A stretch of DNA of 61,622 nucleotides, the filler included, from Sphacelaria rigidula (taxonomy: Eukaryota), in the NCBI GenBank assembly GCA_964200075.2. It is 4 parts of 4 records of this genome, joined end to end, with 100 filler letters (N's around TTAATTAATTAA, not from the genome) between each part and the next. Parts side by side here need not be neighbours in the genome. Positions count along the whole stretch, not along the records: positions 30,867 to 46,196 come from CAXNAA020001794.1; 3 more parts are not named here. One strand, given 5' to 3'. Every line of letters begins with the position of its first letter. Position 1 is the stretch's first letter. The notes under the pieces are model-generated. The model worked only from the letters and a program-made list of their open reading frames with translations, ran no database searches and was not told where the DNA came from. The position numbers were made by a program, and so were the translations under genes. Of this stretch, positions 1 through 61,622 are shown in pieces.

Positions 1-106
1 GGCGTACTCTCTCATATTTTTATAACTCGTGTGTTGGATGAGAGAAGGGGCTCCTAACAATTATAATCTCAGAAATTATTTCTCTACCCCTACCGTAGCA
101 ACACTC
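1..106. mobile_element. Right part of a MITE (family of 11317-11572), truncated by the contig start
   Basis: Similar to 11468-11572 and 15435-15476; ends CCCCTACCGTAGCAACACTC. Confidence 0.75.
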
Positions 107-180
107 TACAGACGTTGCACAAGGTCTGTAACGTCCAAATTTGAGGTTACAGGTACCCCAGTGGCCACCCGTGTGGCCTC
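107..180. mobile_element. Right arm of a fold-back MITE (family of 10217-10342)
   Basis: GTCTGTAACGTCCAAATTTGAGGTTACAGGTACCCCAGTGGCCACCCGTG nearly identical to 10285-10334. Confidence 0.8.
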
Positions 181-559
181 TAGAACTGACCCTTGAAAAG
201 GGCAGGAGACAGAAAGAGGGACAGGGGACTGGGGATGCCACCCAGAATTTCATTCAATAGACCAGATGCTCACGTTCGTTTTTACACTAGATTGTAAATT
301 TGTCGCGGTTGAACACGCGAAGCAAGGTCCAGATCATGTTCCAAACGTTCAGCAGAAGCAACATGGCTATGCCCAACGAAACTTGTCAGCGAGTTCTAGT
401 TGAACATCAGAAGGTTGAATTCGATGTTTCCTCGGTGCTCTTCACAGGTTTTGAGGGTCGAATATATACTTTTCGCCTCCGTCCGGGTGATGATAACTAA
501 GCACGAGGAAGTTCGTTCATCGTCTCTTCTGTTCCTTTCGGAACAACGTCGAACCCCCG

Positions 560-1210
560 ATGCATTTTTCTCATGGAAAGGTTGTGACGAAGGCAATTTT
601 TGCCAATTTCATGAGGAACTTATGTTGAAGCTTCAACCTGATAGAGGATCCGGCGTTCAACGTGGAGCTTCAAGGTCTTAAACTCCAACTTGAACTTGAA
701 CAGGGAAGCTCTAACGTGACCCCTGGACCTTCAAGCTGAGGCTCCAACTTTCAAGATGAGGCCTTAAGTTAAACGTTGAAGCTTCAAGTGAAGGATTCAG
801 CTTATTGGTCGGCCTAAATCTGAAACTTCGCTTCGAAGGTAGGGGCTGCAGCTGGAACACTCAACTTGGAGCTTTATCTTTAAGTTAGACCTTCGTCTCG
901 AACATTCAAGTAAGATACCGTAAATATTGAAACTAACGTCGTATTTTTTACTTGGACCATCACTAGGACTTACTTCTAAGTTGAAGTTTTAGACGTTCAA
1001 ACCTATTTTCGAGCCTTCTGCTGTATTTGAATGAAGATCGAGCGTTCAAGTTGAAGGCCGGGCGTTCTGCTCAAATGATTCAAGTCCAAAGCTTGAACGT
1101 TCGAGTTGAACGTAGAACTTTCTACGTTAAGTTTAAGGTTGGAGTTTTGATCCGAGGTAGGGCCAGGGTTCAACGTCGACTTCAAGTTCGACGTTGAGAT
1201 TATTTTAATG
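560..1210. repeat. Degenerate TTCAA/TTGAA-rich repeat tract
   Basis: Many CTTCAAG/GTTGAA/TTCAAC motifs in both orientations; no credible ORF. Confidence 0.5.
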
Positions 1211-2518
1211 CGAGGTCCAATTTTGGAAGGAGTCGCGCTGCGGTAGGGGTGCACATTTTTTTCTGGGCCGGCGTACTGGAGGTAGATGGAGAATGTCGCG
1301 CACGCGCACAAGTGCCATTAGGGCAAAGTTGTCTGAAAGTGAGGTGATTCTCTCGCAGGCAAACATAAAAATTGTGGAAAGCGCCATTGCTTTGTTTCAC
1401 AACGTGAAAATACTCCAGACAGATCGTGGTAAAACAATTGCATCCGTCCCGTAGCACGGCTCTAAGGTCGATGCTCAAGTGTGATTTCAACTTAAACCTC
1501 TTTCGTCAAAATTCGTGTGAGTGACCTTTACGTAGAGCTTTCACGACCTACCTCGAACGATCAGAGTGCTTCAGTGTGGGGTAGCACGCGATACGCGCGG
1601 TACGTAGCACTGCTGGGCCCCGGTGTAACACATCCACACGTCGGATAGATCATGGTCTGTCTAAAAAAATAGTCAAAGGCTCCCGACTGCGTTTGTCCAA
1701 AAACAAAAAATATATGACCGCTGAGTCAGAAAAGTCAAAGCGCAACCTTTGCGCTACTCGGCATGCTCGGCGTCCGCTGCTGTGAGGAACAAACATGGAA
1801 AAGGAGGGCAGAATAATCCGGATCATGATTCGGATCAGTATATACTGAGAAGAAGTACTTTTTAGACAGATCATGATCTGTCCGACGCGTGAAGATGTCA
1901 CACACACACGTTCGGATCCAAGACATACACTGAATTTGGCCTGGACCCACGTTCATTGAATGAGCAGTGGTGGCACAAGGAAGTATGCTAACATTTCGAA
2001 GACGTGGACGTGATGCTTGAAAGGTGACTCGCATGGCTGCACTAGTTCGGTGATAACTACGGTATGATGTTCGACATTTTTGGATTAAGAAAGCAGAAAC
2101 GTTTGGGAATGTGGTTGTGTGTGCCACACTTGGGGGATAATGTCCCAGCGTGCTTGTTATGCATGGCTACCATGTACCAAATTGTGGCTTGTGTACCGCC
2201 GTGGTCATCCGTCCACTGGAGATCATGTTATGCACCTCTCAGTCGGGGTGTGTGTTTTCTCGAGGGTAAATATTGTATAGCTTGTTTTTTGCCGGGGAAA
2301 GGCATCAAGGGTGGTTAGGATAGGATGGGGTACAAGGTCGGGTCTTTTGGCGTGTCGATACCCCAGGTACTCAGGTACATGTGTCTGACGATACCCTGGG
2401 GTCTGTGGCACATTGAGCATTTTCAATAGTCCATACCGTGGGCAGGTAGCCTGGAATATTGAGTACTTTGGTCAGTCGATATCCTGGGTATCCGGGAAAT
2501 TCAGTACACGTACATAAG

Positions 2519-2636
2519 CCCTTTTGGAACCCGTCGACGATTTTTGGTTTTGTGAATCGACATCACTTTGACTTGAAAATGACTGAAAATGATGCTGGTT
2601 CACAAAAACAATAATCGTTACCGGCTTCCAAAAGGG
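2519..2636. mobile_element. piggyBac-like MITE
   Basis: TIR CCCTTTTGGAA/TTCCAAAAGGG, right flank TTAA; internal ACTTGAAAATGACTGAAAATG shared with 18720-18877. Confidence 0.6.
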
Positions 2637-3284
2637 TTAACCCCGAGTGCGGTATGAATGTGGCGCCATGAGGTATATTATCATTCGTCATTGTCCATGG
2701 GCATACATACCAGAAATTTGACTGACGGGGGAAATGAAAGTATTGCCAAAATAATATATACATGTCAACGTGATATCGATCTTTCGGTGAATTTGCTGGG
2801 CAGGTATTTGGATGCCGTCGCTGTTTAAGACACGTGGGATGACGCACGGCATGGTGGTGGTCGTTGTTGCATTGGAGATAGATGCGTGGACGATATGTTG
2901 AGTATGGATGATCATGAGAACTTCAAGTTTGACAGAATTCTGCCATGATTGATGACCATCTTTGGTCACGAGTGGCGTGCTGAGTTGAAGTATGACTGCT
3001 GCTGTATGGAACCTTAGACCTTCGTCAATGAGCGAACCCACCCAGCGCACGTGCTCATGCGACCGTCTTCAACAAACAAAGCAACCGTAAAGTAGAACGG
3101 GTGGGTGATTATCCGTCTTCGGGGAGTACCATATTGTTGTTTTGTTTTGCGCCTGTCCTGATCGACGTGGGTTTGAGTTGTTGAAAGCAAGCGCGCGCAC
3201 GAGTTCAGGTCGCTTGCTATTTGATCCAAAGTACTACGGTCAAGTTGTACCAACGCTTGGTTGGGAAACCCCTGTTTTATATAT

Positions 3285-3630
3285 CTAGTACCGCGCCGGG
3301 TATTTCAGAGGGCGGGTACCCGAGGTACCCCATTCTATTCATGACTTGTGGCAATGCGCGCCCTGGATACCCCCAATACTGAGTATTTCGGCTAACAATA
3401 ACCCGGTTACCCGAGAATACTCAGTATTTCTAGCTTCTATACCCCAGGTATACCCTATAACACTCAGTATTTTGAGTAGTCGGTACCCTGAATACCCTGG
3501 AAACTCAGTAAATTCCGCAGGCAGAATCCTAGATGCCCGCATTGCAGTGCATGTACTGAGTATTGCGAGTAACATATCGGGTATTTCGGTCGGTGAATAT
3601 TCGAGGTACCCAGAGGTATTTCGTGCTTTC
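3285..3630. repeat. Degenerate GGTACCC/TACTCAGTA repeat array
   Basis: Repeated GGGTACCC, CCCTGGATAC and TACTGAGTA motifs; related tracts at 2345-2515, 4035-4625 and 19225-19790. Confidence 0.6.
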
Positions 3631-4034
3631 TGCAGAACCGAGCAGGTTTGTGGTGGTGAAAGAGGGGGGGGGGGGGGGGGGCAGGTTGAGTGTGTGGAAC
3701 CCTGTGTGCATACTTGAAAATATTTCACGGTAAGTCTTGTTGCGCATTCGTTGACGTCAGGTATAGCAGCGCCGTTTCAACCACGTTCAAGCACTCTGTA
3801 CATTCTGCGCGTGTCTATATATCCGGAGTTAGGGTGAATCTCATGGAGAATCCATCTTCCATACAGCTCAACGTAGTTTTCGGAACGTTAAGCGGCCAAA
3901 GATATGAAATTCAGAATTCACCCAGAAGACTCTCTACCGTTGTCTATGTTTATTGACAACACAATCAAGCAACCTGCTATTGTGCAGGCAACAAGATCGC
4001 GAACACCGGAATGCTACCGGGCTGTCTAGGTTGT

Positions 4035-4625
4035 TGTCCAGTACTGGGGGGTGTACCCTGGAATATCAAGTATTTTGGAATCTCGATACACTGTGTTCGT
4101 AGGCTATTGCGTATGTCAGGCACCCGTACCCTGGAAACCTGGAATCCTGAGTATGTTTTCGACAGGCAGTACCCTATGTACCCGAAAACACTTATTACGT
4201 TGAGCAGGTTGTACCCGGGGTACCTGGGATACTCAGTACATATGCTCAGTATTTCGGGCAAAATGCCGGGAATATCGGGGAGTGGTTACGTCAGGTACTC
4301 TGGAATACTGTGTATTTTCGACAATCGGTACCCTGGATACCCAAACTTCTCAAAACGTGTACTCCGTACTTCGGGTACCACTCCGGGTATTTCTGGGGGC
4401 GAGTATCCGAAATACCCTTTGATACAGAGTAAGTCGACAGCCATTACCATGGGTACCCTCAAATACTGTATAGTTCGAGTGTCGATACCCTGAGCACTCT
4501 CGTGCTGAGTGTTTTCGCCGTACTTTGGGTAACTTGGAATACTGTGTGACCCGGTAGTCGGCAGCCGTGAGTGCCCCGAGGTACTGAATGTTCCAAATAC
4601 CCTGAAAAATCTCCAACTTTGAAAA
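4035..4625. repeat. Degenerate GGTACCC/TACTCAGTA repeat array
   Basis: Same motif family as 3285-3630; gives spurious YPGY-rich ORFs on both strands. Confidence 0.6.
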
Positions 4626-4964
4626 CCATGAGATGCACAAAACACGACACCACTACTAGTTGAAGTACAGCAGTAGTATGTACAGTATGGCAGTGCTACT
4701 TATGCACAATATGCTTGATATGCCACCATACACTTAATGTGGGTACCCTACACTTGAACCTCATGGATATAGGCTCTGTTCTGTATATATATCTATCTAT
4801 ATATGTATGGATACGGCATATAGCACCACCTGCCGTAGCATCTCTTCTTGGTCTCTCTCTGGCGATAAGAAGCGAGTTCCTTCCGAGACGTTAGTGAAAA
4901 GTGGCGCAATGTAGCAGTACCCGCTGGTCAACTATCCAAACAAAGATGAAGCCGCTGAAGATCA

Positions 4965-5230
4965 TCAGTCATCTTCGTCTCCTTCTCCCTCGGGGGGGTT
5001 GGGATCAACCAACAAATCTGCTTGCTCCGCCAGTCCCTCTTCATCCTCTTCGGGTACCCATTCCGCCTGCAATGGTGGCGGCAAGGGGGGCTGGTAAGGC
5101 CCCTCTGGTCCGAACTTGACCCCATCCCCAGAGTACACGTTGGTGAAGCGTTTTCCGAATGCCACAGCTATCGCTCCCGGCCATCGAAGGGATTTGGCCA
5201 CGACCATTGCGTTCGCAGATTGTCCCGAGC
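4965..5230 (-). CDS. RSPH4A: Radial spoke head protein 4/6 family, terminal exon
   Basis: Encodes (G)SGQSANAMVVAKSLRWPGAIAVAFGKRFTNVYSGDGVKFGPEGPYQPPLPPPLQAEW...DEDD*, matching the RSPH4/6 C-terminal S-x-x-WPGA...F-x-N-x-Y-x-G-x-G-x-K...PP-x-PPP motif; CAG acceptor at 5233-5231; phase 1. Confidence 0.9.
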
Positions 5231-5348
5231 CTGAGCGTGGAATGTATTTGTTTCCGAACATGATACACGGACGAATAGTAAAGGTGTTCTCAGGTACATC
5301 AGATGCCATTTCGTGAGTAGACTGTTCTACGCCTGGATATGAAGCAAC

Positions 5349-5399
5349 GTGTGTGTGTATGCGTGCGTGCGTGTGTGTGTGTGTGTGTGGTGTGTGTGT
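5349..5399. repeat. (TG)n microsatellite, intronic
   Basis: Directly visible. Confidence 0.9.
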
Positions 5400-6551
5400 C
5401 CGTTTTCGATCGTGATCCATGGAACGGAGAGTGAAGGTGTGTCTATGTATGCACGTTGGGCGGATATGCTGGGGAAGAGACATTCATACAACGCGTACAT
5501 GTTTTCTACCGTGGTTGTGACGTTATTTATCGGGATATCTTCCTGCCGATTTCTATTCTCTTACTCCTGTTGATATCTCTGTCGAACGGCCGCAACCGAA
5601 CGATATGTTTTTCTTCGCCGTTTCGATGTTTGCCAATGCAGATGAAGAGGGGAAGTTGTAATCTGTATTCGATATCCTGCAGTTCCAGCGAAAACCTAAT
5701 CGGCACATATATCGCAGGAGGTGTCAGATTTGTTTTTTAACCGTTGAGCCAACTTGCCGCCTAATTTTTAGCACCAGTAAATCGGAGCACCATGCACTCT
5801 TTTCAAAGAGCCTCAAAGAAATCATGGCCAACCGTCCGGTTCGAAGATGGTCACATGAGATTCATGCCCGGTTGTACGATAGGCATGTGAGGGCTCGCTC
5901 GGTACGTGGAAAACTTGTTTTCACCGGTGCCCGTGCGAACACACACATCTGTACCTATCAGACAACTGTGAAGGTTTTTACCGCTTGATCGGCCGAGATG
6001 AGTGGTAAACCTCGCAACCCAATGGTCCATGTCGAGGAGGCCTGTTTCATTTCGAATGCACGTACGGTCTAGCGTGCTATCATGACGACAAGAAGTTTCA
6101 TGGCAGCGTTTCTCACCATGCCCTCCGGCATTGTTTTGAAACCAAACTTATGAGAACGACCATTCGGGGCGGTGGTGGCCATGTAGAGATTCCAAGCGCC
6201 ATAACGTTCCCCGAACCATGAAAATGAACGCTTTGGGCCCCAACTTTGTTTATGCAGGATTGTTAGTATGAACGAGGCGCGCCCAAGCTTTCACGCTTCT
6301 CGGAAAGATGTACTGGGCACGTACGCTGAATTAATTCGCATTATTAGTGAAAGCGAAGTGTAGATGCAAAAATTATCGCGCCACGCTGACGTCATGAGCA
6401 GTCAACAAGAGTTTCCGTGTTTCCGTTTCCGCTAGGAATGACTGACGCTGCACGAAATGATCTTCATTGCCAGTCCTCTTTCAAGCCCCGCTACCCTCAC
6501 CCCAACCCTTGTTCTATCCCAACCCTTTGCCCAACCCTGCGAGGAACTCGC

Positions 6552-6688
6552 CTGCCGGGCACGTTCGGAAGCCCCAAGAGTCGTCGACATCCTCGGCCAG
6601 CAAGCGAAGCGGAGGGACTTCTTCCGGTGGATCCTCCTCCTCGATGGGATTTCCGTCCTCGTCGAGCTTTTCAGGCATCGATCGGCAC
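6552..6688 (-). CDS. RSPH4A: RSPH4/6 family, penultimate exon (137 nt; GC donor)
   Basis: (R)CRSMPEKLDEDGNPIEEEDPPEEVPPLRLLAEDVDDSWGFRTCPA(G); AAG acceptor at 6691-6689; donor CAG|GCGAGT; phases 2 and 1 fit both neighbouring exons. Confidence 0.85.
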
Positions 6689-7315
6689 CTTTATCGCGTG
6701 AAGGGTTCGGTGTCTGGTTCGTGTTTGCTTCGGGAAAAAGCGCCGGTATGGGGGACCCAATCTAATGTAAATTATGATGATGAGGTACCCGGCCCCCCAT
6801 TAATATTATATACTATCTTGCTCGTGAAGACTGTACTACCTATCCCGTCTGTCGTTGCTTTGATGCTGCCTCGTAGTAGGAGATACCGACAGAGTCTGTG
6901 ACCTGGTGTCATTGTCCAACCAACCGCTCAGAGCTGTGATCACAGCTGGTTGAAGTATTGTTTGAGTCATTTTTCAGGAGCGAGATGAAGAATAGCGTGG
7001 GAAGTTCTCAGCATTAGCGGACGGATAATGCTTGAGGTTACGACCTGCCAATTTTCATTCTGCTCTATCAGACGGCAGCCGAGTTTGTGAAGTTCCTATG
7101 TTCTTTGTGCAACAGAAAGTAACGATGATTGGCCAACATCCACCACGCGCAGTAGGGAGCGATATAACAGTGCCTTTCGAGAGTCACTCGAAGGAGTAGA
7201 TGTTGAATGGACACAAATATCGGTGCGATAAAATGCTGCTATTTGGAGTGCGGAATGGGGCAATCGTACAACACAACGTAGTGCATAGAGCATAATTGCT
7301 ATGTAGGTAACGCAC

Positions 7316-7443
7316 CTCCCGAGGGTGTTGAGCTCGAACTCATGGTGCACCCACCCGTCCGGCGCCATGAGATCTTCGACGGCCTTGGGGAACGCTTCGT
7401 TGATTGCTTCGTCCTCTGCAACCTTGATGGCGACCGGTTCGGC
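7316..7443 (-). CDS. RSPH4A: RSPH4/6 family, internal exon (128 nt)
   Basis: AEPVAIKVAEDEAINEAFPKAVEDLMAPDGWVHHEFELNTLG(R) contains the conserved WVHH...GR motif; CAG acceptor, GTGCGT donor. Confidence 0.88.
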
Positions 7444-8433
7444 CTGAACGAACAACAACGTTGTATTCATTAAACACTCGCGATACGGCATTTGAAATTG
7501 TACATCTAGTTTCACATACTGTTTTTCGGGAGACTTTATAGCCCACATTTCGCGTGATGCTTCCTGTGTACATCGTTGGGTTTTGTCTTTGCTCTTTCGG
7601 CGCATAAGCGTGTAGATTCGACGGCCAAACAACGGCGTGAAACCCTTGCGATGATAAAAACAGCTGCTAGCATATGTGCAACTTCTCCCACCGAGCGGAA
7701 TCAGGGGAATCTCTAACATGAGAGTACATTGCGCGTAATGAGGCTATTTAACATGGAGACGGTGTCCATGTTTCATGGTTCTATTCGTGGAGAAGTCTAG
7801 CGGCAGAACGTTGCGGTACATATATTTCTTGCTCCATCCGAGGTGAGAAATATCTTACCCAGCTTTCTCTGGATAGATACATCATACTGGACAGTACCGT
7901 ATTGGTTCTGGTGAGATGTGCGAACCTCAAAGAGACGACGGCCTCCTTACTGTTGGTATTGAGTTCTAAGTACATCCATACATTGGACCGGATACACAAA
8001 AACTCGCACACCATTGACGATATATTCCCTTCCTCACCATGCTGTCTTGGGCATGAATGAAAGTATTGGTGATGGCGGAAAACCGACACCGTTTATATGA
8101 ACTGTGACGCCAGCCAGAGGAAGAACTGGTGGATCACTGCTGTTGAGGGACTCCCCAGTCTTACTGGCCTCAGTTTCAGTTGTCAGCCTTTACAACATCT
8201 CATTATCAGGAGTGCCCTTCCAGGCACCAACCTCCTAGACACGCAGGGTATCATCCCCGTGTCCCCAGTCATCATCCAGAATCTTCCCAAAATCCTCCAG
8301 AACCCCCGTGCCCTCAGTCATTATCCAGATCATCACTACCAACTCAACGTAACGGTGTATTTCGTCACAGAACACATTTCTGGTGTAAGAGGCCGCCAAT
8401 ATTCCTCTAACCGTTTTGTTTGAAATGGCTCAC

Positions 8434-8586
8434 CTCGTCGTCTACTTCGAAAAATCCCGACGGGCTAACGCACGTGCCGGCCGTGATGCGAGAAATCTGC
8501 GCGCGGAGTAGGTTGCGCTCGGTGCCGGGGAAAGGGGGATACCCCGGTACAGCGGCATCGAGGTCGCCCATGAAGTATCGCTTGAT
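8434..8586 (-). CDS. RSPH4A: RSPH4/6 family, internal exon (153 nt); upstream exons not in this contig
   Basis: [51 protein letters not shown] matches the family hallmark YPPFPG-x-E-x-N-x-LRAQI-x-RI-x-AGT-x-VSP-x-GF; TAG acceptor, GTGAG donor; not in the ORF track. Confidence 0.92.
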
Positions 8587-10216
8587 CTACCATCCGCCGA
8601 TCCATCCATCCATCCATCCAACGCGTTCATTTGTCCGGAGAACAAGAGACAGGGAGGCTTTGGATGATTTTCAAGAACTTGATTGCCGCAACCCTATTGT
8701 TCACGAGGCTGTTTCTTGGAAAGCGGTGGCAAGGTAATCATTAATCACTCATTCCTTGCTGCTTGCTGCTGCATGAGAAATCACGTTTGAATAATACTGT
8801 TCGTCGTGGAAAAGGGTGCCTTAACTGTACGTCCAGTCTTCAGAGTGTTTAGAGGAAATGCAAGCGTCTTTCGATAACCCGCTTTTTCGACTGCTTGGTT
8901 CAGTATGGAAGTGTAATAATTTGTGCCCGCATACGGCCCCTGCAGAATCAATGTGGCCTGTTTTTCGAGTACAACCCTTTTAGGGCCTGGGGTTCTCGTA
9001 TCACCGGGTCATTACGGTGTCCAGCTGTGTATTGGTTTTCATACTAAACCGGTAATAGTACCGACAGAGGGCGGGAGACCAAGCGAGCAACGGCCACGCT
9101 CTTGCAAATGTCTCGGTCTCATTGTCCCCGAAAGCGTACCCAGTAGCTGATTCCACCGCTCTTGACACTGTGTAGGTGTCAAGATCATATCACGCTCTTC
9201 ATGGCGGCAACAATGACTCTCATGAGTGCGAACTCTACATGCCTTTTTTTCGTGGTCTGATTATAGCATGGGATTGTATCGCTGAACCCTCAGCCTCTTC
9301 CAGGCGTGTTTTCCAGTCCCAAGCGGTGCAGCCATCAGCGACGAAATCACCAGCAAGCAGCGGAATATGTATGGGAAGCGGTGCTCATGGGACGACTGAG
9401 TGACGTTGCAATAGCAGAAATATACCACCCTTGCGTATACAGTATACCCTCTCTAGCAACGGCTGGCAACGGCATGCTTGGGGGGCACAAACTAGGTAAA
9501 ATTGTATTCGACTGGCAAATTTCTTCATGTATGTACCCTCACTGCTGGCTTGACTCGCTGCGCCTTCCGAAACACATGGACCTGGTGACGAAGAAATGGC
9601 CCGGGTTTCGACGCCAGTGATACGTGCACACGTGAGGTGGGCGGATACCAGCGATGGTGATCTGTTTGATGAGACGTGTTGTTCCAACTCACATATACGG
9701 GTTTTGATCAAATATATCGGGCAATGTGGCGAGGGATCAGTTTCTGATTAGCTTCGTTTCAGTGTCAGGTGTCAGTACGTTTACAGCTTGCTTGAAGGGT
9801 TAGACCCTAAATTCTGTAGCTTGACCTCACGCATCGACGATCGCCCGTGCGATCACTCCCGATGGACTCCCCTTGACCACCCGTTCTGCTACCCTCTATA
9901 TCTCATGTCGTATGACAACCCGTATGCGTTTTGGATGCGTGTAATGATGCACCTTGTGTGGCCGAACACTTCGCCTCATCTGTACTAAAGACCCTTATTA
10001 ACGGGTTTTATTTTTGTCATTTCAACCCACTTTCACAAATTTTATGATGGCATATGAATGGAAATATAGAGTCCATTAGAAACGGTCCTAAGCTATGCCG
10101 TAGCTGTATAAGATCTGTGCCTTATCTGTACTAAGCAGATCCAGGAGGGACGCAAGGTCATTGGTACAAAGTGACTTTAAAGATATTGTAGATCAGGATG
10201 GGTTTGTGCCCAAGCC

Positions 10217-10342
10217 CAAGGCTACACGGGTGGCCACTTGGGTACCTGTAACCTCAAATTTGGACGCTACAAACCTTATGCAACGTCTGTAACGTCCAAA
10301 TTTGAGGTTACAGGTACCCAAGTGGCCACCCGTGTAGCCTTG
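10217..10342. mobile_element. Fold-back (palindromic) MITE
   Basis: About 58-bp near-perfect inverted arms CAAGGCTACACGGGTGGCCACTTGGG.../...CCCAAGTGGCCACCCGTGTAGCCTTG around a short loop. Confidence 0.9.
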
Positions 10343-10364
10343 CGTATTTGGGAAACCTACGGTA

Positions 10365-10735
10365 GCGTGGGGTTGATTTTGACGGTACCTTTGCACCAAC
10401 CCCACCTAGTCTCATGCCGAGAGTACTCACTGCGTATGCATGTCAAAACAGCCTTGAGATGTACCATTTAGACGTGGAACAAGCCTTCATTCAGTCCCGC
10501 TTAGAGGACGTGATCTACGTGCACTTAGAGGAAGGATGTGGTGATTTCTCCGAACGTTACATCAGAGTATCAAAACCTTATATATGGGCTCAAGCAAGCC
10601 GGGCGTAAAACGCCAGACTTGTGATAGACTTCGAATCGTACGGGTTTAGCAGGGCTTGATCGAATTGTGTGTTTCAGGCTAGTGGAGGAGAGCTAGGTAA
10701 AAGCGCTACAGACTGTGCATGTGGATGGCCTCTTG
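10365..10735 (+). pseudogene. Ty1/copia reverse transcriptase (RVT_2) fragment
   Basis: GVDFDGTFAPT...EMYHLDVEQAFIQSRLEDVIYV...(Y)GLKQA...VHVDGLL, with frameshifts and stops. Confidence 0.85.
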
Positions 10736-10754
10736 TGGTATGCAACTATGAACT

Positions 10755-13700
10755 TGCGAGGTATTTTGCGAGGCCGTGGCGTGCTCCGTCGAAGTCCACC
10801 GTTGCGGAGTAAGACAATTGTCACGAGATCTCTTGATGAGTTGAGCAGACGACCGACCCGCATACGGCGCTGCGTCGTGTTTTCATCTTTTCTGCAACTA
10901 TCATCCCCTAGCAAGGTGTACAGTCCTATCTGAACGTTCTTTCCCTGAACGTTCTCTCTCTGAACGTTTTCTCTCTGAACCTCAGCCCGGAACCCCAACT
11001 ATGGAGCTTCCAGTATTGAGCCATGGAGCCGTTTTGGCTCGGCTGAATCACACTAGCTACAGTACTGGTTTCCGAACCGTTCTTGTTGGCATCTCGCACT
11101 GAGCCGCACTGACTCCGGTTCCTGTACCGTTCCTGCCGATGTCTTGTAATGAACCGCACTGAATCCTACCAGGCTGGCTGATTGCACGCCAGATAATGCA
11201 CGTACAACGAGATCTAATGTCAATACATAATCTGCACCCCCGCCCGTGATCGTATAGCGTCAATACCAGAGAGGTAATACGATTACACCAAACGTGCTAG
11301 ATACAAATTCAATAAAGACCAATGCTACGGTAGGGGTGCACTTTGGCGCAAAATCTTGTCTGGCTCAGGGGCTCCTCACGGTTTTAGATGCATGAGAATA
11401 TGGGTCAGAGCAATTCCAGTGTTCAAACTCATTCGGGATACCTCTAGCACATCGGAATAGTAATCCCGGCGTACTCTCACACATTTCATAAGTCGTGTTT
11501 TGGATGAGATGAAGGGCTCCTAATTATTCTAACCTCAGAAAATATTTGTGCACCCCTACCGTAGCATCACTCTAAACCTTTCCATTAAATGCCATTGAAG
11601 CCGCGTGGTGGACCTGGACCCTCCAGACTCGTCCCGACTTTCGCCGCCTTTTTCGTTTCGATAGCCTTCATCGAGGACGGCGACTTGAACGTTTATTGTC
11701 TTTGCGTGAGGCTGTCCTTGCTTGGTATGCACCCGTCCACCACCTTTGTCGTTTTCTTCGCCCTGGGCTGTTCCTTAGCTTCTTCGTCAAGGGTAAAATC
11801 GTCCGAGCTCGGTACGCATTTGTTCTTGAGCTTCGTTCCTTCGTTATCGCCCATCGTGTCCGGTGCTTCGGTGATTCGACCCTGTTCGCGATCATCTCCG
11901 CTTGAGAAGGCGTGATCCTCTAGTCCAAGCTGCTGCTCCTCCTGTTCGCGGTGCCTCCGCCTTTTGGCCTTCAGAGCACCTGTTTGCACTTACAGTTGCA
12001 TTAGTTACAGGCTCCGCCGTCGGTACCCGTGGTCCCAGCGGTTCACGGGCCGCTCGGCTCTTGGCTTCGTTGTCCCTTTCTTGAATTTCCTCGCCTATAC
12101 CATGTTTCATCTGATAGCATCGAGCCCTCCCAGGGCATCTTCCGCGGTCGCCGGTTCCTATGATTCAGTGGCGATACCGCCCCCGAGCATGCCGAATGCG
12201 CCTTCGTCCTGACCTTCTAGGAGGGCGACGAGAAAATGTCCGCCGTCGGAACTGCTGCCATCAGAACTCCTAAAGCGTTGTCGGGTGTCACATCCCCCTA
12301 CGCCGTTGCGCTAGTCGATAGGACCTGCGTAGTTCACTGTCCGGAGAAGAGCGCTTCGATGACGTTGGGTCCTGTGCCTGTCCACCTGGGCCACCATCGA
12401 CGTCGATCTGTGCTGCTTTCTCTTCTTCCGACGGTTTGTCCTCGTCATTACCCAGTTCGACAACCTTCAGCTCCCCCACGATGTTCGCGACCCTGACCTC
12501 TGGTTCACGCGTGGTATGTGAGTACTTCCCGAGCTTGGATTCCTGCTTTAGTCGCACGTACCAGCAGAGCGAATGCCGATCGTGCCCCACCAACATGCCC
12601 CGTTTCGCGTATGGGTGGATCTTTGCAGCGACGCCGCGCTACTGTTTGTACGAAGCCGATCGTAGTTGGAAAGTTTCCCTGTCAGCCACTCGCATGGGGG
12701 TCTCACCTCCGAGGTACTCGTGGGGCATCCCTGCGGTCTTGCATGCCGCGTCCGCCACAGCGAAGAATCAGCAGCCCTCTTCGTGTCCCGCTTTCATCAG
12801 CTGGCTGCGTGCTATCCTCACCAGTTTTGAATGGGACATTCAGGCATAGCGTTACTTTGGGGTGTCCTTGGCGGTGAGCATCGCTAATTTATGCCGCGAT
12901 TGGCCACATGCATTGAAATCTGACTGACTGCCCGAGTTTCCCAGCGCCGTCTCCGCTAATGCATTTGATGACCACTCTCCCACAGGCCATTTCGTTGATG
13001 TAGGCTCCCGTGGCATCCGCGGAAGAATCTCCTGTCTTGAGTTCAACAGCGTGCTTGTCTCGACTGGCTTCGTTCACGAAAACCCGAAAGTCTTTCATGC
13101 CCGTAACATCGGCGTGGAAATACCCTCAAGACCAGTGCACCCGACTTCACCTGATGCCTTGGGGCTCCTGCCGCCGCGGCCGTAACTGAGCGCCTCGGAC
13201 TTGCAATCCTTGCAAACGCTGCAGTCCATCCCGGACGCCACAGCGGTATCAGTTACATCGATCAGCCACGCGCCTCGAGGTGTTTTATGGGGGCCGGATC
13301 GATTTGTCCCATGGTGTCGCGCCATTGCTTCAATGCACTACGCTGCGTCTTTTTTGCGAATGAAGCGTGCGCCAGTGCCGCATGTTTCCCATTTCCCTGC
13401 ACGGATGCCGACAGGGTCAGGAACGCTTTATTCTCAGCTGCGGAGACCTTCGGTTCGTCCTCTCCGAACCGAGGGTAGTCCTCCTTCCTACCGGAGTTCA
13501 CAAATTCTCCTTAGTCACGTCGAACCGTTCCGGTGCTCTGCTGCCGGTAAGGTATTCTAGGTACGCAAAGTACGTTCTTCACTATGATCTTTGCCGGAGC
13601 CTCCTTGCCCCGAGCAGTCGCGTATAATGAGATTCCGTCCCATTACCAGCGCCTGCAGCTACTCCTTGTTCCGAAATGTACAGCTTCAATTCACCGTACG

Positions 13701-15238
13701 CGTGTTCCTGAGATCCTCCTTCCAGGGAGTCATGTGGATTTTCGCTCCCGAGTCACGGAGAACCGACACCTCTCGTGACTGTTGGTCGACGTGCACTTGA
13801 ATGCTGCTCGCTCACCTTCGACTACCACGCTCATCGTTATGAATGCCCTTGGTCTATCCCACCTCCCATTACTTCTGCCGCTTTCTGGAAGAGGTGGGAT
13901 CGTTCGTACGAGGCTCACGCCCGGCGGTCGTTTAGCCGGAGGTTTGCCGTAAAGGTAGGAGCGGCATTCCCGCCACCTATGATTTCGCTTCAATCAGTGC
14001 TCGCATTGATTGCTATCCACTCCCGGGTCGGCTTCCCCCCCCCCCCGATTCGTAACTGGAGCGCTACTACTTTATCGCGGCGTGCCATGTCGAACGTTAG
14101 GTATGTTGAGGTTACTACGACTGCCCGTTTCAGCTCATCGTGCGTCATACCTGGCAGGGTCGTTACTATAAAGGCTTCCTTCTTTTGGTCTCCTCGACTT
14201 TGGTGTTTCTAAGCCCTTCAAATTTCCCCCAGATGGCGTCCTGCTCGCCATGAAATCTGCTGATTCTTTTAGAGATGGTGTGACACTTATGAGGCAGTGT
14301 ACTAAGTCATGACTGTCTTTGGAACTGGCGATACCATAAAATGAAGCAACTCGTTGTAGACTGTCATCCAAAACCAAGATGATCAGTAGGCTTCGGGCCG
14401 AACAATCTTAGCGGGATGCAGCTCACCATTCATGCAACTTGCCGAGCACACCACGGCGCTTCGCCCTTGGTGATTAATTGGGAGCCTGGTCCGGTGAAAA
14501 CCTGGCGTGCCCCGTCCCTGCTTTGTAGGGATGCGAGGTCAATGGTCAGGTGACTATGGCATGCAAGAGCATGAGTACAGAATTGCATTGAAGATCCCGC
14601 AGCCTTCGTTCTAATGCAAGTAGTCGAACATGCCGCTCGTCCTGTGCACGTCCTCCGTAGATCCGCTCCGGCCAGGCTTCCCTGCCGTCGGGGTTGCAGC
14701 CGTGCTTGCATCGTGCGACGATGGCTTCGGCTGACCCTTTCGTAGCCTGTGCCAGGAGGAACCACAAGGACTGTGTGTGCGTTGGAGCGTTTTGTACGCC
14801 CTACGCTGGTCTAGTGCTGTAGTCGCTGTCGGAACGTCTGGTGTGGCGTAATCCGGTCGCAGCAGAGGGTATAGTCCCTTCACCCCACCGTACCCTGCGA
14901 TGGAGAGTCTCCATACGTCCTGCGTTTCTCATGAGTGACCGCGAGCGCCCGTCCAGATTTTCAGCTTGCGTCGGGGAGGGTTACAATCTGTGTACTTGTG
15001 AGGTGTATTACGTGACCGTGACGCGCTTCCTCCAATTGCACTGTTTTATAGTGGAGCAAGACAATTGTCACGAGAGATCCTGATGGGTTCAGCAGACGAC
15101 TAGCCTGCATGGGGCTCTGCATCGTGCTTTCATCTTTTCTGTAATTGTCACCTCCTACCATGATGTACAGTCCTATCAGAACGTTCTCTCTCTCTGCACC
15201 CCATCTCTGCACCCCAGCCCAGAATCCCACCTATAACA
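10755..15238 (-). mobile_element. Defective Ty1/copia LTR retrotransposon (gag-PR-IN; RT/RNaseH lost)
   Basis: Diverged direct repeats at 10755-11002 and 14997-15238 (minus strand starts TGTTA); gag-like WFLLAQATKGSAEAIV..DGREAW at ~14.7 kb; protease DSGAKIHM at ~13.75 kb; integrase IKCISGDGAG at ~12.95 kb; RT start EPATAEDAL..(W)KHGIGEEI at ~12.1 kb; order PR-IN-RT. Confidence 0.8.
11317..11572. mobile_element. MITE with TIRs and TAAA target-site duplication
   Basis: TIR core ATGCTACGGTAGGGGTGCAC/GTGCACCCCTACCGTAGCAT; TAAA at 11313-11316 and 11573-11576. Confidence 0.8.
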
Positions 15239-15334
15239 ACGTTTTCGTGAGATTGAGAGTAGATCTTTGATTGAGAGTGGCTTTGATCATTCGCTTTAAG
15301 TGAGTCATTTTTTAATTCCACGTGTGCTTTTCTT

Positions 15335-15434
15335 NNNNNNNNNNNNNNNNNNNNNNNNNNNNNNNNNNNNNNNNNNNNTTAATTAATTAANNNNNNNNNN
15401 NNNNNNNNNNNNNNNNNNNNNNNNNNNNNNNNNN
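15335..15434. other. Artificial scaffold spacer
   Basis: N44-TTAATTAATTAA-N44, a linker with stops in all six frames. Confidence 0.97.
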
Positions 15435-18319
15435 AATCTCAGAAATTATTTCTTTACCCCTACCGTAGCATCACTCGGCTAAAAAGATGAGCCAAGAATG
15501 CACACGAGCCAAATACCGAATACACCCGAATCTAGATATACGAACGGGAATGTTACAAATATGAGTAATATGTGACGACGAAAAAAACGAGTGGGTTCCC
15601 TGTGGGATATCTGTAATGTCCCGCTCACCAGTAGCCGAAACCTGCTCCAACTTTCAGACGACAGGAGTAGAGATCTGCACCACCTGTGAAGTACATTATA
15701 TAGATTACGTTGCCCTGCTTTGAGATCCCAGGGATTGTAGGTTGTTGTTGTGCAGAAAGCTTTGCTGTATGTTCTTTTGTGCAACTGCAGTTCGTGAACA
15801 GGAACGAGCCCGATTGTATTCGCTTAGCAGTTTCACACCAGTACAACAAAAGTGCACATAATACACCGAGTGTCCTGTCTGTGGACTATCAAACATTGCG
15901 GTCAGACAGTTGAGGGATAGCGGTGTTCGATAGAGACGGCAGGGGGTGTGAGGGAGAAGCACGGAGAGAGATATTTGAGCTGCAGGGAGGGATTTCATGG
16001 AAGGTGCCAGCTCTGTACGGTCTAGGTTACACGGGTAAAGCAGGTGAGAAACACTTCAGCGTACAGCATACATGTCGAAAGGCGTGAAGGCTGGCTCTGT
16101 TACACGTAACGTTCGGCACTGGCCGCGTAGATTCGGGAAGCTGTTACAGTGAGGTCGCGTCGGCACAGTAGGTAAATGTTCCTGAACTGTAACGATTACG
16201 CGCGCAAGCTCTACCGCCCTTGGCACGCTGCCGTTCGACTCGACTCACAGGGCAACAACAACAACAACAACAACGACAGTAGTGATGTCGCAAATGTCTA
16301 CTGTTGTACGGTCCTGCAGAGAAATGTGGATTGCACTCAGTTGCAGGTCGGTTTCGTGTCGCGATTCCTGGCGAAAACATTTCCGATTGTGATGCGAACC
16401 GACACGAATCGAATCATGACTTTTTTACACTGGTTACGAGTACCCGTAGTCCTTCCTTCCTCCCCCCGAACGCCGCACTAGGTTCGCCCTCCAATGCCGT
16501 GTCAGAACATCGGAGCTCCAGACAAGCGCTGTGCCAGTTTACTACCATAGGTGCTTTCTCACCTCCGCACTGTTTAGTAGTAGTGGCGCCGTCAGTTTTC
16601 GTCAATCGTGTCACGAATTTGACCCACACGTATATATGGACATTATTATCGACACTTTTTTTTCGGAAATCTCCACAATTTTCGGGACAGGCAAGGTACG
16701 TGGTGACTCTCGAACGTTCACAAGCGCTACGGTGTAGACACAGGATAGCTTTCCGATGTGTTGCAGTGCAGTCCGAATATGTCGGGCTTCTCCAAAACTG
16801 AAGCTTCGGGAAAACAATCAAGCCGCTTCGTTTCCGAAGAAGTTTGAACACAGAATCCCAAAAATTGTGAGATCTCCGGGAAAACAGTGTCAGTACTCAG
16901 TACAGAGGTATAATTGTACAGGGGACAAATTCAAGCCCGGGTTTCTGGCTGTTTCATAAGGCCTTTTTTCGCTGAATTTTGAATTTTTCGAAGTGGAAAA
17001 CGTGATAGATGTGACATGTGTCCATCGCGTGTCAGGTCTCGCCGACAGCTATTTATCCCTTTGACGGCCAGGGTAGGTCACCTGCCGAATCGGCATCAAT
17101 ATTAACTTGAAAAAAGTATGCGGGTTCCTGGTGGACTACCCGCACTGTTGTGGTCGAAAGGTAAACCCGTTGACGGCGATTTTGCTGAATCGGCATCAAT
17201 TTTACTTGAAAGAAGTATGCATGATCCAGATGGACGACCCTCGCGGTCTAGGTAGGGGTTAATAGCATTTCTTCGTGACCCCGCCCCCGCCCAGGGCGGG
17301 TAATAGTGAGGGCATCGCCCCGAATAGGGCCGAGAACACCCCCACAGACAGTACAGTGCACCATCTGTAATGTATTTATCGTGTGTCGCGGCTGTCAGGG
17401 TTGATAATTGGTCCAGAGTGGTGGCTGAACTGCATTGTAAAGGATAGACCTCATTGCCCCATACTACAAAACTGTGGGGACCTACACACTGTTCACCTGC
17501 CTTTCATTGTCACCTATCAAAGTACATCCCATTTGTTGCACAACGCCGAAATTAATCATTTCACCGCCACCGTACCGTAGCTCCTCTCTTCGATTGTTGA
17601 GCATTTTCAGTTGAAGAATTACTGCATGTCCTACATGACCCGTCCTTTTGGTCAAAGGGTGGAAGAGACTGTGTACTTTTTGCATGAGCCCTTCCGAACG
17701 CGAAGATAAAATCCGCAACTGTTGGCAGCACGGCCTCAGAGAGGAGAAAATCAGACTTCGTGTTAATCCGACAGAGGTGGCGGTACAAAATAGTCGATTC
17801 TGCAGTTTCTTCAATGATCACCTGGCACCTGAAATGGGGACATACTCCATCAGATGCCACTGTAACAATCTGTACCTAGGCTTTATTTCTGTATGCGCGT
17901 TTTCCCTCGAAATTAGACCAACTTTTATGGCAGTCACCAATCTCGATTTTTCGAGCATCGGAGGGAAAAAAAATCGGGGAACACATTCTGTGCATTCTGT
18001 GGAGCCCGATTTCGACCAAATCGGGGGAGAGAAAATCAGGGATGTCACGATCTCAGAACAATTCCCCCCGATTTTTTGCAGGTGACGTACGTGCATTGAC
18101 GTACAGTGGTGGGGTACAAGGCGTTTGATATTTTTGCAACGGCAGCAGAAGACAGTCTCGTGACAGCGCAGGGCGTGCCTAATGCCCGCGCCAACTGCTG
18201 AAGCAACTTCGCACGGGGCTTGAGAAGCGGATAATAAATGCTGACGCCGTACCCTGCGGCGATGGTAATATTTTATTCTGCGCTGCGCTGCCATATGTAT
18301 CACTATAACGAACGCTACT

Positions 18320-18640
18320 GTACTCTCCTTGCTGTTGTCGCTGTACTTGAGGGGTAATGTACGGCACTGCACTACTGAACTTTGCTCGCGCACTGTTCGT
18401 TCTCTGTTCTCGCAAGACCGACTGTGCCAGCATGTACTACCACACGGCATTACCATGTCCTGTGCTGATGGATTGTCCTGCACTGTAATACCCTGGGGTA
18501 CCAAGGTACGGCACTGTACTCGAAGGATTGTTTACCGCCTGCCTGCTCTTCGGCTTTATGCACGATTACGCAATACCACTCTCACGCAAAAAATAACTGT
18601 ACAGAGCTATTTCACAAATCTGTGATACTGTCTGTACCAT
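18320..18640. repeat. Dispersed repeat, second copy at ~36985-37300
   Basis: Colinear similarity: GTCGCTGTACTTGA...CCACACGGCATTACC...ATACCCT.GGGTACCA. Confidence 0.65.
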
Positions 18641-18719
18641 AAAACGGTCCCCCCGATTTTGAGTTCGCGATTTTGAATCTAAAAAACATCGAGATATTTT
18701 CCATAAAAGTTGATCTCAA

Positions 18720-18877
18720 CCCTTTTGGGACCGAACTCCGAGAAACATGGTGTTTGCATGCAAGGGCCTTGTTGTGAATCGATCATTTTTACTTGAAAAT
18801 GACTGAAAATGGCCCCGATTCGCAAAAAGACCCCTGCGTGCGAACACCATGTTTCTGGGAGTCCGATTTCAAAAGGG
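18720..18877. mobile_element. piggyBac-like MITE
   Basis: CCCTTTTG...CAAAAGGG termini with longer imperfect inverted arms; flanks TCAA/TTAG (degenerate TTAA). Confidence 0.6.
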
Positions 18878-19316
18878 TTAGGCTAATTATAAGCTTTGCG
18901 ATAAAAAGGCATTTCGTGGGTATCTACATGGCATTTTTAAGTGTATCATTCGACTGAAAGCCGATCCGGCCCTCCGTGACAGGTCGGTGTTGGCCGAAAA
19001 CGGCGGTAAGACTGGGTGTTTTCTCAGCACGGGGGCGAACTTGAAGGTTGAAACCCACTCTGATGATTTTCTCACATTAGCTGATTGGGACAACCCAGCC
19101 CGTGGTCAGAAGCAGCGAAAACGAAGTAAAATACGAAAGAAGGAAATGAAAAGAAAAAGACAGGAGCAACAGCCACAGGAAAGAGGGAGCAGCGACAACA
19201 GCAACAACAACATCTGTAATGAAAACATACCCCAAGTTACCAAATATTCGGGAGGAGTACTGAAATCGTACCCAACTCTCACCAAAGTGTGAGTAGAGAT
19301 TTGAGATCGCACCGAA

Positions 19317-19452
19317 GCACCGCATAGGCAAGGTGGAGAACTAGAACAAATGAAAAATAAAATCTCTTGTGTTGGCCTCCCTCCTGTGTGATCCCGGCTG
19401 AATTGCCCCCATACACCGAGAGGTGTAGACTGGTGTCCAGAATAGACGACAT
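19317..19452 (+). mobile_element. SINE-body fragment, inverted relative to the other copies
   Basis: Reverse complement matches 30003-30150 and 32853-33000. Confidence 0.65.
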
Positions 19453-20119
19453 GACAACATAACACAACACCCAAGTAATACTTTACTGCACACCCGAGTA
19501 CTGCTGAGATTACCTCCCCAACTTTAGGGTCGAGTATTGACATCATACCCAAATAACCCATTTATGGCGAAGAATATTGAGATCGGACCCGACTTTTATC
19601 CAATACCCGGGTAACGCTAACAGGATCCGTCCAACATTTGGGTAGAGTATTGAGATCATGTCCTAGCTACCCAATTATCTCGTAGATTACTGAAATCATA
19701 CCCAATGTACCCAGAACTTCGGAAGAGTGAATACCCGGGTATTATACCTAGGTTTTGAAGAGTACATACCCTACCCGACCTGCACTTTGAATCTTACAAG
19801 TATTGTATTTTTGTGCAAATAGCACTGTATAGCCTTTTTTTTTTGTTTCTATTCCTTGAAGGAAGGAGAAAACCTGGCCCAACACTTGTCCCGCAAGCGG
19901 GGTCGTGTGCCGATTACCCTAAGGCCCCGCCAGACTGCCTCGTGGTAGTCATGTTGAGTAGGCGCGTCGTTCTCGAGCTTTGGTCATGGCAGTGTGGGGG
20001 TCGGACTCACTATAACCCCTCATCAACTTGGTGTACACGCCGCATACTCTTGGGAGCTTCGGCCCTAGGTGGGATTTCCACCTCGGTGTGACCTTACCCG
20101 CTTACTGATATCCCGAGCT

Positions 20120-23100
20120 GTCAACTCGAACCGTCATCACGGGCCTGTCAACCCCGGGATCGTCATCCTCAATCTTCTGGGCCCCGGGTCATTTAGAAAA
20201 CGAATGAAGCAGGAATTGTCCACTGCAAGATCCACCACATGAATCTATGGCCAGCCACCACCGCGGAGTGCTCCCGTGCCAGTTCCCGAGCCCCTGCTCC
20301 CTTTCCCTTGGACCTATCCTTTGTTTAACGCGCGGTGTTGTACGGCATCTCCTCCCCAATACAGGAATATTTATCTCCCTTCGGAAATGGCGCAAACCAA
20401 TTTATCTTTCCCACGTAACGCGCATGATAGGTGTGCAATCGTCTGAGACATAGCCGCTATTTCAACCCCTCGACCTCGGGCTAATTGATAGCCCGAGATT
20501 TGGTCGACCACCACACGTGCGAGAGGTCCGTCGGCATCCTCTATCATCATATGATACGGCGGTGTTTCGGCTGCATATTTGGTCAGCACAATCTGACCGA
20601 GTCCCATTGGTAACTATTTGGGCATGTCAGTGGTATCGTGTGGAGGCAGACACGGTTTGCACCTTAAGATCGAAATGCGTTTTTTCGGTTTCGCGCCGGG
20701 TTCATCCGTGGGAAAATCCGAGTACAAAAGCTTCACTCCCACCGGACTTTTGTCGGGTGCGGTAGCGCTTGGCCAAGGTGCTAAGTTCTTCCAAGGACCA
20801 GTCGAATTCAAGAAGAGCTTCGATTTCAACACCTTGTCCAACAAAGAGTTCTTCGAACTAGCTCCTTGAGTGACATTCTTCACATCGTTGTATATCCGAG
20901 CCCATCGACCAACCTTCCCCACAGGGCGATTGTGCACAAACTATCCAACACCGTGTTGATTTGGCCTTGCTCTCGTACCACTTCATATGCAAGACGCAGA
21001 CAATTACTAACGGGTATACGATACTCCGCGATATCTCGATCTAAACTCTGGTGACCATCGGTAGCTTTCCGATCGAACACCGTCAGAGACAACATGGGCA
21101 TATACCGCCAATATAAACTTCATTAGGGGCTAATCCTGTAGCGGCTTGGACTGAATTGTTGTAGTTCATCTGAACGAGGGGCAAATGTAGGTCCCAGTTT
21201 GTTTGCCGCTCGTTCGTGACAGTTGCAAGCATTTGCGCCATCGTGTGATGCATGCGTTCAGTTTCACCGGTAGTGTACGCGTGACGTGAACTAGTGAAAA
21301 TGGGATGACACCCAGGAGGTTCCTGATCGCGGCAGGAAGTTCGCCGGAGAAGTGCGAACCGGTGTCGGACAACAATCGTTTGGGTACGCCCCATTGTGGA
21401 ACATGTGTGTACACAAGGACGTTGGCGGTACCTCACGCGCTGTGATTAGCTTCCGAAACAGCATGCATCACAGCGTGTCGAGTCAATCGCTCCTTCAACA
21501 ACAAAATGTGCTTGTTACCACTTGAAGTGAGGGGCAACGGACCAGAGTAGTCCCATGAGACTACTTCCCCAGGCCCGTTGGGAAGTGGCATGGATATTAC
21601 CGGCCATCGAACTGTTTGACGTGAAGCGCGCTTGGCACAAGAGACAACGCCGCACCCACCAACGTACACACTGATCCATACAAATCTACCAAAACAAAAC
21701 GCTCTAGCATCTGGGAGGTCCTAACGGCTCCTAGATGGGTGAATGCTCACGAACGGCATTGATGTAGAACCCACAGACGCAGAAGCATCGGAACATAGAT
21801 TCGTATGGGTTTGTCATTCAGCAAGCGGGCATGTTCGACTTGTAGATTTCCCCACACGAATAGTCGCTGTGGGCCCGCGAACTAAAAGAACAACGCCATC
21901 ATCATCCGTGTGAAGCATACCTCTTCGCAATAGTTCAGTGACTTCCTCCTGTGGGGGGCTTCGTCGTTCCTGACGGGCAAAAGGAATTCAGTGTCTGGTG
22001 CAGGAGATGGGCATCGTTTGATAGATAATGCATAGCCACTCTACAAGCAGGTTCAACTTGTTCCCGGGCCCAATCGGCGTGGGAAAACAGAGTTAGGTGT
22101 TCCTCAAATCCACCGTCTAACGGGGTGTCCAATACGCACGCATTCGGGTCATAGCTGTGTTGACACGAAGCGTCGATATTTGGATCAGGGGTGGGGCGAT
22201 CAAATAATGCATCTTCACGCGGAACGTTGTCCTCTACCCCTACGTCGAGTAACGTATCGGATGGTGTGGTATCGTTGGTGACACCATCACCGGGGAAGGG
22301 GGGCACAGCCGAGGCTCCGGCTGCGGGGGGCGGGGGTGCCGTGGTCGGGTCGATCTTCTGGGAGCCGTGCGCCGAGGGGGTTGGGGGGGGCGTAAGGAAA
22401 CTATCGGGTATCGATATGGGGTTCAGGAGGAGGTCCGGGCCAGAAGCTGCCAGGTTGGCGGCCGTCTCGGCGGCCCGCCGTCCTCGGGGTTTACTCGAAA
22501 ATCTTATCTCGAACGTTAAACGGAAGGGCGATTTCAGTATAGGGCGGTTCTACATTTGGCGCAAAAATCATGCGTCGACCAGTTGCACAAAATTGATCAT
22601 AACGAGCGGTGTTTGCGGGAATTCCACTCCAGAATGAAAACAAGGATTTGGGTTGCGTACTGCCTAGTACTGAAGCGTGCGCTGTTGTCGTCAGCCCACC
22701 AATGCCAAATGTCGATTTGTGGCTCAGTGAGAGTGGTGTGTAGAGACCGCGATGATCGTTGTTGCTACTGAAATATACATTGTCTTCGATGGGAACTGTA
22801 ATGCGTCCTAAGGCAGATTCATCGATAGGGTTAGCCGGTATGAGCAATCAAGATAAAATGTCGACGTTTGCGTTTTGGTGTCCTGCTCGGTATTTCAGCA
22901 TAAAGTTGGGAGAGGACAGGATTTCGCCATCTTGACGTCATTTCCGACGTAAACACGAATTCCACCCCATTTTTGAGAAGGTCCGTACGGGGCTTGAGAG
23001 TTTGGGCCAGGTTTGGCAAACATTGTCGGTAGTAGCTCAGACCGTCGAGCAAGGAACTCAGTTGAGAAAAATCCCGTGGCGTGGGCATATGGGCAAGTGC

Positions 23101-26100
23101 GACAACCTTGTTAATGTTTGGGCTTCGACCTTCAGGGGTGATGCAATGGCCCAGGAACTCGATATGACTCGCGCCAATGCGGGATTTGGTGGGAGCGAGT
23201 TTCGAATTGTGCTGTTCAAATCGAGCGAAGAAGGATGCCAAGTGTTCGACGTGTTGCGGAGGTGTACTACCGTGGCACATCGCATCGTGGATGTGCATAT
23301 GACACGTGGACAATCCATCAGTCACACGGGACATCACGCGTTGAAACGCCTCAGGGGCGCCGACGGCACCTTGTAATGTTTCCAGCCATTAATGCAGGCC
23401 TGACGGTGTACAAAACGCCGTCAGTTGTGTAGATTGCGAGTTCATCACAAGCTGGTAGTAGCCGGATTGCACATCAAAGGTCGAAAATACTTCACCACCG
23501 CCATGAGAGTCGATGGTCTCATCTATCCGGGGAAGAGGTAGACGTGCAATTTTGGTGACTGCGTTCAATCGTTGGTAATTGACCGTCAGTCTGATCTCAC
23601 CATTCTTCTTCCGGACGACAACTTAAGGCGAAGCCCACGGGGATGTCGAGTGCCTTAGTAAATCAGCGAATGAGTGTCCGTCGAGGATTACCTGGATCTC
23701 ACCCGCCCAGAGAGGGTTTGTAGGGTACGGATGCATAGCCATAGGTGGAGTGCCATCAAGAATTTTGGTGGTGAACGGTATTGTGGTGCAGTGGCCTAAA
23801 TCTATAGGCGATATGGAAAACCGTTCCGAATATTTAATCAAGATGGATCTCAACTTATCGATCACCGTGGGTGTCCATCTATCTCCAGATGGATGAAAAA
23901 CGATGTGCCGCAAATGCGGGGGAATATCATTCGACAAGACTTTGAAATTATCACATTGTTTTGGCGATAATCTATCTTGCGATGCAGTCGGGGGTTATGG
24001 GTCGGGCGCGACTGGCGGTTCGTCCACGACCATGTGATCAGTCCTGTCTAACAGAGGGAGGTCCGTTGTTCTAGAGGAGTCGGACCGGTGACTTTGTTCC
24101 TGTAAGAATATACAAATCTGACAAGGTTGTCCTTAGGAGGGGCGCCTCAGCAAAACCCAACAACGGACCGGGAAGTATACTGAAACATGCAGGGGAGGCG
24201 AGAGAAATGGATTCCCGACCCTCCATGAACAATTACTTCTGTCTGTTCAAATGCACCAACATCAAGTGATTGGTCAAGTTTGAGCAATTCGACCAAGTAC
24301 TGTCCAGTGAGGGCAGGGGATCCATTTCGTCGCACAAGATTCACATGAATGACTTGGGGTTCGTGAGAACGGGAAGCTTCGCCTTCGCCAACATAGTACA
24401 GTCGAAAAGAAGTACCTGTTTGGGTTGGGTCATCCACATAGGCATGAGCCCCCGGATCAGTGTCGTGATGTCCCATGTCAATCTGCCAGTGGTAGGACGG
24501 TTGAAAACAGGTTTGTCGGACGTATGCGTATATGTGGAGAAACGTAGTCAACCATCACGCTAAACAAAATATCGATATGGAAGCATTTGGCACTATGAGT
24601 GCCCATACGTAGTATTGAGCAGTCGGACTCATGTCGGCGAAAAATTGCACGCGACATCTCATTGATTTTTTTACCGTAAGTGAAGTGGAGGGATCAAAGC
24701 CGCCGAAAACACGAGAAGAAACGGTAGAAAGACAAGGCTTGTCGGCCGCCCCAGCGTTGATCATTCGGCTCCAGCAGCTGGCCGTGATGAACGTTTGAGG
24801 CAAGCCTGAGTCGAGTAATACCAGAGGCGTCGAATTGCATGTTGCATGCACTCCACTATGTACATCTACTTTGGTTGTGATGCATCATCCACAATTGTAT
24901 TACTACTGACGATATCCGTCCCAAATCCTGGTGAGGCATGTGCTGACACATCGTGTTTGTGGTTGTGAGAGGCGGTACTAAAATGCACGCGCTGGAAATC
25001 CTTCGGGACAAGATTTCGTCCGGAAGGCTGGTCGGGGCACGGAGTGTCTTCCGAAGTATTTCGTTGATCTGTTGAGTGTTGCATTACGTATTCGGTAAGG
25101 GATGGTCGATGCCTAGGGAAGCCAGATTAGTTACAGCATCCGGCATGGGCAAAAGAGGGGACGAATCGGCAGGGGTTGGAATTGATTTGGCTATACCCTT
25201 CACCCCTTTACCCTTGTTAGTTGGGGCCAACATTAGTACAGTAGGGGACGAGTGGCCGGCCAAACGTGGACGGATCTTTGGTCACAACTCTATGTTTTCC
25301 TTGTGATGAAGACACTGACGGACGGCTTTCATGACAATGAGGCGAACGTCCAATTTGTTGCAAGGTTTCTGTCCTAAGATATTTCGCTATTTCGATGGTG
25401 GGTTTTAACATGGTGCTCGAGGGGTCAGCAGGAGAGGTTCTGACCTATTCGAAATCCGGCGAATACCGGCCTGTTCAACTAGGAGGCCTTGATCTAATGA
25501 AGCCCACACCCGTGCACGTCATGGTGAACGGGTGCGCATGCGCCATCAGGGATATCTACAGGGTCATCCGGAGGAGCCCACCGAAGGTCACGCCTATAGC
25601 GCACCAAACGTTCGGCTGCTCTGGAGGCTAGTGGAAAGTGGTCAAGTACAATCCGCCCTCGGTCACGCTCGTGGCGCGCCGCTATTACGTAGGGTTCCTC
25701 TGCAACTCATTGAGCGACAGAAAGCAGGGGTTCGTGACGGCTGCTCCCCGTCCACGAATGATTACGCTTACCGAAGAGAAGGAGACCGGGCACCGACGCT
25801 ATTTTGGTCGTGGGTGTAACGGGGGTCGGCTTGGCACCTCAGCATTTCCGGAGGCTGCTGTGTGGTCTCATATTGGTATCCTACGATGAAAGGCTACCGC
25901 GGTCAACCAGCCCCCCGCCTCAGACATTCGCCTCGACACGACTTGGGCCCCTCGGCTACCTCAACATACACCGTGTCGGCGAAACAGTCGGTCCCTGTAG
26001 GACCCACCGCCCACCAGATCGTGGCTAAGGAGCCTCGTTCCCACACACTGGAACCTTCCGGTGTGGAAACCTTGGCGGGTTTTCCCCTGCATGACTTTGT

Positions 26101-26600
26101 CAACGGCCCCATGAGTGAGTGCCAGGCACGACGACTCACTGTCCCCGTCACAGAGAAGGCCAGCGACCTACTGGCCTGGTTCCGCTGCCGCTACACAACA
26201 GTAACATTTGCAGGTGTCGTATAATGCGTTCAATTTCAGTCCCTCTCCGAGACTAGCCGAGGGATACAAAACGGGTACGTACAGCCCCTCGTCGGCCTGT
26301 TCTGCGAGATTGAATACCTTCGGACGGCAGTCTATAAATATTCTCAATTCACGACGACGCAAGTTGTACACGATATTGTTGGTACGGAACCTCTTCACAG
26401 CGGTGGGGCCCTGCCTCGAGGATTTGGATTCAGTGAGTCTCAGACAGAGGGCCTTCAGAGAAATTCGATGGATTGTGTATATTGATGGCAAACCCAAGGT
26501 GAAGGAAAACCAGGGTCAAGAATAGTGGCATGGTTGAGCGGACAAAACAGTCGCGGTCCCGCCACCATCCTTCGGCCTCCGCGAGCAGACCGGTGACACG
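20120..26600 (-). mobile_element. Decayed Ty3/gypsy element, family 1 copy A
   Basis: Protease VLLDSG at ~24.8 kb; RT (SPWASP, degenerate YLDD, IEFLGH) at 23.0-23.7 kb; integrase (VVSWDYSGP, WGVPKRLLSDTG, TERMHH) at 21.0-21.7 kb; GPW motif and chromodomain-like end; many stops and frameshifts; gag-side boundary approximate. Confidence 0.85.
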
Positions 26601-26811
26601 CCAACAGACCATGTTCCTCTAAGTAGATATTGATTCGGATAGTATCGATGGAATCAATAATGACAAGGTCGTTGCTTCCTCTCGTTCTGCGCCTCCCACC
26701 TTGGCCGACTTAGTTCCCCTGTCTTCTCATGTCGCAAAGCAGAGGCACGCTCTGCTGAAAGTACAAAAATAACGGAAACAAACATAACAGCAACCGCGTG
26801 CAGTTTATTTC

Positions 26812-27498
26812 ACCCGAGGTTTCACATATCTTATCCACGTCCTGTTTCGCCGTCTGTGGCCACCATCTATCTCCTAGTGTAGCCATCGTTTTTTTGCCAC
26901 TGTCTAATGCATCAAACGAGTTTGTGCCACCTTCGTTCACGTCCCGTATTTCCCCCTCTAGCACATCCCGTTCCTCCTTGCATAGTTCACGTTCTGCAAC
27001 GATATGAGTTCTGCTCTCTATTGCTGTACCACAGGGGCAATTCTGTGCATCTTCCTCCTCTCGACTATTGGTAAATCTCTTTCTCCTCCTTGGCAGGTCC
27101 AGCCCCCCCACCCGAAATCGTAGTTTCCATTTTTTCGCCGCGTCCATTCGGCCACGCAGATATGTTTTCATCCTATGCCCTATCTCAACCTCCCGTGTAT
27201 CATCAGGTCTTCTTCCTAGTCCACTTTGCGTCTGCGCGCTTCTTTCCCCCTTATTCTATCATGCCTCTTACTTTTGTCTTGTACCCCGCTCCTCCGCCTA
27301 TGGATAGTATTTCGTCTTGGTTCCGTCCTATCTCCTTGCATACTTTCTCGACTTGAATATCCAACCTTATTGCAGCCTGCCCTTTCCTTGCTTTCTTCCA
27401 TACAACCCCATCAACTATGGCTGGCAGTCTCTTTCTCTGCATGTTTTTCACGCTATATTGCCATTTCAATTTTCTCATGTCTCTGTTTTACGTGGGTA
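26812..27498 (-). mobile_element. Non-LTR retrotransposon (LINE) ORF2 C-terminal fragment
   Basis: KLKWQY...RLPAI...KTYL...KLRFRVG.LDLP...CPCG...ESRTHIV: post-RT region with degenerate C-x-C...H zinc motif. Confidence 0.7.
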
Positions 27499-28679
27499 GC
27501 GGCGGTGGGACACGGCGGCGGGGGACGACGTTTAGTGGACATTATGTTTGATGCTGAATATTTTGTCGCCGTTGTGTACTTTTTATCGCTCGCTTCAGAC
27601 ACCCTGCTGTGAAGTCGTTGGAGTCTACTGCACTGTACTTCACGTGTGTGCAAACGGCGTGAGTACCCTGCTGCGTGCAAGGATGATTATGGGAATAGCT
27701 CCCGAGCCGAGGGTTCAGGATACCGGCGGAGGTCGTTTTCCGATCGATCCTCATGCACCTGGCGGCGTAATACGGACCAGCTCGTCCTCTTCACGAGATA
27801 CGACGGTGAGAGCCCCTTGGACATTTTGAACCGTTTGACGAGGAGTGGCTCAACTGTGGAATCGGCATCATGCCTCGACCCCCGACCCTCCCGCCCCCGC
27901 TACATTTCCTTCAATGCAGGATCAATGGTATAAAGGTAGGTACAGAAGTATCAAGACTAACAAGAGTCCAAATAGCCTCTCGTGGGGAAAGAGGTTGACG
28001 AAGCCGTGGCAGTATGGCTTATAAGAGAAGCTCGTGCTTTATACATTTGATTTTCTAAGTGCTGAACTCCCTCCCGACACCCGACACCCGACACCCGCTC
28101 GACCGAACGACCTGAGTTCACGAAGGCTGCTATGGCCAGGAGGAGCGATCAGCTGTCGATGAAGACTCTTCGTGAAACACAATGCCTTAGCCTCACGGGT
28201 TTGCATGGTCGGTGGCCTGCTACATCCGCACAGTGTCGCGCGGTAAAGCACACACCTCGCCCTCAAACACATAACCATGAATAATTTTCTCCAGCTTTCT
28301 GACAAGTTGGCGATGTTTTCGCTTCGCATGTGTATTGAAACTACAGTAGTTAGCGTCAGAAGTATGCATACTCCGTAATTTCTTAGTTTGTCAAAGATTT
28401 TGCAGATTCGTTGCGTTCGCCACCGCTCATCACAGTGACTGTTGGATGCCAAAAAATGAGCATCTGGAGATATTTTATTCATCTTGACGAATATTGAAAG
28501 AAAAAATATCTGCGATCTATATTGAGTGACTTACGGGCTTGACCGATTTTCGGGGGTCCTGCGAAAGTGCAACCCCAGGTTCTAGCCTTTCGGTATTTTC
28601 GGTGGACCGAATCAATCCCGATCATATAAGTGAGGACTCAAAGAGGGTTGTTTTAAAAAAAAATCACCTATTCACTGCG

Positions 28680-29165
28680 CTAAAGCCGGAAAATACGTTT
28701 TTTGGACCATTCACGGTCAGTAGCACCCTCCTCATAAACGGTGTCTTTAATCCGTATCGCCCCCACAACACCAACTTGGGCATTGTGATTTGAGCACGGT
28801 CTGCTTATTTTGCTAAAACTATCGACGTCAGCACTTTCGAGTGCTCATGGAAAATGTTACGCAAAAAAACCCCGGAAAGAGGCCATCCGCAGAAAGTGGT
28901 GAACTGAGATCTGTGCAGTATAGGAGGGAAACACGATCTCGATCGTTATTGTGAATTTTTTTTCATGGAATCCATCATCTGAATATTAACCGTTTCGTTG
29001 CGGAAGAGCCGGAAAAACCCTTCAATTGGACCAAAAACGGTAAATAACACCCTCCTGATAAACGGGGTATCTATTCCGTATCGCCCAAAACCTCCAACCT
29101 CGGCACTGCAGTTTGAGCGCGGCCTACGCTTTCCCCCTAAATCTACCGGCGCTAGCACTTTCAAG
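28680..29165. repeat. Diverged ~165-bp direct repeat pair (28680-28845 and 29005-29165)
   Basis: Shared CACCCTCCT.ATAAACGG...TCCGTATCGCCC...TTTGAGC.CGG...AGCACTTTC. Confidence 0.7.
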
Positions 29166-29764
29166 TAGTAGTGAACAATAGTACTCGAGAAAAATTAAAA
29201 AAAACTACAACAACTACGGATTCTGAAAACTTCTGATGCTGACTACTACATGCCTATCCCCTGCCCCCCCCCTCACGCTCTCGCAACCAACCCTTCAACT
29301 CACTTTTTGGGTTAGGTTATGTATCCCCGAATATTCGTTTCCAGAGTAGCAAGATCGACACCTATAATGAATTCGTTCTACTTCTACAGCACATCGAGCT
29401 GGAATACCTCCCCACCTTTTCGAGGAGATTTCACCGCATGGTCGTCTGTCACCCTGGAATTCACGTTCAGTGGCCCATCACTGAGCATAACACAATTGCT
29501 TGGTCCTCAAAATGTCATCATTTGGCATTCCCATGTTCCACCGTATTTACGTTCACCGCCACATCCGCTGCCCCGCATGACACGTAGCCCGCCACCTGTG
29601 TTTGTTGCCGTGGTGATGGTGCCATCTGACGCGGAGCAGTCAGTTGGGTCGTGGCTGGGAATTTCATGCGTAGGATACTCGGCGCAGCTGTGATATCTCG
29701 TACCCTATTATGCGAATGTGGTGTTCGTGAGGTGTCACCTCATCTTTTCTCGATGCTACTCGTA

Positions 29765-30200
29765 GCCAAAACACCTTCCGGTATATGAAGGCGCATCAAC
29801 CATGGCCGCAGAGGATGAAGGTCAACACGGGATTTTCATATTCTTGTTTTAGGACTCCACCTCCCTTTTGCGGTGCTTGCCTTATTTTTTATCACGAGAA
29901 GAGTCCAGCTGTCCTTTTCCCTTGTCAACCGTGAAGTCGAACTTTATGTACCCACGCCATGATCACTCTCCACTGTTGGGCATAATGTATATGTTGTGGT
30001 ATTGTCCCATCTATTCTGGACGCTGGTCTACACCTTTCGGTATATGTGGGCGCACCAGCCGGGATCACACAGGAGGAAGGTCAACACAGGAGTCTTGTCT
30101 TTTTTGTTTTTGTCTTAGTACTCCACCTTCCCTCTACGGTGCTTGCCTTTATTTTTTTATCGCGAGAGGGGTTTAGCAGTCCCTTTTTCCTCGTCGACCG
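29765..30200 (-). mobile_element. Two tandem SINE-body fragments
   Basis: GAAGGTCAACAC...CTCCACCT...GGTGCTTGCCTT...CGAGA...CCTCGTCGACCG occurs twice. Confidence 0.65.
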
Positions 30201-30766
30201 TATACGAGCTGGGCCAGCCAAGAGCAGGTGTGCATCTCGCTCAGGCGACGCACGGCGTGATACTAGGAGTTGGACGTTCAAATTTTGACAGCAGCTTTTT
30301 ATGATTGAAATGCAGGAGATCACGTGAGCAGCAAAGTAAAAAATGAGAAATAATGAGGAAGTTACGGGGGTTCGAAATTTCAGCTAAAACAAGATAATGC
30401 CACGAGTCCAGGAAAAAAATGAGAATCTGGAGCTGCTCACGTGATGTATCATTTCCTTGGGTGCAGAAGCTCTTCGTGAAATTTCAGCTCAAGAGTCGTC
30501 GAATTGGGCCGTGCGTGCAACACAATGCGTGACGGTGCTGCACCCCTATAATTACAGTGATGGGGGACTCTAATTTTGGAGGTCATGAGTTCGAATCCCG
30601 ACAGATTCTCTTTTTTTTTGTCCGTCGTTGAGGTCATATACTATGCAGTACATTTTTCTTCATTTTTTGTTTCATTCAGCGGCGGTGCCGTGTGTTACCA
30701 GTTTTGTCTACACTTCACAGTGATATGCTTACATCGGGTTCATTCGGGAAACTGGGAAAGCTGTGG

Positions 30767-30866
30767 NNNNNNNNNNNNNNNNNNNNNNNNNNNNNNNNNN
30801 NNNNNNNNNNTTAATTAATTAANNNNNNNNNNNNNNNNNNNNNNNNNNNNNNNNNNNNNNNNNNNN
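30767..30866. other. Artificial scaffold spacer
   Basis: N44-TTAATTAATTAA-N44. Confidence 0.97.
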
Positions 30867-30935
30867 ATGCGTGGTCAATGGTCAAATGACTAAGGCAAGC
30901 AACAAATGAGTACGCCCCCCTCCTTTCCCCCCCCC
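30867..30935 (+). mobile_element. 3' terminus of a non-LTR retrotransposon with C-rich tail
   Basis: ATGCGTGGTCAATGGTCAAATGACTAAGGCAAGCAACAAATGAGTACGCCC identical to the insert at 58462-58512. Confidence 0.7.
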
Positions 30936-31003
30936 TGGACGCAGGAACAGGAGAAGTCGGGGGGCACAGCAGGGAAGAAGTAGCGCGTTTAGTTCAAGCG
31001 CTG

Positions 31004-32029
31004 GTGCTGGGGGGCGTTGGGGGTAGCACCCACAGGACGTATAAAGCGCGTTTTGAAGTGTGGGAAAAGATGCGCTGTGCACAGGGAAAATCACCCTGGT
31101 TGACTGAAACCGATGAACCGGACGATGTGATCAATGCACTGACCGAGCTCATGGCTATGCGATGTTTCGTGCACAACAACCAACACTCCACCATAAGAGG
31201 CTACCTCGCCGCTATCAAGTATTTCCATAAAGTGTATATCGGATGGGACTTACATACAACGCACGGCAGGAGTAGGGCTGTAGGAAAAGGGATCGATAGA
31301 GCTCACGCATCGACTCAAGGAAAACCGCACATCAGGCGGCCGTTGACTTGGGCTTTGCTAAAATAAGAGCGACAGACAATAACCGAGGACCCGGACGGGG
31401 GTCATGTCATGTGGCTTGGTCTCGCGCTCTCGTATTTTTTGCTGTGCAGGGCATCCGAGTTGTGGGCGTACCCCGACGATACCGTCCACCCAGAGTTATG
31501 CTTATCCCGCAATTGCATCATTTTTTTCCGGGAAGACGTACAGTTCGATTTTGCGAACCGCGCGTTTGCGAACCAAGTGAAGATTCACTTCGTTGCCTCC
31601 AAATCCGAAAAAAAGAGGACATGTTGCATCATTACGAGAACAAGGATCGTTGATTCGGTGCGATCGGGCGGAGTACCGGCGGGCGCGTTCGAGGCGCTTT
31701 TGGACTTGTTGGATGTGCACCCATAACTGCCAGGCCACGCACCCCTGACCACGAGAGCCATGCCGACGGGATGGAAGGTTTTCACTCGGATTAAAGCAGT
31801 AACAGCGTTAAGAACCATGGTCAGCCGTGCGGGTAGAGACCCGTCCAAATACGCCTTACACTCAGGCAGGATCGGTGGGGCCATACAACTAGCGGCTCGA
31901 GGAATCTCCGAAGCACAGATTCAACGAGCAGGACGATGGAAGTCGAGGGCGTTTATGGTTTACGTAAGGGAGGCGGGGGACGGCGCAGAGGGCGTCTCCG
32001 TCGCGCTAGGAGAACAGCGAGTAGGGTAG
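31004..32029 (+). pseudogene. Tyrosine recombinase of DIRS/Ngaro-type retroelement, two in-frame stops
   Basis: Three ORFs in one frame; STIRGYLAAI..H (SAM-like domain), LCRASEL (Arg), SKS (Lys), HSGRIGGA (HxxR), GRW, MVYVR (Tyr); TAA at 31364 and 31724. Confidence 0.88.
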
Positions 32030-32852
32030 CCAGACGTTCAAAGTTAGGGCTTAACAAGATACTCGACTGTCAATCAGGCTCGCCTAACGGGGGAGAGGTG
32101 GATAGCTCCGCAGGGGATAGTAATAAAATGATCGTCAGCGTCGGTTTTCGGGTTAGCCTGATTAATAGTATGTAGTGGTTGATGAGTTGATGGGGACAAA
32201 AAATGCACCGAGTGCATACCGCATTGAGTTTGATTTGTTTTTGGTTACGGGTATTTTAATTTGCGGTAATTCTCGTGGGACACTGCCGTGCGTAGAAACG
32301 GGACAACACATAATACCAGAATCCGTGAGCCGAAGCAAACGGTAGCGTTCAGTATGAAAGCGGTGTTTGCGTAGGCGTTTACGAATTCTAACAATGTGGG
32401 ACGTACGTGCAGAAAAACGGTACGGTGTCTGTCCTTGTTTCCCAGCTGCAGTGCCGCTGCCAGTAAAAAAGTTGGCCATCGTAGCTAGGTTACCGCACAA
32501 ACGAGTACAGATACCATCACCAGCAGCAAGTAGCATTCATCTAGCAGCGGCCGACTGGTATAAGCAGCACACGGGCATGCTCACACTTTTACTACAGACA
32601 GTAGTACAGTACACAACGCCTACTTCAGGAAGCATACAAAACTGTCTGCAGATAGCACAGTCAGTGCAACAACAGTACTACAACAGTACAAATCTCAGCT
32701 GTCTCAACTCAAAAGTGCTGTACGACACACCGACATATGCAGGACTTGTGAATGACTTTCGGGCGCCGAGGTGCACTGCCCTTGTACCTAACGCTGTGTA
32801 CTGTGCCGGGCTCGTATCCGGAGTCTGTGTTAACGATACTATGTGTGGGTTG

Positions 32853-33050
32853 TCGTCCCATCTATTCTGGACGCCGGTCTACACCTCGCGATATACGTGG
32901 GCGCACCGGCCGTGGTCACACAGGAAGAGGGCCAACACAGGAGTCTTTTCAGTTTTTGTTTGTTTTCAGTACTCCACCTTTCTTCTGCTGTGCTTGCCTT
33001 TATATTTTATCGCGAGAGGGGTTCAGCAGTCATTTTCCCTCGTCGACCGT
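32853..33050 (-). mobile_element. SINE-body fragment
   Basis: Highly similar to 30003-30200. Confidence 0.65.
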
Positions 33051-35246
33051 TCGAATATACTGCTGTCGCGTATTCAACGGTACGGGGACAGCATAAACAA
33101 CTAAAGTCATGCTAGGATAGGACGGAGGGTATTGTGGGCCGTTGCTTCCACTAAATTCAACTTCGAATCGATTTTAGGAGCAACGATCTTCAGAATGGGC
33201 GTGTTGCCGATATATAACGCTCATTCATACTGCTTGACGCCATTTTAACCAAATAAACGCGCACGGCGAGTTTGTCGGATTGTCCGAAACATCTATGAGT
33301 CTTTCGCCCCTGGAATAAAACACCCAACCTATGGTAGGACGGCTCTGTATGTACTCTTCTGCGCTGTACGGGTAACACCGCATGGGTTGGCGCAGAGTAC
33401 AAGCGCAGAAAAGCACGGCGCGACTTGTACCTCTTGAACTCATGACACCAACCGCGTGGCATTCGGAACAGAAAATACAAAACCCTGACACGTTTGCCAC
33501 GGTCCACACCTACGTGGTGAAAAAAATAAAAACAAACCTGGGGTTTAAGCGTAAATAATCCAGTCGTTTCTTGCTGTTATCCCTGAGTTCAGATTTTTCC
33601 CCCCGAAACTCTCTAATATTGGGATCAATGGTACTTTTGTCAGCCAACAATCTTAGCCATGACACTCCATCCGTGGTTCACAATATTGCCTCGTTTATTT
33701 TCTTTCCCTCCCTCTGTATATGATTGTTTTTTTTCTTAACCCCACCGTGATTAACTCGGGGGAAGCTATTTCTCTTCTGTTTCCTTGACGCCTCTCTTGT
33801 TTATATTTGGTATTATTTTGTTTTCGTTTTTTCTTGAGTCTTGGAAGAAGCGATGGGAGCTCTGTCGATTGTAAGTAATAGCAAGATTGTATTGGGAAGA
33901 CGAGCTCACGTCTGTGACCACAGATTCGAGATATTGAGCTAATGTGCGGGAATAATAATAATAATAGTAATAATAACAGCTGGTGGTAGCCACGGCTGAC
34001 GCGCGTGACAGCAGTGCTGCAGGTATCAACGGCACAGGTCTGCATGCGAGGTTTTGAACAAAGCTGCGGAAAACAAAAAATGGCCCTGATATTCTTCACC
34101 ATGGTTTCATCAGTAAAAGCAGATAGAAACTTCAAACCCCACGGCTAACCGTAACCACCACGGAAGAAGAAATAAGGCCTGAACATGTTGGCGCCAACCC
34201 GACAGCGCTACATTCATGAAAACCTATCCTGACGAAGCAGGCACCAAACCGAGTAGAATAGCGCCCCGTCTCTCATCTAGCCCCCCACCGGACGTACATT
34301 TATACCTCGTCAGGGCGTGCCTGAACCACTTATGTTTGGGTGGGAACCTATCAGGTCGTTTGTCTGTTTTTCCACCGCACGTTCGCGAAGATACGCCGAC
34401 AGATAAGCATAACGTTTGAAAAATGATTGCCCCAAAGTCGATCAATTTTCACTCTGATCCAGACGTGTTACGTCCAGATTGGGGTCGCACACCAATTCCC
34501 TTGAGGCCCTTAGGGCTGAAAAGGCTTCTACTGATCCTAAATTCAAAAAGTGTCCGTCCGTCCTGTCCAACCGGACCTCATTACGAAGCTCGGAATCACG
34601 CACGTTTCCCCCCCGAATTGATTCACAGCCGCGCTGCGCGAAAAAAACTCCGCATCGCTCTTCAAACTTCAATCGAGACGTCCTCGACAATTTTCAGCTT
34701 CGTTGGTGCTCATGGCTTGTGTTTCGCTTCTGTCTCTGGGCGCTCTCAAGAACAACCCAATTCGACCAATTTCGAGAAGAGCGAGCCTTGATTGAACTTC
34801 TCAGACTCGACTATCGCAACTTCATTCGAGGCACCTTTGGAGGTTACTTTTGGAGGTTGGAGGCATTACACGCAGAAAGCGGCTCTCCGAATCACTTCGC
34901 TCACCCTCAAGAAGGTTCAGCTCTATTGATGCTTCCTGCGATATCTTCACTTGTGTACCGATGCTGTCCGTGGCTGAGGTGAGGCGGGTGTTGAAATACG
35001 TGATCGTATTGATTCGAACTGCTCCCGGTGTGTCGAAAAACGGCGAACGTACGGGCGCTTCAGGTCGCAACGTACGCGGTGGGCTGAGACGTATCTCGGC
35101 TTCTACGGCGACAAATGGAGACTGCACAGGTGCGACCTTGCGCTGCTGAACTGTCTGTGCTCGCAGAGCTGCGCTTCGCACGGGGTTCAACAAGTGGATA
35201 AGAAGTGTTGACACCGTACCCTGCTGCGATGGCAATATTTTATCCT

Positions 35247-35496
35247 GGACACTTTCTACGATAGCGCCCCCCAAAACCAGACCAAAAGTGTCACAAAAAC
35301 AATGGCCATACAGCGTCTGATACTGGGATTCAGGCCGCATGAAGCGTCTCATATTGGCGACGTTGGCTAAGACGAACCCAAGCGTGGGAATTCCCAGCTG
35401 CTCGTTGTGCTCGGCTTTTCTCATTTCGATTTACGTGAATATTTTGCCTTCCAAAACCATGCACTTTGGGGGGGGGGGCTATCGTAGAAAGTGTCC
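35247..35496. mobile_element. MITE
   Basis: TIR GGACACTTTCTACGATAGC-C-rich / G-rich-GCTATCGTAGAAAGTGTCC. Confidence 0.8.
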
Positions 35497-37519
35497 CTGC
35501 ACTGCGCTACTGTCATAACTGTACTCTGTACTATCCTACAATCTGCGTAGTCCAACGTCTAGAATCGCTCTTATCGTCTTGTCTTCTTCGCTGGAACCCT
35601 CAGACACAACAGCCAAAATTCATGTGTGACCTCGCCCTCTACTTCTCAATACATGAAGGGTACTCGTTGTTGAAAGGCGATTTTGCCCTTTATGCACAGC
35701 AGTACAGAACGAAGCAGCACCTGGTGGCACGCCACAAAATGAAATGCCGTCACACACTGCTCGCTGCAACGGAAAAACACGCAGCCCAAAACGAAGCTTG
35801 TCGAGCGTCGCATAGTTTGCATATCATTCTAATATCATTAATAGTATGTACAGACAGTTACTAAATACATGACCACAGTCGCCATCAGATGTAAGGCGGT
35901 ACACATACTAAAATCGCTCTCGACGCCTTGGCTTCTGCACTCGAGCCCTGACACGAAGCAGCCGCCAGCTGTGTCTTTCTTCAGTGACCTCTCCCTCTGT
36001 AATTTGGCACTTGAAAGAATATTCGCCGTTAAATGGCGAAAATGCCCTTTGTGCACAGCCGCACACAACAAAGTAGCGCCTGGTGGCACGCAACCAAACT
36101 GCATGTCGTCACAACTTGTTTGCGGCAAGCAAAAACATATGCGCACCGATTTTTTTGAACCAGCTATCTTCGACCTCGAAAGACGCTAAACACTGTTTTC
36201 GTGAATTTGAGAGTATAGCGCTGATTGAGAGTGGATTTTGTCATTCGCGTCAACTGGTCACTATTTCATTCCGTGTGTGCTTTTCTTTACTCGCGTGTGC
36301 TTTTAGCTACACGTAGATATCCTCATCAGGGATATCAAGGGCTTCGGTGGCAAGCTACTACTACAGAAAGCATATCGGGCCTTGTGGAAGGGCATTTCGG
36401 GACTCAATCGCTTTGCTTTCAAATTGACCGCTTCTCACTCCCAATCGTATGCTCTACTCTCCATCTCACGAAAAATATTTGCTACTGATCCTCAACCCAA
36501 AAGTTCCGATCGCACAACGCTTAGATCTCGGCAACGAAGCGGGGGATTGGACTGCGGTTTCTCGCGTGCGCTTCCCACACACCCAAGCTACGTCGCCTAG
36601 TTACGTTTTCGCGCCTGCGCGTCTTACTTACTCATAAATAAACCAAATATGCTAAAATAAGGTGTTCTCCGCTCTGGGGGATTCTGATCCACTGCTGCGA
36701 CTGGACCTAAATGTGTAACCAGTTTCCCTAGATCCTGTATGTATGCGGGGGGCTGTCAAGTGCCGTGGACAGGCTTGCTTCCTGTGTCGAAAACGGAGCA
36801 ATCTCCAGTGCTAGAGCTTCCCCATTCTAAACCAATTTAATAAGTGATGAAGCATGTGTTCGTGAGGGCCTCGGCACAGGCCCGACCACCTACAGACGTG
36901 TTCATTATTTTTGCGCGTTATTTTTTACATCGCATTTTGTGTAGAGTTTTGGTCGTAAGGGTCCGCATTCCTACCCATAACTGTGCTATCCTACACTCTG
37001 CTGTCGCTGTACTTGAAGAGCGATGAATGACACTGCACTCGTGAACTCTTGTCGCACACTGTGCACTGTTCTCGTAATACCGACTGTATCGTCATGTATT
37101 GCCACACGGCATTACCGTGTACTGTGGTTGTGGAGTGTACTGCACTGTATTATACCCTCGGGTACCACGGGACGACGCAGCTCTTGAAAGATGATTCACT
37201 GTCTGCATGTTCGTCGGCTTTATTATGACACCACACCCCTGCAGAAAATGATCCTCTGTGTACAGAACAATGTCGACAAATCTGTAAAACCATGACACAT
37301 ACAGCGTACACACGAATCTGAGTTTCGCGAGTCTGAGTTCTCCCGATGTGGCAAAGATTGGGGTTCCGTCAGATTCGGGATTGACTGTTATACAAGTTGG
37401 TCTAATGCCTGAGTAAGAAAAAGTAGCCCCCCGAATGACCAAAAACGACGCAGGATCAGTCATAATAGAAGGTGGGGGTAAATTCGTATTCCCCCCTACA
37501 TGGGTGACTGTACTGTTTT

Positions 37520-37790
37520 CGCACACAGGAAGGCTAACACAGGAGTTTTTTGTTTTTGTTTTTGAGCACTCCGCCTTCCTTCTGCGGTGCTTGCCTTTCT
37601 TGTTACGGGGAGAAGGGTTCAGCGGTGCCTCCATCGTCGACCATAAAGTCGAACGTTGTGTACTCACGACATAGTCGCTCTCCACTGTTGAGCATGGTGT
37701 GAGAAAATCCCAGGTCTTCCCGAGATTCGAACCCACGTCCCAACCGTCATAAGGATTCGAGGTTATTATCTGATCCACCGGGGCGACCGG
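37520..37790 (-). mobile_element. tRNA-derived SINE, head plus body
   Basis: Minus strand CCGGTCGCCCCGGTGGATCAGATAA (A-box-like)...GGTTCGAATC (B-box, 37733-37724), followed by the body shared with the other copies. Confidence 0.7.
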
Positions 37791-38957
37791 CTACTGCTGC
37801 GTCTTCCCCAATCGTGTCACGGTGCAGTTTGTTACCGTGACCACCTCTGAGCAGACGGGAGGGCCCGCGGTAGAGCAACGAAAGGTAGCTATGATCCGGT
37901 TTTCCTGCTGTACTGCCGACAGCGTCGCGTGAAAGCCACAAGACCCTTGCTGTCGGCGCTTGATGGCGTGGGTCTCGAATGCAACGACATGCGGTTGATC
38001 GTAGAGTACTCTCGTCCCTCCTCCCATGTTGTGATAATCCATGACCTCCTGACATCGGAATAATTATTACTCGTGGGAGGTTACTCGTACTGTACCGAGC
38101 TGTCCACGCGACCAGCGCGTGCTGCAGATTGCCTATGCACCACGCTAGCAACAGTTAGGTCACCAACATAGGTATCGGTTTTCTCTCCGCATGTCAAAAA
38201 GGTCTCTACAAGTAAGTGTTTGATCTCTCATACACCCCCCTCAACTGGCGTGTGGCAGGCCCTTCTGCTCGGGCGCCCCGCTGGGGGAGGTCGGCGAAAA
38301 TCAACGGCGAATAACACCCCCTAAGTTTAAGTTGGATATACCTGTTATTGCCGCAGCACCGCCCTTGCTGACATGTGTGGGACAGAGAACAGTAGTAACA
38401 GTGACGGGAACATTGCCCCCATTTTTCAACATGTTTTTCAGCGCACAGAGGCGCGTCGTGTCCGAAAGAACAGGCAGAGGGGATTTGATCTTCGCATTCG
38501 TGAGCTCGACAGGCAAGAAGAGACGATGGAATCTCTCCGCACGTCGATGTTCTGGCACATGAAAAATTTGGCACATGCTGGTATAATAACATCAATGATG
38601 CCAGTTTCTCAAGCGATTGGTAATCGCCGAGTGAGGACACACAAAGGACACGGGCGAGGAGTTTCTGCCGTGGTATTCGTTAGCAGAGCAAGCCACAACC
38701 CAAGATAGGTGAGTATTTGACCAGCTGATCCTGATTTCGGCTCGAAATATCAAACTGAGGTTTCTTTCTTCTAAAGTACAAGCCAGCTGCATTGAGCTGC
38801 AAACCAGATCCCAAACTCTTGCGTGCAATTGATAGACAAATATGAGCAAAGGGTTATGTTACACGTGACTCACTCTCGTTAGCTTGCCACGGCTTGCAGG
38901 CCTGAGAATAAGAAGTCGCGTAGAGCAGATGAAAGCTGAAGTTCTTGTGATAAGTCT

Positions 38958-39250
38958 CACGGGTGGCCACTGGGGGCTGTAACCTGGCCATTTTGGGACC
39001 TTATCCACATTTGGTAAGGTCCGCGGATTAGGTGGACAACTGAAGAGCATTCGCACAGCATGGACAGGTTCGAAACAAAGCATGTTCCAGTCTACAGGGG
39101 AGTCACCCGCCTATAGACTGGGACATGTTTTGTTCCAATCCTGTCCATGCCTTGCGAATGCTCTTCAGTTGTCTACCCAATCCGTGCACCTTACCAAATG
39201 TGGATAAGGTCCCAGAATGGCCAGGTTACAGACCCCAGGGGCCACCCGTG
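38958..39250. mobile_element. Fold-back MITE, ~293 bp
   Basis: Almost entirely palindromic; termini CACGGGTGGCC...GGCCACCCGTG shared with the 10217-10342 family. Confidence 0.9.
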
Positions 39251-39747
39251 CTACGCTAAGCCTCTCGTTTGACCGGTGGTTGCAAGTGGCGGGAGGTGGG
39301 GGGCAGCAGCTATGGTCCGCTATTCCGTCCTCCTGCCTCGCTTACAATTTGCCATAATACCAACTCATGACGGCGCGTGCCTTGGCCGGGCGCGTGCCCC
39401 ATCCAGTCAATCCGATACAAGCAATCCCACTACAACATCAGCCTGACGTACCATGCTGTGGCCAATCAAAGCGCCCGTGGAAACGTGCCTAGTTGCACGG
39501 CCGAGAATGCACAGACCAGTCCAGAGATTCCTCAAGACTGGTCCAAAAGCACACCACATACATATTTACTTTACAAACACACGTTCGACTAGAATCTTTT
39601 CACACCCGCCGGTCGTTTCTGGGGATCATCTGCAACTCCCAAAGAACTAGTTTAATGCAGGCACTGTCATTTACCATCACATTAGCCCACCCTGGATCGT
39701 TCAAGTGCAGTCTCTTTTCAGAAGGGGCGAGCTTGCATCGAGCTACA

Positions 39748-42700
39748 CCTCTCCCACACCACAGAAAACTGATACTCATTTTGAAGATGGAGTCTTTGTT
39801 GGTATGGGGGACGGGAAGGGGCGATCAACACAAAAAAATCAATGATATATAATCACATGCGCAAAGAAGATAAAACAAAACCGAACCGATACAATAATTC
39901 AGTGTCCTCATGTTCCGTGAGCTTTTCAGACGGAGTCATGGGAAATTCGAAAAATAAAAATAATCCAAAATCAACAATCTAAACTATATACCACAAGATG
40001 CAGTCTTCAGAATGCCGTGAGCATTTCCGGGAGAGCCACAGGAAATCGGAGACCTATCATTGAAACGATCATCCTACTCTGCCATAACTACATCATGAGT
40101 AAGTAGTTCACTCTTTTCCGGATGTCCGATGTGTTTTAAGCCATTGGTAGAAGAACAAGCAAGCCCGCCAAGGCATTATATCACTCCGATAACCAAGTTT
40201 ATGCTAATCACTCGTCCCAGTCAACCAGCAAAAGCCAGCAACGTATAGCCGATTTTGTCGCGGAAATGGTAGTTTCCCGCGAAAACCATAAGTTGATAAA
40301 AGAAAAAAATAGAAAGGTACGAACAAATCAACTCGTAGACGGGAGTTAATCGTCGGTATATGTTTGTTAGAGCAACGACGTGCTTGAGACGTCTGGGTGA
40401 TGATTCAGTCGTACAGCATTTCTTTTTTTTCTCACACGACGATACGAAAACAACCGACCTGTTTGTGAGGTCAGGTGTCCGTACACGTCAAAAGAAACGT
40501 AGTGAACGATACACAACCTTCGATCCTACTACGTAGTTCCGAGGCGGATCGCTGAGCACATTTCTGGACCACGACAAATACACAGGACAGAGAAGACCAA
40601 CGCAGCCCACTCCTCACAGTTTTGGCCGTTCGGACTAAAACGAGACTGGCCCAAACATAAACTGGAGTAAAAATCACAGCCGGTCGTACCGTCACGTGAC
40701 TTCGTCCAATAATCCCTGATAAAAACAAAACACCACCGACCGATTTCAGGGGCGGGTATTTGTAAGCAAAAAAAACTAGTAAAAGTGACAGAAAAAATAG
40801 TGAGTGGCAGACTCTGAGCCTGTAGGCTGTACCAACGGTCCAAGATCGAAATTGCGGAACGGACGGTTCCGGAAGAGCAATCTACCTTATCATGATACGA
40901 AATGGTCCTGTATGAGGAGACGTTTGCAACCGATTATACCACGACTTCATGACAAAGGTAACACCGCTATGTACGACGTGGCCAGTGGTGACCTCGTTGT
41001 AACTTACCAATCACCGAGTATAAATCATCGCGTCGCATCACCCGTGACCCTCCTATAAACGAGGTTGGTCACACGCGGCAGGATTCGCAGAAAAAAATAG
41101 GTCAAGTGTTCTAGACTCGGGGGTCAGGAACGTTGGAGCACTCATGGCAAATTCCCGACATAGACGCAGAAACCAAGACCAAATTCAATACAAAACCAGG
41201 GGCACGCTGGGCAACAGCGAAAACGAAATATCCGCAACATAAAATAGAGAAACAGCACGTGTTAACCGTCCTTGGAAACGGGAGCGGTTATCGTGTGTAT
41301 GAAGCAAGCAGGGTCAACAGTTTCAGCCAAGAAGGCAAAACATTTCACTCAAACCCGTGTTAATATAAAACTCAACGTGGTACGCACACAAAAGAGGGGA
41401 CACATCATTACCGATCCTGAAGGAGGAGGCGGTATGTGTGTACGGAGAGGTTGGGCAAGAGCGCAATTATTCCAGACGGGGAGGCCAGGTATATCTAGCG
41501 CTCGCTCCTAAAACTCTCGACCGAAAAGACAAATAAATAAATAAACATATTACACGAAAGACAAATGATGCGTACAACGAGAAAAAAAGATGAAGAAATA
41601 AATAACTTGGGGCGACTGTTACAGTAGGCGGAATGGTTGTGAATGTACGGCGCGGAGGACGGAGGTTCAAGGTTCTAGCCTCGGGGTCAGGAATGGAACG
41701 GTCGTCACTTGTACTTTGCCAGATGAACCCAGAATAAACCAAGAAAAGTACCTATTGAACACAAAAAACCGAACACAAAGCACGAGGCGAAAAAAGAAGA
41801 AAAGAAGAGAAGAAGAAAAACAAAGACAAAAACAAATCAAAACAATTGACGCAAAGGCAAAGAAAACTGAAACACAAAATCAGGTCCAGAGCAACAAAAA
41901 CAAAACACCAAAGATCAAATACAAAACACAACATCAAACACTTCAAGTACTGGGCTAATCAGTACGAAAAAAAGAAATGAAGGGGGGAGGATAGGGGGAA
42001 CACATGGTTTTCCAACGACACTACGTGCAGGACAAGCGACTCGAACGCGGTACACTACGCAAGGTAACTGGGGAAGCAGACTCGGATGCATCATGAGTCA
42101 TCTGCATCCCAAGCGGTGTCCGTGTTCCGTAGAACGGCTGTTTCGAGTTCGCTCTGGTCGTGTCGTTGGAGGCACCAGGATTCCCTCCGAGCGGTCGGCT
42201 CCTCGGTGTAGTAAGCATCATCTAAGCGAATCTTAAGGGGGCTCGGGTAATCAAGGAAATGGATAAAGTAGGAGTGATCAGACGCAGGATCGACCAAGTG
42301 AATTTTACCCAGCCACCACAGTGAATCCAAGGCCTTATACCAAAAATATGCCCCTTTCGGCAACCGTTTTCCGTGAAAACACTGCATGTATTGTGAACGC
42401 GAAAGAAGGCTATAGCCTGTCACAACAAACCGCGCTGAGTGTTCACGTGCCAGTTCCCGAGCGGCAGCTGCCTTGCGCATCGACCGATATCTCTTATTCA
42501 ACAGGCGGTGTTGGACGGTGTCTCCTACCCAGTACAGCAATATTTCCCGACGAAGATGACGCAAATCAACTTCACGCTCCCATGTAACACGCATGATACC
42601 CTTTCAATGTGTTTGATACATTACCGCAATCTTACCTCCACGACCACGAACCAGTTGATGTCCCGAAATCCTATCTACCTCGACGCGTTCCAGGGGTGCG

Positions 42701-45700
42701 TCCGCATCCTCGACCGTCATATGATACGGCGGAGTTTTGATCGCATACTTGGTCAACACATACTGGCTAAGCCCTACCGGCAGTTGTTTGGGCATGTCGG
42801 AGGAGTCGTGAGGGGGGATACACGGTTTGCATCGTACCATCGAGACACGATATTTCGGTTTCAAACCAGATTCATCCGTGGGAAAATCTAAATATAAAAC
42901 TTTCGCTCCCACCGGACTCTTGTCGGGTGCGGTAGCGCTTGGACCATCAGCTAAAATTTTCCAAGGACCAGTCCAATTCAAGGATAGTTTCACCTTCAAC
43001 ACTTCATTCAAATATGATGATTTCGAGCTAGCCCCTTGATTTATGGTCTTCAGATTGCTATACACCCATGCCCATTGGCCTACCTTCCACACCGGGCGGT
43101 TATGTACCACATCATCCAACATCGAGTTCGCCCTGGCCACCTTGGCCAAATTGATTCGGTTCTGTTCTCGTACCACTTCATATGCAAGACGAAGACGATG
43201 GCTAACCGACAAATGATACTCTGCAACATCACGATCTAGACTCTGATGTTCACCGGTATTTTTGCGTTCGAATACCGTTAAAGGTAACCTAGGCATGCGT
43301 CCAATGTGAATTTCATTCGGAGACAATCCCGTAGCGGCATTGACTGAATTGTTGTATTTCATTTGGACAAGGGGCACGTGCAGATCCAAGTCCATCTGTC
43401 TCTCATTTGCCACAGCAGCAAGCATCTATGCCATCGTATGGTTCACTCGTTCCGTTCCACCATTGGTGGAAGGGTGATATGAACTAGTAAAAATGCGATG
43501 GGCACCCAAAAGGTCACTGACGGCGGCTGAAAGTTTACCTAAAAAATGCAGGCCGTTGTCAGACAGTAGGCGTTTGGGCACACCCCACAGTGGGATGTAC
43601 ATGTAGACAAGAATGTTGGCGGTACCTTCCGCGGTATATCTACTGGGGGGGGCGGCGTGCATCACCGCATGTCGACTAAATGTATCCGTAAACAAAGTAT
43701 ACTTATTTTCACTATCCGTCAGGGGCAAAGGACCAAAATAGTCCCACGAAACTACTTCACCAGGCCCGTTTGGTAGTGGCATGGAAACAATCGGCCAACG
43801 AACTGTTTGACGAGAAGTGTTTCGCGCCTGACACAATAGACAACGCCGAACCCACCAACGACAACACTGATCCATACAAATCCACCGATAAAAACGTTCC
43901 AACATCTGGGAGGTCCTAATGGTGCCTAAATGAGTCGATGCCTGTGAATGGCATTCGTGTAGAACCCATGGGCGCAGGNNNNNNNNNNNNNNNNNNNNNN
44001 NNNNNNNNNNNNNNNNNNNNNNNNNNNNNNNNNNNNNNNNNNNNNNNNNNNNNNNNNNNNNNNNNNNNNNNNNNNNNNNNNNNNNNNNNNNNNNNNNNNN
44101 NNNNNNNNNNNNNNNNNNNNNNNNNNNNNNNNNNNNNNNNNNNNNNNNNNNNNNNNNNNNNNNNNNNNNNNNNNNNNNNNNNNNNNNNNNNNNNNNNNNN
44201 NNNNNNNNNNNNNNNNNNNNNNNNNNNNNNNNNNNNNNNNNNNNNNNNNNNNNNNNNNNNNNNNNNNNNNNNNNNNNNNNNNNNNNNNNNNNNNNNNNNN
44301 NNNNGGAATTCGGTTTCTGAGAATGGACATGGGCAACCTTTACATAGATAATGGATAGCTGATTTACCAGCAGGTTCTGCCTGTTGTTCCCGGGCCCAAT
44401 CGGCGTAGGAGAAGAGAGTCAAACGTTCCTTGAATACGCCATCTGTTGAAGCGTCTACTGCGTGTGGGGTCGGTTCGGGGCGGGGTTGGCACGAAGCGGT
44501 GATTTCGGAATCAAGGGTGAGCGTACCAGTTGGTGTACTCTCAGACGGAGCGTTAACGTCTACTCCTGCGTCGATTAGCGTGGAGGGTGTTGAGGTGGCG
44601 TTTGCAATATCATCAAAAAGAGAGGGGAGCACAGCCGTGGTTTCGACTATGGTTGGCAGGGGCAGCACGGTCGGGGTCGATTTTCGGGCAGCCTTGCGTC
44701 GCGGAGGCTGCGGGGGCGCAAGGAAACTATCGGGAACCGGGGTGGGGGCAGAGAGGGGGAGGTCAGGACCAGATATGGTTAATTTGGTGGCCGTTTCGGC
44801 GGTTCGCCGTCCACGAGCCCCACTCGAAATCAAATCTCGAACTTGAACTGGTAAGACGGAGTCAGCAAAGGACGGTTCTACACCTGCTGCGAAAACCATG
44901 CGCTGGGCAGTTGCACGAAAATGATCATAGCCAGCAGTATGCGTAGACAGTCCATTCCAAACTGAGTACAACGATTGAGGTTGCAAGCTGCCTAGGACTC
45001 ATGCGTGGGCTGTGGTCGTCAGCCCGCCCGTGCCTAAAGCCGGCGTTTCTCTCAGTGAAAGTGGTGTGCAGAGGCCTCTATGTTCATTCCTGCTTATGAA
45101 ATGTACAATGTCTTCGGTGGGATCGGTGATACGTCCCATGAGGGATTCATCGATAGGTTGAGCTGGTGTGGGCGAGCGTGACAGAAAGTCGGCGTTTGCC
45201 TTCTGGGGACCTGTGCGGTACTTCAGTTGAAAGTTGTAGACGACAGGGTTTCGAACCAGCGTTGGACCCTAGCGTTGTGTTCCGCCATTTTGGCAAGGCT
45301 TTCCAAAGACTTATGATCGGTATGAACCACAAACGGGGTGTCATACAAATACTGACGCAGACGACGCACGCCCCAAACAACTGCGCCGGCCTCTTGTTCC
45401 ATGACAGACCAATTCTGTTCATTCGGAAAAGTGGTGCGACTCAGATAGACAATGGGACGAACAGTAGCATCGACTTGCTCCTGTTCTAATGTGTAGCCAA
45501 ACCCAATTTTGGAAGAATCTGTGTGGAGCCGGAAAGGGCGGGAACCCTGCTCCGCGGCCGACCACTCGGGGAAGACGGTAATCGGCAGGCGCGAAAGGGT
45601 GTCAAGAAGACGGCGGACGGTTCTTTCCATTTCCAATGTAAACACAAATTTCACCCCTTTTTTGAGGAGGGTGGTGAGGAGGTTTAGCGTTTGGGCAAGG

Positions 45701-46196
45701 TTTGGCAAGTACTGTCTGTAGTAGCTTACACCTCCCGACAAGGAACGCAGTTGAGAAATGTCCCGTGGCATGGGCATATCGGAGAGTGCGGCGACCTTGT
45801 CGAGTTTTGGGCTACGACCTTCGGGGTGGATGCAATGACCCAAGAACTCAATCTTCGTGGCGCCAATGCGGGATTTGGAGGGGGCGAGTTTCAAGTTGTG
45901 TTGTTCAAACCGATTAAAGAATGATGCAAACTGTTCGACGTGTTCAGCCGATGTGGGTTCGTTGCACACCGCATCATCAAGGTACATATGGCATTTGGGC
46001 AATCCATCAGTTACACGGAACATTACACGTTGAAACGCACCTGGAGCTCCGGCGGCACCTTGTGGTGTAACCAGTCACTCGTGCAAACCTGATGGCGTGC
46101 AAAACGCTGTCAGTTCAATGGAATTTGGATCCATCACGAGCTGGTGGTCGCCGGACTGCATGTCAAAGTTCGAAAATACTTTACCCCCGCCAAGAG
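39748..46196 (-). mobile_element. Ty3/gypsy element, family 1 copy B (RT-RH-IN-chromo; 5' end cut by contig end)
   Basis: RT MYLDDA and IEFLGH; RNaseH HTDSS, EAGAV, TDHK; IN WDYFGP, SDNG, GGTER; WTGPW; chromodomain-like and PWWP/Tudor-like C-terminus ending 42091; several in-frame stops; sized gap 43979-44304; candidate PPT at 39748-39760. Confidence 0.9.
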
Positions 46197-46296
46197 NNNN
46201 NNNNNNNNNNNNNNNNNNNNNNNNNNNNNNNNNNNNNNNNTTAATTAATTAANNNNNNNNNNNNNNNNNNNNNNNNNNNNNNNNNNNNNNNNNNNN
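46197..46296. other. Artificial scaffold spacer
   Basis: N44-TTAATTAATTAA-N44. Confidence 0.97.
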
Positions 46297-46371
46297 GGGT
46301 CTTCCGTGCGAGAGAGAAATGCCACTTCAGCCCCATATTTTGTATGAACCCCGAAATTTGAAATCGGCTGT

Positions 46372-46552
46372 TGATTGTAGTTATTTATATATATATGCTC
46401 TCGGCACATCGATGAACTACACGAAACAACGGGCAATGCGCAGAGACCCCCACCATGGATGTAGGGTCCGAACCGCGGTAATACACGGGTTACTGACCCG
46501 CACGACTCTGGACTACAGCCACACTTGATCACCCCGTACCCCCCAACGTACA
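46372..46552 (+). repeat. Putative 5' LTR of gypsy family 2
   Basis: Homology with 57215 starts exactly at TGATTG; ends GTACA followed by TGACTCCCCG (PBS-like, 9/10 match to the complement of a tRNA-Asp-type 3' end); alternative end GATCA at 46531. Confidence 0.6.
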
Positions 46553-49500
46553 TGACTCCCCGCGCGCAAATTCTCCGCGCACATTATGGCCCGACCCGTT
46601 GATACATGGACAACTGGCGAGACTAATCGGAACTCATGAAGTTTTCTTGATGCGAGACATGAACCCAGTCCTTATTTTCTTTACTTTTACGCATGATCGG
46701 TAACAAAACATGTTCCCCAGTCTTTGTTCACCCCTGAACAGACAGGTGACCGCCTCTGATGAAGAAACACGATGCTCGCTCACTTCATCAACAACAACCC
46801 TGAAATGCCAATCAATATTATCACCTAACATGACAACATTATGTATCAACAACCCAGTCAACTGACTATAGATACCGACAGACCCCCCCCCCAAAACAAA
46901 ATGGGGAAAGGCTCATGTCCCGCACAAAATAAATCGTCATGCAGGATCGTTTAACCGCAAGCGACCATCAACCAGCGTTTCATTTTTTTTTCTTTTCTCT
47001 TCATTTTCTTTTACACATTTGTTCTTCAACCCCACACTTTTTCTTTCTTTTTGTCTTTCCTCTTTTTTCCCCCCGCATTTTGTTGTACGTCGATTCACGC
47101 CCAACATAAACTCAAGGTATACTTCACCTGCTGGGTAAGCACCGACTGGGATCCAAGTGTACGAATATTAGTTTGTATTGTTTTCTTCTTTCAGGCGAAG
47201 TTTTAAGTTCATTTGATTTTAGCAGCTCACTAAAATAGCGAGTAACTACCACTTGGTTTATTATCGGTCCGTACCTATTCTTGTTTTTTTTACCAGCGTC
47301 TCCTACGCCGTTCGGTACACCCTCGACATAGATTCAGGAAACAACCCCACAGAGCATGAGTAGCATACACACTCATGCACTGAAAAACCATACTATACGC
47401 ACATCCTCACGCTATTCCCCACAGGTAAGCATGAACATGTACGCGCATGCCACTGCGATCGGACAAGTGGGGGGAGCCTACCAGCACGCACCCCCCCAGG
47501 CTCAACCGGTCCAAATACCGGCCCCGGCAGCCCAACCACCTCCCCCGCCTGCCGGTGGTGGTTGGTATATCGCCCCCGTAGGACAACATGGTGCCCCTGC
47601 TCCTTACCCCCCTCCCCAGCAACAACCAGCACAGGGAGTAACCCATCCACAACAAGGAAATGTAGTGCCGCTCCCACCCCCACCACGCCCTTTCCCACAA
47701 GCTGCTAACCAGCACCCCCAGGGGTACGCGCAACCACCAACCGTACCAGTAACCATAGCCAACCAGGAAGGCGGGTCGTCGGCACAACAACAGACTGTCC
47801 AGCCGGGCGCCAACGCCGCCTCACAGGGGAGCCCAGGTATGACATACAACCATACTATCTCCAGACGCACGCAGTAAAGCCATCCGCCGCATACACAAAA
47901 GGAAATGCTTCACAGCCGGTTTTTGTCGGACTAGATGGGGGCGAAGTAGAAACATCACACACTACATGCGCAGTTATATTCGCTGACAAGCTAGCTAAGA
48001 CTCTCAGAAACATGGACCAAGGGATATGGGCCCTCCTTAATGACACCAACACTTAAACAAGAGTTTATCGTCCACTTCCGGACGGGATATCTTCTTCCCA
48101 TAAAGAGCTACTTAGCGAACTACTGGCTGATTATCTAGGCACTCACGATGAACTACAAAGCGGTAGAGCTGTGGAAGTCCCCACTATCCATGGGTCATTC
48201 ATAACGCTACAACCCGACGAAGTCTCAGTAACAGAATGGCTCCGTAAACTAGTACGGGAATCCGCCCTCCAACCTGGAGCAACGGAGGTCGCGCGACTCG
48301 CCTTAGATAAGATAACGATCAAACAAGGGGAAGCTTGGTCGGCCGCCGCACGCCGCCTAGTGTTGCTCTACAGAGCCTTCACTGTAGACTCTGAAATGCC
48401 TCATGCATCCGAAGAGATATATTTTTGGAGATATATTTCCGAGACCCACCTCAATGATCTAATTGAACGAGCTCTCAGACTCCTCATCCCCTCTGCCCTG
48501 GACCAGTCTAGCCTGCAATCGATCATGCACCACCAGGTGATGAGAGTGTCACTAGAACTACGACCCTTGCGGGTAGAAGCACAAAATCAATTGGGAGCGA
48601 GAATGACGAACAGAGGGAATATAGCTGAGAGAATTTTCTTCGACTTTGTGAAGCTGTTGGGAGACAAAAGCACTGCGTACCTAGACTCAACACCCACCAC
48701 CAAGCCTACCTCACGCAATACGTCCCGCGCAGCGTCCATCGCTGAACTCCGCACCCTCATGGGACAGTCAAAAGAAGATCTGGAAAAGGCAATCCTTGCC
48801 AGACACAACGCGATAGCAGCATGCAACATGGCAGCGTGAACATACGACCAAACCCGACCATCTGCTCTAATTCCCAACAAAGTATATGGCAATCGCCAAG
48901 CCTATCGTGTCATCACTGCGCACCTACATGCCAGACAGCAAATCCTACCTTGAGTTGTCACAACACATTAGCAGCCTTTTCCAGCCAACCCGCCTCAATA
49001 CCGGGTCAGCACGGTGTACCGTTCTCTGGGAAACCCCAACAATTCAATAACAACTCGCACGCAAGTACATACCAGGGAGGTTGCCCACCAACTACAACCC
49101 AGGGCCGGGTGGGCACTGCTACGATCAGCAACCCCCCTTCACCAGAGTCTCCACGTACGGAGATAATCGATATCTTGCGCAACGCACGAATTTGCTTTCG
49201 ACATGCTTTTGGGGCAGAGTGCAGACGCCCACGGTGCCCCTACATACACGAGGTAAATATCTTACCGAGGGGCTTTTACTCTCAGACATACCGATCACAA
49301 CCAGGAGGCGCGAAACGCACACACCAAGCTGACGAATCAGAACAACCCAACAAAAACGCCGCACCCTGGTAACCCCTGAGCAACTTGGAATGATTTCCGC
49401 TATTACCGGACTCGAATTTGAGAGCGAACACGAAGACGGAGCAGAGCACACCACCTGAAGGTGCGCCCCGGGTAGTACTTCACTCCCGGGGAACCTCGAC

Positions 49501-52500
49501 GATGTGCCGTCACCGAAACCCTCCAGTAATACGAATCCAGCAGGAAGCGAGTCTAGCCACGCACCAACGGTCGAAGAAAGAGAAGAAGTTGCGGCGGCCG
49601 CCGAACATATTGCCACCAACAAGAACCACAAAGCACAAGTTTGGGTACAGGCAAAAATCTGGTATCCCCCTAAGTTGAGCATGCGACTTCCTGTCTCCGT
49701 CCTGTTGGACACGGGTGCTAGTGGGGGAAACTACGTGTCCGGTACTTTCTGGCAGTCGATTTGTAAGTGGGGAGGAATACCGGATGGCCAACTAGATAAG
49801 AGAGGTGCAGGCACGTTGAGGGGAGCAAACCCGGAGGAAAACAAGGTACCACCGATGTGAATTCTAGGCTCCTCTACAATACCAGTCATCTTTCCCCCGG
49901 AAGATAAAGTACGCAACATCGCAGCACGTGTAGTCAAGAGCTTTCCATACGCACTGGTACTGGGCGCTGCATTCTTCCGCAAACACTCAAGCGTCCTCTC
50001 ATTTGACAAACATCAAGGATTCCGCCCCACACCCGACGCACCATGGATACCGCTCGACACCCATAGCTCGGTACTCTCCCCTAATACTGAACCATCAAGT
50101 GCGACCCCGTTGGCTGCGAAAGACATTCAAGCATCAAATGGTTCGGAGAAAATGTCTGACGTAGAAAAGGCCACCATAGAAGCGTAGAGTGTCAAAACAA
50201 ATGGCACACCATTGGAATCAGCCCCGTTATCGGCAGGAGGTGTACAAGCGTCGAATGATCCCAAAGTTACACCTGACGTAGCCGAGGTATTATGGGACAC
50301 GTTCTGTGCTGTCATACCCGGGGAAGAAGTTGAAGAACCAGAGCTGTACACCCCGTCTACACTAGACACCTTCAACCCCTCCATCGCAACCATCACAGAC
50401 AGGATAGTAAGTAACACATTCATGGGTAAGGTAGTTTGGGAAGACGACGGTACTCTGCAGTGGGCATTCTCCCTACCCTCGCCGCTGCAACTACCAGGTT
50501 TTGTCAGCACAGCAGTAGAGGGACGCACCAAGGGTCCCCTCTCTCAAGTACGGCAACTGGTACTGATACTACCTACCGAGGATTACGATTTAGAGAAAGG
50601 TGCGGTGCTAGGTGTAGCGAGAGGTATTCAGTGGTGGGAGCCAGGTACACCCCTAGTATGCAAGACAGTGAACAGGAGCCCCAACCAGAGCCTCATCGAG
50701 GCAAGAAAACAGATAGCACAGATAGTGGCGATCAATACCGATGACGAGGAACGCTTCCACGCGCTATTCCTCCCATCTAACCCCGAAAACAGCGAGGACG
50801 ACACATCACACTATACACAAACATGGACGTCACATGAAGTCAACGACGAAGGAAAAGAGACGGACGAGAGCACAATCATGTCCAATCTCAATGACGCCAA
50901 CCTCGGACAGCTCAGCACCCCTGATATACAAAAGCTTTTATCACTGCTAGACGAGTTCCGACATCAAGGAATCTTCCCAGCAGACCCGAAAAAAGTCCGC
51001 CCCTGCGACCAAGGTAAGATTCGTATTCCGTTGAGAGATGAACGATGTAAACCTGTGGCAACAAAGCAGCGACGTTTTTCACCCGCCGAAACTGAAGCAA
51101 TACAAGCCGAAGTAGAAAAATTGTACCAGCGATGTATTATTCGTCGGTCAGAGTCGGAATGGACAGCAAGATTACTCGCGGTACCAAAAAAAGACGGCAC
51201 GCTACGCCTGTGCCATGACTACAGGGAACTGAATGATCTCACGGAAACAGACAGCGGGGGTCTGGGGGACATCGAGAGCATGCACGACAGGTTAGGTTAA
51301 GTGGTAACAAATGTTTTCCCACATTAGATCTCGCCTCAGGGTACTTTCAACTCGAAGTCGAGGAGAATGGCAAACACAAAACAGCCTTCAGAGACGCCCT
51401 CGGCCAACTTTGGGAATACAACAGGTGTAGCTTTGGATTGAAAAACCTCCCATCCGGCTTCACCAGAGGTATATCCAAAACCCTGGGCTCCCTTATAGGT
51501 AAAGGAGTTCAGGTATAGTTGGACGAGATCCTCATCTTCAGCAAAATATTCTCTGAACACCTATACCTAATACGAAACGTTCTCTCGGCTCTGTTGGAAG
51601 CGAAATACTCTGTTCACTTTGCAAAGTCGTCATGGTGCATGCCTAACCAGGAATTCCTGGGGATGGTGATCGACCGCGAGGGAAGACGTCCAGCCTCATC
51701 CAAAATCGAGGCATTCAGTAAACTCTCACCCCCGAACACGGTAGAAGAGCTACGGGCTTCCCTCCGCATGACCGGTTAAATGCGATCATTCGTCAACCAT
51801 TACAGCATTATCGCGGCCTCCCTGACCGACGTCCTACGTGATCCCCGCTTTCAGTCAAAACGCGCTAGAAAACTAAAATCCCTTGGGACGACGGAAAGCA
51901 ACAATCTTTCGACAAGCTGAAAGAGGCACTCATATCCCCACCGGTTCTAGCATACCCCTCGTGGGAACACCCCTTCACCCTACACACCGATGCGAGTATT
52001 TTGGGGGCTGACGCGACACTGTGCCAAACGATAGATGGCGTCGAGAAGGTAGTAGCATACGCTAGTAATCGGTTCTCGCGTACAGACTCACTGAGGGCAG
52101 CAACGCATCGAGAATGCATGGCCGTATTGTGGGCGACGGGACACTTCAGACCATATATTACGGGTAGGAGATCTGACCTCGTTACAGATTGCAGCGCACT
52201 ACTCTGGTTATTCATAAGTAGAGATCTCGAACCCAAATTACATCGATGCGCCTTACGATTGATGGAGTACGACATGACGCTACGCTGGAGAGCAGGCACA
52301 TGCCACCAACTCCCCGATGCTTTATCCCGCCTATTTGGCAACACCGCAGAAGGTACAGATGTTGACGACGCTTTTCCGGATGACTCCACCCTAAAATCCG
52401 ACCGGTGCACGAAGGGCCCGCAAGGACCGGTGTTGGACGGAGTCCCCTTAAGCCAGCTAGGGGAAGAGAAATTGATACTGGTGGGATCTGCTTCCATCAC

Positions 52501-55500
52501 AGCGTTGTGGTCGATGACATCCCCGATAGACAGCAAGGACTCCCCTACAAATGCATTCACACAGCAAGAACCTGGCCAGATATCTGACACACAAACGCAT
52601 GAAGCGGAAGTAAGTGGAACGATGACTCAGTTGTCGGAAATGCCATTTTCCCGAGAAAAGGTGGCAGCGCTGCATGATGACGTCCAAAATGAACCACGCA
52701 GATCGAATAGAGCCCGCACCCGTTCTGTCAGACTCAAGGACTTCATAACCGACGAACCCATTTCCGTACCGCAAAGCATTCCTCCAACCCACACAGACTC
52801 CCAGCGGACACTGTCGAGCAGCCAGGAATCGAGTCCGGTTATCGTCGAGGAACACAAGAACATCCACTCCCCATAGTCACGACTCAGTCATCAACAGAGC
52901 GATCAATACTCTATCTGATTTACCCAGACTAATCGAGAACCAGAAAAACGACCTTCACCTGCCAGATCCGAGCTTCTCTACTCAACGAGACGGAAAAGGC
53001 ATCAGGAATTACATCAGATAGCTACATCAGAGACGACCATGGCCTGTTGTGGCACACCGGAAATAAGGATAGACCAACGCTAGCCATTCCACGACAGCTT
53101 GTTCCTGACCTAATAGCACTTGTACACGCAGACTACGGACACACGGGAGTAGCGCACACCACGATCCTGCTACGAAATCATTTTCACTGGAACAGTATGA
53201 ACAAAGACTGCCGTGACTACGTTCTCGTGCGGCTGCAGACGCAGGGAAAGAGCACAAACTCAACAGGTGGCAATGCCACCGAGCCGACTTCTACTCCACT
53301 GGGATGTGCTAGAGATCGACTTTCAGGATATGCATTGTACATCCGCATCAGGCAATCGATACATACTACTGATCGTCGACCGAGCTTCGAAGTTCCTCTT
53401 TGCATATCCCACACCTACGAAGGAGTCAGCACCGGTAGCCCGCATCCTGCTGAACCTGTGTCTAACATTCGGCATACCCAGATCTATCCGCAGCGACAAA
53501 GGGGGAGAGTTTGCAGCAAGTGTAGTAAGGGATCTATGCAGATAGCTCAGGGTATCTCTGGACTACAGACCCGCAGATCACCCGAGAGGTCAGGGGGCAG
53601 TTGAAAGGGCGGGGGCTTGGATGCATGACACACTCTCCGAACTATGCAAATCATGGCCTGACAGGTGAGACGAGTACGTGGATCCAGCATGCTGGATCAA
53701 ACGTACACTTCCAGACCCATCCGTCCCTTCCAATATGTCCCCGTTTCAAATTCTTTTCGGCCGAGATCCAAGAACCACTCTAGACATCCTAGTACCACAG
53801 ATGGACGGTGATGACTCCGCGACAGGCCTGGACAACTTCGTTGAACAGAGGAAACGAAAACTAGACCAGGTTAAGCGGGTCCTGGAAACAAGACAGCAGA
53901 ACAAACAAAAAGAAAGACAGAGGCTTAACACAAAAATCATAGGCACTCCCCAGGAGCGTCGGCAAAATAGGAGATCTGATGCTTGTTCGAGAACCAAAAA
54001 GTACGTTGCAGAGGGATGGTCAGCACCAAAAACTAACACACGAAAAATGGACGGGACCGTGGGAGGTAACAGCAACCCCTATTCCGCGAATCAGTGTAGA
54101 GGTATCGATGCAAGGAAGGAAACTACGCCACAGGACAGTCTCCACCACGGCTCTTAAACCGTTTCATCAACGTCGACCTGAACCGAGACACGCAATGGAA
54201 GATGAGTTCGCCCAGCTAGCTTGGGGACCGGACCTAGGACACGCTGACATCTCTACAGTAGCCTCACCTCTGTACACACTAACGAACAGGAAGACTACAA
54301 CTACGGCACCTACACCAACGGTGTGGGAGTATAAAGGCAGGTACAGGATGGACAGGAACCCGACTGGCTGACGGAAGCGGAAGTGTTGGACAGCTTTTCC
54401 CCCCTCCAACTAGATGTGTTTCATGCCATATGGGACATGTATCACCCGTCGGTGAGACCCTACCCACAATGTAACAGGGACGAGTCCACGCAGACAAAAG
54501 ACAGGGACGAGGCGCTGATCATATACCCGATGGGAACACAGGTGAGACGTTCTGCAGACGACGGAGTAGGCGAAGGAGTAGGGACAGGCGAGGTATATGA
54601 TTACCTTGATCCATACTGGCGAGTGAAATACCCGAACGGTGAGTGGTTGGAGTTCAGCAGAGGGGAAATGCGTAAATTAACATTTTCGACGTAAGTGATA
54701 CCCAACACGCCCCGTCACTGAATCTACGCCATCAGACGCGTATCCTCCCGAGTGAGGGCCCCACAGGTGCAAAACCCAACGCAGGGTTGAACAAGAGGAA
54801 ACGAGCACTCAAGCTCGGATACGCTACCGGAGATGAGAAAATTTCGGGTCCCATGGGTGCAGCCGAGAATTGGGTGCAGCCGAAAGGGGTCTCTATCCCG
54901 TATTCCCAACCACAGAGGTGTGAGTGGAGTTTCCTCCTTCCATTTCACACGGCCTTCGATCGATTACGCTCGTTTCTACTCAATAAGTGGTACCTGGTCA
55001 ACCACTTGGCGAATGTATTGAGGCGGGATGTTACAGGGTGGATAATGACCGTGTATAGTAGACTATGGAGCAATTGGATCATGGCTACACCTCCTTCAGT
55101 CTAATGGTGACTTGGTGGGAAATATATAGTGTGACTTTGCCCCCCACTGGGTCACAAGTGAAAGCACACGAAAGCAACCAATTCTGAAGGCAAACTGATA
55201 ATCGTCTCCCGACTATTGTATTGCACTTCACATCTGCTGACCGCTGCTAACAACACCCATCATCCGCCAAGAATCGATCCACATGCTGAGCAAGGTGCTT
55301 GCACACATCTTCACTTCTGCATTTGGACTGAAACAGGCAAGATCCAACCGGTATTCTGTGGTTCCTACCGTAGGTCTGACCGTGTCGGATTGAAAGTGTC
55401 ATGGTAATGAAGTGGCCAGCGAAGCCTGGTGTGAAACGTGTCCCCGACTGGTAGAGGTCCCTGCGTACCTAACACTGGGACATCTTTGCGTCCGCGACGT

Positions 55501-57214
55501 GGTGCCCGATTCGAGAGAGCAGGAGAGACAAACGCACGCACTCAGCGTGAGGTTCTCAGGATGAAATGTTGACCGCAGCCAGGCCAGCAGTGAAGTGGAT
55601 TTGTCTTTTTTTTGTTACGTATTGTCTCTGCGTTACAACCTCTCAATCGTCATGGCGTGCAAGCATTTGACCCCGAGTCAGAGGAACAATTAGCTGCCTC
55701 ATCCTGCCTTTCATATGCGGTAGTCTCCATTACGCTGTAATACATCAAAACTCTCGACGGCAAACACGGCGCGAGGTGCGCTGGAAAGGTGCGTGAGCAA
55801 TCGTGGTTGCACGCCATGCTCGCAGTTTTTGAGACATCAAAGCTTTGCCGAACGAGGGTGGAACAAAATATCACATGGGTGCAGCTGCATGTGCACCCAT
55901 TTGATTATTGTAGTATACTACTGTTTCGCCAAAGACGCAGAAGTCATTGCAGTGTGAGGTAAACAGATTAACCCAGCATGAAGCTGCTGTACCATCAGTG
56001 ATAAATGGTAACAGCGGTCGGCCTCGCAGCAGCATAAGGTACAACCCATCACCAGAGGTGTTCGCAGGTGCCCGCCTGAGCAACTTGCCCAGTAGGGTCC
56101 GCAGTTTTTTTTGTGTGCCAGAGCGGATCGTTTTTTTCGCGGGATTCTCCCGCAGACGGTCTGTAAAACACTCAATACATGCATGCGACTTGATACCACG
56201 AAGCAGTGCGCTTCGCCTCAGCAAACACGGGCAAGTCAAACAGGTGGGGTGCAAATATAGATTACACGCATAATACAGCGCAGCATGATGAGAGCTGTAC
56301 GAGCACTGTAGAGTTTGGGATATTGTACCGAGGGCCTGAAAACTAGAACACTACCCAGGCATATGTAAAGCAGCGGGTAGCTAGGTTGGACTGAACACAA
56401 GGAATGCATGTTTTTCTTTCTTTTGTGCGAGGCAATGAAATATGTTTTCCCGGGTAGCGGCTTAGATCAACTTTCGCATGAAACTACACTAAGGCAGACC
56501 TGACGTGTAATCTATGCATGATATTTATATGATACACACTTGGGATTTTCATCAAAATGAAATAATATTCCACATCACGAAACACATCTCACATGCAATG
56601 CTCGAAATAACTACAGCCGCTACCACTGGAAATTGTTTTTGTCATAGACCGCAGGAAAAAAGAAAAAACGCGACATCCGTCACTGTTTGTCCACACGCGA
56701 CACCCACGCCGTACTTTTTTTCTGGTCACTCATGAAGCGTAAGTCCTTCTCTTGATGCGACTAAATATTGATCATGCATGTGAGCACCCACATCGCTCAT
56801 ACCACGTGACGTGATGGACATAACGATCGACAATCCTCGCACCCAAGGCAAGTCGTGTTCTCCCGGGCAGGATCAATGGTGAAGACACAGACTGACCCGA
56901 GAGCCCTAAAGTAGACTACTTTGGGAGCCGTTGACTCCAAAAATGAATTGCTTGCCAACGATGATGGTTGTTCTACAGTTACCCCGTTGAAACACTCGAC
57001 GATCATATCAGTGTAACATTTTATGCTGTCACTACAATCGAAGTGCGATCATCACCGCATATCTACATGTACATTACCTTGGCACCGAGGTAGCTCGTAC
57101 ACTTCTACACTCACAACAACATTATTGACGATACATGGATCGGTCTCCCGTCAGTTCACAAGGGTACGAAGTAATTAACTACTCCCGGGGGTCAGCATTG
57201 TTTATGGGAGAGTA

Positions 57215-57391
57215 TGATTGTAGTTATATATAAATGCTCTCGGCACATCGATGAACTACAAGAAACAACGGGCAATGCGCAGAGACCCCCACCATGGATG
57301 TAGGGTCCGAACCGCGGTAATACACGGGTTACTGACCCGCACGACTCTGGACTACAGCCACACTTGATCACCCCGTACCCCCTGACGTACA
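57215..57391 (+). repeat. Putative shared central LTR
   Basis: Nearly identical to 46372-46552; PPT-like tract upstream, PBS-like site and leader downstream. Confidence 0.6.
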
Positions 57392-58445
57392 TGACTCCCC
57401 ACGCGCAAATTCTCCGCGCACAATATTACCCGAACCGTTGATACATGGACAACTGGCGAGACTAATCGGAACTCATGAACTTTTTTTTTGTGCGAGACAT
57501 GAGCCCAGTCCTTTTTTTTTATAACTTTTACGCATGATCGGTAACAAAACGTGTTCCCCAGTCTTTGTTCACCCCTGAAGGGACAGGTGACCACCTCTGA
57601 TGAAGAAACACGATGCTCAACCTTTCCATCAACAACAACCCTGAAATGCCGATCAATATTATCACCTAACATGACAACATTATGTATCAACAACCCAGTC
57701 AACTGACTATAGATACAGACAGACCACCCCCCCCCCCAAAAAAAAAAGGGGGGGAAAGGCTCATGTCCCGCACAAAATATATCGTCATCCAGGATCGTTT
57801 AACCGCAGGCGATCATCAACCAGCGTTTCATTTTTTCTTCTCTTCTCTTCTTTTGTTTTTACACATTGGTTCTTCAGCCCCACATTTTTTTTCTTTCTTT
57901 CTTTCTGTCTTCTTTTTTCCCCGCATTGTGTTGTACGTCGATTCACGCCCAACATAAACTCGAGGTATACTTCACCTGCTGGGTAAGCACCGACGGGGAT
58001 CCAAGTGTTACTAATATTAGTTTGTATTATCAATATTCATTTTTTCTTTCAGGCGAAGTTTTTGGTTCATTTGATTTTAGCAGCTCAATAAAATAGCGAG
58101 TAACTACCACTTGGTTTATTATCGGTCCGTACTTATTCTTGTTTTTTTTTACCGGCATCTCCTACGCCGTTCGGTACACCCTCGACATAGATTCAAGTAA
58201 CAACCCCACAGAGCATGCGTAGCATACACACTCATGCACTGAAACACCGTACGCACATCCTCACGCTACTCCCCACAGGTAAGCATGAACATGTACGCGC
58301 ATGCCGCTGCGATCGGACAAGTGGGGGGAGCCTACCAGCACGCACCCCCCCAGGCTCAACCGGTCCAAATACCGGCCCCGGCAGCCCAACCCCCCCCCCC
58401 CGCCTGCCGGTGGTGGTTGGTATATCGCCCCCGTAGGACAACATG

Positions 58446-58510
58446 CTCCGTCTCGAAAGGGATGCGTGGTCAATGGTCAAATGACTAAGGCAAGCAACAA
58501 ATGAGTACGC
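58446..58510 (+). mobile_element. 5'-truncated LINE insertion with 15-16 bp TSD
   Basis: CCGTAGGACAACATG duplicated at 58431-58445 and 58511-58525; empty site in copy 1 at ~47576-47590. Confidence 0.88.
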
Positions 58511-61500
58511 CCGTAGGACAACATGGTGCTCCTGCTCCTTACCCCCCTCCCCAGCAACAACCAGCACAGGGAGTAATCCATCCACAATAAGGAAATCTAG
58601 TGCCGCCTCCACCCTCACCACGCCCTTATCCACAAGCTGCTAACCAGCACCCCCAGGGGTACGCGCAACCACCAACCGTACCAGTAACCATAGCCAACCA
58701 GGGAGGCGGGTCGTCGGCACAACAACAGACGCTCCAGCCGGGCGCCAACGTCGCCTCACAGGGGAACCCAGGTATGACATACAACCATAAACTAACTTCG
58801 GACGCACGCAGTAAAGCCATCCGCCGCATACACAGTAAGCTAGGAAATGTTTCAGAGCCGGTTTTTGTCGGACTAGGTGGGGGCGAACTAGAAACATCAC
58901 ACACTACATGCGAAGTTATATTCGCTGACAAGCTAGCTAAGACTCTCAGAAACATGGACCAAGGGATATGGGCCCTCCCTAATGACACCAACACTCGAAC
59001 AGGAGTTTACCGTCCACTCCCTGAAGGGATATCTTCTTCCCGTAGAGAGCTACTTAGCGAACTACTGGCTGATTATCTAGGCACTCACGACGAACTACAA
59101 AGCGGCAGAGCTGTGGAAGTCCCCACTATCCACGGGTCATTCATAACGCTACAACCCGACGAAGTCTCAGTAACGGCATGGCTCCGTAAACTAGTACGGG
59201 AATCCGCCCTCCAACCCGGAGCAACAGAGAAAGTCGCGCGACTCGCCCTAGATAACATAACGATCAAACAAGTGGAAGCTTGGTCGGCCGCCGCACGCCG
59301 CCTAGTGTTGCTCTACAGAGCCTTCACTGTAGACTCTGAAATGCCTCATGCATCCGAAGAGATCTATTTTTGGAGATATATTTCCGAGACCCACCTCAAT
59401 GATCTAATTTAACGAGCTCTCAGACTCCTCACCCCCGCTGCCCTGGACCAGTCTAGTCTGCAATCGATCATGCACCACCAGGTGATGAGAGTGTCACTAG
59501 AACTACGACCCTTGCGGGTAGAAGCTCAACATTCATTGGGAGCGAGAATGGCGAACAGAGGGAATGTAGCTGAGAGAATTTTCTTCGACTTTGTGAAGCT
59601 GTGGGGAAACAGAAGCACTGCGTACCTAGACTCAACACCCACCACCAAGCCTACCTCCGCTCACGCAATACGTCCCGCGCAGCGTCCATCGCTGAACTCC
59701 GCGCCCTCATGGGACAGTCGAAACAAGATCTGGAAAAGGCACTCCTTGCCAGACACAACGCGATAGTAGCATGCAACGTAGGCAGCGTGAACATACAACC
59801 AAACCCGACCTTGTGCTCTAATTCCCAACAAAGTATATGGCAAGCGCCAAGCCTATCGTGTCATCACTGCGCACCTACATGCCAGACAGCAAATCCTACC
59901 TTGAGTTGTCATAACACAGTAGCAGCCTTTTCCAACCAACCCGCCTCAATACCGGGTCAGCACGGTGTACCTTTCTCTGGGAAACCCCAACAATTCAATA
60001 ACAACTCGCACGCAAGTACATACCAGGGAGGTTCCCCACCAACTACAACCCAGGGCCAAGTGGGCACTGCTACGATCAACAACCCTCCACGTACGGAGAT
60101 AATCGATTTCTTGCGCAACGCACGAATTTGCTTTCGACACGCCTTTTGGGTAGAGTGCACACACCAAGCTGACGAATCAGAACAACCCAACAAAAAACGC
60201 CGCATCACGGTAATCCCTGAGCAACTTGAAATGATTTCCGCTATTACCGGACTCGAATTTGAGAGCGAACACGAAGACGGAGTAGAGCACACCACCTGAA
60301 GGTGCGCCCCAGGTAGGACCTCACTCCCGGGGAACCTTAACGATGTGCCGTCACCGAAACGCTCCAGTAGTACGAATCCAGCAGGAAGCGAGTCTAGCCA
60401 CGTACCAACGGTCGAAGAAAGAGAAGAAGTTGCGGCGGCCGCCGAACGTATTGCCACCAACAAGAACCGCAAAGCACAAGTTTGGGTACAGGCAAAAATC
60501 TGGCATCCCCATAAGTTGAGCATGCGACTTTTCCTGTCTCCGTCCTGTAGGACACGGGTGCTGGTGGGGGAAACTACGTGTCCGGTACTTTCTGGCAGTC
60601 AATTTGTAAGTGGGGAGGAATACCGGACCGCCAACTAGATAAGAGAGGTGCAGGCGCGTTGAGGGCAGCAAACCCGGAGGAAAACAAGGCACCACCGATG
60701 GATATTCTAGGCTCCTCTACAATACCAGTCATCTTTCCCCCGGAAGATAAACTACGCAACATTGCAGTACGTGTAGTCAAGATCTTTCCATACGCACTGG
60801 TACTGGGCGCTGCATTCTTCCGCAAACACTCAAGCGTCCTATCATTTGACAAACATCAAGGATTCTGCCCCACACCCGACGCACCATGGATACTGCTCGG
60901 CACCCGTAGCTCGATACTCTCCCCTAATACTGAACCATCAAGTGCGACCCCGTTGGCTGCGAAAGACATTCAAGCATCAAATGATTCGGAGAAAATGTCT
61001 GACGTAGAAAGGGCCACCACAGAAGCCCAGAGTGTCACAACAAATGGCACATCATCGGAATTAGCCCCGTTATCGGCAGAAGGTGTACAAGCGTCGAATG
61101 ATCCGAAGGTTACACCTGACGTAGCCGAGGTATTATGGGGCATGTTCTGTGCTGTCATACCCGGGGAAGAAGTTGAAGAACCAGAGCTGTACACCCCGTC
61201 TACGCTAGACGCCTTCAACCCCTCCATCGCAACCATCGCAGACAGCATAGTAAGTAACACATTCATGGGTGAGGCAGTTTGGGAAGACGACGATACTCTG
61301 CAGTGGGCATTTTCCCTACCCTCGTCGCTGCAACTACCAGGCTTTGTTAGCACAGCAGTAGAGGGACGCACCAAGGGTCCCCTCTCTCAAGTGCGGCAAC
61401 TGGTACTGATACTGCCTACCGAGGATTACGATTTAGAGAAAGGTGTGGTGCTAGGCGTAGCGAGAGGTATTCAGTGGTGGGAGCCAGGTACACCCGTAAT

Positions 61501-61622
61501 ATGCAAGATAGTGAACAGGAGCCCCGACCAGAGCCTCATCGAGGCAAGAAAATAGATAGCACAGATAGTGGCGGTCAATATCGATGACGAGGAACGCTGA
61601 GTCATCCTACGATAGGGGGGGG

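Follow-up and report, generated by a model that had tools for sequence, protein, structure and literature searches.

Chromodomains fused to an integrase are the classic case of a transposon picking its landing sites via chromatin, and a locus in the brown alga Sphacelaria rigidula raises the question of what a second, different reader-type fold might be doing behind such a chromodomain. The window (the whole stretch of DNA analysed, 61,622 nucleotides including filler) encodes the end of a Ty3/Gypsy pol at 42094-42690 on the minus strand. This segment corresponds to the 3' end of pol in a family of Ty3/Gypsy (Metaviridae) retrotransposons from stramenopile algae, a range based on the literature and on one named protein, from S. 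rigidula, which is the closest named protein to the window element (91% identity). An initial annotation had proposed that the integrase ends in a chromodomain-like and a PWWP/Tudor-like domain, together forming a bivalent histone-mark reader that directs integration, and the motifs it quoted are all present on the minus strand. The features concerned are:

42091..46196, minus strand: copy B, a degenerate, 5'-truncated Ty3/Gypsy pol remnant, ending at the run of N that starts at 46197
45226..46074, minus strand: C-terminal part of the reverse transcriptase (RT) and RNase H (Pfam)
43429..43977, minus strand: integrase zinc-binding domain and catalytic core (Pfam Integrase_H2C2, E 9.6e-10)
42691..43425, minus strand: integrase C-terminal region with a GPW (GPY/F-type) motif (translation; conserved among homologues)
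42520..42690, minus strand: chromodomain, three strands and a helix, with a group-II-like cage in which only the central Trp position is conserved
42604-42606, minus strand: in-frame TGA in place of the conserved chromodomain Trp codon (translation)
42370..42519, minus strand: linker, comprising a long basic alpha-helix, a short strand and a short helix ahead of the barrel (AlphaFold2 model of the window ORF)
42154..42369, minus strand: Tudor-like five-stranded SH3-type barrel (LPKGAYFWYK / WWLGKI / YFIHFLD / LKIRL / SWCLQRH)
42091..42153, minus strand: acidic tail of low conservation, followed by the pol stop, TGA at 42091-42093 (pLDDT drops to 56 in the last block)
20164..24881, minus strand: copy A, an older and more degenerate member of the same family (self-blastn, tblastn, three-frame translation and A/B alignment)

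Copy B, which comprises a partial RT, RNase H, integrase, chromodomain and Tudor-like domain, is a dead, non-functional member of the family. It is 52-56% identical to the full-length proteins P0172 and P0006 over 42106-46194 (tblastn) and has three in-frame stops (TGA at 44999-45001, TAG at 43426-43428 and TGA at 42604-42606), the last of which sits at the chromodomain Trp, as well as at least one frame change near 45226-45268 in the ORF map. Pfam matches in the RT and RNase H segment were RVT_1 (E 1.7e-11, covering only profile positions 118-203), RT_RNaseH (E 4.9e-32) and RT_RNaseH_2 (E 9.3e-19); in the integrase core rve gave E 2.9e-6 and 27.9 bits, under the curated cut-off of 32.6 bits, and the 326 bases just upstream of the core (43979-44304) are masked as N. 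The GPW motif is found as NWTGPW at 42961-42978 on the minus strand. A search of 36000-56000 for the LTRs of copy B revealed no direct repeat reaching 60 bases. Copy A shares about 73% nucleotide identity with copy B and contains frameshifts, stops and an internal deletion that takes out the first half of the Tudor-like domain. The remnants of the C-terminal extension that had been claimed for it are real: tblastn places them at 20164-20428, and a three-frame reading gives ...ARELAREHSA, the deletion and then ...IHVVDLAVDNSCFIRFLNDPGPRRLRM. The extension belongs to the family, beyond copy B alone.

Intact members encode a single polyprotein with the order NADAR-RT-RNase H-integrase-chromodomain-basic helix-Tudor-like barrel. 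The extension matched 306 protein clusters at E<=1e-3, of which 105 reach <=1e-10 and 7 reach <=1e-30, and amongst these matches are uninterrupted NADAR-RT-RNaseH-integrase polyproteins; the six longer homologues include RT-RNaseH-integrase proteins of 1618 and 1660 residues. P0172, which falls in the same 90% cluster as P0007, has NADAR (E 1.7e-47), RT, RNase H and integrase; the metagenome locus L002 is a single open frame of 2154 codons running from NADAR (E 7.1e-47) through to the Tudor-like end, and locus L001 has a frame of 1636 codons with NADAR at E 5e-53. No NADAR was found in the window, in which copy B breaks off at 46196 and the match to copy A starts past the NADAR region. The Tudor-like profile matches 139 of the 156 family proteins, the chromo profile 72 and both profiles 59; 71 are fragments too short for the chromo part.

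This architecture agrees with that of the Ectocarpus Gypsy lineage with NADAR and a chromodomain, published in 2025 (PMC12477816). The available part of that report describes Gypsy lineages with integrase-fused chromodomains, one of them also with NADAR, and a separate lineage with a Tudor domain, and places the brown-algal chromodomain lineages phylogenetically outside the chromoviruses. The Gypsy-12_Ec32 NADAR lineage has a YbiA-type N-terminal NADAR domain and an integrase-fused chromodomain, as have P0172, L001 and L002, but, comparing by description only, the available text mentions just the chromodomain for it and no second, Tudor-like domain. Gypsy-10_Ec32, called in the same part of the report the first reported transposable element with a Tudor domain, resembles the window's family in that its host is a brown alga and its Gypsy integrase carries a Tudor-type reader at the C-terminus; however, as it is described there, the Tudor domain replaces the chromodomain in a separate lineage, whereas here one protein has the chromodomain with the barrel behind it. 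The searchable text of the literature yielded no account of an integrase with a chromodomain and a Tudor domain in tandem.

Across seven sequences of 39-91% identity, 44 of the 170 columns of the extension are invariant. Comparison of the intact loci L001, L002 and L003 gave pN of 0.24-0.28 against pS of 0.64-0.72, and dN/dS of about 0.11-0.25 with synonymous sites close to saturated; L003 and L004, which are nearly identical, are separated by one synonymous and no non-synonymous change. The corresponding dN/dS for the integrase C-terminal region between intact relatives was 0.06-0.075. Judged from these alignments, the extension is under purifying selection in its intact relatives. Pfam searches with the window's own two ORFs, and with the read-through in which X replaces the stop, produced no match even at E<=10, and AlphaFold2 models the extension with pLDDT >90. 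Because a barrel was modelled, with Foldseek placing it in the Royal family, and purifying selection was seen, the initial annotation's proposal is left standing as regards both fold and selection. Taken together the results establish both C-terminal domains as real, conserved and confidently folded Royal-family modules.

The first of these contains VEVDRISGHQ (42655-42684) and TWEREVDL (42562-42585), both on the minus strand. In the AlphaFold2 model it is predicted to form a three-stranded antiparallel sheet packed on a C-terminal helix and it superposes on the chromodomains of HP1, Chp1 and Polycomb, so that what had been called chromo-like is a genuine chromodomain fold; the chromodomains of cpSRP43, which bind Alb3 or cpSRP54 tails, are also amongst the structural matches. 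PF00385 matches 10 of 150 family members (best E 1.7e-4) and its curated cut-off is not reached (18.1 bits for P0002, against 25.1). Alignment to MPP8 and HP1 indicates that only the central Trp of the Y-W-Y cage is kept, the first position (equivalent to MPP8 F59 and HP1 Y24) being aromatic in 2 of 33 sequences and the third (equivalent to Y83 and Y48) in 5 of 77. The chromodomain thus appears to keep one of three cage aromatics, which is the group II pattern of plants; in the available part of the paper describing them, group II chromodomains are without the first and third aromatics and, like the present one, retain only the central Trp (PMC3605345). As far as the accessible text goes, they had been reported only from plants before.

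Between the two domains lies a linker with a long basic helix, NKRYRSMRKAAAARELAREH, at 42439-42498 on the minus strand. The AlphaFold2 model of the window ORF assigns helices to residues 34-54 and 69-75 and a strand to 64-66 (pLDDT 93-97); in 102 family members a stretch of 32 residues has a median net charge of +5, and columns Y39, R43, A47, R49, E50, L51 and R53 are invariant in seven sequences. The second block begins 66 residues past TWEREVDL, rather than the 55 or so first estimated, with LPKGAYFWYKALDSLWWLGKI at 42301-42363 and SYFIHFLD at 42250-42273 (minus strand). It is modelled as a five-stranded SH3-like beta-barrel of about 55-60 residues. Its best Foldseek match is the PHF1/PHF19 Tudor domain, with 29-32% identity over 47-51 columns and an rmsd of 1.8-2.5 A, and when the family profile was compared with PDB sequences the PHF19 Tudor domain gave the top three of five matches (E 0.069-0.12). 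Pfam matches were below threshold, with Tudor_2 found in 1 of 150 members (E 0.14) and Agenet in 10 of 150 (best E 1.8e-3). The Tudor domains of the H3K36me3 readers PHF1, PHF19 and MTF2 (4bd3, 6wau, 4hcz, 5xfr) have the pattern G-x-x-x-x-W/C-x...-D-G-L-[WY]-[WY]-L-G-K-I...-F-x-D in common with the barrel, but the latter has in addition an N-terminal strand and helix, a 16-residue loop and a conserved C-terminal strand (SWCLQxH), and it belongs to a transposon polyprotein rather than to a PRC2 accessory protein. A recent internal duplication was rejected as the origin of the barrel, hhalign against the chromodomain and the integrase C-terminal region giving a probability of <1%. No known tandem-reader architecture covering both domains was found: SAWADEE, UHRF1 TTD and Spindlin either match just one of the two domains or superpose with a high rmsd. 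The viral structure library BFVD yielded only generic small phage-protein barrels and nothing related to retroelements. The predicted complex of the chromo part with the linker-plus-Tudor part, computed without family alignments, had a score of 0.15 (mark, 0.34). The Tudor-like domain also ends a non-pol family, P0054 and P0055, where it lies behind a Ser/Arg-rich region and is 58-61% identical to that of L002; the only relative found for the N-terminal part of P0055 was P0055 itself.

Methyl-lysine reading by PHF19 requires a cage made up of W50, Y56, F74 and Y80 (PMC7105160), and in the HMMER alignment to PHF19 the Tudor-like domain keeps two of these four positions. At the position of Y56, 118 of 126 sequences have W, and at that of F74, 90 of 119 have F. 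The position of W50 holds A, G or S and is aromatic in none of 136 sequences, and that of Y80 is occupied by Pro in 102 of 119. The missing cage residues might be replaced in space by other conserved aromatics (W88, W96, Y112, Y132 and W143). Thus, of the idea of a bivalent aromatic-cage reader, the two Royal-family folds have stood up and the cages have not, one of three positions being kept in the chromodomain and two of four in the barrel by alignment. Since neither domain has a complete canonical cage, recognition of the ligand probably departs from the textbook mode of HP1 or PHF1; the ligand may instead be a different mark, a combination of nucleosomal DNA (through the basic helix) and histone surface, or a host chromatin protein.

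The best explanation of the extension, and on balance a probable one, is that it serves the integrase as a module for tethering to chromatin. The chromodomain and the Tudor-like barrel, with the basic helix between them, would together form a tether that docks the integrase/cDNA complex onto nucleosomal chromatin, and docking would bias the insertion sites of new copies; by analogy with known systems, the combination of chromodomain and Tudor-like domain probably helps to decide where insertion occurs. Chromovirus chromodomains tether directly, and HIV integrase is tethered indirectly through the PWWP domain of LEDGF. As in the chromoviruses MAGGY and Tf1, a chromodomain believed to tether integration is carried on the C-terminus of a Ty3/Gypsy integrase, but those elements have a single reader domain whereas two reader-type folds are present here. 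LEDGF/p75, through its PWWP domain, and the BET proteins are the host tethers that link the integrases of HIV-1 and MLV, respectively, to chromatin. The likeness, here drawn by analogy, is of a Royal-family reader linking an integrase to marked chromatin and biasing its sites; the difference is that their reader is a separate host protein, whereas the two reader-type folds here are covalent to the integrase.

A more specific version of the tethering explanation, which can be put forward only tentatively, is that the extension is a composite nucleosome-docking unit that evolved in stramenopile Gypsy elements for the non-canonical repressive chromatin of hosts without H3K9 and H3K27 methylation. 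The candidate ligands would be repeat-rich chromatin marked by H4K20me3 or H3K79me2, and each of the two half-cages would contribute to binding in a bipartite or novel manner. According to the available part of PMC12477816, Ectocarpus lacks H3K9 and H3K27 methylation, and that absence fits the non-canonical cages of the window's family. If such a composite unit exists it would be the first integrase known with two covalently fused Royal-family readers, and the Tudor-like module on P0054 and P0055 would be a pointer to its source or to a second use.

An alternative, although an unlikely one, is that the barrel is an additional nucleic-acid-binding or intasome-architecture domain, comparable to the DNA-binding, subunit-bridging SH3-type domain at the C-terminus of retroviral integrases, and that with the basic helix it grips target or element DNA and not histones. 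However, an integrase C-terminal region of the element's own, bearing the GPW motif, is already present, the Tudor-like profile aligns with that region or with the chromodomain at less than 1% probability in hhalign, and the best matches in both sequence and structure are histone-reading Tudor domains at around 30% identity.

It is rather improbable that the module is instead an adaptor to a host or element-encoded protein, tethering the integrase to a chromatin-bound factor or disturbing host silencing, for which Ty5 integrase-Sir4 and MLV integrase-BET proteins provide precedents. Chromo and Tudor folds also make protein-protein contacts, as the presence of cpSRP43 amongst the matches illustrates; the cages of both domains are non-canonical, and the occurrence of the same Tudor-like domain on P0054 and P0055 suggests a portable interaction module. 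Against this, there is no partner known or predicted.

The label of PWWP given by the initial annotation would imply a PWWP domain proper, reading H3K36 methylation and nucleosomal DNA, and this is very improbable. The barrel is no closer to PWWP domains than to Tudor domains: the PHF1/PHF19 Tudor domain ranks first by Foldseek with 29-32% identity against 17-20%, and provides the only reader matches in the profile search of PDB sequences; Pfam PWWP (PF00855) matches 2 of 150 members, with a best E of 0.12, the motif is not P-W-W-P, and the helices that follow the barrel show little conservation and were modelled with lower confidence. Finally, that the extension is non-functional read-through with a chance resemblance to readers, as the death of the window copy and the lack of a Pfam match in its own ORFs could suggest, is scarcely credible given 306 clusters, 44 of 170 columns invariant, intact 2154-codon frames, dN well under dS and pLDDT above 90.

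On the reading of the extension as a tether, a second and different reader-type fold behind the chromodomain widens the integrase repertoire, and with at least 306 sequence clusters the combination is abundant as well as conserved. Hosts of this kind are reported to have neither H3K9 nor H3K27 methylation (PMC12477816, available part) and the pockets are non-canonical; the module is therefore a ready probe of the features by which "safe" or repeat-rich chromatin is marked in these algae. The results also suggest that published domain maps of such elements may lack a domain that goes unnoticed in standard Pfam scans.

There remains the stop codon in the chromodomain of copy B, where the initial annotation was correct in stating that the Trp is replaced by TGA. 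Trp occupies the position in all six longer homologues and in 60 of 75 sequences of the family column. In Logan contigs from four public runs the other base at 42604, which restores the Trp codon, is present in 25, 16, 4 and 2 contigs (runs X1, X3, X6 and X7) and accounts for essentially all the depth there; amongst these contigs the TGA is private to copy B.

The integrase of this Ty3/Gypsy family has been shown to carry at its C-terminus two folds of the Royal family, both conserved and under selection: a chromodomain and a Tudor-like barrel, linked by a basic helix (the part behind the chromodomain is called the extension). The window holds two degenerate pol copies of the family, A and B.

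Features of copies A and B (short strings are translations)
42091-46196, minus strand: copy B, a dead pol copy, 5' half missing
45226-46074, minus strand: partial reverse transcriptase and RNase H (Pfam)
43429-43977, minus strand: integrase zinc-binding domain and catalytic core (Pfam)
43425 down to 42091, minus strand: Ty3/Gypsy pol C-terminal 444 residues (translation), with one in-frame TGA at 42604-42606
42961-42978, minus strand: NWTGPW
42655-42684, minus strand: VEVDRISGHQ
42562-42585, minus strand: TWEREVDL
42301-42363, minus strand: LPKGAYFWYKALDSLWWLGKI
42250-42273, minus strand: SYFIHFLD
20164-24881, minus strand: copy A, older, ~73% nucleotide identity to copy B

Every string quoted in the initial annotation was found, on the minus strand at 42250-42978, the second block beginning 66 residues after TWEREVDL rather than the approximately 55 given there; its mention of remnants in copy A was also correct, ...ARELAREHSA and ...IHVVDLAVDNSCFIRFLNDPGPRRLRM remaining on either side of a deletion. 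Copy B carries in-frame stops at 44999-45001, 43426-43428 and 42604-42606, one or more frame changes near 45226-45268 and, within the integrase, a 326-base masked N stretch (43979-44304); the reading frame is not the same on either side of this stretch, where a frameshift may lie. The 5' half is missing because the copy runs into the N run at 46197. Copy B is a fossil and the interest rests with the family.

Pfam gave no match, even at E<=10, to the window's own two ORFs or to the read-through with X at the stop. A word-index search for longer proteins yielded six relatives of the 170-residue terminal ORF; they include one from the brown alga Sphacelaria rigidula (324 residues, 91% identity) and two complete RT-RNaseH-integrase proteins, 1618 and 1660 residues long (48% and 39%). 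The position of the TGA is Trp in all six, and 44 of the 170 columns are invariant across seven sequences. When 1.84 billion cluster representatives were searched exhaustively with phmmer, 306 matched at E<=1e-3, of which 105 reached <=1e-10 and 7 reached <=1e-30. When Logan contigs from four public runs were mapped onto 42000-43500, the family proved very highly repeated (more than 2200 contigs in each of two runs). The contigs listed for base 42604 (25, 16, 4 and 2 in the four runs, essentially all of the depth) carried the other base, restoring a Trp codon, and therefore the TGA is private to copy B among these contigs. Among 156 family proteins both domains are present in 59; a further 71 are fragments too short for the chromodomain, in 13 the end is absent, and in 9 a barrel preceded by at least 125 residues comes without a chromodomain match. 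Many database "proteins" of the family (P0012, P0015, P0020, P0022, P0023, P0028, P0030, P0031 and others) begin exactly at a conserved linker-helix Met, residue 42 of the window ORF, and are most likely gene-caller products of decayed copies and not evidence of a real internal start.

The S. rigidula relative P0002, whose chromodomain is intact, was folded with 150 aligned sequences, giving pLDDT 85-98 over residues 121-310; overall mean pLDDT was 75.3 and pTM 0.65, the model being poor up to residue 110, a part with a thin alignment. The window's 170-residue ORF (149 sequences) gave a mean pLDDT of 88.6 and pTM 0.80. The linker helix is basic: the median net charge of 102 members across 32 residues is +5. 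Acting jointly, chromodomain, helix and barrel would hold the integration complex on nucleosomal chromatin and so bias target choice, a reading which we consider rather probable, the models being chromovirus chromodomains and the readers that tether retroviral integrases. That the barrel and the basic helix serve instead in DNA binding or intasome architecture is unlikely, and that the module is an adaptor for a host protein is more doubtful still.

Of the two labels in the initial annotation (PWWP/Tudor-like), Tudor-like is the better one for the second domain, which is itself real. The three best matches of the family profile against all PDB sequences were PHF19 Tudor (E 0.069-0.12), followed by Swi6 and MPP8 chromodomains; sub-threshold Pfam matches in 150 members were to Chromo (10), Agenet (10), an SH3 family (16), PWWP (2) and Tudor_2 (1), and ESM Atlas leads, all scoring <0.9, were Spin/Ssty, Agenet, PTM/DIR17 Tudor and KIF2A-like. 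A true PWWP domain is therefore highly improbable. None of the solved chains in the representative structure set searched spans both domains, so that within that set the tandem has no structural precedent.

One metagenome scan yielded five loci, of which L001, L002 and L003 retain long open reading frames, L004 hardly differs from L003 (one synonymous difference, no non-synonymous) and L005 is decayed. Purifying selection, on which the initial annotation had let its reading stand or fall, acts on the extension, more loosely than on the integrase. Nei-Gojobori counts over window residues 301-424 (the extension, 123 codons) gave, for the three intact pairs, pN of 0.24-0.28, well under pS of 0.64-0.72, and dN/dS of 0.11-0.25, compared with 0.06-0.075 for the integrase C-terminal region, ratios which are rough because synonymous sites are close to saturated or fully so. 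For the barrel by itself (69 codons) the counts gave pN 0.23-0.27 and pS 0.67-0.79, and pairs with the window's dead copy gave pN/pS of ~0.5. That the extension is meaningless sequence is scarcely credible.

PHF19 binds H3K36me3 through W50, Y56, F74 and Y80 (PMC7105160), Y56 and its equivalents being reported as mutation-validated (PMC12132310). When these positions were carried onto the family columns by HMMER alignment, the W50 equivalent was Ala, Gly or Ser (aromatic in 0/136), Y56 corresponded to Trp in 118/126, F74 to Phe in 90/119 and Y80 approximately to the Pro of a PGP turn (102/119). In the chromodomain, compared with MPP8 and HP1, position 1 is aliphatic (aromatic in 2/33), the central Trp is retained in 60/75 and position 3 is Leu or Ile (aromatic in 5/77), the pattern of group II chromodomains, which are said to be known from plants only (PMC3605345). 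Judged on these residues, neither domain in its present form is likely to bind methyl-lysine in the canonical manner; the conserved barrel aromatics W88, W96, Y112, Y132 and W143 could form an alternative pocket. The host group is reported to lack H3K9 and H3K27 methylation, its repeats being marked by H3K79me2 and H4K20me3 (PMC12477816), and non-canonical cages are in keeping with this. The observation behind the initial annotation is confirmed and its interpretation, a bivalent histone-mark reader, partly supported: two reader-type folds do lie in tandem, but the incomplete cages weaken what is still a hypothesis.

The full-length relative P0172 shares a 90% cluster with P0007 and starts with a NADAR domain (E 1.7e-47), behind which come RT, RNase H and integrase. 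NADAR is also found in L001 (E 5e-53) and L002 (E 7.1e-47), the latter staying open without a break for 2154 codons, NADAR at one end and the Tudor-like domain at the other. A survey of Ectocarpus transposable elements, with domains called by InterProScan or HHpred, describes four Gypsy lineages, neither chromoviruses nor Chronos elements; three have integrase-fused chromodomains, one of these with NADAR (Gypsy-12_Ec32), and the fourth, Gypsy-10_Ec32, has a C-terminal Tudor domain, called there the first in a transposable element (PMC12477816). The NADAR and integrase architecture of P0172, L001 and L002 matches the NADAR lineage, but the accessible text of the survey names no second domain after its chromodomain (PMC12477816). 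The Tudor-like barrel escapes Pfam, and no description of a tandem chromo-plus-Tudor integrase was found in the searchable text of the literature.

Comparison of the barrel with the chromodomain and with the integrase C-terminal region by hhalign revealed no similarity, which argues against recent internal duplication as its origin. A non-pol family, P0054 (612 aa), P0055 (828 aa) and P0173, ends in the same Tudor-like domain (58-61% identity to that of L002, 45-46% to the window's) after an N-terminal part resembling a coiled coil and a long region rich in Ser and Arg; Pfam gave no match, and chromodomain and integrase are absent. These proteins could have supplied the domain, be a domesticated copy, or come from a further element ORF.

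Differences between the window and the majority family contigs at 42000-43500 are mostly transitions; in run X1 (~107 differences) the window has A/T where others have G/C at 48 places and the reverse at 25. Two of the three copy B stops (TAG at Gln, TGA at Trp) are G/C to A/T-type changes, and the pattern looks like that of an old copy decaying by C-to-T-type change. About half of the contig depth shows three extra bases behind 42087. At 41740-42010, directly 3' of the pol stop, where a polypurine tract is expected, the coding strand is pyrimidine-rich, and the plus strand has an A-rich low-complexity stretch and a purine run at ~41966-41995; neither the 3' end of the element nor its LTR was identified. 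The N runs at 15335-15434, 30767-30866 and 46197-46296 are three pairs of 44-base runs, 12 bases separating the members of each pair. Just past the N run ending copy B begins a ~4.4 kb repeat present twice (46372-50755 and 57215-61598, 92-95% identity). It lacks a long ORF, matches none of the Gypsy proteins compared and may be another element in or beside which copy B was truncated. On the plus strand at 51016-54019 lies a different Gypsy-type pol remnant, with only 23-30% identity to P0172 and to P0006, also a full-length relative, which makes the window a nest of retroelements.
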